Made by a program: the position numbers and the translations under genes. This document shows, piece by piece, positions 1-64,000 of a stretch of DNA of 64,000 bases (its first letter is position 1; every line of letters starts with the position of its first letter). The DNA is from a virus. Where the stretch lies: IMG/VR virus record IMGVR_UViG_3300020057_000029, positions 32,001 through 96,000 of that record. The stretch is one strand, 5' to 3'. Under the pieces are notes generated by a model. That model ran no database searches and had not been told where the DNA came from. It was given only the letters and a program-made list of their open reading frames with translations.

Positions 1-1669
1 TTCGGGTATTTTACAGCGTATTATGAGCACTATTACGGAAGCTCGCCGTACAATGTCCGCTGCAATCGATCTTATTAGTGCGGTTAGATCTGACGTAGGA
101 AAACCTCTTGAAGTTTTGCGTCAAACCGCATTGTTTGTAAAAGATCTTTCAGGCGTAGTTACCAGCGTGGCCGACCTCCCATCTCAGATCCAGAAAGATT
201 ATTCTAGTTCTATTAAGGAATCGATGAGGATTTTGAAGGATTCAATATCTTCATCTTCTAGCGATCCAAGGGTTATATCTGCCTTATCTGCAATTGTAAC
301 AAGCTCTCTACTAACCGAGGGATTGAGCATTGCTGCTATAGCCGGTGGTCAACTTGGCGATCAGGCCGCTATAAATCAGACCCTAGATCCTTCTAATAAT
401 ATTTTTGATAATCCAGAGCGCAACTTTGATCTCATGGATATGGTTCCCGTGTTCAGTCTGCAGCTAAACGATGCTCAGCAGTTTGCTGTCGATACGATTA
501 TAGAAGATGCTCGCGAAACTACCGTGGACGATCTTCGTGAATTCCGCGCCGTAATTGCAGATCTAACCACCCAGCTCTCAAATAATTTTGGAGCAGGGGA
601 TGCATATTACAGTCAGATCTATGGTCGCCCACCTCCCAAATCACGCATTCAGTCCATGACACTGGACGAATACGGTATTTTAAAGGCCCTGTATGAAGTC
701 TTGCAGTCTTATGATATTTTAACTGCTACTACGGATATTGACGATTTGAACAAGAAAACCAATATGGAATACGTAGCTGGCTTGGCCGATGCTGCAGGTA
801 TTCCTTTTGACCTGCCAAATAGTAAAATCCTTGTTCCAGTTCCTTTTGGTAAAAACGTTGAACAGATTGCCCTGCGCTATCTTGGGGATGCTCAGAAATG
901 GCTTGAAATCGTCACCTTGAATAATTTGAGAGATCCTTATATTGATGAAGACGGTTTTAAACGATCACTGCTGTCCAATGCAACTGGAAGGCAAATCACA
1001 ATAAACAACATAGAGAATCTTTACATAGGACAACGCGTACTGATTGGATCAACTGCTCAGGCCCAGTCTGCTCGTAGAATTTTAGATCTAGGTCGTCTTT
1101 CTGATACTTCTTTTCTGGTCACCTTGGATGGAGAAGCTGATTTAGATCCATATACGATTGCAGATCTTGCTTATATGCAGGCCTATCTGCCTGGCACCGT
1201 AAACAGTCAGCAAAAAATCTTCATTCCTAGCACTTTACCGGTTCCTGAAAGTGACAATATCGTGATCCCTGCCTCTGTACAGGCCGTAGACCTAGTAGGG
1301 CTTAGCAAGGTGGACTGGTTATTGACCGAATCAGGCGATCTAGCAACGAATAGTTATGGTGATTTTAGATACGCTGCTGGTATTACTAATTTAATTCAAG
1401 CCATAAGAATCAAGCTTTCTACCCCAAAAGGAAGACTTATAACCCATCCAGAGTTTGGGATGGGTATAAGACCAGGTGTTATGACTTCTGAAGTGGACGT
1501 TCAGGATATCTACAATTCTATTAACAAAATGATCGAAGATGACTCACGTTATCAAGGGCTTGACAGTCTTCAGATTACTATTAATGGACCAACTTTGTCA
1601 ATCAATATGGGCGTAATGATTGCTGGTCAACAAGGGGTTTTCCCTCTTAGTTTCCAAATGCCCATATAG
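1..1669 (+). CDS. Baseplate protein with LysM-like segment and C-terminal gp25/GPW-like domain (probably 5'-truncated)
   Basis: Frame is open from base 2, first ATG at 23. VPFGKNVEQIALRYLGDAQKWLEIVTLNNL is LysM/tail-X-like; NLIQAIRIKLSTPKGRLITHPEFGMG is a gp25-like motif. Lies directly upstream of baseplate J. Confidence 0.7.
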   Translation, partial: SGILQRIMSTITEARRTMSAAIDLISAVRSDVGKPLEVLRQTALFVKDLSGVVTSVADLPSQIQKDYSSSIKESMRILKDSISSSSSDPRVISALSAIVTSSLLTEGLSIAAIAGGQLGDQAAINQTLDPSNNIFDNPERNFDLMDMVPVFSLQLNDAQQFAVDTIIEDARETTVDDLREFRAVIADLTTQLSNNFGAGDAYYSQIYGRPPPKSRIQSMTLDEYGILKALYEVLQSYDILTATTDIDDLNKKTNMEYVAGLADAAGIPFDLPNSKILVPVPFGKNVEQIALRYLGDAQKWLEIVTLNNLRDPYIDEDGFKRSLLSNATGRQITINNIENLYIGQRVLIGSTAQAQSARRILDLGRLSDTSFLVTLDGEADLDPYTIADLAYMQAYLPGTVNSQQKIFIPSTLPVPESDNIVIPASVQAVDLVGLSKVDWLLTESGDLATNSYGDFRYAAGITNLIQAIRIKLSTPKGRLITHPEFGMGIRPGVMTSEVDVQDIYNSINKMIEDDSRYQGLDSLQITINGPTLSINMGVMIAGQQGVFPLSFQMPI

Positions 1670-1706
1670 GCTATGATATAAGTCTTACAAGGACAATCTT
1701 TATACT

Positions 1707-4700
1707 ATGAGTGACTTGCCAAATCCAAAATCTTATGAAGCAGTGCTTGCAGATATGCTCTCAACCTATGCTACTAAGCAGGGTATTAACGATTTTAACG
1801 TAGGATCAGCTGTAACCAGTTTTTTTGAGACTGTAGCCCTTGCTACTGTTCGCGCATCTGGCGACGTATTTCAGATTCTCCGTGATTTTTCTGTAGATCG
1901 TGCAACCGGTGACACACTTAAGCGCTTGGCTATCGAGAATCGTGTAGCTCCTGTTACCGCAAAACCAGCCACTGGTCAGGTTACTGTTACCGATACTGGT
2001 TTTACCAAGAAATCCACTAAGATATACGCTGGCGCTATGTCTCCAAATATCGGCTCTACCTCTATCAAGGTTAGCGATACTACCGCCTGGACGGCCACTG
2101 GGTCAATCTATATTGGTCGTGGAACCCCTAATATTGAAGGGCCAATTCCTTACGTCTCCATTGCGCCTTCTGGTAGTTTTTTCGTTATCAATCTCAGTGT
2201 TCCTACGACTAAGTTCCATAACGTAGGCGAGACTGTAATTTTAGCTCAGGGCGGAAATCGCTCTATTCCTGTAAATTCCATCGCTGTTTCTCCAGCTGTA
2301 GGCTCTAGTTCTGATCTTCAGTTTGCTGTAACCACTGCTGCTATAATTCTTGATGGTGAAGTTTCTGTTGGCAATGTGCAAGTTGCTTCTTTGACACCTG
2401 GAGCTGACGGAAACGTACCGCGCGGCGCTATTAAGCAGTTTTCAAACCCTCCTTTTGCCGGTGCTGCTGTAACCAACACCCTTCCGTTTATTACCGGCAA
2501 GGATTCTGAGACTGATGATCAGCTTCGAGTGCGTATCAAACGTGCTATCGAATCTCGTGGCCTTGGCACGGCAACTGCTGTAAAAAATTCTGTAATCGGA
2601 GCAGCTCCTTCTGATGAAGATGCCACTATTGTTAGCTCTGACATATTGTCAAATTCAGACGGCGCTATTCTTTACATTGACGATGGTTCTGGATATGAGG
2701 CCAAAAATACTGGCGTAGGGCTTGAAGCAATTGTAAATAGTGCTATCGGTGGTGAACAGTTTTTTCAATTATCTACCGGTGGACGCCAAACATCTGTAAC
2801 CAAAGCATTCTTGATTTCTACTCTTTCTGCTCCATTTGATATTATCGATGGCGATACGCTGGCGTTAATTGTTGGCGAAACCACTTATCAGCATGTGTTT
2901 ACTTCTTCTGACTTTCGCTCTCCAGGTGGTGTTACTGCCAATGAAGTTACGGCTTCTGTGAATGCTAACCCCGAACTTGGTTTTGAGGCTACCACTTCAG
3001 GCGGTGGTCTATATGTTGTTTTCCGCTCTAAAACAGAAGGCAGTGACAATATAAAAATTTCCACTCCCACTACTTCTGGGCGCGACGCTTCTGTACAGCT
3101 GGGCTTGTCAGAAAACGAAATCCAAACCCTACGTCTTTATAAGAACAAAATACCCCTAAACAAAGATGGTAAAACAGCCTCTGTGTTTACGCAGGAGCAG
3201 TCTTTGTGGTCGCCAACCATTGTTACGGGTGACACACTCATTCTTTTGGTCGATGGAACTGCCGCTATTACTTACACTGTTTATGATGCCGACTTTATTG
3301 CCACAGGGCTTTACACCAGTGTTTCTTCTGCGAACTCTCTAGACTCCTGGGCAGAAGTTCTAACGGCAAAACTTACTGGAGTAACAGTATCTGTAGTTGG
3401 CCAACGTTTGAGAATTACTTCTAATCTAGGCTCTAACAATCGTGCGGAAGTTGTCATAGATGGAGCATCTTCGTTAGTTACAAAGGGAATGCTTAGTTCT
3501 CTAACAGGTCTTTCTGCTCAAGGTAAGGCTTCTGATTTTATTCTTTCTAGAAATACCGCCCAGATAGAACTGGCTGTACCCTTGGTTGCTGGAGATGTCT
3601 TAGAAGCTGGAACTACCCAGACTGAAGCTAGAATCCAATCTCTTGAGATTCCAGGTGGAAGTGTTGCTTTTTCTGCAGATGCTCATATCTGGCTGTTGAT
3701 TGATAATCCAGGGGAAATCATTGTTACTGGTGTAGCTGGAAATACGATTATAGACGTGACCAAGCCAGCCACTAATACCGTTCGTTATGTGACCACTATC
3801 CCAAGCGCATTTGACAATGTTGTGGTTGGTGACTACATAATTATTTGGTCTGAAGAGTTAAACATAAATAACCGCCTAGAAGGTCGGGTACATGCCAAGA
3901 CCGGCACCACGCTAGATATTGTTGTAACCGCCGCCGAATGGGCTGCAGCCGTAGCCGAATCTGGAATCCTTTTTTCTGAAGGCTTTGTAATCCTTCGCAG
4001 TACTTTAGCTCCGCAAAAATTTCGTATCACGCTTGGTCCTAAGACCCTTGATGATATTACCCAAGAGCTTCAGGATCAAACCAACAGTCTGATTTTCTCT
4101 GTTCTTGAAGACAGATATATAGTTGTGCGCTCTAGGACAAAAAACACCAATGGTTATGTACTGGTTGTAACCGCCGACCTAGAAGGAAAACTTTTAAATC
4201 TACCTGCAAATACGAGCAATACGAGCAAAGATTCTCTTATAGCTTTTTACGACAGTCGGACTCGTGAGGGTCAGCTGCCTCGTTTTGTGCATTCTTCGTT
4301 TGCTGCCGGTTCTGCCGCCAATCCTCCAGATAGTTTTACAGCATCGGTTACTTCAAATATTTCTTTTGCCGGTCGCGATCCTAATGAATTGATCTGCGAA
4401 CTCCATCCCTATGGCGCAATACCAGACTCACAGCCATACGGAGAATGCGCACAGGTCAAGAGTATTGCCGGTCCTGTAGTAACTATTGCCGAGCAAGCTT
4501 TGATTCGCAGAATGCGCATTGATGATCGCTTCTTTATTGCCAACCCCTTGGACTTTGGCTTCTCAGACACTGCTGTAGTTGTCTTGGACAACGACACTAC
4601 CGCTAAATCTTTTGAAATGCCGTTCTATCGCAGAGCTGTAACTAACACTTCGTTTGCCAACAATCCTTCTAGTTTTAACGCATATGATGTTGATGCCGGT

Positions 4701-7700
4701 CCTGTTGTAAACTTTGCATCTTCTTTTGGCCCTGGCTTTGATTTTCAACAATTCAAAGTATTAATGCAGGCAAAAAAAGTATTAAAACACGCTCTTCCTG
4801 AGACAGCATTGCTTTATCGCTCAGCACGCTGGGGTCGTTCTGGTGAAAAAATTACCGTAGGATACGATTACCCAGGCGGTCCCAACGCTCTTGTCACCAG
4901 CAATATAGATGTAAGTAACTCAGTTGATATCCGTATCGTATTAGCCTCTGGTGCCGCAATAGCAAGCGCTGTAGATGGTTCTACTGAATGGGATATCACT
5001 GTTACCCCAAATACTCCAATCGCCGGAGTAGACCAAGTCACGTACACCTGGACTGGACTGGGTACCAATCCCTCCATAACCCTTTCGGGCGGTGAATATG
5101 TAAATATTACCAATCAAACTGAATTTGATGAAGCTAATATTGGGATTTTCCGTATTTCTTCAGAAGTAGGGTTCACACCTACTCCCACTAGTTTTTCTGT
5201 TCAAAGACCTACCGCCGCAGCCGTAGCCGAATCCAATAAATCCACTCTCGTACCAGGAGCAATATCGTTTTATGCGTCTGCTTCTACGACTGCAGCCGAT
5301 GTAAAAGCTTATGTAGACACCGACCTGGCCCTTTATGTCACCGCTACTATCGTGAACGATGGCGGTACTTCCGGCTCAGGCGTCTTTGTAGAAAGCACAT
5401 ACGAAGATTCTGGTTTCTCGTATGACAGGGTAAGTCTTTTAGATGGTATTAACTGGATTGCTTCTAACGATTTGTCAGTAAGCCCTCAGTTTACTTTTAA
5501 GAAACCCCTCGATCTCTCAAGCGACGTAGGCTATGCCTTCAATAGTTCAGAGGAGGTAAGACTTGTTCCTACCACTCACGAACAGGTTAAACGCTTACTT
5601 TCCGTTTTGGCAGTAACTGGTTTCACGACTGTAGGCACAATCGGCACAACCGAACGTGCTTCCAGACTAGAACTAGCAACACAAATCCTTGGAAGCAAGG
5701 GTGCTGTGCAAATTATTGGCGGCTTAGCTAACAAATACGAAGTTCCCGTTCTAGATATTGCTACCCGTTTAAACAACACTGTAATGAGCGTTTCTGCTGA
5801 TCGCGTATCTGCTCAGGGCGTTCATTCAGATCAGTGGTTCCGACTTGAAGCAACCGTAAAACAACGCAAAGAAACGCTTCTTTCTTCTAACAGCGGTGTA
5901 ACCATTATTGGGAATAGTCCTGCTTCTGGCAAATCCACTGTTATGTTTAACAATAGAGAGCTCAATCAGCGTTATTTTGGCAAGCCAAGACACCATGTTC
6001 GATCACGCGGAAATACTTTTCGTGTAGAAAAACAAGGTAATTTGGTTTGTATCAGCTGGAATCTAGTTGGCACAAGCCCTGACTTCCTACTGTCTGCTGT
6101 AGATTTCAATGACGCAGGCGGCGGAACCCTCAACGTTTCTAAAGTAACTGGAGGCAATGACGTTGAGTATATCGTTTTAACTGGCAATGCCAACTTTAAT
6201 GGCCTGTCCATCGGAGACTTGGTTACTGTTGCCAACATGCCTGATCCAGATAACAACGGTACATTCCTTGTAACCGGAGTATCCAGTAACGGTAAAACCC
6301 TACGAGTTTTAAATTCTGCTTCTGTAAACGAATTCTCGTCTGGAACCTTCACGTTTTCTGCCAATTCCACTGCAGGTGACCAGTTTACAATCGGTATTAC
6401 GAATTTAATCGCCGGTACCAATTTTGCAATTGGCGCTACTGCCGCTGATACTGCTGCTAATCTATCGGCTGTAATTGGCACCGTTCCAGGCGCAAACAGT
6501 ACTGTTAACGGTCTTGTTGTCACTGTAACCGCAAACGCTCCCAGTTCTACTTTGGCTTTGGCGTATTCTGGCACACTGGTTGTAACCGTATCAGGCGCTT
6601 CCATCGTAGGTCAATCCTTTAACGCCTCTGATTTCTCAGCTTCTACTGAAGTATCTGAAGGTGACACTCTAATCATGAGCAATCCTTTTGCTGTACTTAA
6701 CCAGGGCAAGTTTCTCGTAATTCGCAGATATGACGATAGTATCTGGATTGAAAACCCTAATGTAGTTGAAGAAGAAGTTACCCTTCCTGCAAATCTGATC
6801 AGTTTGGGCTTTGATGCAACGACTTCTTTCAAGGTAAACGCTACCAATCATACTCAATATTTAAATTGGAATGGCGTAGGGCTTGAGCCAAGTCTTGGAA
6901 ATGCCAAAGTAGGCGACGTGGTACGTTTTGGAACAGACTTTGCCGTTGCCAACCAGGGCAATTTCATGGTCATCTCTGCTGGCGCTAAGAAACAACAAAT
7001 TGAAAGATTTGTGATGCCTACTGGTGCTCAATTTACTATTGGTGGCCCAGGCAAGTATTTCCTATTGAACTCTGCCGGTGACGTGAATCAATACTATGTA
7101 TGGTTTAACATAAACGGTTCTAACTCAGATCCAGCCCCAGGCGGTCTAACACCAGTGCTGGCAGCAATTCTCAGCGGCGATAGCTCTGCACAGGTAGCCG
7201 CAAAAACTGCCTTAGCTATCACTGGAACTTCAGATATTTCAGCAACTTCTCTAAACAATGAAGTTACTTCTACGACTAGCGGTTTCCAAGAAACCACTGC
7301 AGCGTCTAACTTCAACGTTCCGGCCCCTTTCACTGCTGCTTTGGTACAAGCTGGTAAGCGTTCATTTCTTGAAGCAACAAATCCTTCTGCCGTAAACGAA
7401 GCTGCGGTATTCGTTATTGGAAGTGTTCTGGAAGACCACAGACCTCAGATGCAATTCCTTGAAATCGAAGCTTCGGTTTTTGGCGATAAGGTTGTTGCTA
7501 CTGGAGACACTCTGACCCTTTCGAACGCAGGGTCTTGGGTGATTGATGAGGTTATAGATCGCAATACTGCAGTCGTTATTGGCACCATGGCAAATGTAGA
7601 CAATGCAAGTCTGAACAACAGAGAGTCTTCGGTCTTCGTAGAAGAAGCTGCATTCTATTTTGGTTACAAACACGTACTTCTGGTTTCTGCTCAAGCTGGC

Positions 7701-8252
7701 GCTCCTCAACGTACACAAATCGTATTCGACACGAATGCCCAGTCTTCTAAGATCAACGAAGCAGCTGGCGTACAACTGATTTCTGTTAACAAGATGGATT
7801 TTAACACCCTTATAAAGAAAGGCCTGGACAGTTATAGATACGATACAGGTCTAATCGGTGAGGCCAATAGAATTGTCTACGGTGACCCTAGAGATTCCAC
7901 TACGTATCCAGGTTCTGGTGCAGCTGGTGCCGAGATATTTGTTCGCGAACCTCTCGACCGACGAATTCAAGTTTCTATCAATATTAGAATTGCCACCGGA
8001 GCCCCTTTTGCTCAGCTTGCAGAACAGGTAAGAACTAACGTAAGCTCTCTTATCAACTCTAATAAAATTGGTGTTCCTATCGACTTTAGCTCTATCGTTA
8101 GTGTTGTGAAAGCAGTTCCAGGCGTAGTTTCAGTAGCTATCAGCAGCCCGCAATACGATTCTACTCACGATATTATCTTCATTGCTCCAGGCGAAAAAGC
8201 CAGAATCCTCGATCCAGGACTAGATATTGGCGTGTCTCAGATTGGAACTTAA
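1707..8252 (+). CDS. Giant baseplate J-like wedge protein (2181 aa) with ~1700 aa of inserted beta-rich modules
   Basis: N-terminal J motifs (DFNVGS, ATGDTLKRLA, PGADGNV, G.DSETDDQLRVRI) and C-terminal J-like end (IGVPIDFSSIVSVVKAVPGVVSV...IAPGEKARI). Confidence 0.8.
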   Translation: MSDLPNPKSYEAVLADMLSTYATKQGINDFNVGSAVTSFFETVALATVRASGDVFQILRDFSVDRATGDTLKRLAIENRVAPVTAKPATGQVTVTDTGFTKKSTKIYAGAMSPNIGSTSIKVSDTTAWTATGSIYIGRGTPNIEGPIPYVSIAPSGSFFVINLSVPTTKFHNVGETVILAQGGNRSIPVNSIAVSPAVGSSSDLQFAVTTAAIILDGEVSVGNVQVASLTPGADGNVPRGAIKQFSNPPFAGAAVTNTLPFITGKDSETDDQLRVRIKRAIESRGLGTATAVKNSVIGAAPSDEDATIVSSDILSNSDGAILYIDDGSGYEAKNTGVGLEAIVNSAIGGEQFFQLSTGGRQTSVTKAFLISTLSAPFDIIDGDTLALIVGETTYQHVFTSSDFRSPGGVTANEVTASVNANPELGFEATTSGGGLYVVFRSKTEGSDNIKISTPTTSGRDASVQLGLSENEIQTLRLYKNKIPLNKDGKTASVFTQEQSLWSPTIVTGDTLILLVDGTAAITYTVYDADFIATGLYTSVSSANSLDSWAEVLTAKLTGVTVSVVGQRLRITSNLGSNNRAEVVIDGASSLVTKGMLSSLTGLSAQGKASDFILSRNTAQIELAVPLVAGDVLEAGTTQTEARIQSLEIPGGSVAFSADAHIWLLIDNPGEIIVTGVAGNTIIDVTKPATNTVRYVTTIPSAFDNVVVGDYIIIWSEELNINNRLEGRVHAKTGTTLDIVVTAAEWAAAVAESGILFSEGFVILRSTLAPQKFRITLGPKTLDDITQELQDQTNSLIFSVLEDRYIVVRSRTKNTNGYVLVVTADLEGKLLNLPANTSNTSKDSLIAFYDSRTREGQLPRFVHSSFAAGSAANPPDSFTASVTSNISFAGRDPNELICELHPYGAIPDSQPYGECAQVKSIAGPVVTIAEQALIRRMRIDDRFFIANPLDFGFSDTAVVVLDNDTTAKSFEMPFYRRAVTNTSFANNPSSFNAYDVDAGPVVNFASSFGPGFDFQQFKVLMQAKKVLKHALPETALLYRSARWGRSGEKITVGYDYPGGPNALVTSNIDVSNSVDIRIVLASGAAIASAVDGSTEWDITVTPNTPIAGVDQVTYTWTGLGTNPSITLSGGEYVNITNQTEFDEANIGIFRISSEVGFTPTPTSFSVQRPTAAAVAESNKSTLVPGAISFYASASTTAADVKAYVDTDLALYVTATIVNDGGTSGSGVFVESTYEDSGFSYDRVSLLDGINWIASNDLSVSPQFTFKKPLDLSSDVGYAFNSSEEVRLVPTTHEQVKRLLSVLAVTGFTTVGTIGTTERASRLELATQILGSKGAVQIIGGLANKYEVPVLDIATRLNNTVMSVSADRVSAQGVHSDQWFRLEATVKQRKETLLSSNSGVTIIGNSPASGKSTVMFNNRELNQRYFGKPRHHVRSRGNTFRVEKQGNLVCISWNLVGTSPDFLLSAVDFNDAGGGTLNVSKVTGGNDVEYIVLTGNANFNGLSIGDLVTVANMPDPDNNGTFLVTGVSSNGKTLRVLNSASVNEFSSGTFTFSANSTAGDQFTIGITNLIAGTNFAIGATAADTAANLSAVIGTVPGANSTVNGLVVTVTANAPSSTLALAYSGTLVVTVSGASIVGQSFNASDFSASTEVSEGDTLIMSNPFAVLNQGKFLVIRRYDDSIWIENPNVVEEEVTLPANLISLGFDATTSFKVNATNHTQYLNWNGVGLEPSLGNAKVGDVVRFGTDFAVANQGNFMVISAGAKKQQIERFVMPTGAQFTIGGPGKYFLLNSAGDVNQYYVWFNINGSNSDPAPGGLTPVLAAILSGDSSAQVAAKTALAITGTSDISATSLNNEVTSTTSGFQETTAASNFNVPAPFTAALVQAGKRSFLEATNPSAVNEAAVFVIGSVLEDHRPQMQFLEIEASVFGDKVVATGDTLTLSNAGSWVIDEVIDRNTAVVIGTMANVDNASLNNRESSVFVEEAAFYFGYKHVLLVSAQAGAPQRTQIVFDTNAQSSKINEAAGVQLISVNKMDFNTLIKKGLDSYRYDTGLIGEANRIVYGDPRDSTTYPGSGAAGAEIFVREPLDRRIQVSINIRIATGAPFAQLAEQVRTNVSSLINSNKIGVPIDFSSIVSVVKAVPGVVSVAISSPQYDSTHDIIFIAPGEKARILDPGLDIGVSQIGT

Positions 8253-8255
8253 CAA

Positions 8256-9875
8256 ATGGCAATAACAACTCCAGAAGAACAGTACAAAAGACTGCGCTCA
8301 TATTTAAACCCTGCTATTAAGGGCAAAAGTGTAGATGCTGTCCTCGACGCCTTGGCTGTAGGCAATGCTGCCCACTTGATCAACAACGTTCGCGCAGTAA
8401 ATGACCAACTTTATATCGCCACGGCCTCAGGTCGTTATCTGGATGAGCGCTTGGCAGATGCTAACATTTCTCGTCCACCCGCCGTAGGTCTTTCAGACGA
8501 AGTATTCCGGCAAATCGGTATTGAAGTAAAGAACCGTAAACAGATTCGTGATCTGATAAACAATCTCTTGAGTGCCATTTTTGGAGATGAATTTGTTCGC
8601 GCAAGTTCCTCTGCTCGTGCATTTGCGCCGTACAATCTTCAAGATGGCGATACTTTTCTGATCAATTTTGATGAAAAAACCGATGCTATTATCACTTTTA
8701 ACACTGGTGAATTTCAAAACATAGCAGCGGCTTCAGCCCAGGAAGTAGCAGATGCTATTACCAAAGAGCTGCGCTCAGCCGGTCTTACTGGCACTGCTGT
8801 TGCAAAAGACGATGGTAATGGCCCCTATACCCAAATCTTTTCTGATACTATTGGTCCAGCGTCTTCCGTAACCATTAAAGGCGGTCGCGCTCAGAATGAG
8901 CTTCTTTTTGATTCTACTGTGGCAGCTGGTGGAAACATGTCTACTCAATGGACCCTATCCCTCCAGCCAGGCGGTAACATTCGCTTTACATGGACTGGTG
9001 GAGCCAATCCACAGCTGGGCAAGGTTACTCCAAACGATTATGTGAACGTATTCGGCGGCGGGTTTTCCGCTTCTGCAAACGAAGGCAGCTATACAATTAT
9101 TGCCTCACGCGGAGGCGCAGTTGGTGTGCAGTATTTTGAGGTTTTCAATCCTTTGGGTACAACTGGAATTGTGGTTCAAGGAATCAATGATGCTGTTTTG
9201 TTCTTCAGGGCCGTGAAGAAAACCCTTTCTTCTTTACTCTCCTATGCTGCCGCATATCAAACACAGTCTAAGGTCTTACAGGTATTTTTACCTGCTGCTA
9301 CCAAGGTGGTACGTCGCGACCGTAGAGGTTCTTCTCACTTGCACGATCCTTCTGATCCCGTTTCTTTGCTTCCCAATCAGGAAGGCCCTTATGCCTATGA
9401 TCTAACCCAGCCTTTCACCGTAAGCCATATTGGAACATTGTTAACTCAGGATTTAGACGGATCTGTTTCCAGAGTTGTTAGTGTAGCAAATGCCTCTGCG
9501 TTCCCAGACGAACAAGGAAATTTAATCTTAGGGTACGGCACTAGCCACCAAGAAGGCCCTGTACCTTACATTGCCCGTCCTTCTTCTACCACACTGTTGA
9601 TCAGTCCTGCCTACAACGTTAAAAAGTTTCACCCAAACGGAACAGACGTTGCCTTGGTTTCTCAGAAGACCGCTTCTGATATCAGCAGTGATGGTTATGA
9701 TTACCCATTTTATATTACCGATGTAGTAGCAGGACGTATTTACGCTCAGGATCTGATCAAGAGCGTGGCTGCAACTGGTATCACTATTATCTTTACCGTA
9801 CTGTATCCATCAGATATTGGGCTCGGCAAGTGGGGTACGCAATATAGCGAAAACCCCCAAATTTGGGGGGAATAA
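8256..9875 (+). CDS. Baseplate wedge/tail-associated protein
   Basis: Follows J. TASGRYLDERLA...GLSDEVFR resembles gpI-type wedge N-termini. Shares internal modules with the J protein. Confidence 0.6.
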   Translation: MAITTPEEQYKRLRSYLNPAIKGKSVDAVLDALAVGNAAHLINNVRAVNDQLYIATASGRYLDERLADANISRPPAVGLSDEVFRQIGIEVKNRKQIRDLINNLLSAIFGDEFVRASSSARAFAPYNLQDGDTFLINFDEKTDAIITFNTGEFQNIAAASAQEVADAITKELRSAGLTGTAVAKDDGNGPYTQIFSDTIGPASSVTIKGGRAQNELLFDSTVAAGGNMSTQWTLSLQPGGNIRFTWTGGANPQLGKVTPNDYVNVFGGGFSASANEGSYTIIASRGGAVGVQYFEVFNPLGTTGIVVQGINDAVLFFRAVKKTLSSLLSYAAAYQTQSKVLQVFLPAATKVVRRDRRGSSHLHDPSDPVSLLPNQEGPYAYDLTQPFTVSHIGTLLTQDLDGSVSRVVSVANASAFPDEQGNLILGYGTSHQEGPVPYIARPSSTTLLISPAYNVKKFHPNGTDVALVSQKTASDISSDGYDYPFYITDVVAGRIYAQDLIKSVAATGITIIFTVLYPSDIGLGKWGTQYSENPQIWGE

Positions 9876-10303
9876 TGGCTGCACCAATAATTCTAGCTGG
9901 GGCACATATAAAATTATACCTAAACAACAAGCTGTATAAAGTTGCTCAAAGCGTTTCTTTTACCGTCGATTACGACGAAACCGCTATTTATGGTATTGAT
10001 TCCATGTATGCTCAAGAAATTTGCGCTAACAGAATTTCAGTAAGCGGTAACGTGAGTGGTTTACGTGTTAGGCAAAGCGGTGGACTGCAGGCGCAAGAGC
10101 TTCGCCCTTTGTTTCAGGATGCTGCCGCCGCACCGTACATATCCCTTCGCGTACAAGACAGGTCAACTGGAGAAGATATTATTTTTATTCCCAATTGCAA
10201 GGTGTCTAACGAAGGCCATACCGCTGCGGTGAGGGGTACTTATAAGCTTAACTTTAGTTTCGTCGGCCAGATCCCACTATTTGCACTAGACAGATCTTCT
10301 TAA
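9875..10303 (+). CDS. Tail tube-like / tube-initiator protein
   Basis: ATG overlaps the upstream TAA (TAATG). AQSVSFTVDYDETAIYGIDS...RISVSG is a tube-like pattern; 142 aa. Confidence 0.55.
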   Translation: MAAPIILAGAHIKLYLNNKLYKVAQSVSFTVDYDETAIYGIDSMYAQEICANRISVSGNVSGLRVRQSGGLQAQELRPLFQDAAAAPYISLRVQDRSTGEDIIFIPNCKVSNEGHTAAVRGTYKLNFSFVGQIPLFALDRSS

Positions 10304-10310
10304 GACTTTT

Positions 10311-10517
10311 TTAGCTTTTTCTTTTGATCGCACGAACGGGTTGAAATTCCATTCCCTGGATATCGCCAACCTTAAACTGACCCTTACTCTTTAAATCAAG
10401 AACGGTAGTTTTTGACAGGTTTTTGTTATTAAAATGCTCTACTAGCATTTCTTCTTTGTCAAAGCCGTCCATCTCAAATCCGAATACATATCCGTCTTTT
10501 AGGATTACGATTACCAT
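10311..10517 (-). CDS. Hypothetical protein
   Basis: ATG at 10517 coupled to the upstream stop (ORF track starts at 10562). Confidence 0.55.
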   Translation of the reverse strand: MVIVILKDGYVFGFEMDGFDKEEMLVEHFNNKNLSKTTVLDLKSKGQFKVGDIQGMEFQPVRAIKRKS

Positions 10518-11155
10518 TATTTGTTTCCGTGTTTTGCCTTGATTTGTTCGTTTGCTATCCAAGATTCTATTAGGCTCAAGCTTACGGGCTTATACGCATT
10601 TGCTCTAACGCCCACGTCGTATTGACGATCAGTAGATCGCGGCTTAGTTTTGCCATCGGAATGAATATGCCCGTGAAGGTGGAAGTCTACCGTAAGATCT
10701 TGAGAAGTAAATCGTTGATTCTTATGCTCGCCATGCCAGTTTTCGTTTTCTTTGGCACCTTTCATATTCGCAACGTCTTCTCGAAAGATCCCAGGAAGCG
10801 GACAGTGACTCATGGAAATACGTTTATCTCCAAGGTATATCACAGCAGTATTAAGAACTACGTCAAAACCCACACCGTACATTGAATAGGTGTTCTTGTC
10901 ATGATTACCCAGGATCAAAACTTTGGTGCCGTTAAGCCGTTCAATCACTTTTTTGAGAACATCTCCACTGCCCATACCCATGTCGCCAAGAAAATAGCAA
11001 ACATCTCCATCGCGCACTGATGCGTTGTAATTATTTACCAGCACTCTGTGCATGTGGTTTAGATCTTCGAAAGGTCTTTTGTCATAAATCAATACGTTAG
11101 CATGTCCTACATGCCAATCCGAAGTTATAAATATGTTTTTTCGATGATTGCTCAT
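10517..11155 (-). CDS. Calcineurin-like metallophosphoesterase
   Basis: SDWH, LGD, GNHD, SH and HGHIH motifs. Confidence 0.9.
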   Translation of the reverse strand: MSNHRKNIFITSDWHVGHANVLIYDKRPFEDLNHMHRVLVNNYNASVRDGDVCYFLGDMGMGSGDVLKKVIERLNGTKVLILGNHDKNTYSMYGVGFDVVLNTAVIYLGDKRISMSHCPLPGIFREDVANMKGAKENENWHGEHKNQRFTSQDLTVDFHLHGHIHSDGKTKPRSTDRQYDVGVRANAYKPVSLSLIESWIANEQIKAKHGNK

Positions 11156-11571
11156 TCATTACACTCTAAATGTTCATGTAGTTCTTCTTCAAGATATTTG
11201 CGCACCTTTTTGATATACGCGTGATTTGTAGGTTTGCCAAGGTTTTTCTTGCTAGGAAAATAAGTTCCCGAATTGTAGGCTGCAGATGCCTTGCACCAAT
11301 TCTGATCATATCGGTCTAGCTGGTATTTTAAATATTTTGCTGCTGCGGCGACATTGTTTTTAGGGGTCATCAGTTCTTTTTCAGTACCCTCATATCCGAA
11401 CATTTTTGCGGTATCGGATTTTACCTGGCAAATTCCATAACTTGGGCTGCCACCGTCATTTGGCACCACAACGTTCTTAAGACCGCTCTCATGTGAGCAG
11501 ATTGCCATTAAAAGAGAGATCGGTACGCCTATTTTTTGAGCTGCCAATGTGATAATATTTTCATAAACCAT
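11152..11571 (-). CDS. Soluble lytic transglycosylase (SLT domain)
   Basis: Catalytic HES, YGICQV, AAAKYL and AYNSG motifs. Confidence 0.9.
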   Translation of the reverse strand: MVYENIITLAAQKIGVPISLLMAICSHESGLKNVVVPNDGGSPSYGICQVKSDTAKMFGYEGTEKELMTPKNNVAAAAKYLKYQLDRYDQNWCKASAAYNSGTYFPSKKNLGKPTNHAYIKKVRKYLEEELHEHLECNE

Positions 11572-11588
11572 GCTTTTCTCCTATTTAA

Positions 11589-11617
11589 ATAGTAGCCTAT
11601 AGTTGGCTGTTAGTCAA
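11589..11617 (-). promoter_or_regulatory. Sigma70-like promoter for the SLT/phosphoesterase operon
   Basis: TTGACT-17 nt-TACTAT on the minus strand, then an AGGAG RBS and ATG at 11571. Confidence 0.6.
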
Positions 11618-11652
11618 GGCTGAACCCTTCCATCACAATCTTAGAAACAGGA

Positions 11653-12474
11653 GTGATTATGCCTAATTATCAGTTAAATCAGGTAAACACCGTACTTTTG
11701 CCAGAATTTCAAAATTGGGTAGACGAATACGGCCTGAACTCTGATCGTAAAAACGACGGTGTATCTGGCAATGGAACCCTTTACACTGCCCATTATGCTC
11801 TTGGTCTAAAAATCAAAGGCTTGTTGACTGAGAAAGAACGTAACCGATTAATAGAAGCCGTATCACTTTGCTTTGACGCACCTGGCCTGATTGACCGTTC
11901 TGTTGCTAAGGAGCTCGATTATCAGGCTCATGACGATTATCTTGGCCTCCTAACGCTTGCGATGATATTGGATAAGCCAGAATGGACCCAGCAAGTGCTT
12001 GAGTATGGAAAAAACGTCCGCTGTGACGGAATTGACGAATCCGAGACAGATCCAAAAAAAGCAAAACTGAACAAACTGGCCTTTACCGCTCTGAAGATCT
12101 TGAAATTTGGAAAAGTGAACTGGGTATGGAATAACCGTAACTATGGAAAATTCCACGTATCCTCTTGGCTAGGAAGACGTTTTGATGTAACCGCCACCAT
12201 GAAGCTAGCTGCTGGCAAGGCCATCAACCCAATTCATTGGTTGTACTGGTCTTTTTACATACTTACGGTTGGCGACAAGAGCTCGCACGATTCTTGGATC
12301 TTACGTTTCCACATGGTCACTGCTTGTGAAAGCCGAGGCTTTTTGACCAAATTCGTGATTAAAAAATTCAAGGTTAAAATGGTCAATAAATTCGGTGATT
12401 TTGGGAATTTGCTTGCTCAGTATTTCAATAACCCAGAAAACCCACTCCCTAAGTTTCTAGAGGGCGTCAAATAG
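11653..12474 (+). CDS. Hypothetical protein (possibly alpha-helical/toroid enzyme)
   Basis: 273-aa ORF with an AGGAG RBS, preceded by the ACAATCTT motif. No family recognised. Confidence 0.7.
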   Translation: MIMPNYQLNQVNTVLLPEFQNWVDEYGLNSDRKNDGVSGNGTLYTAHYALGLKIKGLLTEKERNRLIEAVSLCFDAPGLIDRSVAKELDYQAHDDYLGLLTLAMILDKPEWTQQVLEYGKNVRCDGIDESETDPKKAKLNKLAFTALKILKFGKVNWVWNNRNYGKFHVSSWLGRRFDVTATMKLAAGKAINPIHWLYWSFYILTVGDKSSHDSWILRFHMVTACESRGFLTKFVIKKFKVKMVNKFGDFGNLLAQYFNNPENPLPKFLEGVK

Positions 12475-12855
12475 CTATTTCTTAACAATTCCGCGAACAT
12501 GTTTGTTGTACGGCTGTAGCTTGGTTCGATTAGAACAACTCGTACATTTGCGATAATAATGCAATGAATCCAACTTGTTAAGTAACGTTATTTCTAGATA
12601 ACCCTCACCGCATTTAGAACATTGCCATTCGCGCTGTAGAGCTTCTAGGCCTTTGCGTTCTTTTTCCGCAAACGCCTCTTTATCTTCGTTTTCGTAATAT
12701 TTCTGAACAATATCGCGCACATTGGCAGATCTGTCTAAGTCAACTCTTGCTAATTGTTTGCGAAGAAAGCTAACTATTCGTTTTAACTTATCATTTTCGT
12801 GTTGAAGCTTTTGTTCACGGGTATTACCTCTGTTGTCGCGCCTGGATTTGCTCAC
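12475..12855 (-). CDS. Coiled-coil plus zinc-ribbon protein
   Basis: CSKC...CTSC motif. GTG at 12855 follows GGAGG (ORF track start 12867). Confidence 0.7.
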   Translation of the reverse strand: MSKSRRDNRGNTREQKLQHENDKLKRIVSFLRKQLARVDLDRSANVRDIVQKYYENEDKEAFAEKERKGLEALQREWQCSKCGEGYLEITLLNKLDSLHYYRKCTSCSNRTKLQPYNKHVRGIVKK

Positions 12856-13016
12856 GCTTACCTCCACTGAGTGTTACAACTAAGATTCATCCTTGATATA
12901 TCATATATGATAAAGACCTATTAGGCAAGGGTTCTTGAAAACCGCGACTTGAGACAATCTTTACTAGAGAAGAAGGCTATCTTAGTTTTATCTAAGACCA
13001 GAACAGGACCAAAATC

Positions 13017-15698
13017 ATGGCAGTAAAAAGACGGGTATCTTGGATTAGCCAGCAAAGAGTTGATGTACCAGACATGCGAGCTCTGGAATCTGCTGCGTCC
13101 AATGATTTCGACGAGTTAGTCAAGGCATTGTTCACTGGCGAAGAAGAAGGCTACATACTACGTGGCTTTGAGCTTTCAATGGCTGGTGCTATTGGGGGTG
13201 CCTCTAGCGCCCTCCAAATGTTCGTTGCTGAAGCAGCTGTTCTCCACACCAGATCTAGCCAGTCTGGAGCCTATCTGGTGGTTCCTGCCGGAACTCCTCC
13301 TGAACCTCTGAATTCTGCGACCAACACTATTGTTGACGGCGCATTTGCTCCAAACGCGATCAATTATGTTGGTCTTGAGTATGAGCGTTTTATTGATGAC
13401 ACTACTTCTGCACAGGTGTATATCTGGAACCCTACTACCGACAGTGAAACTACAAAGGTAGCCCCTCGCGCTCAAATTCTTCGCTATCGCATTAAGATCA
13501 CTGCTTCAACCTGGGCCACAAATGTTTTGCCAATTTGCACTGTAACCACAGATGCTGGCAACAACGTAACGGATATAGGCGACTCACGTCGTGACTTTTT
13601 TCGTCTTGGTACGGCAGGCCGTTCTACCGCAAACCCCTTTTACGTTTATCCCTGGACCGCCCAATCCGAAGGCCGTGTAGAAAACCCTCCTTCCTCGAAT
13701 AGCAACGCTGTCAATCCATTCCATGGTGGTGACAAAATGCTTGGCACATTCAAGGACTGGATGGATGCCGTCATGTCTCAGATTCTTGAGATCAAAGGGA
13801 CCACCTATTGGTACTCCCTTGGCACCTCAGGATCTCTTGCTAGCTTGCGTCAGGATTTGGGTAACACCATTTCAACTGGCGCTGGTATTATTTCACACAG
13901 TGCAGACACCGCAGGCTTGATCAATTGGGATGAAGACATTCATTTCAAAGTGGTTGGTTCACGTCTTGATTACGTTCTTCTTGCTAACCCCTCCTCTATC
14001 GATATCACTCTGAATGACAACCAGGTTGCCTATGTGAATCTGGTGCGCGGCGTTCTTGTAACTCCAAACCTTATTTTTACAAACGGCTCTGCAATTATAA
14101 CTTCAGTTGGTAACGTTGCTTGGACTGCTCCTCTTGCTGCTGGCGACTGGGTAAAAGCTGGTGCGGATACGGATGCTGGCTACTACAAAATCCAAACCGT
14201 AGATTCCCTTTCTCAAATAACCCTGACCGAAAACTTTGGCGGAACTTCTACGGGTGCAGCTGGTGCAAAAGCAAAATACGCTTTTGGCTCATATTCTACT
14301 TCCCCAGCCCCTTCTACTGGTCGTCACATTTTTATCGCAGACCGCGAAGACGTTCCAGAAGGTGAAAATATCTTTTGGTTCCTGCTTCGCGCAGATAACG
14401 GTGGCGTAATACCTAAAGTGTATGTTCGCTTTATTGGCTCCGAGCTAGAACTGGGCGAATCTGAAGAAATCGACGACGGAGTGTCCAGACAGCTCCTTCA
14501 GTATATCGGATCACCTTTAGAATCTGCAAGCAAGCCACAGTATGCCTCTGCACTCAATCCAGGTTCGTTACCAGAGAAGACTACGATTACAACTGGCGAT
14601 GCTACCACGATGGTGTCCAACCAGTATTTTTTCATCAACTCTTCTGCTGACTCTCGCAGATACGCTGTATGGGTGAACAAGGATGGGACCGGTGTTCAGC
14701 CAAATGCCCCATTCGTAAATGCATATGTTGAATGGATTATCAGCACTGGTCAGACTGCTACGCAAACGGCCCAGGCCCTTGCCACTGTTCTTGCTTCAAC
14801 CGATGATGAAGATTTTACTACTGTAGCGGGTATCGCGCAAGTATTGGTAACCAACAAATCTGCTGGTACATGTGCCGATGCTGTAAATTTTAACGTTGGC
14901 GCTCCTTTTGCTGTAACCGTAACACAACAGGGTACTGGTTCAGGCAATTTTGCTATCAATGATGGTGACAGTTTAACCCTTGCTATTAAGAAACTTGACG
15001 AAGCCATTCGCGAAATTTCTTCTCTTCTTGATGAGCCTGGTTATTGCGAATACGTTGACATAGTTGCTTCTGGCGGCGTTCCACCTGCTTCTATCGACGT
15101 TCCTGTTATTTCAGGCGATCTAATTCAATTGCCAGACAATAGTCGTCTTGGCAATTTACCTCAAAAATACACAGTAGGACAAGGCGTTTTAGAACTAGAC
15201 CTAAATGGAATTGAACTCGCCTATGGACGAGATTTTAATGAAGTTGGAGCAGCTGGTACCGCAAGTGACCAAATTGAAATTCTCAGAAGCCTTTTTGCCG
15301 GTGACAGTCTAGGGTTTAAAATTCTAGTCCAAGGTGGCCCAGGCGGCGGCGGCGGCGTAGGCGTACAAGGCCCTCCTGGACCAATGGGCGTACCTGGCAA
15401 TGATGCTATCGGCGGTCCTATTGCTATCAGCACTAAGATTGTTGACTACACAGTGATGACCAGTGACAACATGTTGCGAGCAGACGCTTCTAGTGGAACT
15501 GTAACTTTTAGTCTTCCTCCGGCTGCATCAGCAGTTGGAAATGTGTTCTTTTTAAAGAAAGTAGACGCTTCTGCAAATCCTATGATCGTTGAAGCAGATG
15601 GATCAGAGCTTATCGATGGCTTCAATACTCAACAAACCACAGTTCAATACGAATCTTTCACCATTGTCTCAAACGGCACTGGGTGGGATATTTTCTAA
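13017..15698 (+). CDS. Tail fibre/baseplate-attached structural protein (893 aa)
   Basis: Gly/Thr-rich beta modules, short collagen-like GVQGPPGPMGVPG, C-terminal TVTFSLPPAASAVGNVFFLKKVD...IDG domain typical of phage fibres. Confidence 0.7.
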   Translation: MAVKRRVSWISQQRVDVPDMRALESAASNDFDELVKALFTGEEEGYILRGFELSMAGAIGGASSALQMFVAEAAVLHTRSSQSGAYLVVPAGTPPEPLNSATNTIVDGAFAPNAINYVGLEYERFIDDTTSAQVYIWNPTTDSETTKVAPRAQILRYRIKITASTWATNVLPICTVTTDAGNNVTDIGDSRRDFFRLGTAGRSTANPFYVYPWTAQSEGRVENPPSSNSNAVNPFHGGDKMLGTFKDWMDAVMSQILEIKGTTYWYSLGTSGSLASLRQDLGNTISTGAGIISHSADTAGLINWDEDIHFKVVGSRLDYVLLANPSSIDITLNDNQVAYVNLVRGVLVTPNLIFTNGSAIITSVGNVAWTAPLAAGDWVKAGADTDAGYYKIQTVDSLSQITLTENFGGTSTGAAGAKAKYAFGSYSTSPAPSTGRHIFIADREDVPEGENIFWFLLRADNGGVIPKVYVRFIGSELELGESEEIDDGVSRQLLQYIGSPLESASKPQYASALNPGSLPEKTTITTGDATTMVSNQYFFINSSADSRRYAVWVNKDGTGVQPNAPFVNAYVEWIISTGQTATQTAQALATVLASTDDEDFTTVAGIAQVLVTNKSAGTCADAVNFNVGAPFAVTVTQQGTGSGNFAINDGDSLTLAIKKLDEAIREISSLLDEPGYCEYVDIVASGGVPPASIDVPVISGDLIQLPDNSRLGNLPQKYTVGQGVLELDLNGIELAYGRDFNEVGAAGTASDQIEILRSLFAGDSLGFKILVQGGPGGGGGVGVQGPPGPMGVPGNDAIGGPIAISTKIVDYTVMTSDNMLRADASSGTVTFSLPPAASAVGNVFFLKKVDASANPMIVEADGSELIDGFNTQQTTVQYESFTIVSNGTGWDIF

Positions 15699-15708
15699 GG
15701 AATCAGAT

Positions 15709-16170
15709 ATGAGCTATAGTCCAAATTTTAGAGGAGATACTACAAATGCGACAAGTCGTTCTAGTAGATCTTTGACCTCTAACTACCAAAATGGGTCTGG
15801 TTTCTCTTTAGATCAATGCACCCCAGTAGCAGTGAACTCTTTTGGTCAACTTATTTCGGTAAACGTATCCAGTGTGGCAAATATAAAAGCTTTCTTGGGC
15901 GTAGCTGGAGAAGATCTCCCAAATGCCGCTTTTGGATCAGTCTACGACGGTGGCCGTCTAGAAGAGGTTGATCTGCCAGCTTTTTCTGTTGGCGACGCTC
16001 TTTATGTAGCAAAAGACGGTTTTTTAACCAATGTTACCCCTGAAATCGGCATGGCCGGATTCGTTGCAGGCGATCATATCGTTTTCATTGGTGTTGTTGT
16101 AAAAAACGAATTTAATCCACTTTTAAAAGATTTGAAGATTATGTTTGATACGAAAATAGGTCGGCTGTAA
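15709..16170 (+). CDS. Virion decoration/cement-like protein (DUF2190-like fold)
   Basis: ATG at 15709 after AAGGA. FLGVAGEDL...FSVGDALYVAKDGFLT...FIGVV pattern. Confidence 0.5.
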   Translation: MSYSPNFRGDTTNATSRSSRSLTSNYQNGSGFSLDQCTPVAVNSFGQLISVNVSSVANIKAFLGVAGEDLPNAAFGSVYDGGRLEEVDLPAFSVGDALYVAKDGFLTNVTPEIGMAGFVAGDHIVFIGVVVKNEFNPLLKDLKIMFDTKIGRL

Positions 16171-16218
16171 GGACTAATCTTAATGGTAACCACAATTTAA
16201 CTGTAAACGGAGCATAAA

Positions 16219-18267
16219 ATGGCAGATATCGTAAAACTTCTAGAGCTTTCTTCTGGAATAGCTACTGGATTGGATATAACGGCAAACACTGGTGTTTGGC
16301 TGTCCATCAAGGTGGGCGGTGGAGTATCCAATACTGAACTAACCAAAACTATTTTGGACAGGCTTGTTTCCTTACAAGATGGAACTGATGTTGCTGCTGC
16401 TTATCACACTCACGATAGCAGGTACTTTACAGAAACCGAGCTTGGATCTGCAGTTGGTACTTCCGGCGCACAGCTAATTGGGGTCAAGGCCACTCCGGTC
16501 AATTACACACCTGGTTCTGCTGATGTTGAGGCCCACTTGGCAGGTATCGACAGCGCTTTAGCCTCTGCTGGCGGGAATGATTTTCTTGATTCTGTTTTTC
16601 GTATTTCGGACAATGCTGATCCTACTAAGAAAATTGCCTTTGAAAGTTCTGGTATTTCTACTTCTACGGTTCGTACAATTACGATGCCAGACGCAAACGT
16701 TGATCTTGGCAAGATAGCATCTGCTTTACAAAAAGACGGCTCTGTAACAGTTACTGCCGATCTGCCAATGGGCGGATTTAAGCTTACTGGAATGGCTGCC
16801 GGTTCTGCTGCTGGACACTCAGTTCGCTATGAACAATCGATTCTTGTTTCGGGCGCAAACGCTTTTACTGCTGCCCAGTCCATGGGTGGGTTTAATCTGA
16901 CCAGCGTGGCAGACCCCACAGCGCCTCAACATGCCGCTACAAAGGCTTACGTAGATGCTGTAGCCCAAGGTCTTCGTCCTAAACAGGCCGTGCGCGTTGC
17001 TTCTTTGGCAGATATAGCTCTTGCCAGTGCGCTAGAAAACGGCGATACTGTTGACGGTATCACTCTTGTCACAGGCGACCGCGTATTGGTTAAAAACCAA
17101 ACTCTGCCTGAAGAAAATGGTATTTATATTGTACAAGCTTCTGGCGCAGCTGTTCGTGCGCCAGACATGGACTCGCTTACGCCTATAGATGAGATTAACG
17201 GAGCCTACACCTTTATTCAATCTGGTACGCAAGCAGGTCAGGGCTGGGTTGAGCAAAGCAATGTAGCTGTTTTAGATACTGACCCAATGGTTTGGGTATA
17301 TTTCAATTCTGCTGCTGCTATTATCGGTGGCGATATGGTCACCGTAACTGGTCAGACCATTTCTCTCGATCTTGCCACTGCAAGCGGTCTTGAATCTAGT
17401 AACCCAAGCAACTCAGCTGGTCAGTTACGTATCAAACTTGAAGCTTCTAACCCAAGCTTAAAATTCTCTGGTTCTAATGAGCTTGGCCTCAAAATGGATG
17501 CAGCTGGAGCTCTTGCTTCAGGCGCTTCCGGCGCGGCTGTACAGGTTGATGGCTCAACGATTGAGATTAGCTCTAACGCCCTTCGCGTAAAAGACGCTGG
17601 TATCACCTTGGCCAAAATGGCTTCTAATTCTGTAGATGAGAATAAAATCGCAGCATCAGCTTTTAACGCAGCTGGCGCGATCACAGGTGGCGGCGCATCT
17701 AAGCTTGCTGTACAGGTTGATGGTTCTACCTTAGAAATTAGCGCAAACGCTCTTCGTCAAAAAGACGCTGGAACTACTGCTGCAAAACTCAATACAGACG
17801 TAGCAGACCAAACAACCATTGCTGGTGGTGCTGGTACTGCTCTTAACGTCCTTGCCGCTCCTTTGGTTTCAAGAACTCTAGTTGCCGGTGAAGCTTTTGC
17901 TGCAGATGTTTCCTTTTCAGTTCGATGGGCTTTAACTGGTGAAACTGCTGGAAGAGTATATAAAGCCGACAAAGACGCTTCGGCATCTGCTAAATACATG
18001 GGTATCGGTATCGGTCGTTCAGTAGCAGGCGTATCAGCTGGTGGAAATATTCAGGTGATCATGTTGGGAACCTCTGCTCTTGGTGCTAACGATTCTGCTT
18101 TTGCCGCTGGCGATGTAGGAAAAGAGTTATATGTAGGCACAACTGGAGCTTTCATCTTAGGCTCTGCCTTGGCTGATACTACAAATGAGGCCGCTTTCTG
18201 TATCGGAACGATTCAGTCAACATCTTCAATTTGGGTAGATTTCAAGCAGCTTAGAGGTATCAACTAA
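16219..18267 (+). CDS. Head/tail fibre protein
   Basis: AATKAYVD, KQAVRVAS, GDRVLVKNQT..ENGIY motifs; two VQVDGST(I/L)EIS.NALR.KDAG repeats; C-terminal cement-like domain. Confidence 0.75.
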   Translation: MADIVKLLELSSGIATGLDITANTGVWLSIKVGGGVSNTELTKTILDRLVSLQDGTDVAAAYHTHDSRYFTETELGSAVGTSGAQLIGVKATPVNYTPGSADVEAHLAGIDSALASAGGNDFLDSVFRISDNADPTKKIAFESSGISTSTVRTITMPDANVDLGKIASALQKDGSVTVTADLPMGGFKLTGMAAGSAAGHSVRYEQSILVSGANAFTAAQSMGGFNLTSVADPTAPQHAATKAYVDAVAQGLRPKQAVRVASLADIALASALENGDTVDGITLVTGDRVLVKNQTLPEENGIYIVQASGAAVRAPDMDSLTPIDEINGAYTFIQSGTQAGQGWVEQSNVAVLDTDPMVWVYFNSAAAIIGGDMVTVTGQTISLDLATASGLESSNPSNSAGQLRIKLEASNPSLKFSGSNELGLKMDAAGALASGASGAAVQVDGSTIEISSNALRVKDAGITLAKMASNSVDENKIAASAFNAAGAITGGGASKLAVQVDGSTLEISANALRQKDAGTTAAKLNTDVADQTTIAGGAGTALNVLAAPLVSRTLVAGEAFAADVSFSVRWALTGETAGRVYKADKDASASAKYMGIGIGRSVAGVSAGGNIQVIMLGTSALGANDSAFAAGDVGKELYVGTTGAFILGSALADTTNEAAFCIGTIQSTSSIWVDFKQLRGIN

Positions 18268-18309
18268 TCAATTGCAGGGAAAACCTCTGTAATATGATAA
18301 GTTACACGT

Positions 18310-18609
18310 ATGGCAAAAGTAACCCGCTTAATTAAAGGACAGCTTAAATCGGTCAGTGTTGACCAGGAAGTTTCCATTGTTGATGCTACGTCTTTTGTTG
18401 TCGTAAATTTTCCTGCTACGCTACAAACCGCAAACGCAAACCCTAGAGTTGTTGCCTGGATGGTAAACACTGTTGATTCTAATCCACAATTTCAAGACGT
18501 TTTGATCACGGTCAGGTCTGCTACTGCCTTTACGGCCACTTGGAACGCTCCAGTTGATAGTTCTAACTACAAACTGGCCTATATCGTACTTGACGGATTT
18601 ATCACTTAA
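18310..18609 (+). CDS. Small structural protein (single beta-sandwich module)
   Basis: NPQFQ..IT....FT..WN.P.DS.NY module, also present twice in the next gene. Confidence 0.65.
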   Translation: MAKVTRLIKGQLKSVSVDQEVSIVDATSFVVVNFPATLQTANANPRVVAWMVNTVDSNPQFQDVLITVRSATAFTATWNAPVDSSNYKLAYIVLDGFIT

Positions 18610-18618
18610 GGAACGTAG

Positions 18619-19671
18619 ATGCAAAGAAATCCTTTCGCAAACCAGACTATATCGAGAGACTTGCTCCAGCAAATCTTTCCGTACCTATCTGGCCAGCAGC
18701 TAGACACTCTGCTTAAGTCTATAGACAAGGACTTGCAGGCACCCTTACGCGTTGATGCAAGCTCTACGCCCGATCTTGTTGTTACCATTGGTCCTGCCAT
18801 TGTAAACAACACAATCTCTGGTCGTCAGAAATCTATTCCGCATATCCAAAACGCAATTCCAGCTTTTACGTCTGGTACGATTACTTTCCCTAGTCTAAAT
18901 GGCGGAAACATCACCGTTTCTCCTGGCTCAAACACAACTCTAACCTGCCCACCAAACGAATACATCAAAGTCCTCATTTCTCTGGATTCCTCTGGTGATT
19001 TGATTGTTACTCAAGGTGTTTCTGACTTAGCTGAGGCAAACGCAATTGTTCCAGCCCCTGTTGCCAACACCTTGCCTGTGGCTTATATCAGTCTTTTTAA
19101 TAATGCTGGTATAGTTCAGAGTGTTGTTCAGAACAAGATTTTCCAGTTCGGTGGCGGCGGTGGCGGTGGCTCAGGATCGATTCAGGCAGGTTTTGCTCAA
19201 GAAATCGCTATACCAGATGCTGTCCAAAGTGTTGCGGTCAACTTTCCAAGCGCTCTACCTGGCACTAATTATGTAATTCAGGCTCAGTTTGTCAACATCA
19301 CTGATATTAACCCTCAGTTTCAAGATATTATTATTACTAATAAAACTATCAATGGTTTCACTGCAAATTGGAATGCGCCTACAGATTCAGCAAACTATCT
19401 CTTATCGTACATTGTACCTGTTGTCCAGGAGCACACTGGCGAGAAAGAAATTCCAGATACTGCAGATACTTTAGTGATTTCACTACCTTATACGTATGCT
19501 GGAACAAACTATACAATTGTGGCTACTATGGTCAATATAATTGATCCTAATCCACAATTTCAGGCAGTAATCGTAACTGCCAAGACCAACCTAACCTTTA
19601 CAGTATCATGGAATAGTCCAGTGGATTCCGCGAATTATAGACTCGGATTTCACGTCGCTCAATTCCAGTAA
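18619..19671 (+). CDS. Structural protein with two C-terminal repeats of the NPQFQ/WNAP module
   Basis: Poly-Gly linker followed by two copies of the module. Confidence 0.7.
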   Translation: MQRNPFANQTISRDLLQQIFPYLSGQQLDTLLKSIDKDLQAPLRVDASSTPDLVVTIGPAIVNNTISGRQKSIPHIQNAIPAFTSGTITFPSLNGGNITVSPGSNTTLTCPPNEYIKVLISLDSSGDLIVTQGVSDLAEANAIVPAPVANTLPVAYISLFNNAGIVQSVVQNKIFQFGGGGGGGSGSIQAGFAQEIAIPDAVQSVAVNFPSALPGTNYVIQAQFVNITDINPQFQDIIITNKTINGFTANWNAPTDSANYLLSYIVPVVQEHTGEKEIPDTADTLVISLPYTYAGTNYTIVATMVNIIDPNPQFQAVIVTAKTNLTFTVSWNSPVDSANYRLGFHVAQFQ

Positions 19672-19719
19672 GATACGATATAGATACTATGGCGTTGGTG
19701 TGAAGAACACGGAGAGAAG

Positions 19720-22155
19720 ATGGCCTATAGGAAACAAGGTGCGTTAGTTGAAAGAGTGAACACCACTAATACAAGTGGCGCTACACTAACGCTTGTTGCG
19801 TCTTCTGCGTCATATCAGAGATTTACCGGCACCACTACTCACATTGTAGTTCTACCTGTCGGAACCACCATTCCTATTGGTGGCAAGTTCGCCGTCCTCA
19901 ACCGCTCCACTGGCATTGTTACTGTAAACTACAACGGTGGATCTCTAGCCGCCACTGTAAATGGTGACTCTCAGACTATCTTTCGCTGCACTGACAACTC
20001 AACCGCTGCTGGAGCTTGGGATGCTACGGTTGAGTCAAGTGGGGGTGGTTCTGTCACCCTTACTTCTCTTGAAAAACTTGGAGCATTATCAGCTCTTGCT
20101 GGTTCTTTTTACCAAGACTCTCAAACTGACGCGGTGACGTTGCAGATAAACCCCGAAGAAATCGGTGGAAATTTTTGGACTACGAAAACTCCTCTGTCTT
20201 CTGTCCGCAGATACACCGGGTCATTCACTCTGGGCGGCTTTATTTACTCCTTGGGTGGAGAGAATCCTGTTTCTACAAAAGTTACTACTGTTGAGCGTTA
20301 TAATGATGACTCTAATGCTGTTTTGGCAAGAACTGCTCTGACCACTGCCACGACTCAGGTTGGTGGATTTGCACTGACCCTTGGATATGCTTCTGGCGGA
20401 TTCCAAGCATCTCAAACCGCTGTCGTTCAAGCTTATGACGATGTGCTGGACTCATGGTCTGCAAAAGCCGCTCTACCAGCTACTAGAGCATCGTACACTC
20501 CAGCAGTGCTTGATGGGTATGGGATTTTATCTGGTGGAGACCTTTCTGGCTCTCCTACTGCCACATCTTTAATTTACGACTCTGTTGCTAATGTTTGGTA
20601 TTCAAGAGCTGATCGCCCCATCTCCAGAAGAGAAACTTTAGGCTTCGCTTCTCCAAATAAATATTATTCTATCGGCGGAGAAACTGCTGCTACGAATCTT
20701 GGTTACGCTTTTTCTTCTGTTTCCAATTCTTGGGTATCTATTGCAAATCATCCTGCCACAACTATTCAAAATGGCCCAGCTACGTTCGCCAGCGGAACCG
20801 GATACTCGATGGGTGGTCAAGGGCCAGCGTACAGCGCTGTAAACTACCGCTACAATGTAGACGCCAACTTGTGGAATACAATGTCTCCAAAACCCACTGG
20901 AGCGCATTCTAATTTAACCTCTGGTGCCTCACTTAATGGTGTAGCCTATGTGCTAGGCGGCGAGACCACCGGCGTAACCCTCATCTCCTCAATTGAGAGC
21001 TACACCCCTTTCTCCTTCTTAGCTGTCCCTCTCTCCAAGAAATCCACCTCCGCTCCAACTAGCATCTTTGTTGCCGCTGCGCTTAGTGGAGTAGTGACCA
21101 GTGTGCCAGTGAGAATCCGCACCGATGGTACAAATTGGAAGAACCTTACTGCCAACGCAGATTCAGTTTTAAAGCAGGGCGAGACTTTTGCTAAGTTTGC
21201 CGCGAATGGAAGTGGATATTACAACTACGAACTCCAGATCGGCTTGCCCACTTACTTGGCCGCTACTGGTGGTGGTCAGTGGGTAACTAAAGCAAATTTA
21301 TCTTTTGTGTCTCAACACAGTTGTTCATTTACTGTTGGGACACAAGTCTATGGGGCCTACGGGCTTGATGTTGGTGGGCGTCACAAGAAGACTCAAAGAT
21401 TTGATACTTTGCTAAATGCTTCAGTACGAGAGACTGACGGAAACCTAAGTGAAGCGTATACTGGTGGGCTAACCTCCTCGTCCACTCTTTACGGCAGAGG
21501 ATTCACTAATGGCCACAATGGTGCTGTTTTGCTTGACGGCGGTACTATGCTCTACGATACCATTCTCAAAGCGTGGACTACGGTGGCTACTGGTGGTGGC
21601 TCCGGGCAATTAAACGGAAACTTGGTGCTTAATGGTTTTGCGTATTCTGCTTCTGGTGGTCCAACAGTCCCGGCACATCAATTATCTACATATCGCTACA
21701 CCCTTTCCACGAATTCATGGAGTTCGAACATAGCCACGCTGAACAACATTCACTACGGCGGAATGATGTCGGCTCTTAATGGATTTGGTTACATGGTTGG
21801 TGGGACCAGTACAATAAACGAGAGGTTTAATGACGCTTCTGGAAGTTGGCTTACCATGGCCGCCACGGCAGCGAACGTGGAATCAGCTAGCAGTTTTGTA
21901 ATAGAAGATGGTTGGCATATTGCAGCTCCGTACAGCGGGGGTAATTCTACTATTCATTATCTCTTTAAGGACGGAATAAATGCGTGGATTAGTAAGACTG
22001 CATATCCAATATCAGCCTACGGGCCTGTTGGTGGGTCAGTAGGTAATAGCGGATATTCCATGGGGGGCAACAATGGAGCTTATCTCTCCAACGTGTACCA
22101 GTGGGCTTCAGCAATTCAAAACGTAGTCTTGGGCGCAGCCTTGAGGATTAGCTAA
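19720..22155 (+). CDS. Kelch-repeat adhesin/fibre protein 1 (2 six-bladed propellers)
   Basis: About 12 Kelch repeats (GG...Y...W spacing). N-terminal domain shared with the next two genes. Confidence 0.85.
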   Translation: MAYRKQGALVERVNTTNTSGATLTLVASSASYQRFTGTTTHIVVLPVGTTIPIGGKFAVLNRSTGIVTVNYNGGSLAATVNGDSQTIFRCTDNSTAAGAWDATVESSGGGSVTLTSLEKLGALSALAGSFYQDSQTDAVTLQINPEEIGGNFWTTKTPLSSVRRYTGSFTLGGFIYSLGGENPVSTKVTTVERYNDDSNAVLARTALTTATTQVGGFALTLGYASGGFQASQTAVVQAYDDVLDSWSAKAALPATRASYTPAVLDGYGILSGGDLSGSPTATSLIYDSVANVWYSRADRPISRRETLGFASPNKYYSIGGETAATNLGYAFSSVSNSWVSIANHPATTIQNGPATFASGTGYSMGGQGPAYSAVNYRYNVDANLWNTMSPKPTGAHSNLTSGASLNGVAYVLGGETTGVTLISSIESYTPFSFLAVPLSKKSTSAPTSIFVAAALSGVVTSVPVRIRTDGTNWKNLTANADSVLKQGETFAKFAANGSGYYNYELQIGLPTYLAATGGGQWVTKANLSFVSQHSCSFTVGTQVYGAYGLDVGGRHKKTQRFDTLLNASVRETDGNLSEAYTGGLTSSSTLYGRGFTNGHNGAVLLDGGTMLYDTILKAWTTVATGGGSGQLNGNLVLNGFAYSASGGPTVPAHQLSTYRYTLSTNSWSSNIATLNNIHYGGMMSALNGFGYMVGGTSTINERFNDASGSWLTMAATAANVESASSFVIEDGWHIAAPYSGGNSTIHYLFKDGINAWISKTAYPISAYGPVGGSVGNSGYSMGGNNGAYLSNVYQWASAIQNVVLGAALRIS
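20149..20186 (+). repeat. 38-bp exact direct repeat, copy 1 (copy 2 at 25819-25856)
   Basis: AACCCCGAAGAAATCGGTGGAAATTTTTGGACTACGAA is identical in Kelch genes 1 and 3; diverged copy at ~22584-22621. Confidence 0.95.
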
Positions 22156-25100
22156 TGAGCACTTATTATAAACTTGGAAGTTTGGTCGAGGGATTAACCT
22201 CCACCGCCACGGCGGCGGGGACCACAACGCTCACGGCCTCAAGCAGACCCATTCAGCAGTTCACCGGAACTACCACGCAGACTGTGGTGCTTCCTGATGC
22301 TACTACTTTAAGCATCGGCAGACGTTTCGATATCAACAATCGCTCCACCGGAGCAATCACCGTCAATGCTAATGGTGGGGGAGCCGTTGGGGTTGTAGCC
22401 GCCGGAACCCAGCGATATTTCTTGGTGAGCGACATTTCTTTAGCTGCCGGTGTGTGGCGCGTTGGTGGCGTAACTGGCTCTGGTGGTGGTGGTGTAACGG
22501 ATGCCGATAAGCTGAAACTGCTCCAAGGCATGGCTGGGCTAAATCTCCAGACCGACAACATCGTGGCGAAGGTTATCAAGACTAATCCCGAAGAGGTGGG
22601 TGGAAATTTTTGGATTACCAAGAGTCCTGGCACTCCTATCGGGTATGGTGGTTTTTTCTCAGCTAGTGGTTTTTATTACCAATCAACGGGACTTAATTCG
22701 GCCTCTGTTGAAACTGGAATCACCAGTAGATATTCTGATGATGATAATTACTGGCTGGCCAGGACTTCTGCTCCATCAGCAAGGTACGGCGCTATATGTT
22801 TTTCGCTGACCGATAATTATGTTGTGGGTGGAAATAACGTAAATCCCGTTACATCCAATCAATCATTTAATGTTTTAACAAATGCCTGGACTTCTAATTT
22901 GGCGCTTCCTGTGGCCACAGATTTCGGCGGCGGATTTGCCTTGAATGGTTATGGATTCATAGTTGGCGGAAGAACCACGAACTCTCTCATTGGCGTAAAC
23001 GCAGTTTATCAATACGATTCCGTTTTGAATAGCTGGACGCTGCGCTCGCCAACTTTAGCTACGGCTTCGCAAAGAAGCTATACTCAAACAGCTGACTTGG
23101 GTGGGTTTGGTTATTCTGTTGGAGGTTCTGACGCTGGGAACACGACCAACACCTCCATCGTGAACGTATACGACATAGCCACGAATTCTTGGTCAACGGC
23201 TCCAAGTATGATCACCACTCGCTCTTTCTTTGGAATTAGTAATAATGTGGTTGGCTCTATCATGGCTTTTGCTGGCTCTGTCCCTAGCAATAGCAATCTG
23301 TCTGAGCAGTTTTTTGATACTACGAAAACCTGGAAGGCCACCGCAACGCTTGGCACTGCAAAGAACTCCGTGGCAGGTGGATCTTTGAATGGCTCAGCCA
23401 TGTGTGTCGGCTCCTCAGTCTTTGCGGCCGTTGTTGAGTCTTTCATTCCCGCATCGTTCTTCAACCTTGGCTCCGTAAAAGTCTCCACTACTGCTCCGAC
23501 CAGCATCCTCGCTGCGGTATTGATGAGCGACTTGGCTTATTCCGTTCCCGTTCAGATTCGTACTGATGGCGACAGTTGGAAGACCTTTACGTCTGGTGGA
23601 AGCGTACTAAAGACTGGCGAAACACTATCTGCAAAATTCCAGCATTCTCCGGCTTCTGGAATGGTAGTTGGCGGCGCATCCACCACGTCTGAATCTTACG
23701 GAAAAAGCCAGAACGCATGGACCACTAGAGCCTCAATCCCCGCCAATCGTGGCCAATACTACGGGTTTTCTCTTAACGACAGACTTTATATAGTGGGTGG
23801 AACTGGCGGTGTGAGTTCCGGTCTCAGGTTTGACGAAATCAAAAATACATTTACTACCCTGTCTTCTTCTCTGTTGTCCGGTAAAATGAATGGAGCTGGC
23901 GCTCTCCTCAACGGCTTCGGGTATGTCACTGGTGGCGCTGCCACCAGCACAACTACGGGATTTACTGCACACGATCGCTATAATGACACCCTAGATTCCT
24001 GGTTGGCCAGAACCGGACTTACTGCGGGCAAAACGTATGTAGGCGGGACTGCTGCTGAAGGTAGAATTTTTGTTTACACTGGCTATTCGACTGGGACAAG
24101 AACCAGCAGCGGAGAAGGATACTCCGATTCTACCGACAGCTGGAGCGCAATTGCAGCTTACGGGCTTGGTATTATTGCTGAAATGCCCACCATGTCTATC
24201 GGCGGCTATGCCTATGGTTGTGGGGGGTATAACGGCTCTAACGTGTCCAGCGTATACCGCTACACACCGTCAACCAATATTTGGGCCGCGAGGACCAACC
24301 TAAATACGGCTAAATATTCCGCTGTAACATTCGTTCTCGAAGGCTTTGGGTATGTGGCAAACGGCTTCGTCGCCGGAAATTCAAACGCACTCGAAGAGCA
24401 CAACCCAGACGCCAATACCTGGACAAATAGACAAACCTCCACGTTCTCCAAGTCAGAGCTTTCTTATTCGCAAACACATACCACCCCCTACCGTAACTAC
24501 GAAATGCGCGTTGGCATCCCAGCGTTCTATGCTGGAGTGGGCGGTGGAGTGTGGGTAACGAAAACGACGAACCCATCGAACAATACTTTTAGCGCAGCCG
24601 GAACTTCTGGTTCAACGGTGTTCCTGAGCTGTTCCGCTTCTTCGGCCTCGTATGCTTATGACTACCTCTCAGATTCCTATGTGAGAATCCAGGACTACCC
24701 ACAATCCCCGCAAGGGCAGCAGAACTGCTCTATATCCACAACGGTGGGGGATATTATTTACTCCACTGGCGGACCTACAGCGTCGGCGGCTCCAGTATTC
24801 GCACTGTCTCCCTACACTCGCGTGTACACCACGCTTGCGAATATGCCGGTGTACACCAACTCCGGATGCTTTTCTGCCCTCAATGGAATGATGTACTATA
24901 TCGGCGGAAACCCTGGAGGACTGGGAGCTTCGACCCGTACACAGAAATATAACCCAACAACGAATGCGTGGACAGATCATGGCAACCTCTTGCCATCGTC
25001 TGGCGTCTACAATATTGGTGGTGCCTATAATGGATTCATTTACGTCACTGGCGGGAACAATTCCACCAACAACTACCAGTTCAATGACGCATCCGTGGCT

Positions 25101-25406
25101 TTCACATCTAAGACTGGCCCCACCGCTTCTGTAGCTCTTGGACTTGCCGCCGTTGTAAACGGAGAATACTTCACGTCAATGGGCTTCGGACCACTTACCG
25201 CTGCGTCACAATCCTACCGGGATTCTGCAAACGTGTGGGCCACTAAAACTTCTGCGCCGAGTGCTTTCCAAGACACCCAAGGTGGGACGGTCGGTGATAC
25301 CGCATTCTTCTCCGGTGGATACAATGCCGGTGGCTTCGGAACTAGCCACGCCTATGTCTCTTCAATCAAGCAAGCAGTGCTCGGCATCGCTTTAGAGGTG
25401 AAATAA
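22155..25406 (+). CDS. Kelch-repeat adhesin/fibre protein 2 (3 propellers)
   Basis: About 18 Kelch repeats in three blocks separated by conserved scaffold segments. Confidence 0.85.
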   Translation: MSTYYKLGSLVEGLTSTATAAGTTTLTASSRPIQQFTGTTTQTVVLPDATTLSIGRRFDINNRSTGAITVNANGGGAVGVVAAGTQRYFLVSDISLAAGVWRVGGVTGSGGGGVTDADKLKLLQGMAGLNLQTDNIVAKVIKTNPEEVGGNFWITKSPGTPIGYGGFFSASGFYYQSTGLNSASVETGITSRYSDDDNYWLARTSAPSARYGAICFSLTDNYVVGGNNVNPVTSNQSFNVLTNAWTSNLALPVATDFGGGFALNGYGFIVGGRTTNSLIGVNAVYQYDSVLNSWTLRSPTLATASQRSYTQTADLGGFGYSVGGSDAGNTTNTSIVNVYDIATNSWSTAPSMITTRSFFGISNNVVGSIMAFAGSVPSNSNLSEQFFDTTKTWKATATLGTAKNSVAGGSLNGSAMCVGSSVFAAVVESFIPASFFNLGSVKVSTTAPTSILAAVLMSDLAYSVPVQIRTDGDSWKTFTSGGSVLKTGETLSAKFQHSPASGMVVGGASTTSESYGKSQNAWTTRASIPANRGQYYGFSLNDRLYIVGGTGGVSSGLRFDEIKNTFTTLSSSLLSGKMNGAGALLNGFGYVTGGAATSTTTGFTAHDRYNDTLDSWLARTGLTAGKTYVGGTAAEGRIFVYTGYSTGTRTSSGEGYSDSTDSWSAIAAYGLGIIAEMPTMSIGGYAYGCGGYNGSNVSSVYRYTPSTNIWAARTNLNTAKYSAVTFVLEGFGYVANGFVAGNSNALEEHNPDANTWTNRQTSTFSKSELSYSQTHTTPYRNYEMRVGIPAFYAGVGGGVWVTKTTNPSNNTFSAAGTSGSTVFLSCSASSASYAYDYLSDSYVRIQDYPQSPQGQQNCSISTTVGDIIYSTGGPTASAAPVFALSPYTRVYTTLANMPVYTNSGCFSALNGMMYYIGGNPGGLGASTRTQKYNPTTNAWTDHGNLLPSSGVYNIGGAYNGFIYVTGGNNSTNNYQFNDASVAFTSKTGPTASVALGLAAVVNGEYFTSMGFGPLTAASQSYRDSANVWATKTSAPSAFQDTQGGTVGDTAFFSGGYNAGGFGTSHAYVSSIKQAVLGIALEVK

Positions 25407-25407
25407 T

Positions 25408-28400
25408 ATGTTTTTCAAGCAAGGCGCACTAGTAGAGCGGAGTTTGGTAACTGCCACCAGCGCAGGGACTTTGACTCTGATCAACACCTCTGAGACATAC
25501 CAAATCTTCACAGGGTCAACCACGCACACACTGAAGCTGCCAGACTCCACGACGATGCCTAATGGTCGACGCTTCGAGGTAGTCAACGCTTCCACTGGTG
25601 ATATTACTGTTCAAGATTCAACGGCGGCTGTGATCGGCACCTTGACCACTGGGATTTCTAAAATCTTTCGCCTTGCTGACAACTCCACTGCTGCTGGTAC
25701 GTTTGATATTACTGCGGCATCTTCTGGTGGTGCTGCTGCATTGTCCACTCAGGAAAGTAGTCAGTTTAATGCTCTCACAGCGAAAGGTTTCAGCCCAACT
25801 TCGGTAGTTTTGAAATACAACCCCGAAGAAATCGGTGGAAATTTTTGGACTACGAAGGCTCCTGTTTCCGTTGCCAAGGCGTGGCCCTCCAACTTTACTT
25901 TGAATGGATTTGTTTACAACGCTTTTGGTATAACAAATGCCCCCACCAACGCGACAACCAACGAGCGGTACGACACAGACTTAAACTATTTCTTAAGTAG
26001 AGCCTCCGGAATCACTGCCTGTAATACCAGGGCTCCATTCGTTCTTTCTGGGATTGCGTATGTGGTCAACGGTGACCCCAGCATCAACGCCGTTGAAAGA
26101 TACGATGACGTTCTCAATTCGTGGTCTGCTCGCACAGCGATTGGAACCGCCTTTTATGGTGCCGCGTCCTGGTCTCTTGGTTCTCTAGGCTACATTGCCG
26201 GTGGCCAAGGAAGCGGGACCACGACTTCCGCTTATGAAGCGGTGGCGAACGTATGGTCTGCCAGGGCTGCTGTCCCAGTTTCTACCACCAGGGTTTGCCA
26301 AGGCGGGTCAGAACACAATGGCTTTGGTCATATTGTCAGTGGGACTTCTGTAACCACGGTTCGCAGATACGACCCAGCATTAAATTCGTACTCTTCCTTG
26401 GCTTCCTCTACCGTTGGCCACGCCCACGGTGGAGTGGCGTCTGTGAGTGGGGTCCTTTTGGCCTCTGGTGGGGAAAATACGAGTAGCGTACATATCACCA
26501 CTGTCGAAAAATTTTATGATGGTGCTGGCGCATGGGTCACTGTTGCTCCTATTTCTCAGGCGAGAAATGGGTGTGGCGCTGTTTCCGGTGGCCTATTTAT
26601 GTCCATCAGTGGTGGTGTTGGGACTGGCGTAGCATACACGCCGGTCGAGGCATACACTTCTAATTCATTATTTACGACCGCTATCTCTTTACGATCAACC
26701 ACTACCCCTACTGCAATTTCCGCTTCAGTGATCATGAATGGCCTTACGCAGTCCGTTCCTGTTCAGATTCGTACTGATGGAGACAACTGGAAGACTATAA
26801 TGTCGAACGGTGGCAGTGCGCTGAAGACTGGTGAGACCCTCACTGCTAAGTTCCAGCACTCTCCCTCAGCGGGACTTGTTGGTGGAGCAAATGGGCTTTC
26901 CTCAAACGAATCTTTTAATGATATACAGAATTTATGGACACTTAGAACATCCTTGTCTGCTGTAAAAACTGGTGGGGCTGGCTTCACTATTGATGGCACC
27001 TCTTACATCGCTGCTGGTGAGAATGGCGCAGCAGATGCATTCACCAACGAACAATACAAGGACCTAGAGAATACCATCACCGCTAGAACTGCAATTCCAA
27101 ATACCACTGCTCTCGGTGCCAGTTTTGGCCTCAATGGATTTGGATATGCTGTGTGTGGTCGTATTAGGTCAACTCTGGCAGTCCAAACATTAAATCAGCA
27201 GTTCAACCCAGCAGCGAACTCATGGACGAATAGAGCCGCTGCCACAACGTCTTCCAGAGTATTTTTGCCAGGCACCGATCTTCAAGGATTTGGATTTATT
27301 TTCAGCGGCTACACCAATGCTACTGGTGGAGGTGGCTCAGTTATTACCTCTTCTGAAAGATATAGTGATACCACCAATGCGTGGAATACAATCTCATCAG
27401 TTGGCAGAGAGAACCACACTGCGTTTGCTCTAAACGGATTCGCATATTTCACACAAGGCGATAGCGCTCCAACTGGCGAAAATAACACTTATAAATATGA
27501 CCCAACCGCTAGCTCTTTTAGCTTAATGTCCGGTGGTCTGAACACAGCGCGTCCTAGTAGCCCTGGTTCATTTAGATTAAACGGGTACGCCTATATAACG
27601 GGTGGTTCAGGTAATACTTCCGAGAGATTCAATGTTGAGGCGAACACCTACACAAACATGGCCAACATGAACTCCTCCAGGCAGCAAATGGCCTCTCCTA
27701 ATAATGGTCCAGGTGCTTACCGTAACTACGAAATGCGCGTCGGCATTCCTGCCTACTACGCTGGAGTGGGCAATTGGGTAACGGTAACTAGAATCGCAGT
27801 CCCCGTTTCTGCTTATGGATTTGGCTTTGTACTAAGTGACCGGTCTTACCAACCTGTAGGCAATAACAACCTTTGGTATGAGCAAAACACCACTCTTAAT
27901 TCATGGGCAGCTATCGCCAACAGCACTTATTCTGCTCAGTTCAAGGCGACTTTTTCTCTGCTTGGCTTCGGATACGCAGCCGGTGGCAACACTGGACTGA
28001 CCTCGACAAGTCAATACAACCCATCGTCTGCGGTGTGGGCTTCTACTGGAACACTAAATAATTCTGTTGGATACGCGGCAGGAGCCACGCTAAACGGCTC
28101 AGGGTATTTGCTCGGTGGCCATAATGGTGGGTTGACTACCTTCATTCAGAAGTACAATCCATCATTGGGAACGTGGGCATCTGCGGGCAGCTTGAACAGC
28201 GCAAAATACAGTCTCGATGGTGATTCTTGTGCCGGGTTTATATACCTGGGTGGCAATTCAAGCTTGGCTTTTGAGCGATACAATGACGTGACCCAAACAA
28301 CCACCTTAATGGCCACTGTATTGGTGGCTGACGACACAGATGGAATGGCTGGGTGTAAGGGCGATAAGTTTTACTACTTGGGTGGGTCGGCTGGGTCACC

Positions 28401-28596
28401 GAGGGTTTCCGAATACAGCACCCAGGGGAATTTCTGGACCATTAAACCATCCATCACCAACCGCTATTATATCGCTGGTGGCAACATTGGCGGAAATTTC
28501 TACCTATCTGGCGGAAACACCGGTCTCACAACAAATGAAGCCTACGTGGATTCACTAAAACAAGCGGTCCTGTCCGCAGGGCTGAACATCTCTTAA
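25408..28596 (+). CDS. Kelch-repeat adhesin/fibre protein 3 (3 propellers)
   Basis: Same architecture as protein 2. Confidence 0.85.
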   Translation: MFFKQGALVERSLVTATSAGTLTLINTSETYQIFTGSTTHTLKLPDSTTMPNGRRFEVVNASTGDITVQDSTAAVIGTLTTGISKIFRLADNSTAAGTFDITAASSGGAAALSTQESSQFNALTAKGFSPTSVVLKYNPEEIGGNFWTTKAPVSVAKAWPSNFTLNGFVYNAFGITNAPTNATTNERYDTDLNYFLSRASGITACNTRAPFVLSGIAYVVNGDPSINAVERYDDVLNSWSARTAIGTAFYGAASWSLGSLGYIAGGQGSGTTTSAYEAVANVWSARAAVPVSTTRVCQGGSEHNGFGHIVSGTSVTTVRRYDPALNSYSSLASSTVGHAHGGVASVSGVLLASGGENTSSVHITTVEKFYDGAGAWVTVAPISQARNGCGAVSGGLFMSISGGVGTGVAYTPVEAYTSNSLFTTAISLRSTTTPTAISASVIMNGLTQSVPVQIRTDGDNWKTIMSNGGSALKTGETLTAKFQHSPSAGLVGGANGLSSNESFNDIQNLWTLRTSLSAVKTGGAGFTIDGTSYIAAGENGAADAFTNEQYKDLENTITARTAIPNTTALGASFGLNGFGYAVCGRIRSTLAVQTLNQQFNPAANSWTNRAAATTSSRVFLPGTDLQGFGFIFSGYTNATGGGGSVITSSERYSDTTNAWNTISSVGRENHTAFALNGFAYFTQGDSAPTGENNTYKYDPTASSFSLMSGGLNTARPSSPGSFRLNGYAYITGGSGNTSERFNVEANTYTNMANMNSSRQQMASPNNGPGAYRNYEMRVGIPAYYAGVGNWVTVTRIAVPVSAYGFGFVLSDRSYQPVGNNNLWYEQNTTLNSWAAIANSTYSAQFKATFSLLGFGYAAGGNTGLTSTSQYNPSSAVWASTGTLNNSVGYAAGATLNGSGYLLGGHNGGLTTFIQKYNPSLGTWASAGSLNSAKYSLDGDSCAGFIYLGGNSSLAFERYNDVTQTTTLMATVLVADDTDGMAGCKGDKFYYLGGSAGSPRVSEYSTQGNFWTIKPSITNRYYIAGGNIGGNFYLSGGNTGLTTNEAYVDSLKQAVLSAGLNIS
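25819..25856 (+). repeat. 38-bp exact direct repeat, copy 2
   Basis: Identical to 20149-20186. Confidence 0.95.
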
Positions 28597-28604
28597 GGAG
28601 CAAA

Positions 28605-28904
28605 ATGCTACGATGTGCAAAAAATAGTAATGGCGTGATTATCGCTATGGGCAATGACGAGAACCAATCTGGTAACTATCCCTCTGAGGGAGCCGTGATG
28701 GGTACCTGGTGCTCCTGGACTGTGGCAGAGGGAGATCTTCCATCATTCTCTCCAGTAGACGGTGCCGACGAACGCGCCTTTCGATTTGAAGAAAATCTAG
28801 ATGGCGATGGCATCGAATTACGCACAGACGAAGAAATTATCGCAACGCCAGACGGCATTGAATTGCCGCCAGACGAAGAAATTCCCGTAACGCCAGACGA
28901 ATAG
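28605..28904 (+). CDS. Small acidic protein, possible fibre assembly chaperone
   Basis: AAGGAG RBS, very acidic, directly after the fibre genes. Function inferred from position only. Confidence 0.6.
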   Translation: MLRCAKNSNGVIIAMGNDENQSGNYPSEGAVMGTWCSWTVAEGDLPSFSPVDGADERAFRFEENLDGDGIELRTDEEIIATPDGIELPPDEEIPVTPDE

Positions 28905-28920
28905 ATACGATATATAATAT

Positions 28921-29010
28921 GTAGGCATTTCGCTTACAGCTCTTATGAGGTTTGAGAACACTATCCTGTTTAGTGTTGCTCTGCTCATAAGGGGAAACAT
29001 GAACAGGAGT
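28921..29010 (+). promoter_or_regulatory. Structured 5' leader with anti-Shine-Dalgarno loop
   Basis: Hairpin 28921-28937. Long hairpin 28940-28993 whose loop TCCTGTT (28964-28970) complements AACAGGA (29002-29008) in the RBS. Confidence 0.55.
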
Positions 29011-29014
29011 AAAT

Positions 29015-29884
29015 ATGTCAATTAGAGTAGAAGTTGTTGAAAATACCGTGCAAAAGTCCTACCAAGAGATCATTGAAGCAGATCAAGATCAAAACAAATC
29101 TAGAGCCCAAGATCTAGCGATCCTACCAACTGAAGCCAGAAAGAATATCGTAGAAGCTACAAAATATTCTAGCTACTTCCCAAACCCAATCACCTCGGAA
29201 TTTATGGAGAAATATATTTTAGCTCCAATCGAATTTCCTACTGTCGGATCGGGTTTGGCCCAAAGCTTGACTGAATTGAACGTAAGAATCGACAACCTAT
29301 TCAATGACGCTTACACGTCAGAGAAAACCAAGCTAGAAGCAGAAGACTTAGAGCTTCAGATTGAAGAGATCATGGTGAGCGAGATAACTTCTTCTGCTCG
29401 TGTATTGGTAGAAGAAGGTTGCGTTACAATGTCTGACACTAAAAACCTTTCCGGTCACGACCGTCGCGGAATTAACAAGATCAAACTTTTGCGTCTAGAA
29501 CATACTAACAAAAAACATTCTCTCAAGAAGATCGAGTTGGCAGCAATGGCTCGTTACAACGAAGCTATGGGCTGGAAGACTCTGGTTGAGAAGAAGATGG
29601 CTGAGATGAAGGTCAAAGATCTCTCAGAGGTTGACTTCAACAGTATTCGTATGGATGAAATGCACGCCAAGATCAAAAAATGGGGCGAACTGCACGCTCA
29701 AGGCGCTTTGGAGCTCACTCCTTCTAAGTTTAATGCTATCGATTCCAACCAAGGCGCTTTCGTAGAAGGTATTCAGGAAGGCGAAGGCAGGAAGCAAATG
29801 GCTCAACTTGCCAATCAAGAGGCTCAAAAACAGCTTCAATCTGCGCAGGGCGTAGCCTCTCCACAGTCTCGCAGACCGCAATAG
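29015..29884 (+). CDS. Coiled-coil hypothetical protein
   Basis: 289 aa, helical and charged, AGGAG RBS, last gene of the + arm. Confidence 0.75.
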   Translation: MSIRVEVVENTVQKSYQEIIEADQDQNKSRAQDLAILPTEARKNIVEATKYSSYFPNPITSEFMEKYILAPIEFPTVGSGLAQSLTELNVRIDNLFNDAYTSEKTKLEAEDLELQIEEIMVSEITSSARVLVEEGCVTMSDTKNLSGHDRRGINKIKLLRLEHTNKKHSLKKIELAAMARYNEAMGWKTLVEKKMAEMKVKDLSEVDFNSIRMDEMHAKIKKWGELHAQGALELTPSKFNAIDSNQGAFVEGIQEGEGRKQMAQLANQEAQKQLQSAQGVASPQSRRPQ

Positions 29885-29905
29885 AATATCACAGTCGTGA
29901 TGCGC

Positions 29906-29940
29906 AATAAGGCTGGCAGAAATGCTGGCCTTATTTTTTT
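29906..29940 (+). terminator. Rho-independent terminator at the end of the + arm
   Basis: AATAAGGCTGGCA-GAAA-TGCTGGCCTTATT stem-loop followed by a T run. Confidence 0.85.
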
Positions 29941-29950
29941 ATAATGAATC

Positions 29951-30027
29951 TTGAACAGATAGCTGAACAGATCTTTACAAATAAAAACGGGCATTTAAGC
30001 CCATTTTGAACAGATAGCTGAACAGAT
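29951..30027. repeat. Two 22-bp direct repeats, each holding two TGAACAGAT 9-mers (iteron-like)
   Basis: TTGAACAGATAGCTGAACAGAT at 29951-29972 and 30006-30027. Confidence 0.9.
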
Positions 30028-30037
30028 TTATAATGAA

Positions 30038-30253
30038 TTAGCTAAGATCTCGTTCTTTGAGCTCTAGCCTGAGATCTTCAATAGTCTGTTTAAGATGTTC
30101 TATCTCGATCTTTAGAGCCCTAGTATCCTTGGTATAGCTGCTTTTCCACTCTAAGGCAAGCTCTTCAAAGTCTTTTACGTTCTTCTCAGACTCTTCTAAT
30201 TTGATCTTGAGCTCTTCGTTTTCATTGTGAAGACTGTTTGTCATCGAATCCAT
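30038..30253 (-). CDS. Small coiled-coil protein
   Basis: 71 aa with heptad pattern, coupled to the upstream gene. Confidence 0.65.
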   Translation of the reverse strand: MDSMTNSLHNENEELKIKLEESEKNVKDFEELALEWKSSYTKDTRALKIEIEHLKQTIEDLRLELKERDLS

Positions 30254-31266
30254 TATCCATCAGCTTTTAAGATATCGCTAATCATAAGCTTAGTAGCTTG
30301 ATTAGAATTTGCCATGTTAATTCTGGCTGACATCCTAGGATCGCCGCAGAATTTGCCACTCATAACCTTCACAGAAGCTTTATCTAGGATCTTCAGGATC
30401 TTATTGTCTACTTCGAACAGGGCAAACATACCCGTCTCAGGTATCTTTTGGCCTCCGAACAGCTTGTCTAGACGCTGCATTTCAGTGCGATTACTGTCCA
30501 AAAGGGCCTTGGAAAGACTGTAAAAGGGGTCTAAATCAATGTTCTCCAGTAGTTTGGCAGCTACCATCTGTGAAGGCATGGAAACGCCGCACAGGTCATT
30601 TGTGACGTAATCATAAGCCTTGTTGTAGATACCATCATCATCGGTAGCAAGCCAGCCTACGCGTAACCCATTGAGCCCAGTAAGCTTATTTAGGCTGCCA
30701 GCCATAGCGTCGTGTGGCGGAATTATCTTTGGATTCTTAAGCGTTAGGTTCTTAGCAAGAATACCACAGTAGGTTGGTGAAAAATAAGCAGCATCCCAAA
30801 CCCTGTTTGCCCCACCGCATTCGTTGGTTAAAGGGCAGAGCACCCCTAGGGGATTCGAGGGAGAGTCGATGATCTGAATCTCACGATCACCCGTATTGGT
30901 TATTTCAGTTGGCACATGAATCAAACCAGCGTTCTCTATGATACCAGGATAGAAGCCAAAATAGAGCTTGTTGGTCAAAACGTGTGTTTTCTTGTCGTTA
31001 GACCTGTTTTTCGCGGCATATAGATAGGCGTTTAAAGCATTAGTAGCGCCATTGGTCACCAAAACATGCTTGTAGTCGTAGCCAGTAAGATTTCTAATCA
31101 GCAAGCGAAGCCGTAGGATTAGGCGATCTTCGCCCTCATGTTTAGGGTAGCCACAGTCTTTCCAAAGGCCGATCAAGGATTGATTCAATATAGCGCCAGC
31201 ATGAGCTACAAATAAATCGCGAATACCCCTTGTGTCACCAAACCCAAAGTCGTGTTTAGGAGTCAT
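30253..31266 (-). CDS. PLP-dependent aminotransferase, class I/II fold
   Basis: VTNGATNAL, SPSNPLG, DAAY and GSLNKLTGLNGLRVGW (PLP lysine) motifs. Confidence 0.9.
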   Translation of the reverse strand: MTPKHDFGFGDTRGIRDLFVAHAGAILNQSLIGLWKDCGYPKHEGEDRLILRLRLLIRNLTGYDYKHVLVTNGATNALNAYLYAAKNRSNDKKTHVLTNKLYFGFYPGIIENAGLIHVPTEITNTGDREIQIIDSPSNPLGVLCPLTNECGGANRVWDAAYFSPTYCGILAKNLTLKNPKIIPPHDAMAGSLNKLTGLNGLRVGWLATDDDGIYNKAYDYVTNDLCGVSMPSQMVAAKLLENIDLDPFYSLSKALLDSNRTEMQRLDKLFGGQKIPETGMFALFEVDNKILKILDKASVKVMSGKFCGDPRMSARINMANSNQATKLMISDILKADG

Positions 31267-31718
31267 CTTTTCCCCCCTCGCTTCTTAGCCCGTTGCATAT
31301 CAGCCATCATAGCAGCAATAAGACCACCAGGCACAGCCTCTTGTTTATGTATCAAATCCTTGAGCTCATTGCGTAGGCTTTCGTCTGGAATCTTATCGGA
31401 AAATCCATACAGGGCAACAAAAATGTGGACAAAGGTGTTACAAAGCGCCTCGCCTTGGGCCGTCAAATTGGCCTTAACAGCGCGTGTAGCCTTGTTCTTT
31501 ACGCGAGCAGCTACTTTATAGATGCTTTCGGACTCATCTTGACCTTTTTCCCACGCGACAGCTTCGTCTTCAGTTTTTGGGATAGGCTTTTTAACTTCTT
31601 CTTCATGTTTTTCCCCAAAGTGCTTAGCGACTTCATTAGCCGACATTGTTTCGCCTTGACTGTTTTCTTCTTGGTTAAGTTTTGCTTCTTCATATGCTTT
31701 GCTCCAATTGTTGTTCAT
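31263..31718 (-). CDS. Hypothetical protein
   Basis: 151-aa ORF with ATGA overlap to the downstream gene. Confidence 0.7.
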   Translation of the reverse strand: MNNNWSKAYEEAKLNQEENSQGETMSANEVAKHFGEKHEEEVKKPIPKTEDEAVAWEKGQDESESIYKVAARVKNKATRAVKANLTAQGEALCNTFVHIFVALYGFSDKIPDESLRNELKDLIHKQEAVPGGLIAAMMADMQRAKKRGGKR

Positions 31719-31753
31719 TTGTTGTTCTTTCAGGAATATTTAAACCGTTGCTT

Positions 31754-31960
31754 CTATTTATCATATACTTTCCAAGAAAGAATGTCTTGTCTTTTTATTT
31801 CTATTGTTTCGATAATTCCTAAAGGGAAGGACGAAACAGTACCCACGTTCCACCAAGCTACTCTTGCCTTAACCCTTTTAATATCAAAGTATTGTACTTT
31901 TAGAACTTCAATAAACACGTCAGTACAGTTTGCGTGCTTGTACTTATTATTTGCTTTCAC
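31754..31960 (-). CDS. Hypothetical protein
   Basis: 68-aa ORF in operon orientation. Confidence 0.55.
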   Translation of the reverse strand: MKANNKYKHANCTDVFIEVLKVQYFDIKRVKARVAWWNVGTVSSFPLGIIETIEIKRQDILSWKVYDK

Positions 31961-32273
31961 GTTGTTTTCCTATCATCTCTATAGCGTCCATGGCTGCGAG
32001 GCATTCGTCTGTATGGTAGCCAACCTGCTCGCTTGCCGAATCCATATATTGTGGGCAATTTTCACAAAGCTTGGATTGGGCGTCTTTTAGCGCCTCTACA
32101 AGGACTGCCTCTCTTGCTGCTGCTTCCACACTACAAAGTTCGATAGCTGCGTTGGCACCTGCTAGAAAATCGGCCCTTGCCGCCCTGTGATCTTCAAATG
32201 GATAATCTCGCTTACTCTGCTTAACATATGTATTCGCCATCTTTCCCAGCTTCATTTGCATATCGTCGTTCAT
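31947..32273 (-). CDS. Hypothetical mosaic protein
   Basis: Preceded by the junction repeat. Shares EAAAREA with the 192-aa gene. Confidence 0.65.
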   Translation of the reverse strand: MNDDMQMKLGKMANTYVKQSKRDYPFEDHRAARADFLAGANAAIELCSVEAAAREAVLVEALKDAQSKLCENCPQYMDSASEQVGYHTDECLAAMDAIEMIGKQRESK

Positions 32274-32295
32274 AGCTTCCCCCCGCGCTTGTTGC

Positions 32296-32505
32296 TCATG
32301 GCTTCATTTTTTTAAGATGATCTTTTACAAAAGAATGAAACCCAATGTGCGTAAGACCTTCAGAATCAGTTTGATGGTATTCATGCCACTGATAATCATC
32401 GGGCCAATTTTGACTGATTCTTTTTAATTCTTTGGTAGAATCAGCGACATAAGCCTCAAGCCCATCGTCCTCACCCCTACCATCGTATAAAATATAAAGC
32501 CTCAT
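32296..32505 (-). CDS. Hypothetical protein
   Basis: Bounded by junction repeats on both sides. Confidence 0.65.
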   Translation of the reverse strand: MRLYILYDGRGEDDGLEAYVADSTKELKRISQNWPDDYQWHEYHQTDSEGLTHIGFHSFVKDHLKKMKP

Positions 32506-32527
32506 CTCTTCCCCTCACGCTTGTCGT

Positions 32528-32734
32528 TCATTTGCGTCTCCAAATTTCATAAGTAAAAAACCTTTGAACCATTCGGCTCTCTGCTAAATGCATCAACGCC
32601 AAGGCCGGGCCGAACGAAAAAAAGATGGGAAAAACCAACACCATCCAAACCGCCAGAAATTTATCCTTTATAACGAGCCGAACCCAGATAATCGTGCCGG
32701 AAATTACCCAGGCTAGAATCAGCAAATAAGTCAT
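32528..32734 (-). CDS. Small membrane protein (2 TM)
   Basis: Two hydrophobic stretches; bounded by junction repeats. Confidence 0.65.
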   Translation of the reverse strand: MTYLLILAWVISGTIIWVRLVIKDKFLAVWMVLVFPIFFSFGPALALMHLAESRMVQRFFTYEIWRRK

Positions 32735-33309
32735 TTCTCCCCCTTGCGCTTGGCGTACTCGTTTTCGACTGTCATCGTCACCGAAGTTCCCCTGAATTTA
32801 ATATACCGCTCCCAATCTTTCCAATCTTTCACTAACCGCCCCCAATCTCTCTCCTTTTCCAGCTCTACGCGTAGCCCCGCCTCTCGCGCTGCTGCTTCGG
32901 CCAGGATGGCCTCGTGCTCCTCAAGAGAAATGTAGGGAATGATTTTTATATTGTAGGATTGTGAGTATTTTGGCGGCTCCAGAAAATCCCAAGCAGCGTT
33001 TCCGCCTGGATTGCTGTAAAAACATCGTTTAGGGAATATTTTCATCTCTCCCTCACTCGCAGCCAGCGCATTATACGGTTTCCACCAATCCGGCTTTGGA
33101 AATCTTTCGCTGAAAATAATTTCATCCTCTTCGGTAGCTTCGATATCCGTGGCCTCTGGCCAGAATTCCAGAATTTGCTTTTCTGAATCGGCATAAGCCA
33201 CAACAATGCTGTGATCTTCAGGATACCCCGAACACCAAAAGGGGTAAGGCGGCGGGAATTTCACTGGCCGGTAGTCTTCTGGATTTGCTTTGAATCTTGC
33301 TCTAATCAT
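32731..33309 (-). CDS. Hypothetical mosaic protein
   Basis: 192 aa, looks like fused modules, preceded by the junction repeat. Confidence 0.7.
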   Translation of the reverse strand: MIRARFKANPEDYRPVKFPPPYPFWCSGYPEDHSIVVAYADSEKQILEFWPEATDIEATEEDEIIFSERFPKPDWWKPYNALAASEGEMKIFPKRCFYSNPGGNAAWDFLEPPKYSQSYNIKIIPYISLEEHEAILAEAAAREAGLRVELEKERDWGRLVKDWKDWERYIKFRGTSVTMTVENEYAKRKGEK

Positions 33310-33463
33310 CTCTTCCCCTAGCGCTTGGCGTTTGTTATTTTAATGTGTCCTGTAGTTACAACTATACAGTAGTATTTGTGACAAAGATAGGCCTAATTGA
33401 GAAGCCATTCCAACTCCAGCGCCGCTTCAGGTTCTTTAATCTTTCTGTTCATTTGTCGTCCTT

Positions 33464-34036
33464 TCAGGACTTTCTGTACATTTCAAACAAAGACAGGCGC
33501 TTACGCTTTTGAGCCGTAATCCCAACAGGGGCAAGCAGTTTTTCGTATTTTTGAACTATTTCCCAGGCTTTATCCTCCGTCAAGCCAATCTCTTCGGAAG
33601 CTTCGATTTCCAAGAAACTCTGGATCTTGCCAGCTTCATCCAATACTGAATAGTATACAATATTGGCGTCATCAAAGAAATAGATATCAAACATCTTATA
33701 AACTGAGAAATTGCGCTTGTATCCAAGGCCTTCACAGAATGCAGCAACAGTGTCATCGCTATTAAGATCGATACGAAGGTTTACCTCAATACGAATCATG
33801 TTGTTTTTGTCGGTGCTTTTCTTCTTAAAGGTAAGCTCTGCACGCTTATCATCAGAATTCACCATGGGCTTACGATGTCTTAGAAAGTCGTCGCCCTCTT
33901 TGATGTAGTAGATATCAAACCCTTCGCCGTACAGAAATCTGGTCGGATTAAGGGTTCCGGCTAGAGCTTTGAATTTAAGCCGGTCAATATCGTCCGCATC
34001 ATACTTGGTTTCAATCTCAAGAAATTTTTGTTCCAT
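33464..34036 (-). CDS. CYTH-domain protein (class IV adenylyl cyclase/triphosphate tunnel fold)
   Basis: N-terminal EIETK motif, DIYY, LRHR, ELTFK, FLEIE. Confidence 0.85.
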   Translation of the reverse strand: MEQKFLEIETKYDADDIDRLKFKALAGTLNPTRFLYGEGFDIYYIKEGDDFLRHRKPMVNSDDKRAELTFKKKSTDKNNMIRIEVNLRIDLNSDDTVAAFCEGLGYKRNFSVYKMFDIYFFDDANIVYYSVLDEAGKIQSFLEIEASEEIGLTEDKAWEIVQKYEKLLAPVGITAQKRKRLSLFEMYRKS

Positions 34037-34536
34037 TACATGTCCTTCTTCTTTGCTTCTTCCGATGATTCCTGAATCAGATACGCCTCAAAACGGGCGT
34101 CAAATGATCTTCCAGTCTCGTGTAGATCTATAAGCTTATTCAGATCCACTCCAGATTCGATCTCTTTTTCAAAATGACGCTTGATGTAGTGATCTTCAAT
34201 CTTAGTGAAATCAGACAAAAGCTGATTTTCAATGTTTTGTTTTTGTTCTAAAAACTCCAAATGGTCTATCATTTCTTGACTTGCCATTAGCTTTGAGCCA
34301 GCAATATAACCACAAACCCTGCACATATTTACCTGGCCTATGCTGGTTTGAAGCAAAAGAACCTTCATCCATTGGTGAGGTTGTTTGCAGAGATCTTTTT
34401 CTTTCACGGTATCCAGGCTAAGATTTGACCTATGCTTGCGAAAATCCTTAAATGTCAAATATGCATTGAACGCTACTATAGACAGGACAAGGCCAGCAAA
34501 TATACCAAACATTAGAATTTCAGTCAGCACGCTCAT
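34036..34536 (-). CDS. Membrane-anchored protein with Cys/His cluster
   Basis: N-terminal TM helix; C...H...CRVC. Confidence 0.7.
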   Translation of the reverse strand: MSVLTEILMFGIFAGLVLSIVAFNAYLTFKDFRKHRSNLSLDTVKEKDLCKQPHQWMKVLLLQTSIGQVNMCRVCGYIAGSKLMASQEMIDHLEFLEQKQNIENQLLSDFTKIEDHYIKRHFEKEIESGVDLNKLIDLHETGRSFDARFEAYLIQESSEEAKKKDM

Positions 34537-35519
34537 TCTTCTCCTAACACCTTATCTGCCAAGCCATAAGACAGAATATCTTTTTGCCACAAAACCGTAT
34601 CTTTTAAACACATAGACTGCCAGAAACTTGTTGGTTTGCCTGTGGCCTTGGAATAAATTTCATACAGTAACTGCCTCGATTTCTTAGAGGTTTCACCCCA
34701 AGCTTCAAAAGATTTGGCCTCTCCTTCGAAACCTTCAGTACCATCGTGCAATACAAATACGCAGTTTTCGGTAATCTCTCTAAGCTTGCCAGCCTGAAAA
34801 ATTGCAGTAGCGGTACTGCCCACTAGACCTGTTCCGATCATTCTGGTAGGACACGGACTGCTAGCAATTCTGTCATATATAGCAAGGCCGTCAAACCAGT
34901 TACCGCCATTGCTCATAATTTTTATGGTGATTTCGGCGTGTTTACTAATCGCTTCTAATATATCAAACGCCTTTTGTACTTGAAGAGATAGTTTTTCATT
35001 GATTTCTCCAAAAATACACACAGTCCTGGAATCAACATGGTAATTTTCTTCATGAAACTGCCCTATGGCCGACATCCTGTGTTCTTTAATTGCATGTATT
35101 GCTGTTATGGTTTCTGCTACTGTTAACTTGTCACCTCTGATAGAACTGCACGTAGCACAACAGGGCACTACGTTTTCTTTTTTATAGCCAACTGATCTAT
35201 CGTTAGAGATTCTATCCAGTCCAGCTCCGCTTATGGGCAATGATCCACCACAATAAAAACATGGCTGCGATCTGAACACAGAATACTCTTCTTTGGTCAT
35301 ATTCCACACGATTTTGCGTTCTTTGGCTTCCCCTTTTGCCGCATTAAATTGATGTGTTATAGTGCTAAGGATTTTTTGTCTGTATTGTCTAGTTTTTTCT
35401 TTAGATACGGGGTTTTCTTTTATATAGCAAGACCTACATTTAGGGCCGCTATAGTTCACGCGCAAGCCGGAGCCACAAGAAATGCATAGTTTTTCTTTAT
35501 TGACAATAGCTTTCATCAT
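34533..35519 (-). CDS. HNH-type endonuclease fused to ClpP-like protease
   Basis: PCFYCG..GLDRI...GY...NVVPCCATC, followed by MSNGGNWFDGLAIYD, GLVGSTA (Ser) and VLHD (His). Confidence 0.85.
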   Translation of the reverse strand: MMKAIVNKEKLCISCGSGLRVNYSGPKCRSCYIKENPVSKEKTRQYRQKILSTITHQFNAAKGEAKERKIVWNMTKEEYSVFRSQPCFYCGGSLPISGAGLDRISNDRSVGYKKENVVPCCATCSSIRGDKLTVAETITAIHAIKEHRMSAIGQFHEENYHVDSRTVCIFGEINEKLSLQVQKAFDILEAISKHAEITIKIMSNGGNWFDGLAIYDRIASSPCPTRMIGTGLVGSTATAIFQAGKLREITENCVFVLHDGTEGFEGEAKSFEAWGETSKKSRQLLYEIYSKATGKPTSFWQSMCLKDTVLWQKDILSYGLADKVLGEE

Positions 35520-36382
35520 TTGGTAACCCTGCTGTGTACGTGATTAAAGGCGCTGGAAATTGCAGTAAGCCATTCTTTCTCTTTAAAATCTGAGTCTTCT
35601 GAATAATAACCATTCAGTATTTCTATCGTACCATCTTCTGAATAGCCTGCCAAGGCAAATTCGTAAGCAATAGCATACCACTGCCCATTACGGCCTTTTT
35701 GGGGGTCCAACCCTTCGGTTAGACGTTTAATCACCCAAGGCGCTAAGCGGTTGAAATCAAAAGTGCCGGAAGCGACCTTCTTTATACGGGGTTTGGGCTT
35801 CTGTTCTGGGTGTAGCTCAAGCCATGTTCTAAGCTCAGAGAAGGTAACAGCACCCTTGTAACGGGCCAAAACCTGTCTGGACTTGTCACGTATCGGACCT
35901 GGTATACGAATGCTCCTAGAAGGATTCTTGGTCATTTGGTCTGCTGCTGTACACACTCCTAAGATCCATTCTGACAACAAACGCCAAGTCTTTTGGTCGG
36001 GTAAGTCACGGTCTAAGGAGATAAGGAAGTGTAGTGATTTGCCGCCAGAGAATATCGCAGCAGAATAGGGCATTCTCAACCGTTCGATATAGGCTAATTG
36101 TTGGGGAAGGGGGCCTACGTCCATCTCGATCAGGAAGTTTCTGAAAGCAGTACAGTTGTTATCCTGGCGAAATCCACGGATAGGATTTAGGGCCACCAGT
36201 TGCATCTCAATAGAAGGCTTTTGAGCAATTGGCCATTTAGCATCAGTGGGAACCAGGGTAACTGTATCGGACATGGCCATTTCCAAGGGAATAGAGTGAT
36301 ACCCAAATTGATTTGGAGAGACACAGACGGTTTCGCCTGGCCTGAACATCAGCTCAAATATCCTCTTTCCAGTGGGGTCCAT
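35516..36382 (-). CDS. Primase, RepB/AEP-like
   Basis: FLIEMD, FSGGKSLH and KNPSRSIRIPG motifs plus a helical C-terminal GRN domain; located near the helicase. Confidence 0.75.
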   Translation of the reverse strand: MDPTGKRIFELMFRPGETVCVSPNQFGYHSIPLEMAMSDTVTLVPTDAKWPIAQKPSIEMQLVALNPIRGFRQDNNCTAFRNFLIEMDVGPLPQQLAYIERLRMPYSAAIFSGGKSLHFLISLDRDLPDQKTWRLLSEWILGVCTAADQMTKNPSRSIRIPGPIRDKSRQVLARYKGAVTFSELRTWLELHPEQKPKPRIKKVASGTFDFNRLAPWVIKRLTEGLDPQKGRNGQWYAIAYEFALAGYSEDGTIEILNGYYSEDSDFKEKEWLTAISSAFNHVHSRVTK

Positions 36383-36394
36383 TGTCAGCCTTTG

Positions 36395-36946
36395 TTACAG
36401 AGTAGAGCCACCAGCGACGTTTTGCACTTGTTCGGCAAGAAGATCGGCTTCCTTTTTATCCTGGGCTTCCTTGCGTTGCTTCATCATTAGGTCAACAAAA
36501 ATGTCGTATTTTTCCTCACGGTCCTTAAGCTCTTTAATCAAAGATTCTACGGTAAAGACTTTCTTGACCAGAATATGAGACGTTTCAGACCCAAAAGCCT
36601 TGACTGGCTCTTGATGTTTGATCATCTCTTCTTCTTTTACAACCTTGTTATCACCGTCTAGCTCTGCAGGAACATATTCTATAACTTCTTCAGTAAGAGA
36701 TTCGACCAAGCCTTTGCGAAGCAGAGTCTGCCAGCGACTAGTTGTCTTAAAAAGCTTTGTAGACAAGCGAACGAGCTCGTCACGCTGTTCTGCAGAAGGT
36801 TCAAGGCTTCCTTCTGAAACCTTAATTGCAGCATTGTGAGCCAAGGCCGCTTCTTTCTTGCTTTGTCTCTTGCTTTGTTTTGAGTTCAGGTCAGAATATT
36901 TAGTGTCCATGTTATCTCCGGTTTTAGTGAAATCTTTCAGATTCAT
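36395..36946 (-). CDS. Hypothetical protein
   Basis: 183-aa ORF; the start may be at the second Met. Confidence 0.7.
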   Translation of the reverse strand: MNLKDFTKTGDNMDTKYSDLNSKQSKRQSKKEAALAHNAAIKVSEGSLEPSAEQRDELVRLSTKLFKTTSRWQTLLRKGLVESLTEEVIEYVPAELDGDNKVVKEEEMIKHQEPVKAFGSETSHILVKKVFTVESLIKELKDREEKYDIFVDLMMKQRKEAQDKKEADLLAEQVQNVAGGSTL

Positions 36947-37290
36947 AGCTCATCCTCGGGAGGATATTGACTCTCAATATGTTCAATAGCCTCTTCTTGT
37001 GTCAAGATTTGCTTTGCAAGCGATTTCTTCCCACAGCTACAATCTGCACAATACGATCCAGTATTACACGATTTCTTTTCCGACACAACTTCAAAATTCA
37101 TATCATGTCCATCAGGAAGGCTAAAAAGCAGTACTTTGACTGGATTGTTCTTGAAGGCCTCTTTGAAATGATCCTGTAAGCTCTGCATAGTCTCTGGAAA
37201 AAAGCTGTCGCCTTTGAGCTTGATAATCAAAGTGTCATCTGGCTTTAGATTAAGCTTTGCCACCTCTACTTCTACAAACTTGAGTTCCAT
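36943..37290 (-). CDS. Hypothetical protein with Cys cluster
   Basis: 115 aa; C....YCADCSC. Confidence 0.7.
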   Translation of the reverse strand: MELKFVEVEVAKLNLKPDDTLIIKLKGDSFFPETMQSLQDHFKEAFKNNPVKVLLFSLPDGHDMNFEVVSEKKSCNTGSYCADCSCGKKSLAKQILTQEEAIEHIESQYPPEDEL

Positions 37291-37291
37291 A

Positions 37292-37459
37292 TTATTCCTT
37301 TGATGAGCTTTTTAAGCCCAAGATTGCCAAGAAAAGGATTTCGACACGTTTCTCTAAACTTGCAACAGTTTGGCGAGCGTCAACTCTTCGTTCGAAAACC
37401 AACAGTTTGTTGAGTTGAGAAATGAGTTCTTGCAGTTCTTGTACGGTTACTTTTTCCAT
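37292..37459 (-). CDS. Small hypothetical protein (55 aa, not in ORF track)
   Basis: Hand translation MEKVTVQELQELISQLNKLL...KSSSKE*; GAGG RBS; fills the gap exactly. Confidence 0.6.
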   Translation of the reverse strand: MEKVTVQELQELISQLNKLLVFERRVDARQTVASLEKRVEILFLAILGLKSSSKE

Positions 37460-37740
37460 ATTTTTCCTCTAAAAAATTCTTCGTTAATAGTATATCTAGT
37501 TTCTACACGAGCATTTGGATATTGAGAGTGCCCTTTAAGTATCGAACTGTTATGATAACAGATCGCCCTGTCTCCGTCAACTACCGTGGACATTCTTTTC
37601 ATGTTGTTCAATTTCCAGGCGATTCCCAATATGAATCGGGCCAAGATCATAGGGAGCTTTAGGTCTTCTGCTACAAGGTAGCCCTGAGATAAGTATTTGG
37701 CATCAACCATATTGAACCAGTTATTAAAGGGGCGTTTCAT
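37447..37740 (-). CDS. Hypothetical protein
   Basis: 97-aa ORF in operon. Confidence 0.55.
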   Translation of the reverse strand: MKRPFNNWFNMVDAKYLSQGYLVAEDLKLPMILARFILGIAWKLNNMKRMSTVVDGDRAICYHNSSILKGHSQYPNARVETRYTINEEFFRGKIWKK

Positions 37741-38890
37741 TTTCGTCCTTTTCGTCTTTTAAAGGGATCGATGGCCTGCCGGACTCCTGCTCCGCAAAGG
37801 AGCGAGCATATAGACGGTCAATCTTGTTCTTGTGAACCTCATCGATAAACGCCTGGTTATATTCTACAAAAGCCCCCTTTCTATAGCCAGTAAAAAATGA
37901 AGATCCTACGGCTTCGTTGAAGCGAGACTTATGGATTATCCATTCAGTTCGTAGATTTGCGCGGTCAGCGACCATTTCCATGATCATCGTAGAAGGATCT
38001 GTAATGATCTTGCGCCCTTTAATACGGTGTTCCACTGGAACCTTTTTATCCTTATCTGGCGGCAAGACTTGGGCAAAAATCACGATTGGGGCTGGATATT
38101 CATTCTTATAACGGTCCAAAGAATTAGCCAAACGAGCTTGAACTTCATATTCAGTCATGTGTGGATTGAGCTTGGAGTGCTTAATATTCTGATAGTAATC
38201 AATAATAACCACATCATAATACTCTTTGTTTTGAATCAGGCTATCGAAAATACCCTCTATCCCCTCGATTGTAGTTGTAACCCCATGGTTTCCACTGTAA
38301 TTATTATCGATCACATTCATGCGCCCATTTTCTGCTAAGAGCGGAATCCATTTATCAAAAGTGTGCTTCTGCTCATCGGTAAATTTGTCGTGATTTACGT
38401 AGGCCCATCCCTTGCTTAAACAGGTGATCCTGTTGTAAACGTCTTCTGCACGTTCCTCATTCGTAATAACCAAAACCCTACGACCCTTTTTGGTCTGAGG
38501 GTTGATCTGTCGTAAGGTTTCACGAACAATATTGGCAGCAGTAGTAGATTTTCCATCACCAGTCTTGGCAAGCATCAACAAAAGATTTTTGCGGAAATAC
38601 GGCACAATACCAGAAAAAGATGGGCCGATAAACTTCATACCATTACGGGCAGCATCGATATACTCTAGATTTTGTCTACGGAGCTCTGTAATAGCCCCCT
38701 CAGACATTTTGCCGTAATCAGTATTCTTGGATTTAGCAAGCTCTTCTTCAACGCGAGTTATACGGTCAATTTCGAGAGTGGCTTTTCGATCACGCAACAC
38801 AAGCTCTTTGGAATTGAGCTCCTTGCGTTTCTTCGCTTCTTCGGCTTCTTTTTCTATATTTGCTTGGAAGTCTTTGATTTCATCACTCAT
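37724..38890 (-). CDS. DnaB-like (SF4) replicative helicase
   Basis: Walker A AKTGDGKST, ITNEE, Walker B VIIDYYQ, VIFAQ, HKSRF. Confidence 0.8.
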   Translation of the reverse strand: MSDEIKDFQANIEKEAEEAKKRKELNSKELVLRDRKATLEIDRITRVEEELAKSKNTDYGKMSEGAITELRRQNLEYIDAARNGMKFIGPSFSGIVPYFRKNLLLMLAKTGDGKSTTAANIVRETLRQINPQTKKGRRVLVITNEERAEDVYNRITCLSKGWAYVNHDKFTDEQKHTFDKWIPLLAENGRMNVIDNNYSGNHGVTTTIEGIEGIFDSLIQNKEYYDVVIIDYYQNIKHSKLNPHMTEYEVQARLANSLDRYKNEYPAPIVIFAQVLPPDKDKKVPVEHRIKGRKIITDPSTMIMEMVADRANLRTEWIIHKSRFNEAVGSSFFTGYRKGAFVEYNQAFIDEVHKNKIDRLYARSFAEQESGRPSIPLKDEKDENETPL

Positions 38891-39365
38891 CGGAATCGAA
38901 TCCTAACATTTGTGAAAGCTCACTGTCAATCTCAGTCACTGGCAATGGATCTTTAAAAATAGAACGGTCAAGCTCCTTGCCAAAACGCGGCACTTCTTCC
39001 TCTTCCTCTTCTGTCTTATCAGGCTTTGGCGCTTGTGGCGTGATTTTTAATTTTTCGGGTTTTGTTTCCTCGTCAGTTAGCTTAGAAAACTCCTTATCGG
39101 CCCAAATCCGCGAAGTTGCCGTATTGAAAAGTCCTTCTAGGATATTTTTCCAGATTTTAAGCTTTCTCCTGTCATGTCTTGGGTTGGTGCAACGGATAAG
39201 CACCTTGGATCTAACCAAGGTCACGCTTTCTTTCTTGCCACCGCGATCTTTAAGTGTTTTCAACAGGATCATAAACGCTTCAATGCGTTCATCCTGGCCC
39301 TTGGGCAAGATGTTGTTGTCAAGTCTGTCCAGCCATGCTTCAATGGTCAGGTCCAAATCTTCCAC
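38883..39365 (-). CDS. Hypothetical protein
   Basis: 160 aa, overlaps the helicase start. Confidence 0.7.
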   Translation of the reverse strand: MEDLDLTIEAWLDRLDNNILPKGQDERIEAFMILLKTLKDRGGKKESVTLVRSKVLIRCTNPRHDRRKLKIWKNILEGLFNTATSRIWADKEFSKLTDEETKPEKLKITPQAPKPDKTEEEEEEVPRFGKELDRSIFKDPLPVTEIDSELSQMLGFDSDE

Positions 39366-40283
39366 TCAAATCTCCAATTTCGTTAGCCATTTCCGAGCAG
39401 TCTTGATTTCATCGGAATAATATGGCCTATCTTCATATTTTGCTATAAACGAGCGCAGCTGTCTAGCTTTTTCTGACATAGACTGATTGTTAAATCTGCG
39501 CTTCTTAACTCTCCAGTACTTTTCTTCTTCCTGGGTAGAGAAGTAGATTTGCTCTGGCGTATGATTGTGAGCGTTGTCATAGGGGTCTAAATCAGCCCCA
39601 GTCAGGTCAATAGGGTCCAAGCTACGTTGCTCTATTGGAACAGATATGTACCACATATCGCCAAACATGAACGAGCGTTCGTTCTTCGATACTTGAGCCT
39701 TCTTGCGTATAGACTTGAATACGGCCAGGTCTATCTTGCGATACCCATAATTCTCATAGCCCTTAATTAGATTCCTAAGGATTTTTGGAGGTGCGGCCTT
39801 GCCATGATAAAGATGGAATTCTTCAGCAGGAAAACCTTTGATGTTACGAGCTTTTTGACGGCAAACACGAACAAGATCTTCCATTCGCTGTCTTAAGAAA
39901 ATTGTGAAATTAGCCTTGTTCTTATTTAAAAATTCCCACGCCTCTGGAATATGGTTCTTTGTACGCTCGATTATTTTGATAAACTCGTCATACTTGGCAG
40001 GCATTTTTTCCATTGAAAACAGACCAAGATAAGAAACGAGATGGCACTGACCTACGCTGTCAATATCCTCTACAGAAAACCCTACAGCATGGAACAGGCC
40101 ATGATAGGTGTAAAAAGTCTTTTTAGAGACCCTTTTGATAATGTGCATATAAGGCCCCATTTCTATTTTAGTTGGATTGGCCCTGGACTTGCGAAAATAT
40201 TGATGTCTTAAATAGCAGAGTTCAAATTCGTTTTTTGAATGAATCTTCTTTTTATTTGCCTTTGGTCTCATTATTTCATTCAT
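39366..40283 (-). CDS. Hypothetical basic protein, possibly a divergent sigma/transcription factor
   Basis: GFSVEDIDSVG..HLVSYL...NFTIFLRQRMEDLVR loosely resembles sigma region 2; GGAGA RBS. Confidence 0.45.
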   Translation of the reverse strand: MNEIMRPKANKKKIHSKNEFELCYLRHQYFRKSRANPTKIEMGPYMHIIKRVSKKTFYTYHGLFHAVGFSVEDIDSVGQCHLVSYLGLFSMEKMPAKYDEFIKIIERTKNHIPEAWEFLNKNKANFTIFLRQRMEDLVRVCRQKARNIKGFPAEEFHLYHGKAAPPKILRNLIKGYENYGYRKIDLAVFKSIRKKAQVSKNERSFMFGDMWYISVPIEQRSLDPIDLTGADLDPYDNAHNHTPEQIYFSTQEEEKYWRVKKRRFNNQSMSEKARQLRSFIAKYEDRPYYSDEIKTARKWLTKLEI

Positions 40284-40297
40284 ATATCTCCAAAAAA

Positions 40298-40459
40298 TGG
40301 GTCAGGCAAGACGCTACCTTGCTAGCCCTGGTCATGGGAAGTATCCTTCCCAGCAGCGGCTTCGACGTTGCAATCGCCAACGTGTCTCCAGTGGCGTGAA
40401 CCGCTTTGTTCAAGCGTTATTAAGTTCACACGTCCACAGCTTTCCACGTAGCTAACCCA
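40298..40459 (-). ncRNA. Candidate structured RNA / cis-regulatory leader (~162 nt)
   Basis: Closing stem TGGGTTAG/CTGACCCA encloses four hairpins; G-U pairs favour the minus strand. Confidence 0.55.
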
Positions 40460-40472
40460 AAATGTTAAATCG

Positions 40473-41543
40473 TTAAACAGAGTCCTTGGCAATTACCGCA
40501 GTGATCACCTGAGCATATAGCTCAGCATCGTCCCGTAGAGCAAAAGCACATTCTTTTTTACCATTAAACTTGCGGTCACCAATTTTGTAGGTTTTCGTAC
40601 CTTCCCTGGTAATTGCACCGACATTGTAACCTAGAAAAAAGAGTTCTTCATGCTGATTAGACATGCCTTTTTTGTAATCCAAAAAGAACACTCCAGCACG
40701 GCCTGACTGACCGATTGAGCTTTGTTCCATTTTGACATAGATCTTATGTCCGGTAACAAGCTCTTGCCCACGGGCGTCTTTAGTCTCTTCCTCAGTAAAG
40801 GTCTTTCCTTCGATATCGGTCTTATCTTCAGAGGCACCAGCCTTCTTGAAAGAGATGAAATACTCGAATCCGTGCTTCGTAGCCCAGCTTTCGGCCATTT
40901 TTTCTTTTGGCGCGTACTTATTCACTGCGTCCACGTTACCGCGCATCTGAGAAGTAGCGATTAAAGGAATCTTATTGCGCTTACAGAAAGGCACGAGTTT
41001 CATTAGACCAATAGATACCGTTAGAGCGTGATCGCCAACCAAGTGATTGGATACGGAGTCAGTAGCATCACGCTTAACACCCATAACGTTCGTTAGGGAG
41101 TCGATTGCAATCAATCCGAGAGGCATACCGTCTTGAACCATTGGCTTGATGTCTTTTTCGATACGGTCAAACACTTCTTCAGCGCTGTTGGTATCATAAA
41201 TGGTCATATAGTCTTTGTCGATCTCAGGAAAAGCATCGTGTTGAAGCTGTCCACGCATCTCGGTATTGAAGATCAAACAGTGACGCTTTTCATCCTCAGT
41301 CTTGTCTTTGTCTTCACGCTGGATCTGTAGAACCATTGCGTAAACAGCAAGAGATTTACCTGCTTTGGGCTCAGAGAATAGAAGGATGGAAGCATTCTTA
41401 GGGCATCCATGGGACTTATTTGCGAAAATCCAGTTAAAATAGGGACTTGGAGTACTGATTACATTCTCTTTTGCGTAAGAATCGTATTCGTAATTTACAG
41501 TGTCTTCATAAGCACGAAGTTGCTTTAGGTATTTGTTTGCCAT
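40473..41543 (-). CDS. recA: RecA/UvsX recombinase
   Basis: Walker A SEPKAGKS, NTEMR, IAIDSL, TSQMR; C-terminal domain ending ...FNGK...LRDDAELY. Confidence 0.85.
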   Translation of the reverse strand: MANKYLKQLRAYEDTVNYEYDSYAKENVISTPSPYFNWIFANKSHGCPKNASILLFSEPKAGKSLAVYAMVLQIQREDKDKTEDEKRHCLIFNTEMRGQLQHDAFPEIDKDYMTIYDTNSAEEVFDRIEKDIKPMVQDGMPLGLIAIDSLTNVMGVKRDATDSVSNHLVGDHALTVSIGLMKLVPFCKRNKIPLIATSQMRGNVDAVNKYAPKEKMAESWATKHGFEYFISFKKAGASEDKTDIEGKTFTEEETKDARGQELVTGHKIYVKMEQSSIGQSGRAGVFFLDYKKGMSNQHEELFFLGYNVGAITREGTKTYKIGDRKFNGKKECAFALRDDAELYAQVITAVIAKDSV

Positions 41544-41556
41544 TTTATTTCCTTTT

Positions 41557-42075
41557 TTATTTCTTGCCAGAGGTAACGTACATTTGGTCTGCAGTTAGAC
41601 CTGATCTGATAATCAAGTCCATGCGTTTTCGCATATATCTGCAGACGTTCTCTAAAACCTTGATTCGACCATCCACAAAACTTTCTATCGCTTTGAGCAT
41701 AGCAATCCTGTCCAGGGCCTCAACGTAGTCAGCGTCTTGGATAAGATAGGCCTTACGCATATCAGCGTTGTCTTGCGACTTAGGCCTATCCTTCATGAAA
41801 TCAGGGTATTTATCGATAAGCACTGTAGCTTTTGCTTGCTCCAGTGCTTTATCTGCCATTGCTAATTGATAAGTAACAGTAGCGTGGTGACGCTTGAGTT
41901 CTCGATAGGATTCATTGTAAGAGTGTTCCAAATCGGTATAAGTGATTGGGTTGACATCTTTAGCTTCGATGAAACGGAGTTCCGCTTCCTTCGTTGCGTT
42001 GAGATCCAGCTCAATCTTTGGCGTACCCTTAAAAGGGGGTATCACCATTTTCTTATTATCGATTTGGTCAGACAT
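41557..42075 (-). CDS. UvsY-like recombination mediator
   Basis: Helical; NADMRKAYLIQDADY pattern; located between SSB and RecA. Confidence 0.5.
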   Translation of the reverse strand: MSDQIDNKKMVIPPFKGTPKIELDLNATKEAELRFIEAKDVNPITYTDLEHSYNESYRELKRHHATVTYQLAMADKALEQAKATVLIDKYPDFMKDRPKSQDNADMRKAYLIQDADYVEALDRIAMLKAIESFVDGRIKVLENVCRYMRKRMDLIIRSGLTADQMYVTSGKK

Positions 42076-42078
42076 TTA

Positions 42079-43092
42079 CTATAACCCCACTGACTTTAAA
42101 AATTCAGCATCTTCCTGTTCAGCTATCTTTTGAGCGGTAGTTAGAGCTGGCGCAGCTACTGGCGCAGCTACTGGCGCAGCTACTGGCGCAGCTACTGGCG
42201 CAGCTACTGGCGCAGCTACTGGCGCAGCTACTGGCGCAGCTACTGGCGCAGCTACTGGCGCAGCTACATCTTCGTCTTCATATCCAGTATCATCGGCAAC
42301 AAACTTGGAACCACCATTTGCCGCTCTGCCATATTTACCATCAAGAATCTCGTCTACAGCAGTAGCGCCTTCATTTACGATACGCTGAACTTCTTCCGAA
42401 GTAGGCTTAGTGATCATCTTATCGAGCTCACGGGTTTCAAACTCAAGTCGATCTTGGATTTCTGGAGTAAGAACATGAACCATATCACGTTCTACCTTGC
42501 CAACACCTTGAACATCAAGAACCTGTTTATACACTGACACTTGAACCAAAGTATCAAGGCCCATTCCAGAGCGGTCAAAGTTGAAGAAACGCCCATCATT
42601 TGCAGAAAGAGGGTCTTTGCCTTCAGTGCGTAATTGTTTGATAACTGAGTCTAAAGCTAGTTTTGCCCTATGACGAATTTTCAGCACACCAATGTTACCT
42701 TGAAGGTCCATTGCATTCACGTAATGGTGACTGTCCATGTTATACAAAGGCTTTTGACCACCAAAAAACTTGAACAGGGCGGCTTCTTGTTCTTTGTTGC
42801 CGCTAGCCTTAGCGGCTTCAAGCATAGCTTTTCCTGTAGCTATGCGATTCTTAGCAGCATCTGGGCTATCGATCATTTTGGTTTTATGATTCCTGATCTC
42901 AGAGCTCTGGAAAGTACGCATTTTACCTTCAGAATTCTTATATCCATAATGGATGGACATGAACACAGACCAACGACCATCGTCGGCCAGATCACCGAGA
43001 GGGGGAAGGATACGAAACGTAGAACGTCCGTCCTTGAGTTTAAAATAGTTTTTCTTAGATTCGCCGCCGTAACGTGCATTGCCGATTTTCAT
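42079..43092 (-). CDS. Single-stranded DNA-binding protein (gp32-like)
   Basis: YFKLKDG...FRILPP, IHYGY, DPLS..DGR.F.F.RSG.G..T; acidic tail ending EDAEFLKSVGL. Confidence 0.75.
   Translation of the reverse strand: MKIGNARYGGESKKNYFKLKDGRSTFRILPPLGDLADDGRWSVFMSIHYGYKNSEGKMRTFQSSEIRNHKTKMIDSPDAAKNRIATGKAMLEAAKASGNKEQEAALFKFFGGQKPLYNMDSHHYVNAMDLQGNIGVLKIRHRAKLALDSVIKQLRTEGKDPLSANDGRFFNFDRSGMGLDTLVQVSVYKQVLDVQGVGKVERDMVHVLTPEIQDRLEFETRELDKMITKPTSEEVQRIVNEGATAVDEILDGKYGRAANGGSKFVADDTGYEDEDVAAPVAAPVAAPVAAPVAAPVAAPVAAPVAAPVAAPVAAPALTTAQKIAEQEDAEFLKSVGL
42147..42267. repeat. Perfect tandem repeat, 12 bp x 10 (VAAP)
   Basis: CTGGCGCAGCTA x10 in the SSB linker. Confidence 0.97.
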
Positions 43093-43106
43093 TGATTACT
43101 CCTTGG

Positions 43107-43412
43107 TTATTTGATTCGTTTTCCGTTGATTGTAGCGTAAGCGCCTTTGATACGTGTTTTGATTACGATGGTTTTAGAGTTGATCTCAAAAGTACCATCT
43201 TTCCGTTCCAAGAATGAGCCCATGCGAGTGTTTTTCTTGGAACGTATCACTCTAGCAATTGTCTCGCCCTTTTCAGTTTGAGTTTCGCCCAAAAGCATGA
43301 GTTCAGTAATCCCAGTCTTAGTGTCGAATGAAAGAACGCCAAGAATATTGGCACCGTGCATATCGAAGACTTTTACTTTCTTTTTGTGTGTATTTTTTAT
43401 CGTAAGTTTCAT
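43107..43412 (-). CDS. Hypothetical basic protein
   Basis: 101 aa with GGAG RBS. Confidence 0.7.
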   Translation of the reverse strand: MKLTIKNTHKKKVKVFDMHGANILGVLSFDTKTGITELMLLGETQTEKGETIARVIRSKKNTRMGSFLERKDGTFEINSKTIVIKTRIKGAYATINGKRIK

Positions 43413-43447
43413 AGCTCTCCTTTGATTAGTAGTCAGATCAATCCCAG

Positions 43448-44020
43448 TTATTCGGTCAAAATAGTATCAGTCAGGTCAGCCTTGGCCAGGATAGCCTCAG
43501 TCAGGTTTGCCCCAGACAGGTTTGCCACGAAAAGGTTTGCCCCAGACAGGTCAGCCCCGAATAGGTTTGCCCCAGTCAGGAAAGCCCCAGACAGGTTTGC
43601 CCCGAACAGGTTTGCCCTAGTCAGGTCAGCCTTAGTCAGGTTTGCCCCGAACAGGTTTGCCCTAGTCAGGTCAGCCTCAGTCAGGTTTGCCCCAGACAGG
43701 TTTGCCCCAGTCAGGTCAGCCCTAGTCAGGTTTGCCCCAGACAGGTTTGCCCCAGTCAGGTTTGCCCCAGTCAGGTTTGCCCAAGCCAGGTTTGCCTCAG
43801 ACAGGTTTGCCCCAGTCAGGTTTGCCCCAGACAGGTTTGCTAAAGCCAGGTCAGCCCCAGTCAGGTTTGCCCTGGTCAGGTCAGCCCCAGACAGGTTTGC
43901 TAAAGCCAGGTTTGCTAAAGTCAGGTCAACCCCAGTCAGGTTTGCCTTTTCCCCACCTTCTTCACCTTTTAAAAACATAGCATGTAGCTTAAGGATGTTA
44001 TCTAAAATTTGCTTTTCCAT
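43448..44020 (-). CDS. Pentapeptide-repeat protein 5
   Basis: A(N/D)L(S/T)G repeats after the [13 protein letters not shown] head (alternative start 44026). Confidence 0.93.
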
Positions 44021-44039
44021 ATTCATCTCTTAAATTTTT

Positions 44040-44417
44040 TTATCGGCCAAAAATAGTATCAGTCAGGTTTGCCCCAGTCAGGTCAGCCTTGGCCAGGATA
44101 GCCCCGTAAAGGTCAACCCCAGTCAGGTCAGCCCCAGACAGGTCAGCCTTGAACAGGAAAGCCCCAGACAGGTCAGCCTTGAACAGGTTTGCCCCGGTCA
44201 GGTTTGCCTGAGACAGGTCAGCCCCAGTCAGGTCAGTCCAAGACATATTTACCCCAGACAGGTTTGCCCCAGTCAGGTTTGCTAAAGTCAGGTCAACCCC
44301 AGTCAGGTCAGCCCCGCGTAGGTCAACCCCAGACAGGTTTGCCCTTTCCCCACCTTTTTCACCTTTTAAAAACATAGCATGTAGCTTAAGGATGTTATCT
44401 AAAATTTGTTTTTTCAT
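44040..44417 (-). CDS. Pentapeptide-repeat protein 4
   Basis: Same head and repeats; 125 aa. Confidence 0.93.
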   Translation of the reverse strand: MKKQILDNILKLHAMFLKGEKGGERANLSGVDLRGADLTGVDLTLANLTGANLSGVNMSWTDLTGADLSQANLTGANLFKADLSGAFLFKADLSGADLTGVDLYGAILAKADLTGANLTDTIFGR

Positions 44418-44419
44418 AT

Positions 44420-45193
44420 TTACCTCGTGATAATCTTGTTTTTAATTAAATTGAGCGTGTACTCCACGTTCTCAGCATTAGTGTTTTTCAAAGTATTGAT
44501 ACTGCGCTCTTTGAAACCTTTAGGTGCCTTACCAACAGTAACCATTGCTACGTTTGGTGTCAAGCGTTTAAGTGTGTCTAGCAAAGAAATTGCCAAATTA
44601 GGATCTTGCATACTAAGTACAATTGGAGTTACTTTCTCAGCATGGCCTTTTGCGATTGCAGTATCAGTAACAGCTTGTACTGCATTGATACCAACAATTT
44701 CCGAACCCATCTGATCATTGATAGCTTCTTTTACCAATTCACGAAAGTCAGATTCATTATTAAGCATACGGCGATAGCTTGCCTTGAAAATTAGCTGAGG
44801 ATAGCCGATAATACCAAGCTTTAGAGCAATATCTTCTAAATGGCTGGAAAGAGTCCCAAGCATACTGGAGGTAGACTCACGGCCTTTGTAAAGCTGTGGA
44901 TTTACACGAGCAGCCAAATCGGTATAGAAAGTTTCTGGGTCAGCTTTTAATACACCGTAGTCTTTTTCTAGAGCATCGGCGAGCTGATCGCTTTCCGAAC
45001 CAACAGCGAGGATGAACACTACAGAGCGCATGAGCTCTTGAGCATATTCTGTACGGAGAAGCTTTAGCTGTTCAACAGCCTGGCGTTGACGACCGCGACG
45101 AGCGTTTAGAGTGGTTACTTCACCAGTTTCCACGTCTTCTTCGGCAAGTGCCTTGTTTGTCTTAATTTTTTCTACTAGTTGTTGCAATGACAT
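44420..45193 (-). CDS. Hypothetical protein, possible degenerate nucleotide-kinase fold
   Basis: VFILAVGSESDQLADAL.K.YG looks like a P-loop kinase N-terminus lacking GKT/S. Confidence 0.6.
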   Translation of the reverse strand: MSLQQLVEKIKTNKALAEEDVETGEVTTLNARRGRQRQAVEQLKLLRTEYAQELMRSVVFILAVGSESDQLADALEKDYGVLKADPETFYTDLAARVNPQLYKGRESTSSMLGTLSSHLEDIALKLGIIGYPQLIFKASYRRMLNNESDFRELVKEAINDQMGSEIVGINAVQAVTDTAIAKGHAEKVTPIVLSMQDPNLAISLLDTLKRLTPNVAMVTVGKAPKGFKERSINTLKNTNAENVEYTLNLIKNKIITR

Positions 45194-45195
45194 AT

Positions 45196-45546
45196 TTACT
45201 CCTTATTTGTTTTCTTATCGGCCAAAATAGTACCAGTCAAAACAGTACCAGAAAGGTTTGCCCCAGCAAGGTTTGCCTTAGACAGGTCAGCCCCAGACAG
45301 GATTGCCCCAGTCAGGTCAGCCCCAGTCAGGTCAGCCCCGGTCAGGTTTGCCTTAGACAGGTTTGCTTTAGTCAGGAAAGCCCTAGAAAGGTTTGCCCCA
45401 GACAGGTCAACCACAGACAGGTCAGCCTTAGACAGGTTTGCCTTAGACAGGAAAGCCCCAGACAGGTTTGCCCTTTCGCCACTTTCTCCATCTTTTAAAA
45501 ACATAGCATGTAGTTTAAGGATGTTATCTAAAATTTGCTTTTCCAT
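45196..45546 (-). CDS. Pentapeptide-repeat protein 3
   Basis: Same head and repeats; ATG after a GAGGTG RBS. Confidence 0.93.
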   Translation of the reverse strand: MEKQILDNILKLHAMFLKDGESGERANLSGAFLSKANLSKADLSVVDLSGANLSRAFLTKANLSKANLTGADLTGADLTGAILSGADLSKANLAGANLSGTVLTGTILADKKTNKE

Positions 45547-45555
45547 ATTCACCTC

Positions 45556-46182
45556 TTAAATTTTCTTATCGGCTAAAATAGTATCAGTCAGGTTTGCCTT
45601 AGACAGGTTTGCCCCGAACAGGAAAGCCCCAGCCAGGAAAGCCCCAGACAGGTTTGCCCCAGACAGGTTTGCCTCGAACAGGTCAGTATCTGCCAGGAAA
45701 GCCCCAGACAGGTTTGCCCCGCGTAGGTTTGCCTTAGTCAGGTCAGCCCCAGTCAGGTCAGCCCCAGTCAGGTTTGCCCCAGACAGGTTTGCCCAAGCCA
45801 GGTTTGCCTTAGACAGGTTTGCCCCGCGAAGGTCAACCCCAGACAGGTCAACCCCAGACAGGTTTGCCTCAGTCAGGTTTGCCTTAGACAGGTTTGCCCC
45901 AGACAGGTCAACCCAAGTCAGGTCAGCCCTAGTCAGGTCAGACCCAGTCAGGATTGCCTCAGTCAGGTCAACCCCAGACAAGTCAGCCCCGTAAAGGTTT
46001 GCCCCAGACAGGTTTGCCTTAGACAGGTTTGTCTCAGACAGGTCAACCCCGCGAAGGTCAGCCCCAGACAGGTCAACCCCGAACAGGTCAGCCCCAGACA
46101 GGCTTGCCCTTTCGCCACTTTCTTCACCTTTTAAAAATATAGCATGTAGTTTAAGAATATTATCTAAAATTTGCTTTTCCAT
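45556..46182 (-). CDS. Pentapeptide-repeat protein 2
   Basis: 208 aa, same family. Confidence 0.93.
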   Translation of the reverse strand: MEKQILDNILKLHAIFLKGEESGERASLSGADLFGVDLSGADLRGVDLSETNLSKANLSGANLYGADLSGVDLTEAILTGSDLTRADLTWVDLSGANLSKANLTEANLSGVDLSGVDLRGANLSKANLAWANLSGANLTGADLTGADLTKANLRGANLSGAFLADTDLFEANLSGANLSGAFLAGAFLFGANLSKANLTDTILADKKI

Positions 46183-46184
46183 AT

Positions 46185-46790
46185 TTACTCCTTATTTGTT
46201 TTCTTATCGGCTAAAATAGTATCAGTCAAAACAGTACCAGTCAGGTCAGCCCCAGACAGGTCAGCCCCAGACAGGTTTGCCCCAGTCAGGTTTGCCTCAG
46301 ACAGGTCAGTATCAGCCAGGAAAGCCCTAGTCAGGTTTGCCCCAGTCAGGTCAGCCTCAGACAGGTTTGCCCCAGACAGGTTTGCCCCAGTCAGGTTTGC
46401 CCTAATCAGGTTTGCCCCGCGAAGGTTTGCCCTAATCAGGCCAGCCTGAGACAGGTTTGCCCCAGACAGGTCAGCCTTGGCCAGGATAGCCCCGAACAGG
46501 TTTGCCCCAGTCAGGTTTGCCCCAGACAGGTCAGCCCCAGACAGGATTGCCACGAAAAGGTCAGCCTCAGACAGGTTTGCCCCAGACAGGTTTGCCCCAG
46601 CAAGGTAGGCCCAAGCCAGGTCAGCCATAATCAGGTTTGCCCCAGCCAGGAAAGCCCCAGAAAGGTTTGCCTCAGACAGGTCAGCCACAAACAGGTTTGC
46701 CCCAGACAGGTTTGCCCTTTCCCCGCCTTTTTCATTGTTCAAAAACATAGCATGTAGTTTAAGGATATTGTCTAAAATTTGCTTTTCCAT
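46185..46790 (-). CDS. Pentapeptide-repeat protein 1
   Basis: 201 aa, same family. Confidence 0.93.
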   Translation of the reverse strand: MEKQILDNILKLHAMFLNNEKGGERANLSGANLFVADLSEANLSGAFLAGANLIMADLAWAYLAGANLSGANLSEADLFVAILSGADLSGANLTGANLFGAILAKADLSGANLSQAGLIRANLRGANLIRANLTGANLSGANLSEADLTGANLTRAFLADTDLSEANLTGANLSGADLSGADLTGTVLTDTILADKKTNKE

Positions 46791-46802
46791 ATTCGCTCTT
46801 TT

Positions 46803-47075
46803 CTATTTAAATTTTAGATACGTTTTTAAGTCTGTTAGGGATTTGAACTTGACCTTGAAGATGTCTGCCTGTATCTGTCCGGCAAAACTATCTGGATAGC
46901 TTCGCTGTACTACAAGCTTACCATCCGAAGAAGAGAATTCAACAAAAATTCTTTCAGATGCTTTGTTTATCGTTACCTTAAGCAAAAGGCCGCCCTCAAG
47001 ATCTTCCTGCTTCAAAATCTTGTCATCTAGCAGTGTTCCTGGTTTTCTAATTTTTTGATTGTCCAAAACGTTCAT
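46803..47075 (-). CDS. Hypothetical protein
   Basis: 90-aa ORF. Confidence 0.65.
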   Translation of the reverse strand: MNVLDNQKIRKPGTLLDDKILKQEDLEGGLLLKVTINKASERIFVEFSSSDGKLVVQRSYPDSFAGQIQADIFKVKFKSLTDLKTYLKFK

Positions 47076-47769
47076 TTAGTACCTTTCCTGTAGCCACAGC
47101 TGTAGCCTGACTAGTGCCTGTTAATCTGATATTACACCCTTTTACGTTTTCCCCTATCTCCCATCGAGTTACTGGTGTGCCGTAGTTAGAAGTAAACATC
47201 TTTTTGCCGTTGAGCCCAAGAGCGCCGACCACAATAATCCTTTTGTCGTAGCTCGCTGGAAAAACGTCACTCAGAGTCAAATCGACACCTGAATTCCCAG
47301 CCGCAGATACTATTGTAACACCATTGCCTAAAAGCCGTGCAATTATTTTTTGTTCTTTGTAGTTTGTTTGAGCGCCTTCGCTAGAATAATTGATCATATC
47401 TAATTTCAAGTTCAAGGCGTGCCGTAGCGCAGCATTAGAGGAATCGATTGATTCATTGTTTTTAAGATTCTTGCTATAATATTTAATGATCACCAGGCAG
47501 TAGTCGCCCTTGCCAGCAAATTTGGTTATAATGCCAGCAATATTAGTCCCATGACCATTGCTGTCTGATGGGACCGGGACTACTGTGCCAAATCTCATAG
47601 AGTATTCGTTATCACCAGAAAAGTCTTTGTGTCCGTAATTGCAGAGCTTTGCGCCCTTTGTCACACCGTGCCAACCAAAGCCAGTGTCGATGACCCCAAC
47701 TCTAACAGTCTTTCCGTAAGCTGGGAAAGCGGTTAAAAGTAGGGATAAAAGAAGAAATACGTGCTTCAT
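47047..47769 (-). CDS. Secreted subtilisin-like serine protease (S8)
   Basis: Signal peptide MKHVFLLLSLLLTAFPAYG; triad IDTG, HGT, GTS; oxyanion AAGN. Start taken as ATG 47769. Confidence 0.9.
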   Translation of the reverse strand: MKHVFLLLSLLLTAFPAYGKTVRVGVIDTGFGWHGVTKGAKLCNYGHKDFSGDNEYSMRFGTVVPVPSDSNGHGTNIAGIITKFAGKGDYCLVIIKYYSKNLKNNESIDSSNAALRHALNLKLDMINYSSEGAQTNYKEQKIIARLLGNGVTIVSAAGNSGVDLTLSDVFPASYDKRIIVVGALGLNGKKMFTSNYGTPVTRWEIGENVKGCNIRLTGTSQATAVATGKVLNERFGQSKN

Positions 47770-47775
47770 ATTGAA

Positions 47776-47804
47776 AGTATAACCAAGACGGAATGTTAAA
47801 TCAA
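47776..47804 (-). promoter_or_regulatory. Sigma70-like promoter, probably leaderless transcript
   Basis: TTGATT-17 nt-TATACT, 6 nt before ATG 47769; no RBS. Confidence 0.6.
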
Positions 47805-47813
47805 TGATAAAAA

Positions 47814-50800
47814 TCACCCTTCAACCGTAACACTCATAATTGACATGTCTTTTTTAGCTACTCGCTTTTTGAAGAAAAAAGTTGCTATTGCGCCTTTTTT
47901 GAGCTCTGGTGGATAAATAAGAATACCGCTGTCGTATTGCGGCCAAAGAACTTTCTCCGAGATGTAGCCATCGCAGTCCAAGATCAATTTAAGGGCTGAC
48001 TTTGTATTTTTAGAAAAGTCAAACTTTTTTGCATCAATTACATAGCAGGTAGCGGCTACGTAAATATCTTTGGTTACCTTGCAGGGGTCAATAAGATCCA
48101 GGCGTTCTAGCTCCGCGCCGCTTACAAGAGAGGTTTCATGTCCATTTGCGCTCATAACAACAATTTCTCTGCCATGTGAAACCAAGACTTTAGAAAATCT
48201 CGCTCCTAAAGACGTAGTGTCAATAGGCATACTTGGAAGTACGCTCTTGCGCATAGCAGCATCTTGCAGGGGATGAAGATTCATGTATTTCTCAGGCAAT
48301 GTGGCACCTGTTGGGGCCAATCCTCTGAATTTACGACCTTCAGACTCTGCCTTTGCGACCTTGTCACGATAAATTTTATTTTGGACCGCATTTTCATATG
48401 CCAATAGCTTTTCTGCCAAATTAGCAGTAGGTGGAAACAGACTGTCTAAAACGTTTACATGGATAAGCTTGTGAGTAAGCGAAGGTCCAGCAACTTCTTT
48501 GTTGACATAATCTGCAATATCCTTATAGGGCCTGCCAGAAACAATAGGGTCGATAGTAGCATCACCTAGCCCACGGATAATGCCGAGCTTAGAGCGAATT
48601 TTACCAAGACTATGATCCACCACCATTGTGTCCGTTGACAGATTGATATCAGGCGGCATCATCAGGTCTTTTACGTAAGACCAAAACTCACCAGTAATTT
48701 CTTTTTCATCAGCATTCGTTAGAACTGCTGCCCACCACTCTAGTGGGTAGTAATGCTTCAAGAACACTCCGGCGTAGGAAATCATAGCATAGGCAACTGA
48801 GTGGGACTTGTTAAAAGAGTAGCGAGAGCTCGTCTCCATCATATCCCAAATCTTATCAGCCTTCTCTTGGCCAATCTTAGGTACAGCAGTGCTCATAAAC
48901 ACGGGTTTCATGTTCAAAGCTTCCACTTTTAATTTCTTAGAGAACAGACGGCGTAATTTCTCAGCATCTGACGGGGTCATACCGCCAAGCTCTTTCGAGA
49001 TCTTAAGAGACTGCTCTTGGAACACGATGATGCCGTAGCTTTCTGGAATTAGGGCGGCTAGCTCTGGCAGGTCAGGGGTAGATCTGCCTTGACGACGCCA
49101 GTAGTATTCTTCGGCCATTGAGCGACCAGTTTTAGGGTCGATGTAATCCAATGGACCTGGGCGTACCAGGGCCAGAATGGTAGAAATGTCTTCAACTGAC
49201 TCAGGCTTGATCTCTTTGACGAAAGGAATCATTGCCTTGGTGCTGATCTGGAAGATAGTCTCAGTAGAACCAGTCCAGATGGATCGGTGAGCTTCCAGGT
49301 CTTCTGGCAAATCCCAAACGTAAGTTTCAGTGCCCTTGTGAGTAAAATATCCAGTCTTAGGCTTCTTGCCGTGTTTTTTGTTGATCAGATTTAGGCAAAC
49401 TTCAATATCTTTTAAGTTCTTAACTACGAGAAAGTCGTACTTGATAAGACCAGCTTGTTCACAGGCCTTTGCTTCATACTGCGTAATATTACCCTCTTTG
49501 GTAGGGACTATATCTCGAATCGGAATGTCAGATAGAACGAATGCAGAGGCGTGCTTAGAAAACGCCCTGGTAATACCCATCGCCCTGGATACGATAGCCC
49601 ACTCTTCAGGGCGCTCAGTAACGTACTTTTTAAGTTCATCGGAAATCTCAATAAGACCAGGGACGTGAGCGCCATCGTTCTCATAACCAAATACGAATTG
49701 GGAGTCTGTAACGCCCTGTGGAGGATCTGGAAGGCCGTCAGTAAGGCTTTCGATTGCTGGCTCTACCTTGCCTTTAAAGTACCTGTTTGTGTCCTTAATG
49801 GTCGATTTTAGGCGCAGAGTGTGGCGCGTAGAGATCTGAGCGGCTCGATTGCCGTATTTACCATAAAGATAGCCTGATTTAGCATCTTTTCCTACCAACA
49901 GTTCTCTATCCGCAAAATCAGAATCCACGTCAGGATAATCCCCATTGGCCAAACGATCATTGGACAGAAACCTAGGGAAAGAAAGTCCGTATTTTATCGG
50001 ATTTACCTGTGTAATTCCCAATAGATAGCAGAAAAGCGAACCTCCTGCAGAATTATGAACAGCGTAGTTGGAGGTTGTATAGCTATGGTCATCTTCTACT
50101 GTTATGTCAAAAACTCTATTTTCAGAAGTCTCTGAAACAGAAGTGATCTTGGCCATATACCCATCTTCATTTTCGAGCAATGTTTTGGATTTTGGGGTTT
50201 TTAATCCTTCAAATGTTATCTTATAAGACTCTCGGCAAATTTTGCCGCAGTTCACGTATCTGTAAGATTTTCTAGTATTCACAGAGCTTGGTATCTTTAA
50301 ATATAGAAGCGCTAGTTTTAACTCTCCAATCATCGTATCACTAGTAGAACGCATATGTTCTCTAGCAATGCCTCTTTTGAAATTTCTTGACATGTGACTG
50401 TCAGCGTCGAAAAGTCCGATCAAAAGGTTTTTCAATAAGCTGTCATTTAAATCTAGAAATTGACCCAAATACTTTGCATGTGATTTATATTTGTACTCAG
50501 GAAACAGATGTTTGAACAGGCCCGACAGTGTTTCTCCATACACAAGGGCTTGAACCAGTTTTTTAGTTTTGTGTTTTACAAAAGAAACGCTTAATCCGAG
50601 ACTTTTTGCCCATTCAGACAGCTCGTTAATTCCGTCTAGATCGTCGGAGTGATAAGCAATACCCCAACAAGCATGGTTTTTTTCCTGCTTGATCCAGCCA
50701 TTGCCTATCCATCTTCCTATGATTTTTGCGGTGATTTCGTCAAATTCAAACCATCTTTTGCATTCAAATATGTTTAAACTGTCCTTTGACATACTGTAAA

Positions 50801-52574
50801 AGAAACTGTTTTCTTCTAATTTTACTATTTTGCTTTTGCAAAATTTGGACAAATCAATCCTGTCCAGCGTTTTGATAACTCTTTTGGGCCAGGGAACAAA
50901 AAGCATGTCATTTTTTTTAAAATTATCAGCAATGCCCCAAGCTCTTGAGTCGATATCCGCTGATTCAAGTCTTCTGATTTTACTCTTATGTGAAGAGCTA
51001 TTTTTATAGAGCTCAGTCTCATGTCTTTTTATTCCTAAAAGTTTGTGATCTTTTGTTAATTTTATAGTTCCCCAACTGAACTCTGATTTGATTTCTAGAA
51101 GTTTTTCCTGTACGTCATAAGCCATTGTGTTTGTCACATGCTTTAAATTTCCAGAATGTCCAATTACCATGTCATTGACTGTAATATCTTCAAGATTTTT
51201 AAGACCCTTGTTCGTAAAAACTTTAGTATCACCGGCAAGGCATCCACGGGCGGGTCCAGTAAGCTGACCGTTGTCAGAGTAGTGCGTCATAATGTCGCAA
51301 ATAGGCAAGAAATAACCAGTCAAATCTTTGTTTGGGTTCTTTACAATAACCTGTATTTCTTCTTTTAAGCGATCAACCCAAACTGGATCATCCCATTTCA
51401 TTCGACCATTCTCTCGGATGATCTCCATAGCCCTTTTGATCTGATTTGGAGTGGAATCCACCAAGCGCCAATCGTACTTAAGAGTTAGGCCATTGAATTG
51501 TTCTGCCCAGCGACCATTCATGGCCAAAAGACCGTCCACGGATGCTGGGTTAAAACCCATTACGTTTGTGAGATAATTGCTAACCTCTTGAGCTGTTTTC
51601 ATATAGAAGCTAGAGTGAATATTATCATTGCCTTCTAAGCGCATGGTTTGTACGATTTTGTCGCCAGCGCTAGCATAATATGCATAGTCGGACACCATCA
51701 AATTGGCACCGTGCTTCCAAGAAAGGGCTTTTAAGAATTTATTCACCGTCAAGATAGCATCGCCGCCTGGAAGAGGCAGAAATCCCTTGTGAATCTTTAC
51801 GGAAGAGATCTTCTTGTTGACCTCGTTAAGCATTTTGTTGGAATAGCTGTTGATCAAAACAAAATGTCCAGATCTTTCTAGATCCTTAGCTTTCATCATC
51901 CTGGCCTTATTGGTCGTAACCATATCAGCCGCAAGCATAGACGTAGATGTTCCGTCATCAAACTTAACTTCAACTACGTTCTGCCACTTCTTTGACATTG
52001 GCTCTACAACAAGGGCACTCCAGACGCGATTGCCAAATATTTCCTTAATCTTTAAAAATACCTGCTCACCCTGAGCAGGCTTTCCCGCTAGAAGAACCTT
52101 CCCAACGATGCAATGCGGGCCACCAAGGACGACAGAAGTATTGAATTGAGCCATGTGCGCAAGATCCGCCCAGGCCCAGAGTTGTTGTTTTTCTTCGCGG
52201 ATTTGCGTGGTCGGGAAATGTTCTTTTGATACATGTTTAGATAACTCCTGATATGCAGTTTGGTCATGGCAATATAGCGAGATTGTGAAATACTTACACC
52301 GATCAGCATCTGAGCCGGTTACGATAGGACATTTAGAATCTTTGAAATAGACTTCGATACCAGGAATAAACTGGATATTGCGTTTTTGAGATTCCGTTGC
52401 TGATTTTGACTTGTCAGGCTTACAAAAACCCATTGCTTTCAGGGAAGATGACAAGTGACCATGGTCAGTATAGGCAAAGTAATCTCTGCCAAGTTCTTTG
52501 GCCTTATCGACAAGTGCTTTTACTGTAGATCCGGTAAGGGGGGATTCTGCATGGCAATGTGGGGAGGCTCGCAT
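47814..52574 (-). CDS. dnaE: DNA polymerase III alpha subunit with intein
   Basis: PHP motifs HCH, TDHG, PGIE; RG|SAGGS, YPDVDSDF, SKHASA, KYDFL, RPGP, FQEQ, YSFNKSH. Confidence 0.95.
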   Translation of the reverse strand: MRASPHCHAESPLTGSTVKALVDKAKELGRDYFAYTDHGHLSSSLKAMGFCKPDKSKSATESQKRNIQFIPGIEVYFKDSKCPIVTGSDADRCKYFTISLYCHDQTAYQELSKHVSKEHFPTTQIREEKQQLWAWADLAHMAQFNTSVVLGGPHCIVGKVLLAGKPAQGEQVFLKIKEIFGNRVWSALVVEPMSKKWQNVVEVKFDDGTSTSMLAADMVTTNKARMMKAKDLERSGHFVLINSYSNKMLNEVNKKISSVKIHKGFLPLPGGDAILTVNKFLKALSWKHGANLMVSDYAYYASAGDKIVQTMRLEGNDNIHSSFYMKTAQEVSNYLTNVMGFNPASVDGLLAMNGRWAEQFNGLTLKYDWRLVDSTPNQIKRAMEIIRENGRMKWDDPVWVDRLKEEIQVIVKNPNKDLTGYFLPICDIMTHYSDNGQLTGPARGCLAGDTKVFTNKGLKNLEDITVNDMVIGHSGNLKHVTNTMAYDVQEKLLEIKSEFSWGTIKLTKDHKLLGIKRHETELYKNSSSHKSKIRRLESADIDSRAWGIADNFKKNDMLFVPWPKRVIKTLDRIDLSKFCKSKIVKLEENSFFYSMSKDSLNIFECKRWFEFDEITAKIIGRWIGNGWIKQEKNHACWGIAYHSDDLDGINELSEWAKSLGLSVSFVKHKTKKLVQALVYGETLSGLFKHLFPEYKYKSHAKYLGQFLDLNDSLLKNLLIGLFDADSHMSRNFKRGIAREHMRSTSDTMIGELKLALLYLKIPSSVNTRKSYRYVNCGKICRESYKITFEGLKTPKSKTLLENEDGYMAKITSVSETSENRVFDITVEDDHSYTTSNYAVHNSAGGSLFCYLLGITQVNPIKYGLSFPRFLSNDRLANGDYPDVDSDFADRELLVGKDAKSGYLYGKYGNRAAQISTRHTLRLKSTIKDTNRYFKGKVEPAIESLTDGLPDPPQGVTDSQFVFGYENDGAHVPGLIEISDELKKYVTERPEEWAIVSRAMGITRAFSKHASAFVLSDIPIRDIVPTKEGNITQYEAKACEQAGLIKYDFLVVKNLKDIEVCLNLINKKHGKKPKTGYFTHKGTETYVWDLPEDLEAHRSIWTGSTETIFQISTKAMIPFVKEIKPESVEDISTILALVRPGPLDYIDPKTGRSMAEEYYWRRQGRSTPDLPELAALIPESYGIIVFQEQSLKISKELGGMTPSDAEKLRRLFSKKLKVEALNMKPVFMSTAVPKIGQEKADKIWDMMETSSRYSFNKSHSVAYAMISYAGVFLKHYYPLEWWAAVLTNADEKEITGEFWSYVKDLMMPPDINLSTDTMVVDHSLGKIRSKLGIIRGLGDATIDPIVSGRPYKDIADYVNKEVAGPSLTHKLIHVNVLDSLFPPTANLAEKLLAYENAVQNKIYRDKVAKAESEGRKFRGLAPTGATLPEKYMNLHPLQDAAMRKSVLPSMPIDTTSLGARFSKVLVSHGREIVVMSANGHETSLVSGAELERLDLIDPCKVTKDIYVAATCYVIDAKKFDFSKNTKSALKLILDCDGYISEKVLWPQYDSGILIYPPELKKGAIATFFFKKRVAKKDMSIMSVTVEG
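50052..51242 (-). mobile_element. Intein (~397 aa) with LAGLIDADG homing endonuclease in DnaE
   Basis: Starts CLAGDT, block B LTKDH, IGRWIGNG and LIGLFDADS, ends VFDITVEDDHSY...VHN followed by Ser. Confidence 0.95.
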
Positions 52575-52674
52575 TAAAAATACCTCTCAACATACTCAAC
52601 AAGATTGTGAACCAGTTCTTTAGTGATATCTGTTTTTAAGAACCCCAAGGTTCTATTACGTCTAGGACGGCTTT

Positions 52675-52932
52675 TCATTTCTTCAATTCTCCAGCGTAGT
52701 CTATGAAGGCTTTTATCACAGCTTCACGCGCTTTTCCTTCATATTCTGGCTCAGAATAGTGCCAACCAAAGGTTAGAACACTGCTTCTGTCGCCACTTAA
52801 ATCTAAAATCAATTCGTGACACCCATAGCTGTGGCTGTAGAAGTAATGGTTATCAGGACATTTCTCACTACCATCCTCGCTTAAGTCGCCAGATTTAATC
52901 AGCTCTTTCTTGCAGAAAGGACATGTGTTCAT
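52675..52932 (-). CDS. Hypothetical zinc-binding protein
   Basis: MNTCPFC...CPDNH. Start at ATG 52932 by ATGA coupling rather than ORF-track 53130. Confidence 0.6.
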   Translation of the reverse strand: MNTCPFCKKELIKSGDLSEDGSEKCPDNHYFYSHSYGCHELILDLSGDRSSVLTFGWHYSEPEYEGKAREAVIKAFIDYAGELKK

Positions 52933-53063
52933 AACATCCTGCTGGAAATGAACAGTAAAGCGCAGATTGCCGATACCGCTATACAGTGGTGACCTGTATA
53001 GTGCTGTACCCCAGCATATACTCCAGCCAACAATAGAATGTCCACGAGCATCGCGGTGTTCAT
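52929..53063 (-). CDS. Small membrane protein (44 aa, not in ORF track)
   Basis: Hand translation MNTAMLVDILLLAGVYAG...ALLFISSRML*; ATGA overlaps at both ends. Confidence 0.5.
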   Translation of the reverse strand: MNTAMLVDILLLAGVYAGVQHYTGHHCIAVSAICALLFISSRML

Positions 53064-53257
53064 TTTTTATCCATACAGTCTTTGCGGGCATATCTTTGAC
53101 ACACATCTTGCCCAGTATCGCTGTCCTCATAGCATACCATGATAGCTTGACGCCTACAACGCTCTTCCTTGTTTATCTCTGGGGTCAAAGGAACTGGCTT
53201 GACAATCTCAACAGGTGAGCATGATGTAAAAAGCAGGATTGTGAGCAAGTATTTCAT
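53060..53257 (-). CDS. Small lipoprotein
   Basis: MKYLLTILLFTSC lipobox-like signal; four further Cys. Confidence 0.65.
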   Translation of the reverse strand: MKYLLTILLFTSCSPVEIVKPVPLTPEINKEERCRRQAIMVCYEDSDTGQDVCQRYARKDCMDKK

Positions 53258-53439
53258 TTTATTTTCCAGATTTCATAATGCTTTTTCCAACGCATTTTCA
53301 TAATATTAGAAAATTTTCGTTTAGAAGACCTACCTTTATACTTATGGATAGCATGAGCCACAGTGTCATTAAACGTAACAACCTTCATCGTAACACCTAA
53401 ATCTTCTACAGTCAATAGACTGCCGCTTTCCAAGCTCAT
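53254..53439 (-). CDS. Hypothetical protein
   Basis: 61 aa with ATGA overlaps. Confidence 0.55.
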   Translation of the reverse strand: MSLESGSLLTVEDLGVTMKVVTFNDTVAHAIHKYKGRSSKRKFSNIMKMRWKKHYEIWKIK

Positions 53440-54068
53440 TCAGCCTCTAAAAGAGCAATAATATCTTGCCCACTAGAGTTTTGTTTCTTAGATTTCATTA
53501 GGTCAAGCACGGCCTTATATACGTCCAAACACATTAGGGTATCTTCTTTAGCATTGTGAGCTTCGCGCTTAGGCAGTCCAAGATAGTCCACGATAGGGCC
53601 AAGGGAAGCTGCCGTTGAAGGCCACCATCCTGAAGAGATGAAGAGCTCTGCCCAGTGCATTGTGTCTTTGCCTTTATGATGTACCAGGGCGGACCACTCG
53701 TCTTTTGGTATCAAATATTCCCAAATAAAATTAAGGTCAAATTGATAGTTTTGACCCAAAACCTTGAGATTGGACCAGCGACCGTTCTTCTTGAGGTATT
53801 TTTTGAGCAAATGTAAGATCAACACCTTAGCCTCTGCATACGTAACAAGGTCTGGACGTGCAAGATGGTCCTGTAAGTTAATACCATTCACCCTCAGGGC
53901 ACCCGCTTCAGCAACAGGGATGCGCCCGTCATTTGGCTTGAGAGCCAAGTTAAGCTCATCTACGATCTTCATGTCCTCATCTACAACGCACATATAGAAT
54001 GTGAGCATGTCGGCCTTCTTTTCGTCTAAGCCGCCTGTTTCTGAGTCTAGTGGTATCAAATAATTCAT
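53436..54068 (-). CDS. DEDDh 3'-5' exonuclease (DnaQ/epsilon-like)
   Basis: LDSETGG, GQN..FD, HNAKED. Confidence 0.9.
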   Translation of the reverse strand: MNYLIPLDSETGGLDEKKADMLTFYMCVVDEDMKIVDELNLALKPNDGRIPVAEAGALRVNGINLQDHLARPDLVTYAEAKVLILHLLKKYLKKNGRWSNLKVLGQNYQFDLNFIWEYLIPKDEWSALVHHKGKDTMHWAELFISSGWWPSTAASLGPIVDYLGLPKREAHNAKEDTLMCLDVYKAVLDLMKSKKQNSSGQDIIALLEAE

Positions 54069-54099
54069 TTTATCCTCTTTTCCGTCACCCGATATAAAA

Positions 54100-54582
54100 C
54101 TATCCCTTGGGATTTGCTGGCGTTTTCAACCAGGTCTTACACCCAAGACATGTTACTTCAAAATCGTGTTCAGTTACAGGAGCATTGTAGTCACTGTTTC
54201 CACAGGGAGACGGTGCGTCAAGCCCTGGTAATACCAGGTGAACCAAAGGTCGTTGGTTTAAAATGTCCCTTAGTTGTTGATTTTCGCCCTTTGATTCCTC
54301 AAGAATTTTTGTAAAAGCAGGGTCTTTAAACAATAAGGAAATATCATCAGGCACCAAAGAAGAGGGCTCATTGGTGTCGGTTCTGCACTTGAAAACAGCT
54401 TGCTTAAGCTTGTCTTGGATTTCACTTACATCTACAATGGTCTTATCATTGGTATAGCCAGCTTTCATAAGCTGGTTTAGAATATAATTGCCAGTATTTG
54501 GACGCACCTTAAGATCTGGATAGAAAACTTCTATAGCATTGTTTATAATACTCTCAGCGTCTTTTTTGTGTTTTTGACTCAT
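54100..54582 (-). CDS. Hypothetical protein with C-terminal zinc finger
   Basis: H...C...VTCLGC. Confidence 0.65.
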   Translation of the reverse strand: MSQKHKKDAESIINNAIEVFYPDLKVRPNTGNYILNQLMKAGYTNDKTIVDVSEIQDKLKQAVFKCRTDTNEPSSLVPDDISLLFKDPAFTKILEESKGENQQLRDILNQRPLVHLVLPGLDAPSPCGNSDYNAPVTEHDFEVTCLGCKTWLKTPANPKG

Positions 54583-55232
54583 CGGTGTTTATCCTCTTTG
54601 ATCTCCAAGACTGCTCCGCGAGCGCCATGAGAATCTCTATTATGGTCTTCCACCACGTTTTTGTCAAGATCTATAATTTTCAGCACACCTTTGTACCAAA
54701 CACAAAGTATACCTGTTTTCTTGGTTCCTACCAGGGTGTCACCGCGCTCTATAGCATCTGCACGGTCCAGCTTCTCCTGTTGCTGCAAACGGCCTAAATT
54801 TGCTAACTTATCGCAGCGCTCATTGTGTTCATTGCCATTGTGACCACGCACCCATTCGGTTTTACAATTAGTAAAATCTACAAGTGCCCGCAGTTCTTTG
54901 TATTTTTCGATTTTTTCTTGTTGTTTGAAGGAAAATTTGCCAGAAGTCCAGCCAAGCACAAGTTGTGAGTCTGATTTAACAGTTACTACAGGGGGTACTA
55001 TTCCTGCAACTTCAAGCAGGCCCAAGACTGGGCCGACTCTGAGGATAATCCTGTCAATAGCGGCCTTAAGCCCTTGAATAACAGCTTCCATCTCCGCATC
55101 ATTGTTGGTGGCGTTTGGCATATAGCCATTACCTTCGGAGTGTTTTACACCATCTACGATCAGCACAAACCCATATCCGCCAGGTTTGTCTGCCGTAGTA
55201 GCAGACCCGTCAGTAAATACTTCTATATGCAT
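54579..55232 (-). CDS. rnhA: Ribonuclease HI
   Basis: FTDGS, TNNDAE, SDSQ, WVRGHNGNEHNERCDKLA. Confidence 0.93.
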   Translation of the reverse strand: MHIEVFTDGSATTADKPGGYGFVLIVDGVKHSEGNGYMPNATNNDAEMEAVIQGLKAAIDRIILRVGPVLGLLEVAGIVPPVVTVKSDSQLVLGWTSGKFSFKQQEKIEKYKELRALVDFTNCKTEWVRGHNGNEHNERCDKLANLGRLQQQEKLDRADAIERGDTLVGTKKTGILCVWYKGVLKIIDLDKNVVEDHNRDSHGARGAVLEIKEDKHR

Positions 55233-55249
55233 CTATAGAGTGTATATCA

Positions 55250-55462
55250 CTATTCAGACATTTTCAAGCGTAATTGTGCGATTGATTCTTGGTATATTGC
55301 TTCGATTTCTTCTTCAGTCATGAGCAACACTCTGGCGATAACGGTGTTCTCTACACCATCTGGATTTTTAGACATAAATTTAGAAAGGGAATTGCTCATC
55401 TTAGGGCAACGGATATAGTCCTCTTCTTCGACAATCTTTTTTACAATTTCAATTTTATCCAT
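55250..55462 (-). CDS. Small HTH protein (sigma region-4-like)
   Basis: MDKIEIVKK... ENTVIARVLLMTEEEIEAIYQESIAQLR pattern; start at ATG 55462. Confidence 0.55.
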   Translation of the reverse strand: MDKIEIVKKIVEEEDYIRCPKMSNSLSKFMSKNPDGVENTVIARVLLMTEEEIEAIYQESIAQLRLKMSE

Positions 55463-55844
55463 TTTCTTGCTTTCCAAAATTAATGTACAAAATGTTGTTG
55501 TCCAATCTGTGCATGAGTTCTTTGTGGTTGTCCTGGGCCTTTTTGAGCAGATCTGTCGCCTTCTTGAATTCATGGCCAATCTTAACGCGTTCGTTGCTAA
55601 CCTGCAAGCGTTTTACTGAAACCTTTGCGAGATCTTGCTTAGTTTTTACGTATTCTTTAACCAGGGTAATAATTTTGTCCTGCTTTAAAGTGTCTATGTT
55701 GTCTTGAAGAACGTATTCGTTGAATTCTAAAGCAGCGAGCTCTTTATCCAAAGCCTCTAGCTGAATCAGATAAGTGCGCTCGCGAATCTCAAGATCCTTT
55801 ATCACTCGTTCCGATTTTTCCACTTCTTCTGTGCGACCAGCCAT
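55455..55844 (-). CDS. Coiled-coil protein
   Basis: 129 aa with heptad pattern. Confidence 0.7.
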   Translation of the reverse strand: MAGRTEEVEKSERVIKDLEIRERTYLIQLEALDKELAALEFNEYVLQDNIDTLKQDKIITLVKEYVKTKQDLAKVSVKRLQVSNERVKIGHEFKKATDLLKKAQDNHKELMHRLDNNILYINFGKQENG

Positions 55845-55845
55845 A

Positions 55846-57063
55846 TCAGTCTAACTGAATCAGAAATCGCTTGTAAAAGGAGGTCTTACGCTTAATAGAA
55901 TCAGACTTGGTACGTTCAATGTAAAAGTTAAGGGTCTGAGATGGCTCACAGTCAAATCCAAGAACTGTGCTAAACCCGTCATTTCCTGGTACATTGCCGT
56001 TGATTACAATCTTGCCAATCCCAGTTTCCATCGGCTCATGGAAATGACCGCCACGGATAAAGGTAACAGGCTTCTTGAGCTGGTTGATACGCTTGGACAT
56101 CAAAGATTCGATACCCTGAGCCTTATTGGAACCTTTTACGTTATCGTAATGCTCATAAACCACGCCTTCACCGTAGATCTCTAGATACTGATAAGGTTCA
56201 ACTGGAATGTGCCATTTAACGTTATTAAGTTTTGCTAGTTTTCCAAACTCTTCTAGGGTCTTATAGATGATCCAGGTTACGTTTTCTTCGCCTACATTGA
56301 CAAAGGTACGGTGTTCTTGGGTTCTATCGTGATTACCGGCAACTCCTACTGCGTCTACAGTAGCACCTAATTGTTTCGCTGCCAAAACAATTGGAGCGTA
56401 TAAAAGGTGGAACATTTGAGTGATAGCTTCCTGAATTTGTTTGGAATTTCCGAATTCACAACCTTGAGCACTTTCTACACCGTGCATTGTAGCGGATTCG
56501 ATCAAGTCTCCGATAAAAGCCAAAATTACCCTATCGATCTTGTAGTGTTCTGCTGCCCTTTGCATCTCTTTGATGGTTGTGTCGGCAACCTGCTTCAGGC
56601 GGCGTTTCAGGACTTCATGATTAAACGTCTTGGTGAGCTTGCCAACGTGAACGTCGGATATAAGGAGCTCAAGAGTCATGCTCTTCCTGTTCCTGCCAGG
56701 GTGAGGCAATTTGAGAGGCTTAGCGGTGATCTTAGCTACTTCTTTGGAAGCGGCCTTCACGGCGTCCAGGATGCCTTCGCGGTTTTCCCACTCTACCAGA
56801 ATCTTCTGGAGATCCTTGGAGTTTAAAGAGTTAGACTTGCGTGTTCTGGCTACATCACGGAAAATCTTAACATATTCGCCATCGTTTTCCACACGATCTC
56901 GACTACGCTGATAGCCAGATTTAACGGCCTCTAAGCTCTTGTCTTTTCTGAACTTTTTGTTAAACTTTTCTGTAATATCCGCCCAGGTCAGGCTTGGGTT
57001 TTCTTTTTGCGTAACGAGATATACAATCTCAGCGTCTGTAAACTTTTCTACTATAACCATCAT
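55846..57063 (-). CDS. Metallophosphoesterase/nuclease with N-terminal HTH
   Basis: SDVHVG, GDLIE, GNHDR, EHYD, GGHFH; N-terminal LTWADITEKFN helix-turn-helix. Confidence 0.85.
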   Translation of the reverse strand: MMVIVEKFTDAEIVYLVTQKENPSLTWADITEKFNKKFRKDKSLEAVKSGYQRSRDRVENDGEYVKIFRDVARTRKSNSLNSKDLQKILVEWENREGILDAVKAASKEVAKITAKPLKLPHPGRNRKSMTLELLISDVHVGKLTKTFNHEVLKRRLKQVADTTIKEMQRAAEHYKIDRVILAFIGDLIESATMHGVESAQGCEFGNSKQIQEAITQMFHLLYAPIVLAAKQLGATVDAVGVAGNHDRTQEHRTFVNVGEENVTWIIYKTLEEFGKLAKLNNVKWHIPVEPYQYLEIYGEGVVYEHYDNVKGSNKAQGIESLMSKRINQLKKPVTFIRGGHFHEPMETGIGKIVINGNVPGNDGFSTVLGFDCEPSQTLNFYIERTKSDSIKRKTSFYKRFLIQLD

Positions 57064-57102
57064 GCCTCCAACGCGTTGTCATTAAAGATTCGGACAGGAC
57101 TG

Positions 57103-57139
57103 TAGATTCCGCTAAACACAGTATATTCAGCGGAATCTA
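57103..57139 (-). terminator. Long intergenic hairpin (terminator or processing site)
   Basis: TAGATTCCGCT/AGCGGAATCTA perfect 11-bp arms, extendable to 17 bp with G-U pairs on the minus strand; no U tract. Confidence 0.5.
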
Positions 57140-57149
57140 ACGTGTTTAT

Positions 57150-57719
57150 TTACGCGTTGCTCTGAGCAGCTTCTTCAGCTTTAGGTTCAGACGGCGCTTC
57201 TGCTTCTTGGGCTGCTGGTTCTGGAGCGTTGATTTTGTAAGTTTCTAGAATTTCAAAACGAAGCTTTCCTTCTTCTACGATAACAATATCACCTGGCTTA
57301 GATGATTTGATTTTCTCTTGTGTAGTCAAAGGCATTGCCTTGAGCGTAAACTGTAGGCGGGGATTTACCACCGTACCGTCTTGGTCAATTTCTCGACCAA
57401 CAACGAAAGAGTTTTCTTGAACAACTTCTTCAGCAGTCAAAACACCGTTTTTAACTAGATTGTCAATTTTGTCTTTGAGATCTTCAATGTTGTTTTCGAT
57501 CATTACCTTTGCAATATCATCATCTTTCATGCCACCCAATTTAGCCACAGCATCAAGTTTGTTACCAAGTAGCTTAACAGCTTCTTTGATAGTCAAAACA
57601 TCGCGTGCAATGTTATCGGCAGTATGATAGAGGCTCATGAAAGCGTTTTCAAGAGATTCGATACGTTGAGCTGCAGTTTTCTTGCTTACAGCGGGGTCTT
57701 GTTGTTTGTTCGGGGTCAT
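57150..57719 (-). CDS. Hypothetical protein
   Basis: 189 aa with AAGGAG RBS. Confidence 0.75.
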   Translation of the reverse strand: MTPNKQQDPAVSKKTAAQRIESLENAFMSLYHTADNIARDVLTIKEAVKLLGNKLDAVAKLGGMKDDDIAKVMIENNIEDLKDKIDNLVKNGVLTAEEVVQENSFVVGREIDQDGTVVNPRLQFTLKAMPLTTQEKIKSSKPGDIVIVEEGKLRFEILETYKINAPEPAAQEAEAPSEPKAEEAAQSNA

Positions 57720-57747
57720 TTTGTTCTCCTTAGAATTGTTATATCAC

Positions 57748-58704
57748 TTAACTTAGTTTTTGAGCGTTCATTAACGCCATGATTGCTGATACTGTACCTG
57801 TTTTGTCTGCTTCTGTTGCTCGTATGTTGGCCAACATTTCTTCTTGATGCGAGGTGGGCATTGGAATAGCGTTAGCAGGAGGCCTGGCCTTCAACGCGCT
57901 CTGACGTTCGTGCATACGTTGCATTCGAGCGGCTTTCTCTTCTTCTGTCATTTTTTCAACAGGCTTGCCGATAGGTTTTTCTGACTCTGGGGGTAACCCA
58001 AGAAGCTCTTCTGGACTTCGTTTAGCTGCTACTTTTCTTTTAAGTGGAGCGCTAGGGCCTTTTGCCAATGGCTGAGATTTTTGCGTTGGTCTGCTAGAAG
58101 TCATCGGTTTGATACCAGTGCGTTTAGCAGGAGCTTGAACTGGGGCCACATATTGCTCAGGCTGTTCTTCTTCTGTTTTTCCGCCCGACATCTTAGACGC
58201 TAGTTGTCTCAAAAGCATAACTTCAAGCTGATTAAACTGAGCGGCCATAGCAGAATTATGATCGGCATAGGCTTGCATAGCCTTCTCTTGTCGCATACCA
58301 AGCATGATCTCCATTCGCTCTTTGGCAAATTTCTTGATCTCGCGTTGCACGCTTTTTACGGCACGTTCATCTGCGTCGGTTTCGCCAAAGAGATCGCTGT
58401 TCATAACAAGCTCGTATAGACGACCCTGTTCTAGACGAAGTCTGGCATCTGACAACACTTCTGAGTAATCTTCTTCTTCGTCTTCTCCGTATTCTTCGTA
58501 TTCTTCAGCCACTTCTTCTACTGCTTCTTCTACTTGCCGACCCTGCTGTGCCTGTACAATGAGCTGTTCGCGAGTCATGCTTGTTTTAGGCATATACATG
58601 GGTGCAGCGCCCTGGCCCTGTACCGGATGATCTAGGCTTACTTCGTCTGGAATGTCTCGGAACTCTTCGTTCTCTTCGTCGTTCCAATTAAATTTGTTTG
58701 ACAT
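57748..58704 (-). CDS. Hypothetical low-complexity protein
   Basis: 318 aa, acidic N-terminus and Pro/Lys-rich C-terminus. Confidence 0.75.
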   Translation of the reverse strand: MSNKFNWNDEENEEFRDIPDEVSLDHPVQGQGAAPMYMPKTSMTREQLIVQAQQGRQVEEAVEEVAEEYEEYGEDEEEDYSEVLSDARLRLEQGRLYELVMNSDLFGETDADERAVKSVQREIKKFAKERMEIMLGMRQEKAMQAYADHNSAMAAQFNQLEVMLLRQLASKMSGGKTEEEQPEQYVAPVQAPAKRTGIKPMTSSRPTQKSQPLAKGPSAPLKRKVAAKRSPEELLGLPPESEKPIGKPVEKMTEEEKAARMQRMHERQSALKARPPANAIPMPTSHQEEMLANIRATEADKTGTVSAIMALMNAQKLS

Positions 58705-59344
58705 CTAATGCTCCTGTTTTGCGAAGATGGTAGCTGTATGCTATCAATAGCGCATCTGCCGTATCTTCGTCTTTTTTTCTTAAGGGGGTTGAGAGAAAAC
58801 TACCAAAGACTTCGTTAGCTCTTCGTATATTGATATGCTTTCTGCTTAACCTGCCTATGCGCTTGCCATTTTCATCATAGGCAATGTTAGTGCCCTTTTT
58901 CTCTTTGTATTTCTTAACATCATCGTTGTGCTTCCTTTCGCTCCTGGTCATCTTACACCCAGTCTCTCTACGCCACACCTCGGTCATGGTGTACACATTC
59001 TTAATACTAGTGTCCTTTACATATCTTGCCACAAGGAAGTGTATAAACTCAAGGATTTTTTGTGAATGTGCGCTTTTTGATCCACCAGCTGTTTCTTCAA
59101 TAATCAAAACATCTGGGTGTAGCTCTTCTATAAGAGCTTCAATTTTACCAAAACATATATAGGCCCAGTCTACAAATGAAGCAGGATAGGGTCCATCGGG
59201 TCTTTCAATCTTAGGAACTTGACCATAGCGCTCAAGATCGTATGTATCATCTTGACTGACAATGAGAGCCCAGCCGGTCTTGGTACTGATATCCAAAGAC
59301 AGGACTCGTTCTTGTCGATGGGATTGAGTTCCAGAGAGGGTCAC
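58688..59344 (-). CDS. ruvC: RuvC-like Holliday junction resolvase
   Basis: LSLDISTKTGWA, LIIEE, VWR, DTADALLIA. Confidence 0.8.
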   Translation of the reverse strand: MTLSGTQSHRQERVLSLDISTKTGWALIVSQDDTYDLERYGQVPKIERPDGPYPASFVDWAYICFGKIEALIEELHPDVLIIEETAGGSKSAHSQKILEFIHFLVARYVKDTSIKNVYTMTEVWRRETGCKMTRSERKHNDDVKKYKEKKGTNIAYDENGKRIGRLSRKHINIRRANEVFGSFLSTPLRKKDEDTADALLIAYSYHLRKTGALDVKQI

Positions 59345-59616
59345 GCGCCGCCTTTTTCCTTAACCATCTCGATCAAATACTTGATTTTAAGTTCGTTTTC
59401 CTTGATACCATCAAGATAAGGGCCTTTAAGCTCTTTCAAAAGCTCTTTAGCTTCATCGATCTTTTGGTTGTCGTCCATTGCAGTCTGGATCTCGTCGTTA
59501 TTTTTAACGAGCTTGGTCAAACGAGCGTTCATGTCCGTTACGCTCATGCCATTCGCTTCTTCAACGAAAGTTGGGTACTTCTTCTCTACTTCACGCTTTG
59601 CTTTAAAACTATCCAT
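59341..59616 (-). CDS. Hypothetical coiled-coil protein
   Basis: 91 aa. Confidence 0.7.
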   Translation of the reverse strand: MDSFKAKREVEKKYPTFVEEANGMSVTDMNARLTKLVKNNDEIQTAMDDNQKIDEAKELLKELKGPYLDGIKENELKIKYLIEMVKEKGGA

Positions 59617-59812
59617 ACAGTAACTCCTCTATTGTTATATTCTTACCATAAATTTTTTGTAACCTGTCCTTGACAATACAATCCGAACAGAATTTATGCT
59701 CAACAGCATTTTCAAGGACAATCTCCGTTTGCCATCCACTATCTTTATCACGGCGATGGACTATTGTTAGGGTTTTATTTCTAACCGGAACTTTCATATA
59801 TTCAATTTTCAT
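59609..59812 (-). CDS. Hypothetical protein
   Basis: 67 aa, overlaps its neighbours. Confidence 0.6.
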   Translation of the reverse strand: MKIEYMKVPVRNKTLTIVHRRDKDSGWQTEIVLENAVEHKFCSDCIVKDRLQKIYGKNITIEELLYG

Positions 59813-60132
59813 ACACCGAAAATCTCTGGATCGGAATACTTACCATCAGTGCTTCTGAATAGCTCTGCGGTATTTGCTGAAGACACCGCAATGATATCTT
59901 GACCAACTACTACAAATTTTAAAACAGTGTTTTCAAATCCTAGCATTCCCTTAGAAGCTCTAGACGCGATCTTGTTGGTGTCAGTGCCTTTAACTTTTCC
60001 CTTGCGGAAATGGCGCGCTAATACTCTGTAATATTCTCTGCCAATCACCACATAGCTTGGATCTGCATTGTGATTTTCTACCATGGCGGTAGCCTGGCTT
60101 TCTATTTCAAGCAAGATCTCTATGGCTTTCAT
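59809..60132 (-). CDS. Hypothetical protein
   Basis: 107 aa with ATGA overlaps. Confidence 0.65.
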   Translation of the reverse strand: MKAIEILLEIESQATAMVENHNADPSYVVIGREYYRVLARHFRKGKVKGTDTNKIASRASKGMLGFENTVLKFVVVGQDIIAVSSANTAELFRSTDGKYSDPEIFGV

Positions 60133-60467
60133 TTTTTCGTATACTCCACCTTTGTCAGCTTCCGAAGAAGCTTGTTGCCTGTTAAATAGTTTAACACAGA
60201 TTCTAGCATTGCAACAGAAGATACATCCATTGATGAAATTTCTTTACCAGAAACGTTCAAGGGAAGAGACTGTCTTACCCACTGACCTTTGGCAAAACTC
60301 ATTATAGTTTGAATGTCGTAGTAATTAATCGAGTGTTCCAGTTCACTAATAGCAAAATGCTTATCAAATATTGCTTTCAAATATCTGAACTTGTCTTCCC
60401 CACGAAGATTTGACTCCTTCGTTAGGTATTCTCGCAAATCACTTTCTATATTTTTTAGATCTGACAT
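60129..60467 (-). CDS. Hypothetical protein
   Basis: 112 aa. Confidence 0.7.
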   Translation of the reverse strand: MSDLKNIESDLREYLTKESNLRGEDKFRYLKAIFDKHFAISELEHSINYYDIQTIMSFAKGQWVRQSLPLNVSGKEISSMDVSSVAMLESVLNYLTGNKLLRKLTKVEYTKK

Positions 60468-60477
60468 TTTACCCCCA

Positions 60478-62532
60478 TCAGGCTATGGTGCTAAAAGCCC
60501 CATCGCGAATAACTACGATTCTGTTGCTGACCATTTCCTTAACTTCTTGATTATGGTCAACGATTATAAGTTTCTTACTGGAATTGGAATTCTTCAAAAC
60601 CTCTAGCGCCATTTCGATCTCCACCGGACCCAGTCCAGTGAATGGTTCGTCTAGGATAAAAAAGTTAATTCCTTTCCCAGATACTGATTCTATCAGGTCA
60701 ATGACGGCTAGGTCAATAGCCAAATCCAGAGCAGAGCGCTCGCCGCCTGAAAAAGTTTCGATTGGGATATCTTCTTCGCCATCAGAATGGATTACTGCAG
60801 TAACCTCTTCTTTAATAGCGCCTTTGCCTGTTTCACGAGTTCCTTCCAGCTGAATTGTCGCATTGGCCATGTTTGGTATATTGCGAATAATCCTGGTAGC
60901 TTCTTTGCTGATTGTCTCTAGGGCATCGTCGAAAGAACAGGAAACAAAGATCTTAAGAGCTCGCCTACCCTCTTCTACCATCAGAATCTTTTGAGCCAAA
61001 TCACTGGTCTGAGCCGTAAGACTGAATACTTTATCAGCATATCTGGACTCTTGCGCCTCTAGGTCTTTTACTGACTGTTCATACCGCTGTTTAGCAGTAT
61101 TGAAGCCGGTCATCTTAAAATTAGCCTGGGTCCAAACAGACTTGTCTAGATCTGATTGTCCGCGTACTAGCTGTTGTTCTTTAGACTGGTTTTCTTGTAA
61201 TTCGCGTAGCTTAAGGGAAAACTGGTCAGATACAGTTTTAATCCGACTATTTTCGGCAAAATTGTGCCGCGTCTCTTTCTCTTTCTCAGATGCAATGTGA
61301 GCCAAAAGAACTTCTTCTTGATCTTTTTCTGCCTTAACATTTACGGTTCGCGCCACAGTGTCTGGCAGAATAGCGTTGATCTTAGGCTCTACTTCATTGT
61401 TAAGTTCGGTCTCGGCGACTTGCCCATTTTCGATTTGAGGACGAATTTGTTTAAGTTGCTCAAGCAGGTTAAGCTCTGAAGTCTTGGCGTTTTCTGTAAA
61501 CCAGCTCTGTTCGCAAGTAGGGCATATGGCGTCTCTGATTTTTTTAATCTGTGCAGCTATATTGACAGCATCTTTTTTTAGAGAGAGTCCGATAACGCAT
61601 TGGTGCTGTAGACTAGATTTCTTAAGATTTAGAGCCGCTAGCTCCTGCTTAGCCCTGTTCATGCGCTCAATTTCTACCATTCCGGCTTTTTGAATCACAT
61701 CGCGGATTTCTTGCAATTGTACATTATACTGCTCATAATCGGCCTTGCTGTACATTGTAATGCTCAAATCCGGCCTTATCTTGTTGAGCTCTTCTGTCTG
61801 AAGTCTTTGAGCGCTCATAAGAGTGGTCAGCGCCATCTCAGACAGGTTTGAAGCGGTCTTAAGCCTCTCCACAACGTCTGGGTGTACCTCTTGGGCTGGT
61901 GGTGTTCCTACCCCTTTTACGGCGCTCTGAGTAGCGGTTAGACCTTCTGTATTAGAAATCAAGGCCTTGTCCGCAGTTTCTTTTTCTAAAAGCAAGGTTT
62001 TAAGTTTCTTATCTATGATTTCAGCTTTAGATTTAAGATGGCTTAGATTAAGACAATCCATAAGAAATTCATTGGTTTCCTTAGGCGTGAAACTAAGAAA
62101 GAATCCGCCTTCTTTCTGGCGCTTATGACAAATTTTGCGGAATAGTTCACGCGGCATTGCCAAAATGATGTCCAGGTTTTCTTCAGCCAGTTTGCTGTTC
62201 CCAGACATGTCTAGACCGGCACCTTCTATAGAAAGACCCTTAGCCTTGCTTCTGGAGATTTTAATAGGCTTTCCGTCTAAAGAACCTTCCGCCCAAACAG
62301 AAATGCCATTCTTTGTCAAACGGGACTGTAGTTTGCCTGCAGGAATTTTATTGAAGCCAAGGAGGTAGTCCCAGGCGTGAAAAATAGTAGATTTAGCCGC
62401 TCCAGATCCGCCTCCGGTATTCTTGTTGATACCGTCAATTTGAACCAAATTACCAAGGGAGCTAAGCTCAATCGTTTGAGGTTCAACAAAGCGCCCTATG
62501 TTTTCCCAGCCAAGTCGATCTATAATAAACAT
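60478..62532 (-). CDS. sbcC: SbcC/Rad50 (gp46-like) ATPase
   Basis: Walker A GSGAAKST, zinc hook CPTC, signature FSGGE, Walker B ILDEP, long coiled coils. Confidence 0.92.
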   Translation of the reverse strand: MFIIDRLGWENIGRFVEPQTIELSSLGNLVQIDGINKNTGGGSGAAKSTIFHAWDYLLGFNKIPAGKLQSRLTKNGISVWAEGSLDGKPIKISRSKAKGLSIEGAGLDMSGNSKLAEENLDIILAMPRELFRKICHKRQKEGGFFLSFTPKETNEFLMDCLNLSHLKSKAEIIDKKLKTLLLEKETADKALISNTEGLTATQSAVKGVGTPPAQEVHPDVVERLKTASNLSEMALTTLMSAQRLQTEELNKIRPDLSITMYSKADYEQYNVQLQEIRDVIQKAGMVEIERMNRAKQELAALNLKKSSLQHQCVIGLSLKKDAVNIAAQIKKIRDAICPTCEQSWFTENAKTSELNLLEQLKQIRPQIENGQVAETELNNEVEPKINAILPDTVARTVNVKAEKDQEEVLLAHIASEKEKETRHNFAENSRIKTVSDQFSLKLRELQENQSKEQQLVRGQSDLDKSVWTQANFKMTGFNTAKQRYEQSVKDLEAQESRYADKVFSLTAQTSDLAQKILMVEEGRRALKIFVSCSFDDALETISKEATRIIRNIPNMANATIQLEGTRETGKGAIKEEVTAVIHSDGEEDIPIETFSGGERSALDLAIDLAVIDLIESVSGKGINFFILDEPFTGLGPVEIEMALEVLKNSNSSKKLIIVDHNQEVKEMVSNRIVVIRDGAFSTIA

Positions 62533-62781
62533 CTAGTCCTCTCGATAGTCCTTGTTTGATTTCTCATGATTCAGCTCTATGATGTTAGGAACAATTTCTA
62601 CCGCCCTAGCCTGAACGCCGTTGTCTACTGTTATCTTAGACCCAGATGAAGGTGCTGACAAGATCTTTTTTGCTTCCTTTTTACAGGTCTTACAAACAAT
62701 ACAGGCAGGTGCTTGTGACACCTGCCTATGAAATTTCTTGTCAACGTGTCCTTCTGAGCATTGGTATGCAAAGATAGGCAT
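62533..62781 (-). CDS. FmdB-like zinc-ribbon protein
   Basis: MPIFAYQCSEGH...CKTC...KILSAP. Confidence 0.75.
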   Translation of the reverse strand: MPIFAYQCSEGHVDKKFHRQVSQAPACIVCKTCKKEAKKILSAPSSGSKITVDNGVQARAVEIVPNIIELNHEKSNKDYRED

Positions 62782-62786
62782 GTTGA

Positions 62787-63773
62787 TTAGTATCCCTTGA
62801 TAATCTTGCGTTCGGTCTTATTGCTGATGCTTTCTTTAACCTTCTGATTGATCTCGAACAATTGTTCAGAAGTCAATCTAGGCTTAACTGGTTCAGAGTT
62901 GTAATTACCAAACCAACCTTCTTTTTCAGATTTCTTCTCTTCTTTGGTATTGATATCTTTAAAGAGAGCTTCGCCATCAACCAGAACCTTGTATCTCAAA
63001 GCGTTGGTGTTAACTGGACAATTATCTTGCTCGGCAACGATTTGAACAGCCCTTCCCATATAGAAGAATTCAGCCAAAAGCTCATTGCGTGTACCTTCAA
63101 GGGATCTGTCACAAGAAGCAGTAACAACCCTATCAGCAAGACCTTGATCTACACAGTCTTGACCATCACACCAGTATTCATTCTCGATCAAATCGCGGTA
63201 CGATTTTAGGGTTAGTTTTCCACCAGAACGGCTTACAGCAACTTCGTCCATGCGAGTAACGCGTTTTAGGTAGTAATTATATCGACTGTCCAATTGACCA
63301 GGGAATTCACCAGAAAATCCACCACGGGCCTTATGACTCATGAGGGTACCGTTTTTTAGAACAAGACGATCACCAAGACCTTGAGCGGTTTGAAAGCCCA
63401 TGGAAGCGGAGAACACGTTGATACTGTGTACGGGACGGTTCATGCTCGAAAGGTTCTCGATAAGCTCAAGACCAGCATCAATTGAGCCACCTGGGCTGTT
63501 GATTACGAGGTACAGAGGGTCACCAGAAGGCAATCGGGCATCCATAGCTTTAGCGGCTAGGGTTAGCTGGGCTACAACTTCAGAGTCAAATACGTTGTTG
63601 ATAGTAATACTATTGTCCTTGGTAAGAATAATAGCGCCTGGGGATGCAGAAACAGAAGCGGAGCTTTTGGCCTCGCTTGAGCTCTGAGCAGATGTCTTGC
63701 CAGAAGATTCCGCTGCAAACGAAACATTTCCTAGCAATGCAAAAACCAATACGAGTCCAATTAGATTCTTCAT
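62787..63773 (-). CDS. ClpP-like protease with signal peptide
   Basis: Signal peptide and Ser-rich linker; INSPGGSI, SASMG (Ser), LMSH (His), GLADRV. Confidence 0.85.
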   Translation of the reverse strand: MKNLIGLVLVFALLGNVSFAAESSGKTSAQSSSEAKSSASVSASPGAIILTKDNSITINNVFDSEVVAQLTLAAKAMDARLPSGDPLYLVINSPGGSIDAGLELIENLSSMNRPVHSINVFSASMGFQTAQGLGDRLVLKNGTLMSHKARGGFSGEFPGQLDSRYNYYLKRVTRMDEVAVSRSGGKLTLKSYRDLIENEYWCDGQDCVDQGLADRVVTASCDRSLEGTRNELLAEFFYMGRAVQIVAEQDNCPVNTNALRYKVLVDGEALFKDINTKEEKKSEKEGWFGNYNSEPVKPRLTSEQLFEINQKVKESISNKTERKIIKGY

Positions 63774-63790
63774 TTTCTTCCTTTTCTTCC

Positions 63791-63934
63791 TTATTTTAAA
63801 ACCAGTTTTCCTGATTTCTGTTTGTCTTGTTCGCGTCTTAGATTTACAAGATCTTTTGACACGTTTCCGATTGTTTTAGATTTTGACGCAGCATCAGTTA
63901 GCTTGCTGCGATTTTTGAAATTTTTATTTTTCAT
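63791..63934 (-). CDS. Small basic protein (47 aa, not in ORF track)
   Basis: Hand translation MKNKNFKNRSKLTDAASK...GKLVLK*. Confidence 0.4.
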   Translation of the reverse strand: MKNKNFKNRSKLTDAASKSKTIGNVSKDLVNLRREQDKQKSGKLVLK

Positions 63935-64000
63935 TTTTTTTACTTTCAAACACTATCTTATCATTAAAGTAGATTTTTACAAGAACATCTTTCCAAAAAA

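Follow-up and report, generated by a model that had tools for sequence, protein, structure and literature searches.

Tandem Kelch multi-propeller proteins encoded behind the baseplate genes of an uncultured phage: a predicted discontinuous scaffold with exchangeable propellers

What kind of protein is built when short conserved segments alternate with highly divergent Kelch blocks in three consecutive phage genes, and what would such proteins do for the phage? The question is raised by an array at positions 19720-28596 (+ strand) of the window, i.e., the whole stretch of 64,000 nucleotides analysed here, which derives from an uncultured 155-kb phage (an IMG/VR record).

The tandem array and its genes

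The ORF list and translations place in the array three paralogs with coupled translation, 811, 1083 and 1062 aa long (genes 1 to 3; P0001, P0002 and P0003). Their parts are named below as the N domain, the propellers K1, K2 and K3 according to position, and the conserved segments S3, S4 and S5. The features of the locus are as follows.

18619-19671, +: 350-aa gene upstream of the array, with a weak fn3 match (Pfam fn3, 2.4e-5, 24.9 bits, cut-off 25)
19720-22155, +: gene 1 (811 aa), reading N, K1, S3, 6-residue loop, S4, K3, S5 (ORF, translation, HMM map)
19723-20031, +: N domain of gene 1, a beta domain of ~100 aa and a mobile phage module (HMM N:2-104)
20149-21009, +: propeller K1 of gene 1 (full-length K1 HMM match at 146-430)
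21010-21267, +: S3, loop AANGSG and S4 of gene 1, contiguous, the middle socket being empty (translation, HMM map)
21268-22104, +: C-terminal propeller of gene 1, in the position of K3 of genes 2 and 3 (K3 HMM match 530-786)
22105-22152, +: terminal strand S5 of gene 1, ..NVVLGAALRIS (HMM map)
22155-25406, +: gene 2 (1083 aa), reading N, K1, S3, K2, S4, K3, S5 (ORF, translation, HMM map)
23451-23651, +: S3 of gene 2 (HMM S3:433-499)
23652-24479, +: middle propeller K2 of gene 2, between S3 and S4 (alignment, HMM map, identities)
24480-24539, +: S4 of gene 2, YRNYEMRVGIPAFYAG (HMM map)
25356-25403, +: S5 of gene 2, ..AVLGIALEVK (HMM map)
25408-28596, +: gene 3 (1062 aa; AlphaFold2 model, Foldseek and VIA matches)
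26662-26865, +: S3 of gene 3, with strands 419-430, 437-443, 451-455 and 462-465 and helix 478-481 (pLDDT 67-85 per 10-residue block)
26866-27717, +: middle propeller K2 of gene 3 (VIA match over model residues 486-770: Z 40.6, 271 positions aligned at rmsd 1.5 A)
27718-27765, +: S4 of gene 3, with the long strand 772-781 (AlphaFold2 model)
28555-28593, +: S5 of gene 3, with strand 1054-1061 (AlphaFold2 model, pLDDT 65-74)
29015-29884, +: 289-aa gene, 58% identical (E 3e-105) to the gene following the Kelch array in the related locus L001
29906-29935, +: strong terminator-like hairpin (13-bp stem and T run) that ends the structural operon

A GGAGAG ribosome-binding site lies 5' of the gene 1 ATG, the start of gene 2 overlaps the stop of gene 1 (TAATG), and the ribosome-binding site of gene 2 is contained within the S5-coding stretch of gene 1. 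In gene 3 the parts occupy residues 138-418 (K1), 419-486 (S3), 487-770 (K2), 771-786 (S4), 787-1049 (K3) and 1050-1062 (S5). The initial annotation had described three tandem paralogs with a common N-terminal domain and a set of quoted motifs, all of which were recovered in the ORFs and the alignment: NPEE(I/V)GGNFW at residues ~138-153 (NPEEIGGNFW, a closing strand, starts K1 of gene 1), S.T.PT.I...VPV.IRTDG..WK...LK.GET..AKF at residues ~440-493, Y.NYE...G.P (residues 500, 779 and 771 of genes 1, 2 and 3, respectively) and, as the last strand, VL...L.(I/V). Likewise, the contrast that it had drawn between the loop AKF-AANGSG-YYNYE of gene 1 (residues 491-504, window 21190-21231) and a whole propeller in genes 2 and 3 was found as described, with ~280 aa at the site of the 6-residue loop (23652-24479 and 26866-27717).

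The claimed divergence of the Kelch blocks was also upheld, since any pair of propellers is 17-35% identical while the conserved segments reach 35-79% (44-50% for N, 45-66% for S3, 35-79% for S4 and 38-50% for S5 among the paralogs), and the segments are better conserved than the propellers across 66 family members as well. At the DNA level, the gene 2 S4 belongs to a 76-nt repeat family (D1) with 80% identity to the gene 3 copy. Note that MAFFT wrongly puts the C-terminal propeller of gene 1 against the middle propeller of the others, and that the correct correspondence is the one given by HMM mapping. The best relative of the gene 1 K3 is the K3 of a three-propeller protein (P0005, 50% identity).

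Predicted propellers, scaffold segments and N domain

Pfam Kelch_1 scores are 20.9, 60.0 and 29.6 bits for genes 1, 2 and 3 (cut-off 20.1; E 1.5e-16 for gene 2). The score of gene 1 is marginal, yet its two blocks give full-length matches to the family HMMs for K1 and K3. The full-length model is that of gene 3, genes 1 and 2 being read by homology. This AlphaFold2 model (66-sequence alignment, mean pLDDT 82.7, pTM 0.60) displays the strand pattern of three six-bladed propellers with 24 strands each by DSSP count, in which the Velcro closure uses an N-terminal strand in K1 and K3 and a C-terminal strand in K2, and K2 would be a permutation relative to the other two. The middle propeller resembles designed Kelch and KLHL/Keap1 structures with a Foldseek TM of 0.9, and VIA aligns ~270 of its residues with Kelch structures at Z 39-41, rmsd 1.4-1.7 A and 20-26% identity. 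On these models and profiles, the array is predicted to carry eight divergent six-bladed Kelch propellers.

The segment NPEE(I/V)GGNFW, originally listed as non-Kelch, has to be reassigned: because NPEE..GGNFWTTK conforms to the 'YNPxxNxW' pattern of Kelch repeats and, in the model, completes blade 6 of propeller 1, it marks the boundary of that propeller, and the gene 3 model rules it out as a scaffold strand. A weak likeness between '..VTLQI-NPEE' and '..YELQIG' of S4 was also seen, the former stretch being modelled at pLDDT <60 and with no strand.

The other segments were expected to be structured rather than to be unstructured linkers, and the gene 3 model agrees, with long beta strands in S3, S4 and S5. 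Three long extra strands (419-430, 772-781 and 1054-1061) stand one right behind each propeller, that of S5 being a 25th strand, surplus after the complete 24 strands of K3. When S3 and S4 of gene 1 were modelled alone with AlphaFold2 (window 21004-21276, 91 aa), from an alignment built without whole three-propeller proteins because including those misaligned S4, the fragment reached pLDDT 81.7 and pTM 0.70, its strands spanning residues 3-14, 35-39, 46-49 and 73-82. S3 and S4 are thereby predicted to co-fold into one compact beta domain without any propeller. S5 probably also belongs to this domain, although it could instead pack on a propeller edge. In addition, a pTM of 0.60 over 1062 residues is higher than expected from three independent bodies of ~280 aa, which lends indirect support to one rigid body. 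The proposal of a single beta-sandwich made of all four segments and offering three sockets is not supported: NPEE..GGNFW belongs to propeller 1, and this propeller lies N-terminal to the scaffold instead of in a socket of it.

No significant fold relative of the S3+S4 model was found with Foldseek in the PDB (best E 0.96) or in BFVD (best E 0.4), and the best of 48,161 chains compared with VIA reached Z 3.8, the matches being generic sandwiches, CBMs and capsid jelly rolls. The predicted fold is therefore not cross-validated by a structural relative, and the missing matches do not prove a new fold, as the S3+S4 model is without S5. Mean-field DCA of 78 concatenated S3/S4/S5 sequences returned gap artefacts only, and an ESM Atlas look-up of S3/S4 gave weak leads only. 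Neither the N domain nor S3/S4 alone matched a family in PHROGs or Pfam, and PDB sequence searches returned nothing meaningful for either, with no sequence match to solved chains.

The N domain (gene 3 residues 11-103) was modelled at pLDDT 79-94 per 10-residue block, its nearest structural neighbours include tail-fibre clusters, and what separates it from K1 in the model of gene 3 is just a 12-residue helix (114-125), with no long coiled coil. It occurs in at least 346 IMG/VR stretches. A search of genome contigs with the paralog alignment profile gave one N-domain match, on a contig of a Saccharibacteria MAG, with no sign of prophage copies and no clue to the host. In the syntenic loci L021, L023 and L027, which have the genes upstream of the array in common with the window, the N domain is joined to C1q-like proteins at this locus; C1q-like heads are typically trimeric, and the initially proposed virion with eight propeller heads, unlike trimeric fibres, would be a conjecture. 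As it carries other heads in syntenic relatives, the N domain is probably an attachment or shaft module. Elsewhere it is found in 3-6 tandem copies, in the middle of proteins or at their C-terminal end, so that the term anchor would reflect synteny and not a property of the domain.

Insertion sites and propeller exchange among relatives

The family comprises ~80 clusters at 50% identity, nearly all from uncultured material, and its members form a series of architectures. Of 77 family proteins analysed, 73 have a propeller between S3 and S4, which then stand ~280 residues apart; the two stand 4-10 residues apart in P0001, P0004, P0006, P0007, P0102, P0107, P0117, P0125, P0127, P0136 and P0163, and N-less relatives of ~700 aa also have them contiguous. 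In P0015 and P0018 the spacing is ~450 residues, equal to a propeller plus ~160 aa. A second site lies inside S3: the RTDG loop is the point of division in P0130, P0144 and P0165, a GH130-like domain divides S3 in P0168 (PF04041, 1.1e-7), and an extra propeller follows S5 in P0081, P0096, P0098 and P0099. Thus, parent segments that are contiguous in some homologs are split by a whole domain in others, as in nested insertion. The nesting of a propeller at S3/S4, claimed at the outset, agrees with the model range (486-770), and since gene 1 and ~15 relatives have S3 directly followed by S4, the middle propeller is a true insertion.

Pairwise comparisons indicate how the propellers move. Gene 1 and P0004 share K1 at about 98% (98.6%), S3 at 97% and S5 at 100% with K3 at 24%, and the gene 1 S5 is 100% identical to those of both P0004 and P0006 despite a different K3; P0004 and P0006 have 100% identical K3 and 36% identical K1. 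P0076 and P0164 are 99-100% identical throughout except in K1 (37%), while gene 3 and P0026 agree in N (92%) and K3 (91%) with K1 and K2 at 28% each. The best propeller match falls within its own position class in 223 of 227 cases. Scaffolds of 95-100% identity that hold single propellers of 24-37% show that propellers are exchanged singly, the breakpoints lying in the scaffold segments. Single propellers have been swapped between near-identical scaffolds among related phages, and in this evolutionary sense the plug-in propellers of the initial annotation are confirmed.

In the arrangement that we propose, the ~100-aa N-terminal beta domain would be followed by K1 ahead of the scaffold, a small conserved discontinuous beta domain would be formed by S3 and S4 and probably S5, K2 would be nested in the S3|S4 loop (empty in gene 1), and K3 would be nested between S4 and S5. 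As the ends of a Velcro-closed propeller adjoin, it could occupy a loop and leave the host domain intact. The scaffold-coding DNA could double as homology arms; related phages have replaced K1, K2 or K3 singly, each with a propeller of equal position class.

It could be argued instead that the propellers are beads on a string, the segments being propeller-closing strands or linkers that form no common scaffold and are conserved because they serve as recombination junctions or as contacts between propellers. The gene 3 model does show NPEE..GGNFW and GGGxWVTK as strands that close propellers, S3+S4 is without a fold relative in Foldseek, VIA and BFVD searches, and DCA is uninformative on segment contacts. 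We nevertheless regard this as unlikely, because the strands of the S3+S4 fragment, modelled without a propeller, must pair inside it, extra strands of 8-12 residues remain beyond the 24-strand propellers, the pTM of full-length gene 3 speaks for a joint body, and S3 is conserved at the protein level, with its motifs IRTDG.NWK and K.GET kept in relatives ~30% identical overall, for which junction DNA alone would be insufficient.

Probable role and relation to known systems

Our favoured reading, which we judge fairly probable, is that the array encodes paralogous distal tail-fibre/receptor-binding proteins of a phage of contractile-tail type, each made of the N domain, the discontinuous beta domain and 2-3 Kelch propellers. 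The tail-fibre role is suggested by gene order, since the array follows ORFs with baseplate PHROG matches on the same strand (23-1669, phrog_975; 1707-8252, phrog_6, gp6-like). The Kelch genes are the last of the late operon before the terminator (29906-29935). The tandem array is kept in the relative L001; the 289-aa gene behind it had no Pfam or PHROG match. The 350-aa gene in front has full-length homologs (41-44% identity) in L023 and L027, and such homologs directly precede an N-domain fibre gene in related phages. A conserved proximal and an exchangeable distal part are both found, in the C1q-like heads on the same N domain and in the propeller exchange. We would further infer that the proteins are located in the virion, that their propeller faces bind glycans of the host surface and that they play a part in host range. 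Megablast and tblastn (E 1e-3) searches of the locus and of P0001 and P0002 against GenBank phages, a collection that may lack records close to the genome of the window, gave one weak match only, to a Paenibacillus phage.

Two other roles have to be weighed against this one. The proteins might be virion-borne or secreted enzymes acting on host surface carbohydrate (depolymerases or glycan-modifying enzymes), with catalytic or substrate-binding propellers rather than pure adhesins. Phages are known to have beta-propeller depolymerases and endosialidases, several of the Kelch relatives in databases carry the source label N-acetylneuraminic acid mutarotase, and P0168 carries its GH130-like domain in the S3 socket. 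This role is improbable in our view, given that the window proteins score with no enzyme family in Pfam or PHROGs (their PHROG matches are restricted to Kelch repeats), that in propellers only 17-35% identical no shared candidate for an active-site motif was seen apart from GG, Y and W, the structural motifs of Kelch, and that position-specific cassette exchange suits specificity modules. We give still less credence to proteins that decorate the virion or form whiskers on head, tail surface or collar, or to non-virion proteins acting inside the host, in either case without receptor recognition. In their favour, the jumbo phage CBB, which has tail whiskers, carries a Kelch protein of unknown location in its virion (PMC5259590), phrog_16120 is classed as a virion structural protein in the category 'head and packaging', and relatives of a neighbouring 682-aa gene match a 'head decoration' PHROG. 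However, the genes stand directly after baseplate genes, C1q-like fibre heads replace the locus in syntenic phages, Pfam found no BTB or other intracellular partner domain on the window proteins, and tblastn found no similarity to GenBank phage Kelch proteins, CBB included.

Within the tail-fibre reading, we advance tentatively that S3, S4 and S5 constitute an undescribed small hub fold whose loops accept propellers or GH130-like domains, giving one, possibly non-trimeric, chain with 2-3 independently evolving heads reassorted by recombination at the hub segments. If true, such proteins would make up a new architectural class among the receptor-binding proteins of phages and offer a ready natural chassis for studies of modular host-range evolution. 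Host recognition is the fastest-evolving and least predictable part of a phage and is usually explained by trimeric fibres or tailspikes with exchanged tips, whereas this family would represent a different solution, with several unrelated-looking propeller heads per polypeptide around a small conserved core. Should the heads bind host glycans, the family would be a natural experiment on combinatorial specificity whose module boundaries are already mapped exactly; annotation pipelines at present return these proteins only as 'Kelch repeat' hypotheticals.

Several known systems share single traits with the array. Phage endosialidase tailspikes of the K1F type are reportedly trimeric enzymes in which a small beta-barrel is inserted in a six-bladed propeller; propeller and domain insertion in a putative host-recognition protein recur here, but the topology is reversed, with propellers inside a small beta domain, and there is no enzyme signature. 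Keap1/KLHL proteins and the designed SAKe6 have the same Kelch fold as predicted here, but the window proteins differ in that they have no BTB/BACK, belong to a phage structural operon and would have propellers nested in a discontinuous host domain. The receptor-binding protein of Brochothrix phage NF5 is baseplate-attached and has its receptor-binding site on a beta-propeller (PMC12917162). Like those of Staphylococcus phage phi11/80alpha and NF5, the window proteins would be baseplate-attached binding proteins with a beta-propeller; that type consists of stem, platform and tower, with one five-bladed non-Kelch propeller per chain and a trimeric coiled-coil stem, whereas here 2-3 six-bladed Kelch propellers per chain are nested in or flank a small beta domain. 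By model, then, the window proteins would work like a phi11-type receptor-binding protein and not be members of that type (six-bladed Kelch, no long coiled coil). Phage-encoded six-bladed Kelch propellers are shared with the jumbo phage vB_PcaM_CBB, whose Kelch proteins are CBB_550, CBB_552 and CBB_554 and whose CBB_552 was found in virions by mass spectrometry, while the account of that phage includes neither the N domain nor the S3/S4/S5 scaffold nor a nesting of several propellers (PMC5259590). Finally, different putative binding heads from adjacent genes are also a feature of CBA120 TSP1-4, G7C and phiKp24, the last with hyperbranched fibres and several receptor-binding heads per virion (bioRxiv 10.1101/2022.03.15.484430); in those phages multivalency comes from separate trimeric proteins docked together, whereas here 2-3 predicted heads are carried by each chain and three such chains are encoded in tandem.

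The tandem array and its divergent propellers

The array consists of three tandem paralogs, built from an N-terminal beta domain of ~100 aa (N), Kelch propellers (K1, K2 and K3 for the first, middle and C-terminal positions) and conserved non-Kelch beta segments (S3 after K1, S4 after K2 and S5, a terminal strand, after K3).

Coding regions and N domain copies of the array
19720-28596, + strand: three ORFs, genes 1, 2 and 3 (proteins P0001, P0002 and P0003; 811, 1083 and 1062 aa)
19723-20031: N domain of gene 1
22155-22466: N domain of gene 2
25408-25716: N domain of gene 3

Alignment of the three proteins placed all motifs quoted in the initial annotation where it had located them, and the short gene 1 loop (AKF-AANGSG-YYNYE; 21190-21231) indeed stands against ~280 residues in genes 2 and 3 (23652-24479 and 26866-27717). 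The divergent six-bladed Kelch blocks described between better conserved segments were also recovered from Pfam, the gene 3 model and sequence identities. Pfam Kelch_1 exceeded its gathering score in 3/3 proteins (marginally in gene 1), and the AlphaFold2 model of gene 3, computed from a 66-sequence family alignment (mean pLDDT 82.7, pTM 0.60), displays a strand pattern that reads as three six-bladed propellers, of which K2 (model residues 486-770) matches designed Kelch and KLHL/Keap1 Kelch structures with Z about 40 and an rmsd of 1.5 Å over 271 residues. The 8 propellers of the three paralogs share 17-35% identity, whereas the common parts reach 44-50% (N domain), 45-66% (S3), 35-79% (S4) and 38-50% (S5); the conservation profile of 66 family members gives the same contrast, with shared segments above propellers.

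The propellers are not closed in the same way in the gene 3 model. By strand count, FWTTK (146-150) forms the outer strand of blade 6 in K1, and K3 is closed by its own first strand (790-795), whereas closure is reversed in K2, which uses its own last strand (763-767). K2 of gene 3 (26866-27717) thus appears circularly permuted relative to K1 and K3, with a C-terminal instead of an N-terminal closing strand, which suggests that it was acquired separately from the outer propellers. Note that NPEE..GGNFWTTK, considered as a scaffold piece, was rejected, as it carries the Kelch 'YNPxxNxW' pattern and provides the closing strand in the model; NPEE..GGNFW, initially listed among the segments of one sandwich, belongs to propeller 1.

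A predicted domain interrupted by propellers

Once 24 strands per propeller were assigned in the gene 3 model, three unusually long strands were left (419-430, 772-781 and 1054-1061), each directly following one propeller. The rest of S3 also lies outside the propellers and comprises strands 437-443, 451-455 and 462-465 with a short helix. The S3, S4 and S5 strands show pLDDT values of 65-85 per 10-residue block, none of them being a low-confidence linker. Co-folding of S3 and S4 was checked by modelling alone the 91 residues of gene 1 (window 21004-21276) that contain both segments free of any propeller, using a hand-checked alignment of 26 rows (A6). The fragment gave a compact beta domain (pLDDT 81.7, pTM 0.70) whose first (3-14) and last (73-82) strands are long, with two more strands between them; since all these strands must pair internally, S3 and S4 are parts of one predicted domain. 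No significant structural relative of this model was found with Foldseek against the PDB (best E 0.96), with VIA (best Z 3.8; 48,161 chains) or in BFVD (best E 0.4).

Three observations favour S5 as the strand that would complete this domain: (i) it is a 25th strand beyond an already complete K3 in the gene 3 model, (ii) its conservation exceeds that of any propeller and (iii) its pattern VLGAALRVS, with both faces small or hydrophobic, suits a buried strand. In addition, the pTM of the full-length gene 3 model is higher than expected for three independent bodies of ~280 residues, which gives indirect support to a predicted single rigid body.

Exchange of single propellers across the family

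Per-module identities over 77 family proteins, whose sequences come from metagenome assemblies, displayed a sharply mosaic structure. As an example, gene 1 (P0001) and its database relative P0004 share 90-100% identity between residues ~100 and ~520 (K1 98%, S3 97%) and 100% in S5, but only 24% in K3 and 60% in the N domain, while P0001 and P0006 share N, S3, S4 and S5 at 100% with K1 at about 35% and K3 at about 25%. Similarly, P0004 and P0006 have an identical K3 and a K1 of only 36%, P0076 and P0164 differ in K1 (37%) with all else at 99-100%, and gene 3 (P0003) resembles P0026 in N (92%) and K3 (91%) but not in K1 and K2 (both 28%). Breakpoints map to NPEE/GGNFW, K1|S3, S4|K3 and K3|S5, and the only long DNA repeats between paralogs in the window sit at these junctions, i.e., 50 nt at NPEE in genes 1 and 3 (92% identical) and 76 nt at S4 in genes 2 and 3 (80% identical). 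Because the best relative of a propeller in another protein belonged to the same position class in 223/227 cases, the exchange amounts to allelic replacement at a fixed socket and not to shuffling between sockets.

An exhaustive HMMER search retrieved 157 proteins at E <= 1e-30, and architecture variants were mapped with HMMs of the individual segments. Among the representatives listed, about 80 follow the whole plan N-K1-S3-K2-S4-K3-S5 (~1060-1120 aa). S3 and S4 are contiguous in the gene 1-like P0004, P0006 and P0007, as well as in a more distant set of ~700 aa devoid of N (P0102, P0107, P0117, P0125, P0127, P0136 and P0163), in which they align cleanly, and are ~450 residues apart in P0015 and P0018. 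The RTDG loop within S3 carries a ~190-residue insertion in P0130, P0144 and P0165 and a GH130-like domain in P0168 (PF04041, 1.1e-7), so that the scaffold also hosts non-Kelch, carbohydrate-active folds. Beyond S5, an extra propeller (P0081, P0096, P0098 and P0099) or a glycine-rich domain (P0032) was found. Across these variants, the small domain stays constant and the large domains vary. The initial interpretation is thus supported in part: the discontinuous scaffold with plugged-in propellers holds for S3/S4 and the middle propeller and, evolutionarily, for all three positions, whereas a single four-segment sandwich with three sockets, a virion displaying eight heads and a difference from trimeric fibres would be further, hypothetical features.

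Genomic setting and putative role

Genes 1-3 are translationally coupled, the gene 1 stop overlapping the gene 2 start (TAATG, within 22143-22157) and gene 3 starting two bases after the gene 2 stop (TAA-T-ATG, within 25392-25410). As genes 2 and 3 each have their ribosome-binding site within the last, conserved S5 codons of the gene before, part of the S5 DNA conservation may serve translation. The source record (155,223 bp, estimated 96% complete, of which the window covers bases 32001-96000) holds no further copies of the three genes. Its DnaE-type polymerase (1585 aa with a long N-terminal extension; 47814-52574, - strand) has Myxococcus phage Mx1 as nearest GenBank phage at only 33% identity, so that cultured phages offer few representatives of this lineage.

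A tail-fibre or receptor-binding role remains the best reading of the array, which we infer from position and synteny. The array ends a baseplate-to-fibre operon, and the same strand encodes baseplate proteins further upstream, one matching phrog_975 and the other, of 2181 aa, matching phrog_6 and containing a gp6-like wedge domain. Three larger IMG/VR contigs (loci L021, L023 and L027) carry homologs of the upstream genes 13017-15698, 16219-18267 and 18619-19671 and, directly after the 350-aa homolog, a protein combining the same N domain with a C1q-like head; this classical pattern of conserved proximal and replaceable distal parts was counted for the fibre role. Mobile and widespread among phages, the N domain module occurs in at least 346 IMG/VR stretches (loci L002-L080), located N-terminally, internally or C-terminally; P0033, P0038, P0039, P0139 and P0149 carry 3-6 tandem copies of it. 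It matched no Pfam or PHROG family, and tail-fibre clusters are among its nearest structural neighbours. The 682-aa protein (16219-18267) has matches among PHROGs of the tail-fibre and 'head decoration' types (phrog_30390, 2647 and 11518), and in the relative P0035 its PHROG-matching part is fused to the N domain.

A 99-aa ORF (18310-18609) shares a domain with the 350-aa ORF (18619-19671, weak fn3 match), where it lies in the C-terminal part; this domain, also found at the C-terminus of larger proteins in L005, L021, L023 and L027, may be another exchangeable distal module of the same operon. Downstream of the array, a 99-aa ORF and a 289-aa ORF precede a strong terminator-like hairpin (29906-29935), where the two genome arms converge. 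The 289-aa protein (29015-29884) is charged, probably helical and has no family match; in locus L001, where the whole tandem array recurs, the next gene encodes its homolog (58% identity). The protein may act in fibre assembly or as a fibre partner.

No nested multi-propeller architecture was found described in a non-exhaustive literature search. Jumbo phages are recorded to encode Kelch proteins, one of which is a virion protein of CBB (PMC5259590), and receptor-binding proteins with a five-bladed propeller are known (PMC12917162). Altogether, the array would belong to the modular phage host-recognition proteins, a known kind of which its architecture represents a variant, with a putative fibre role.
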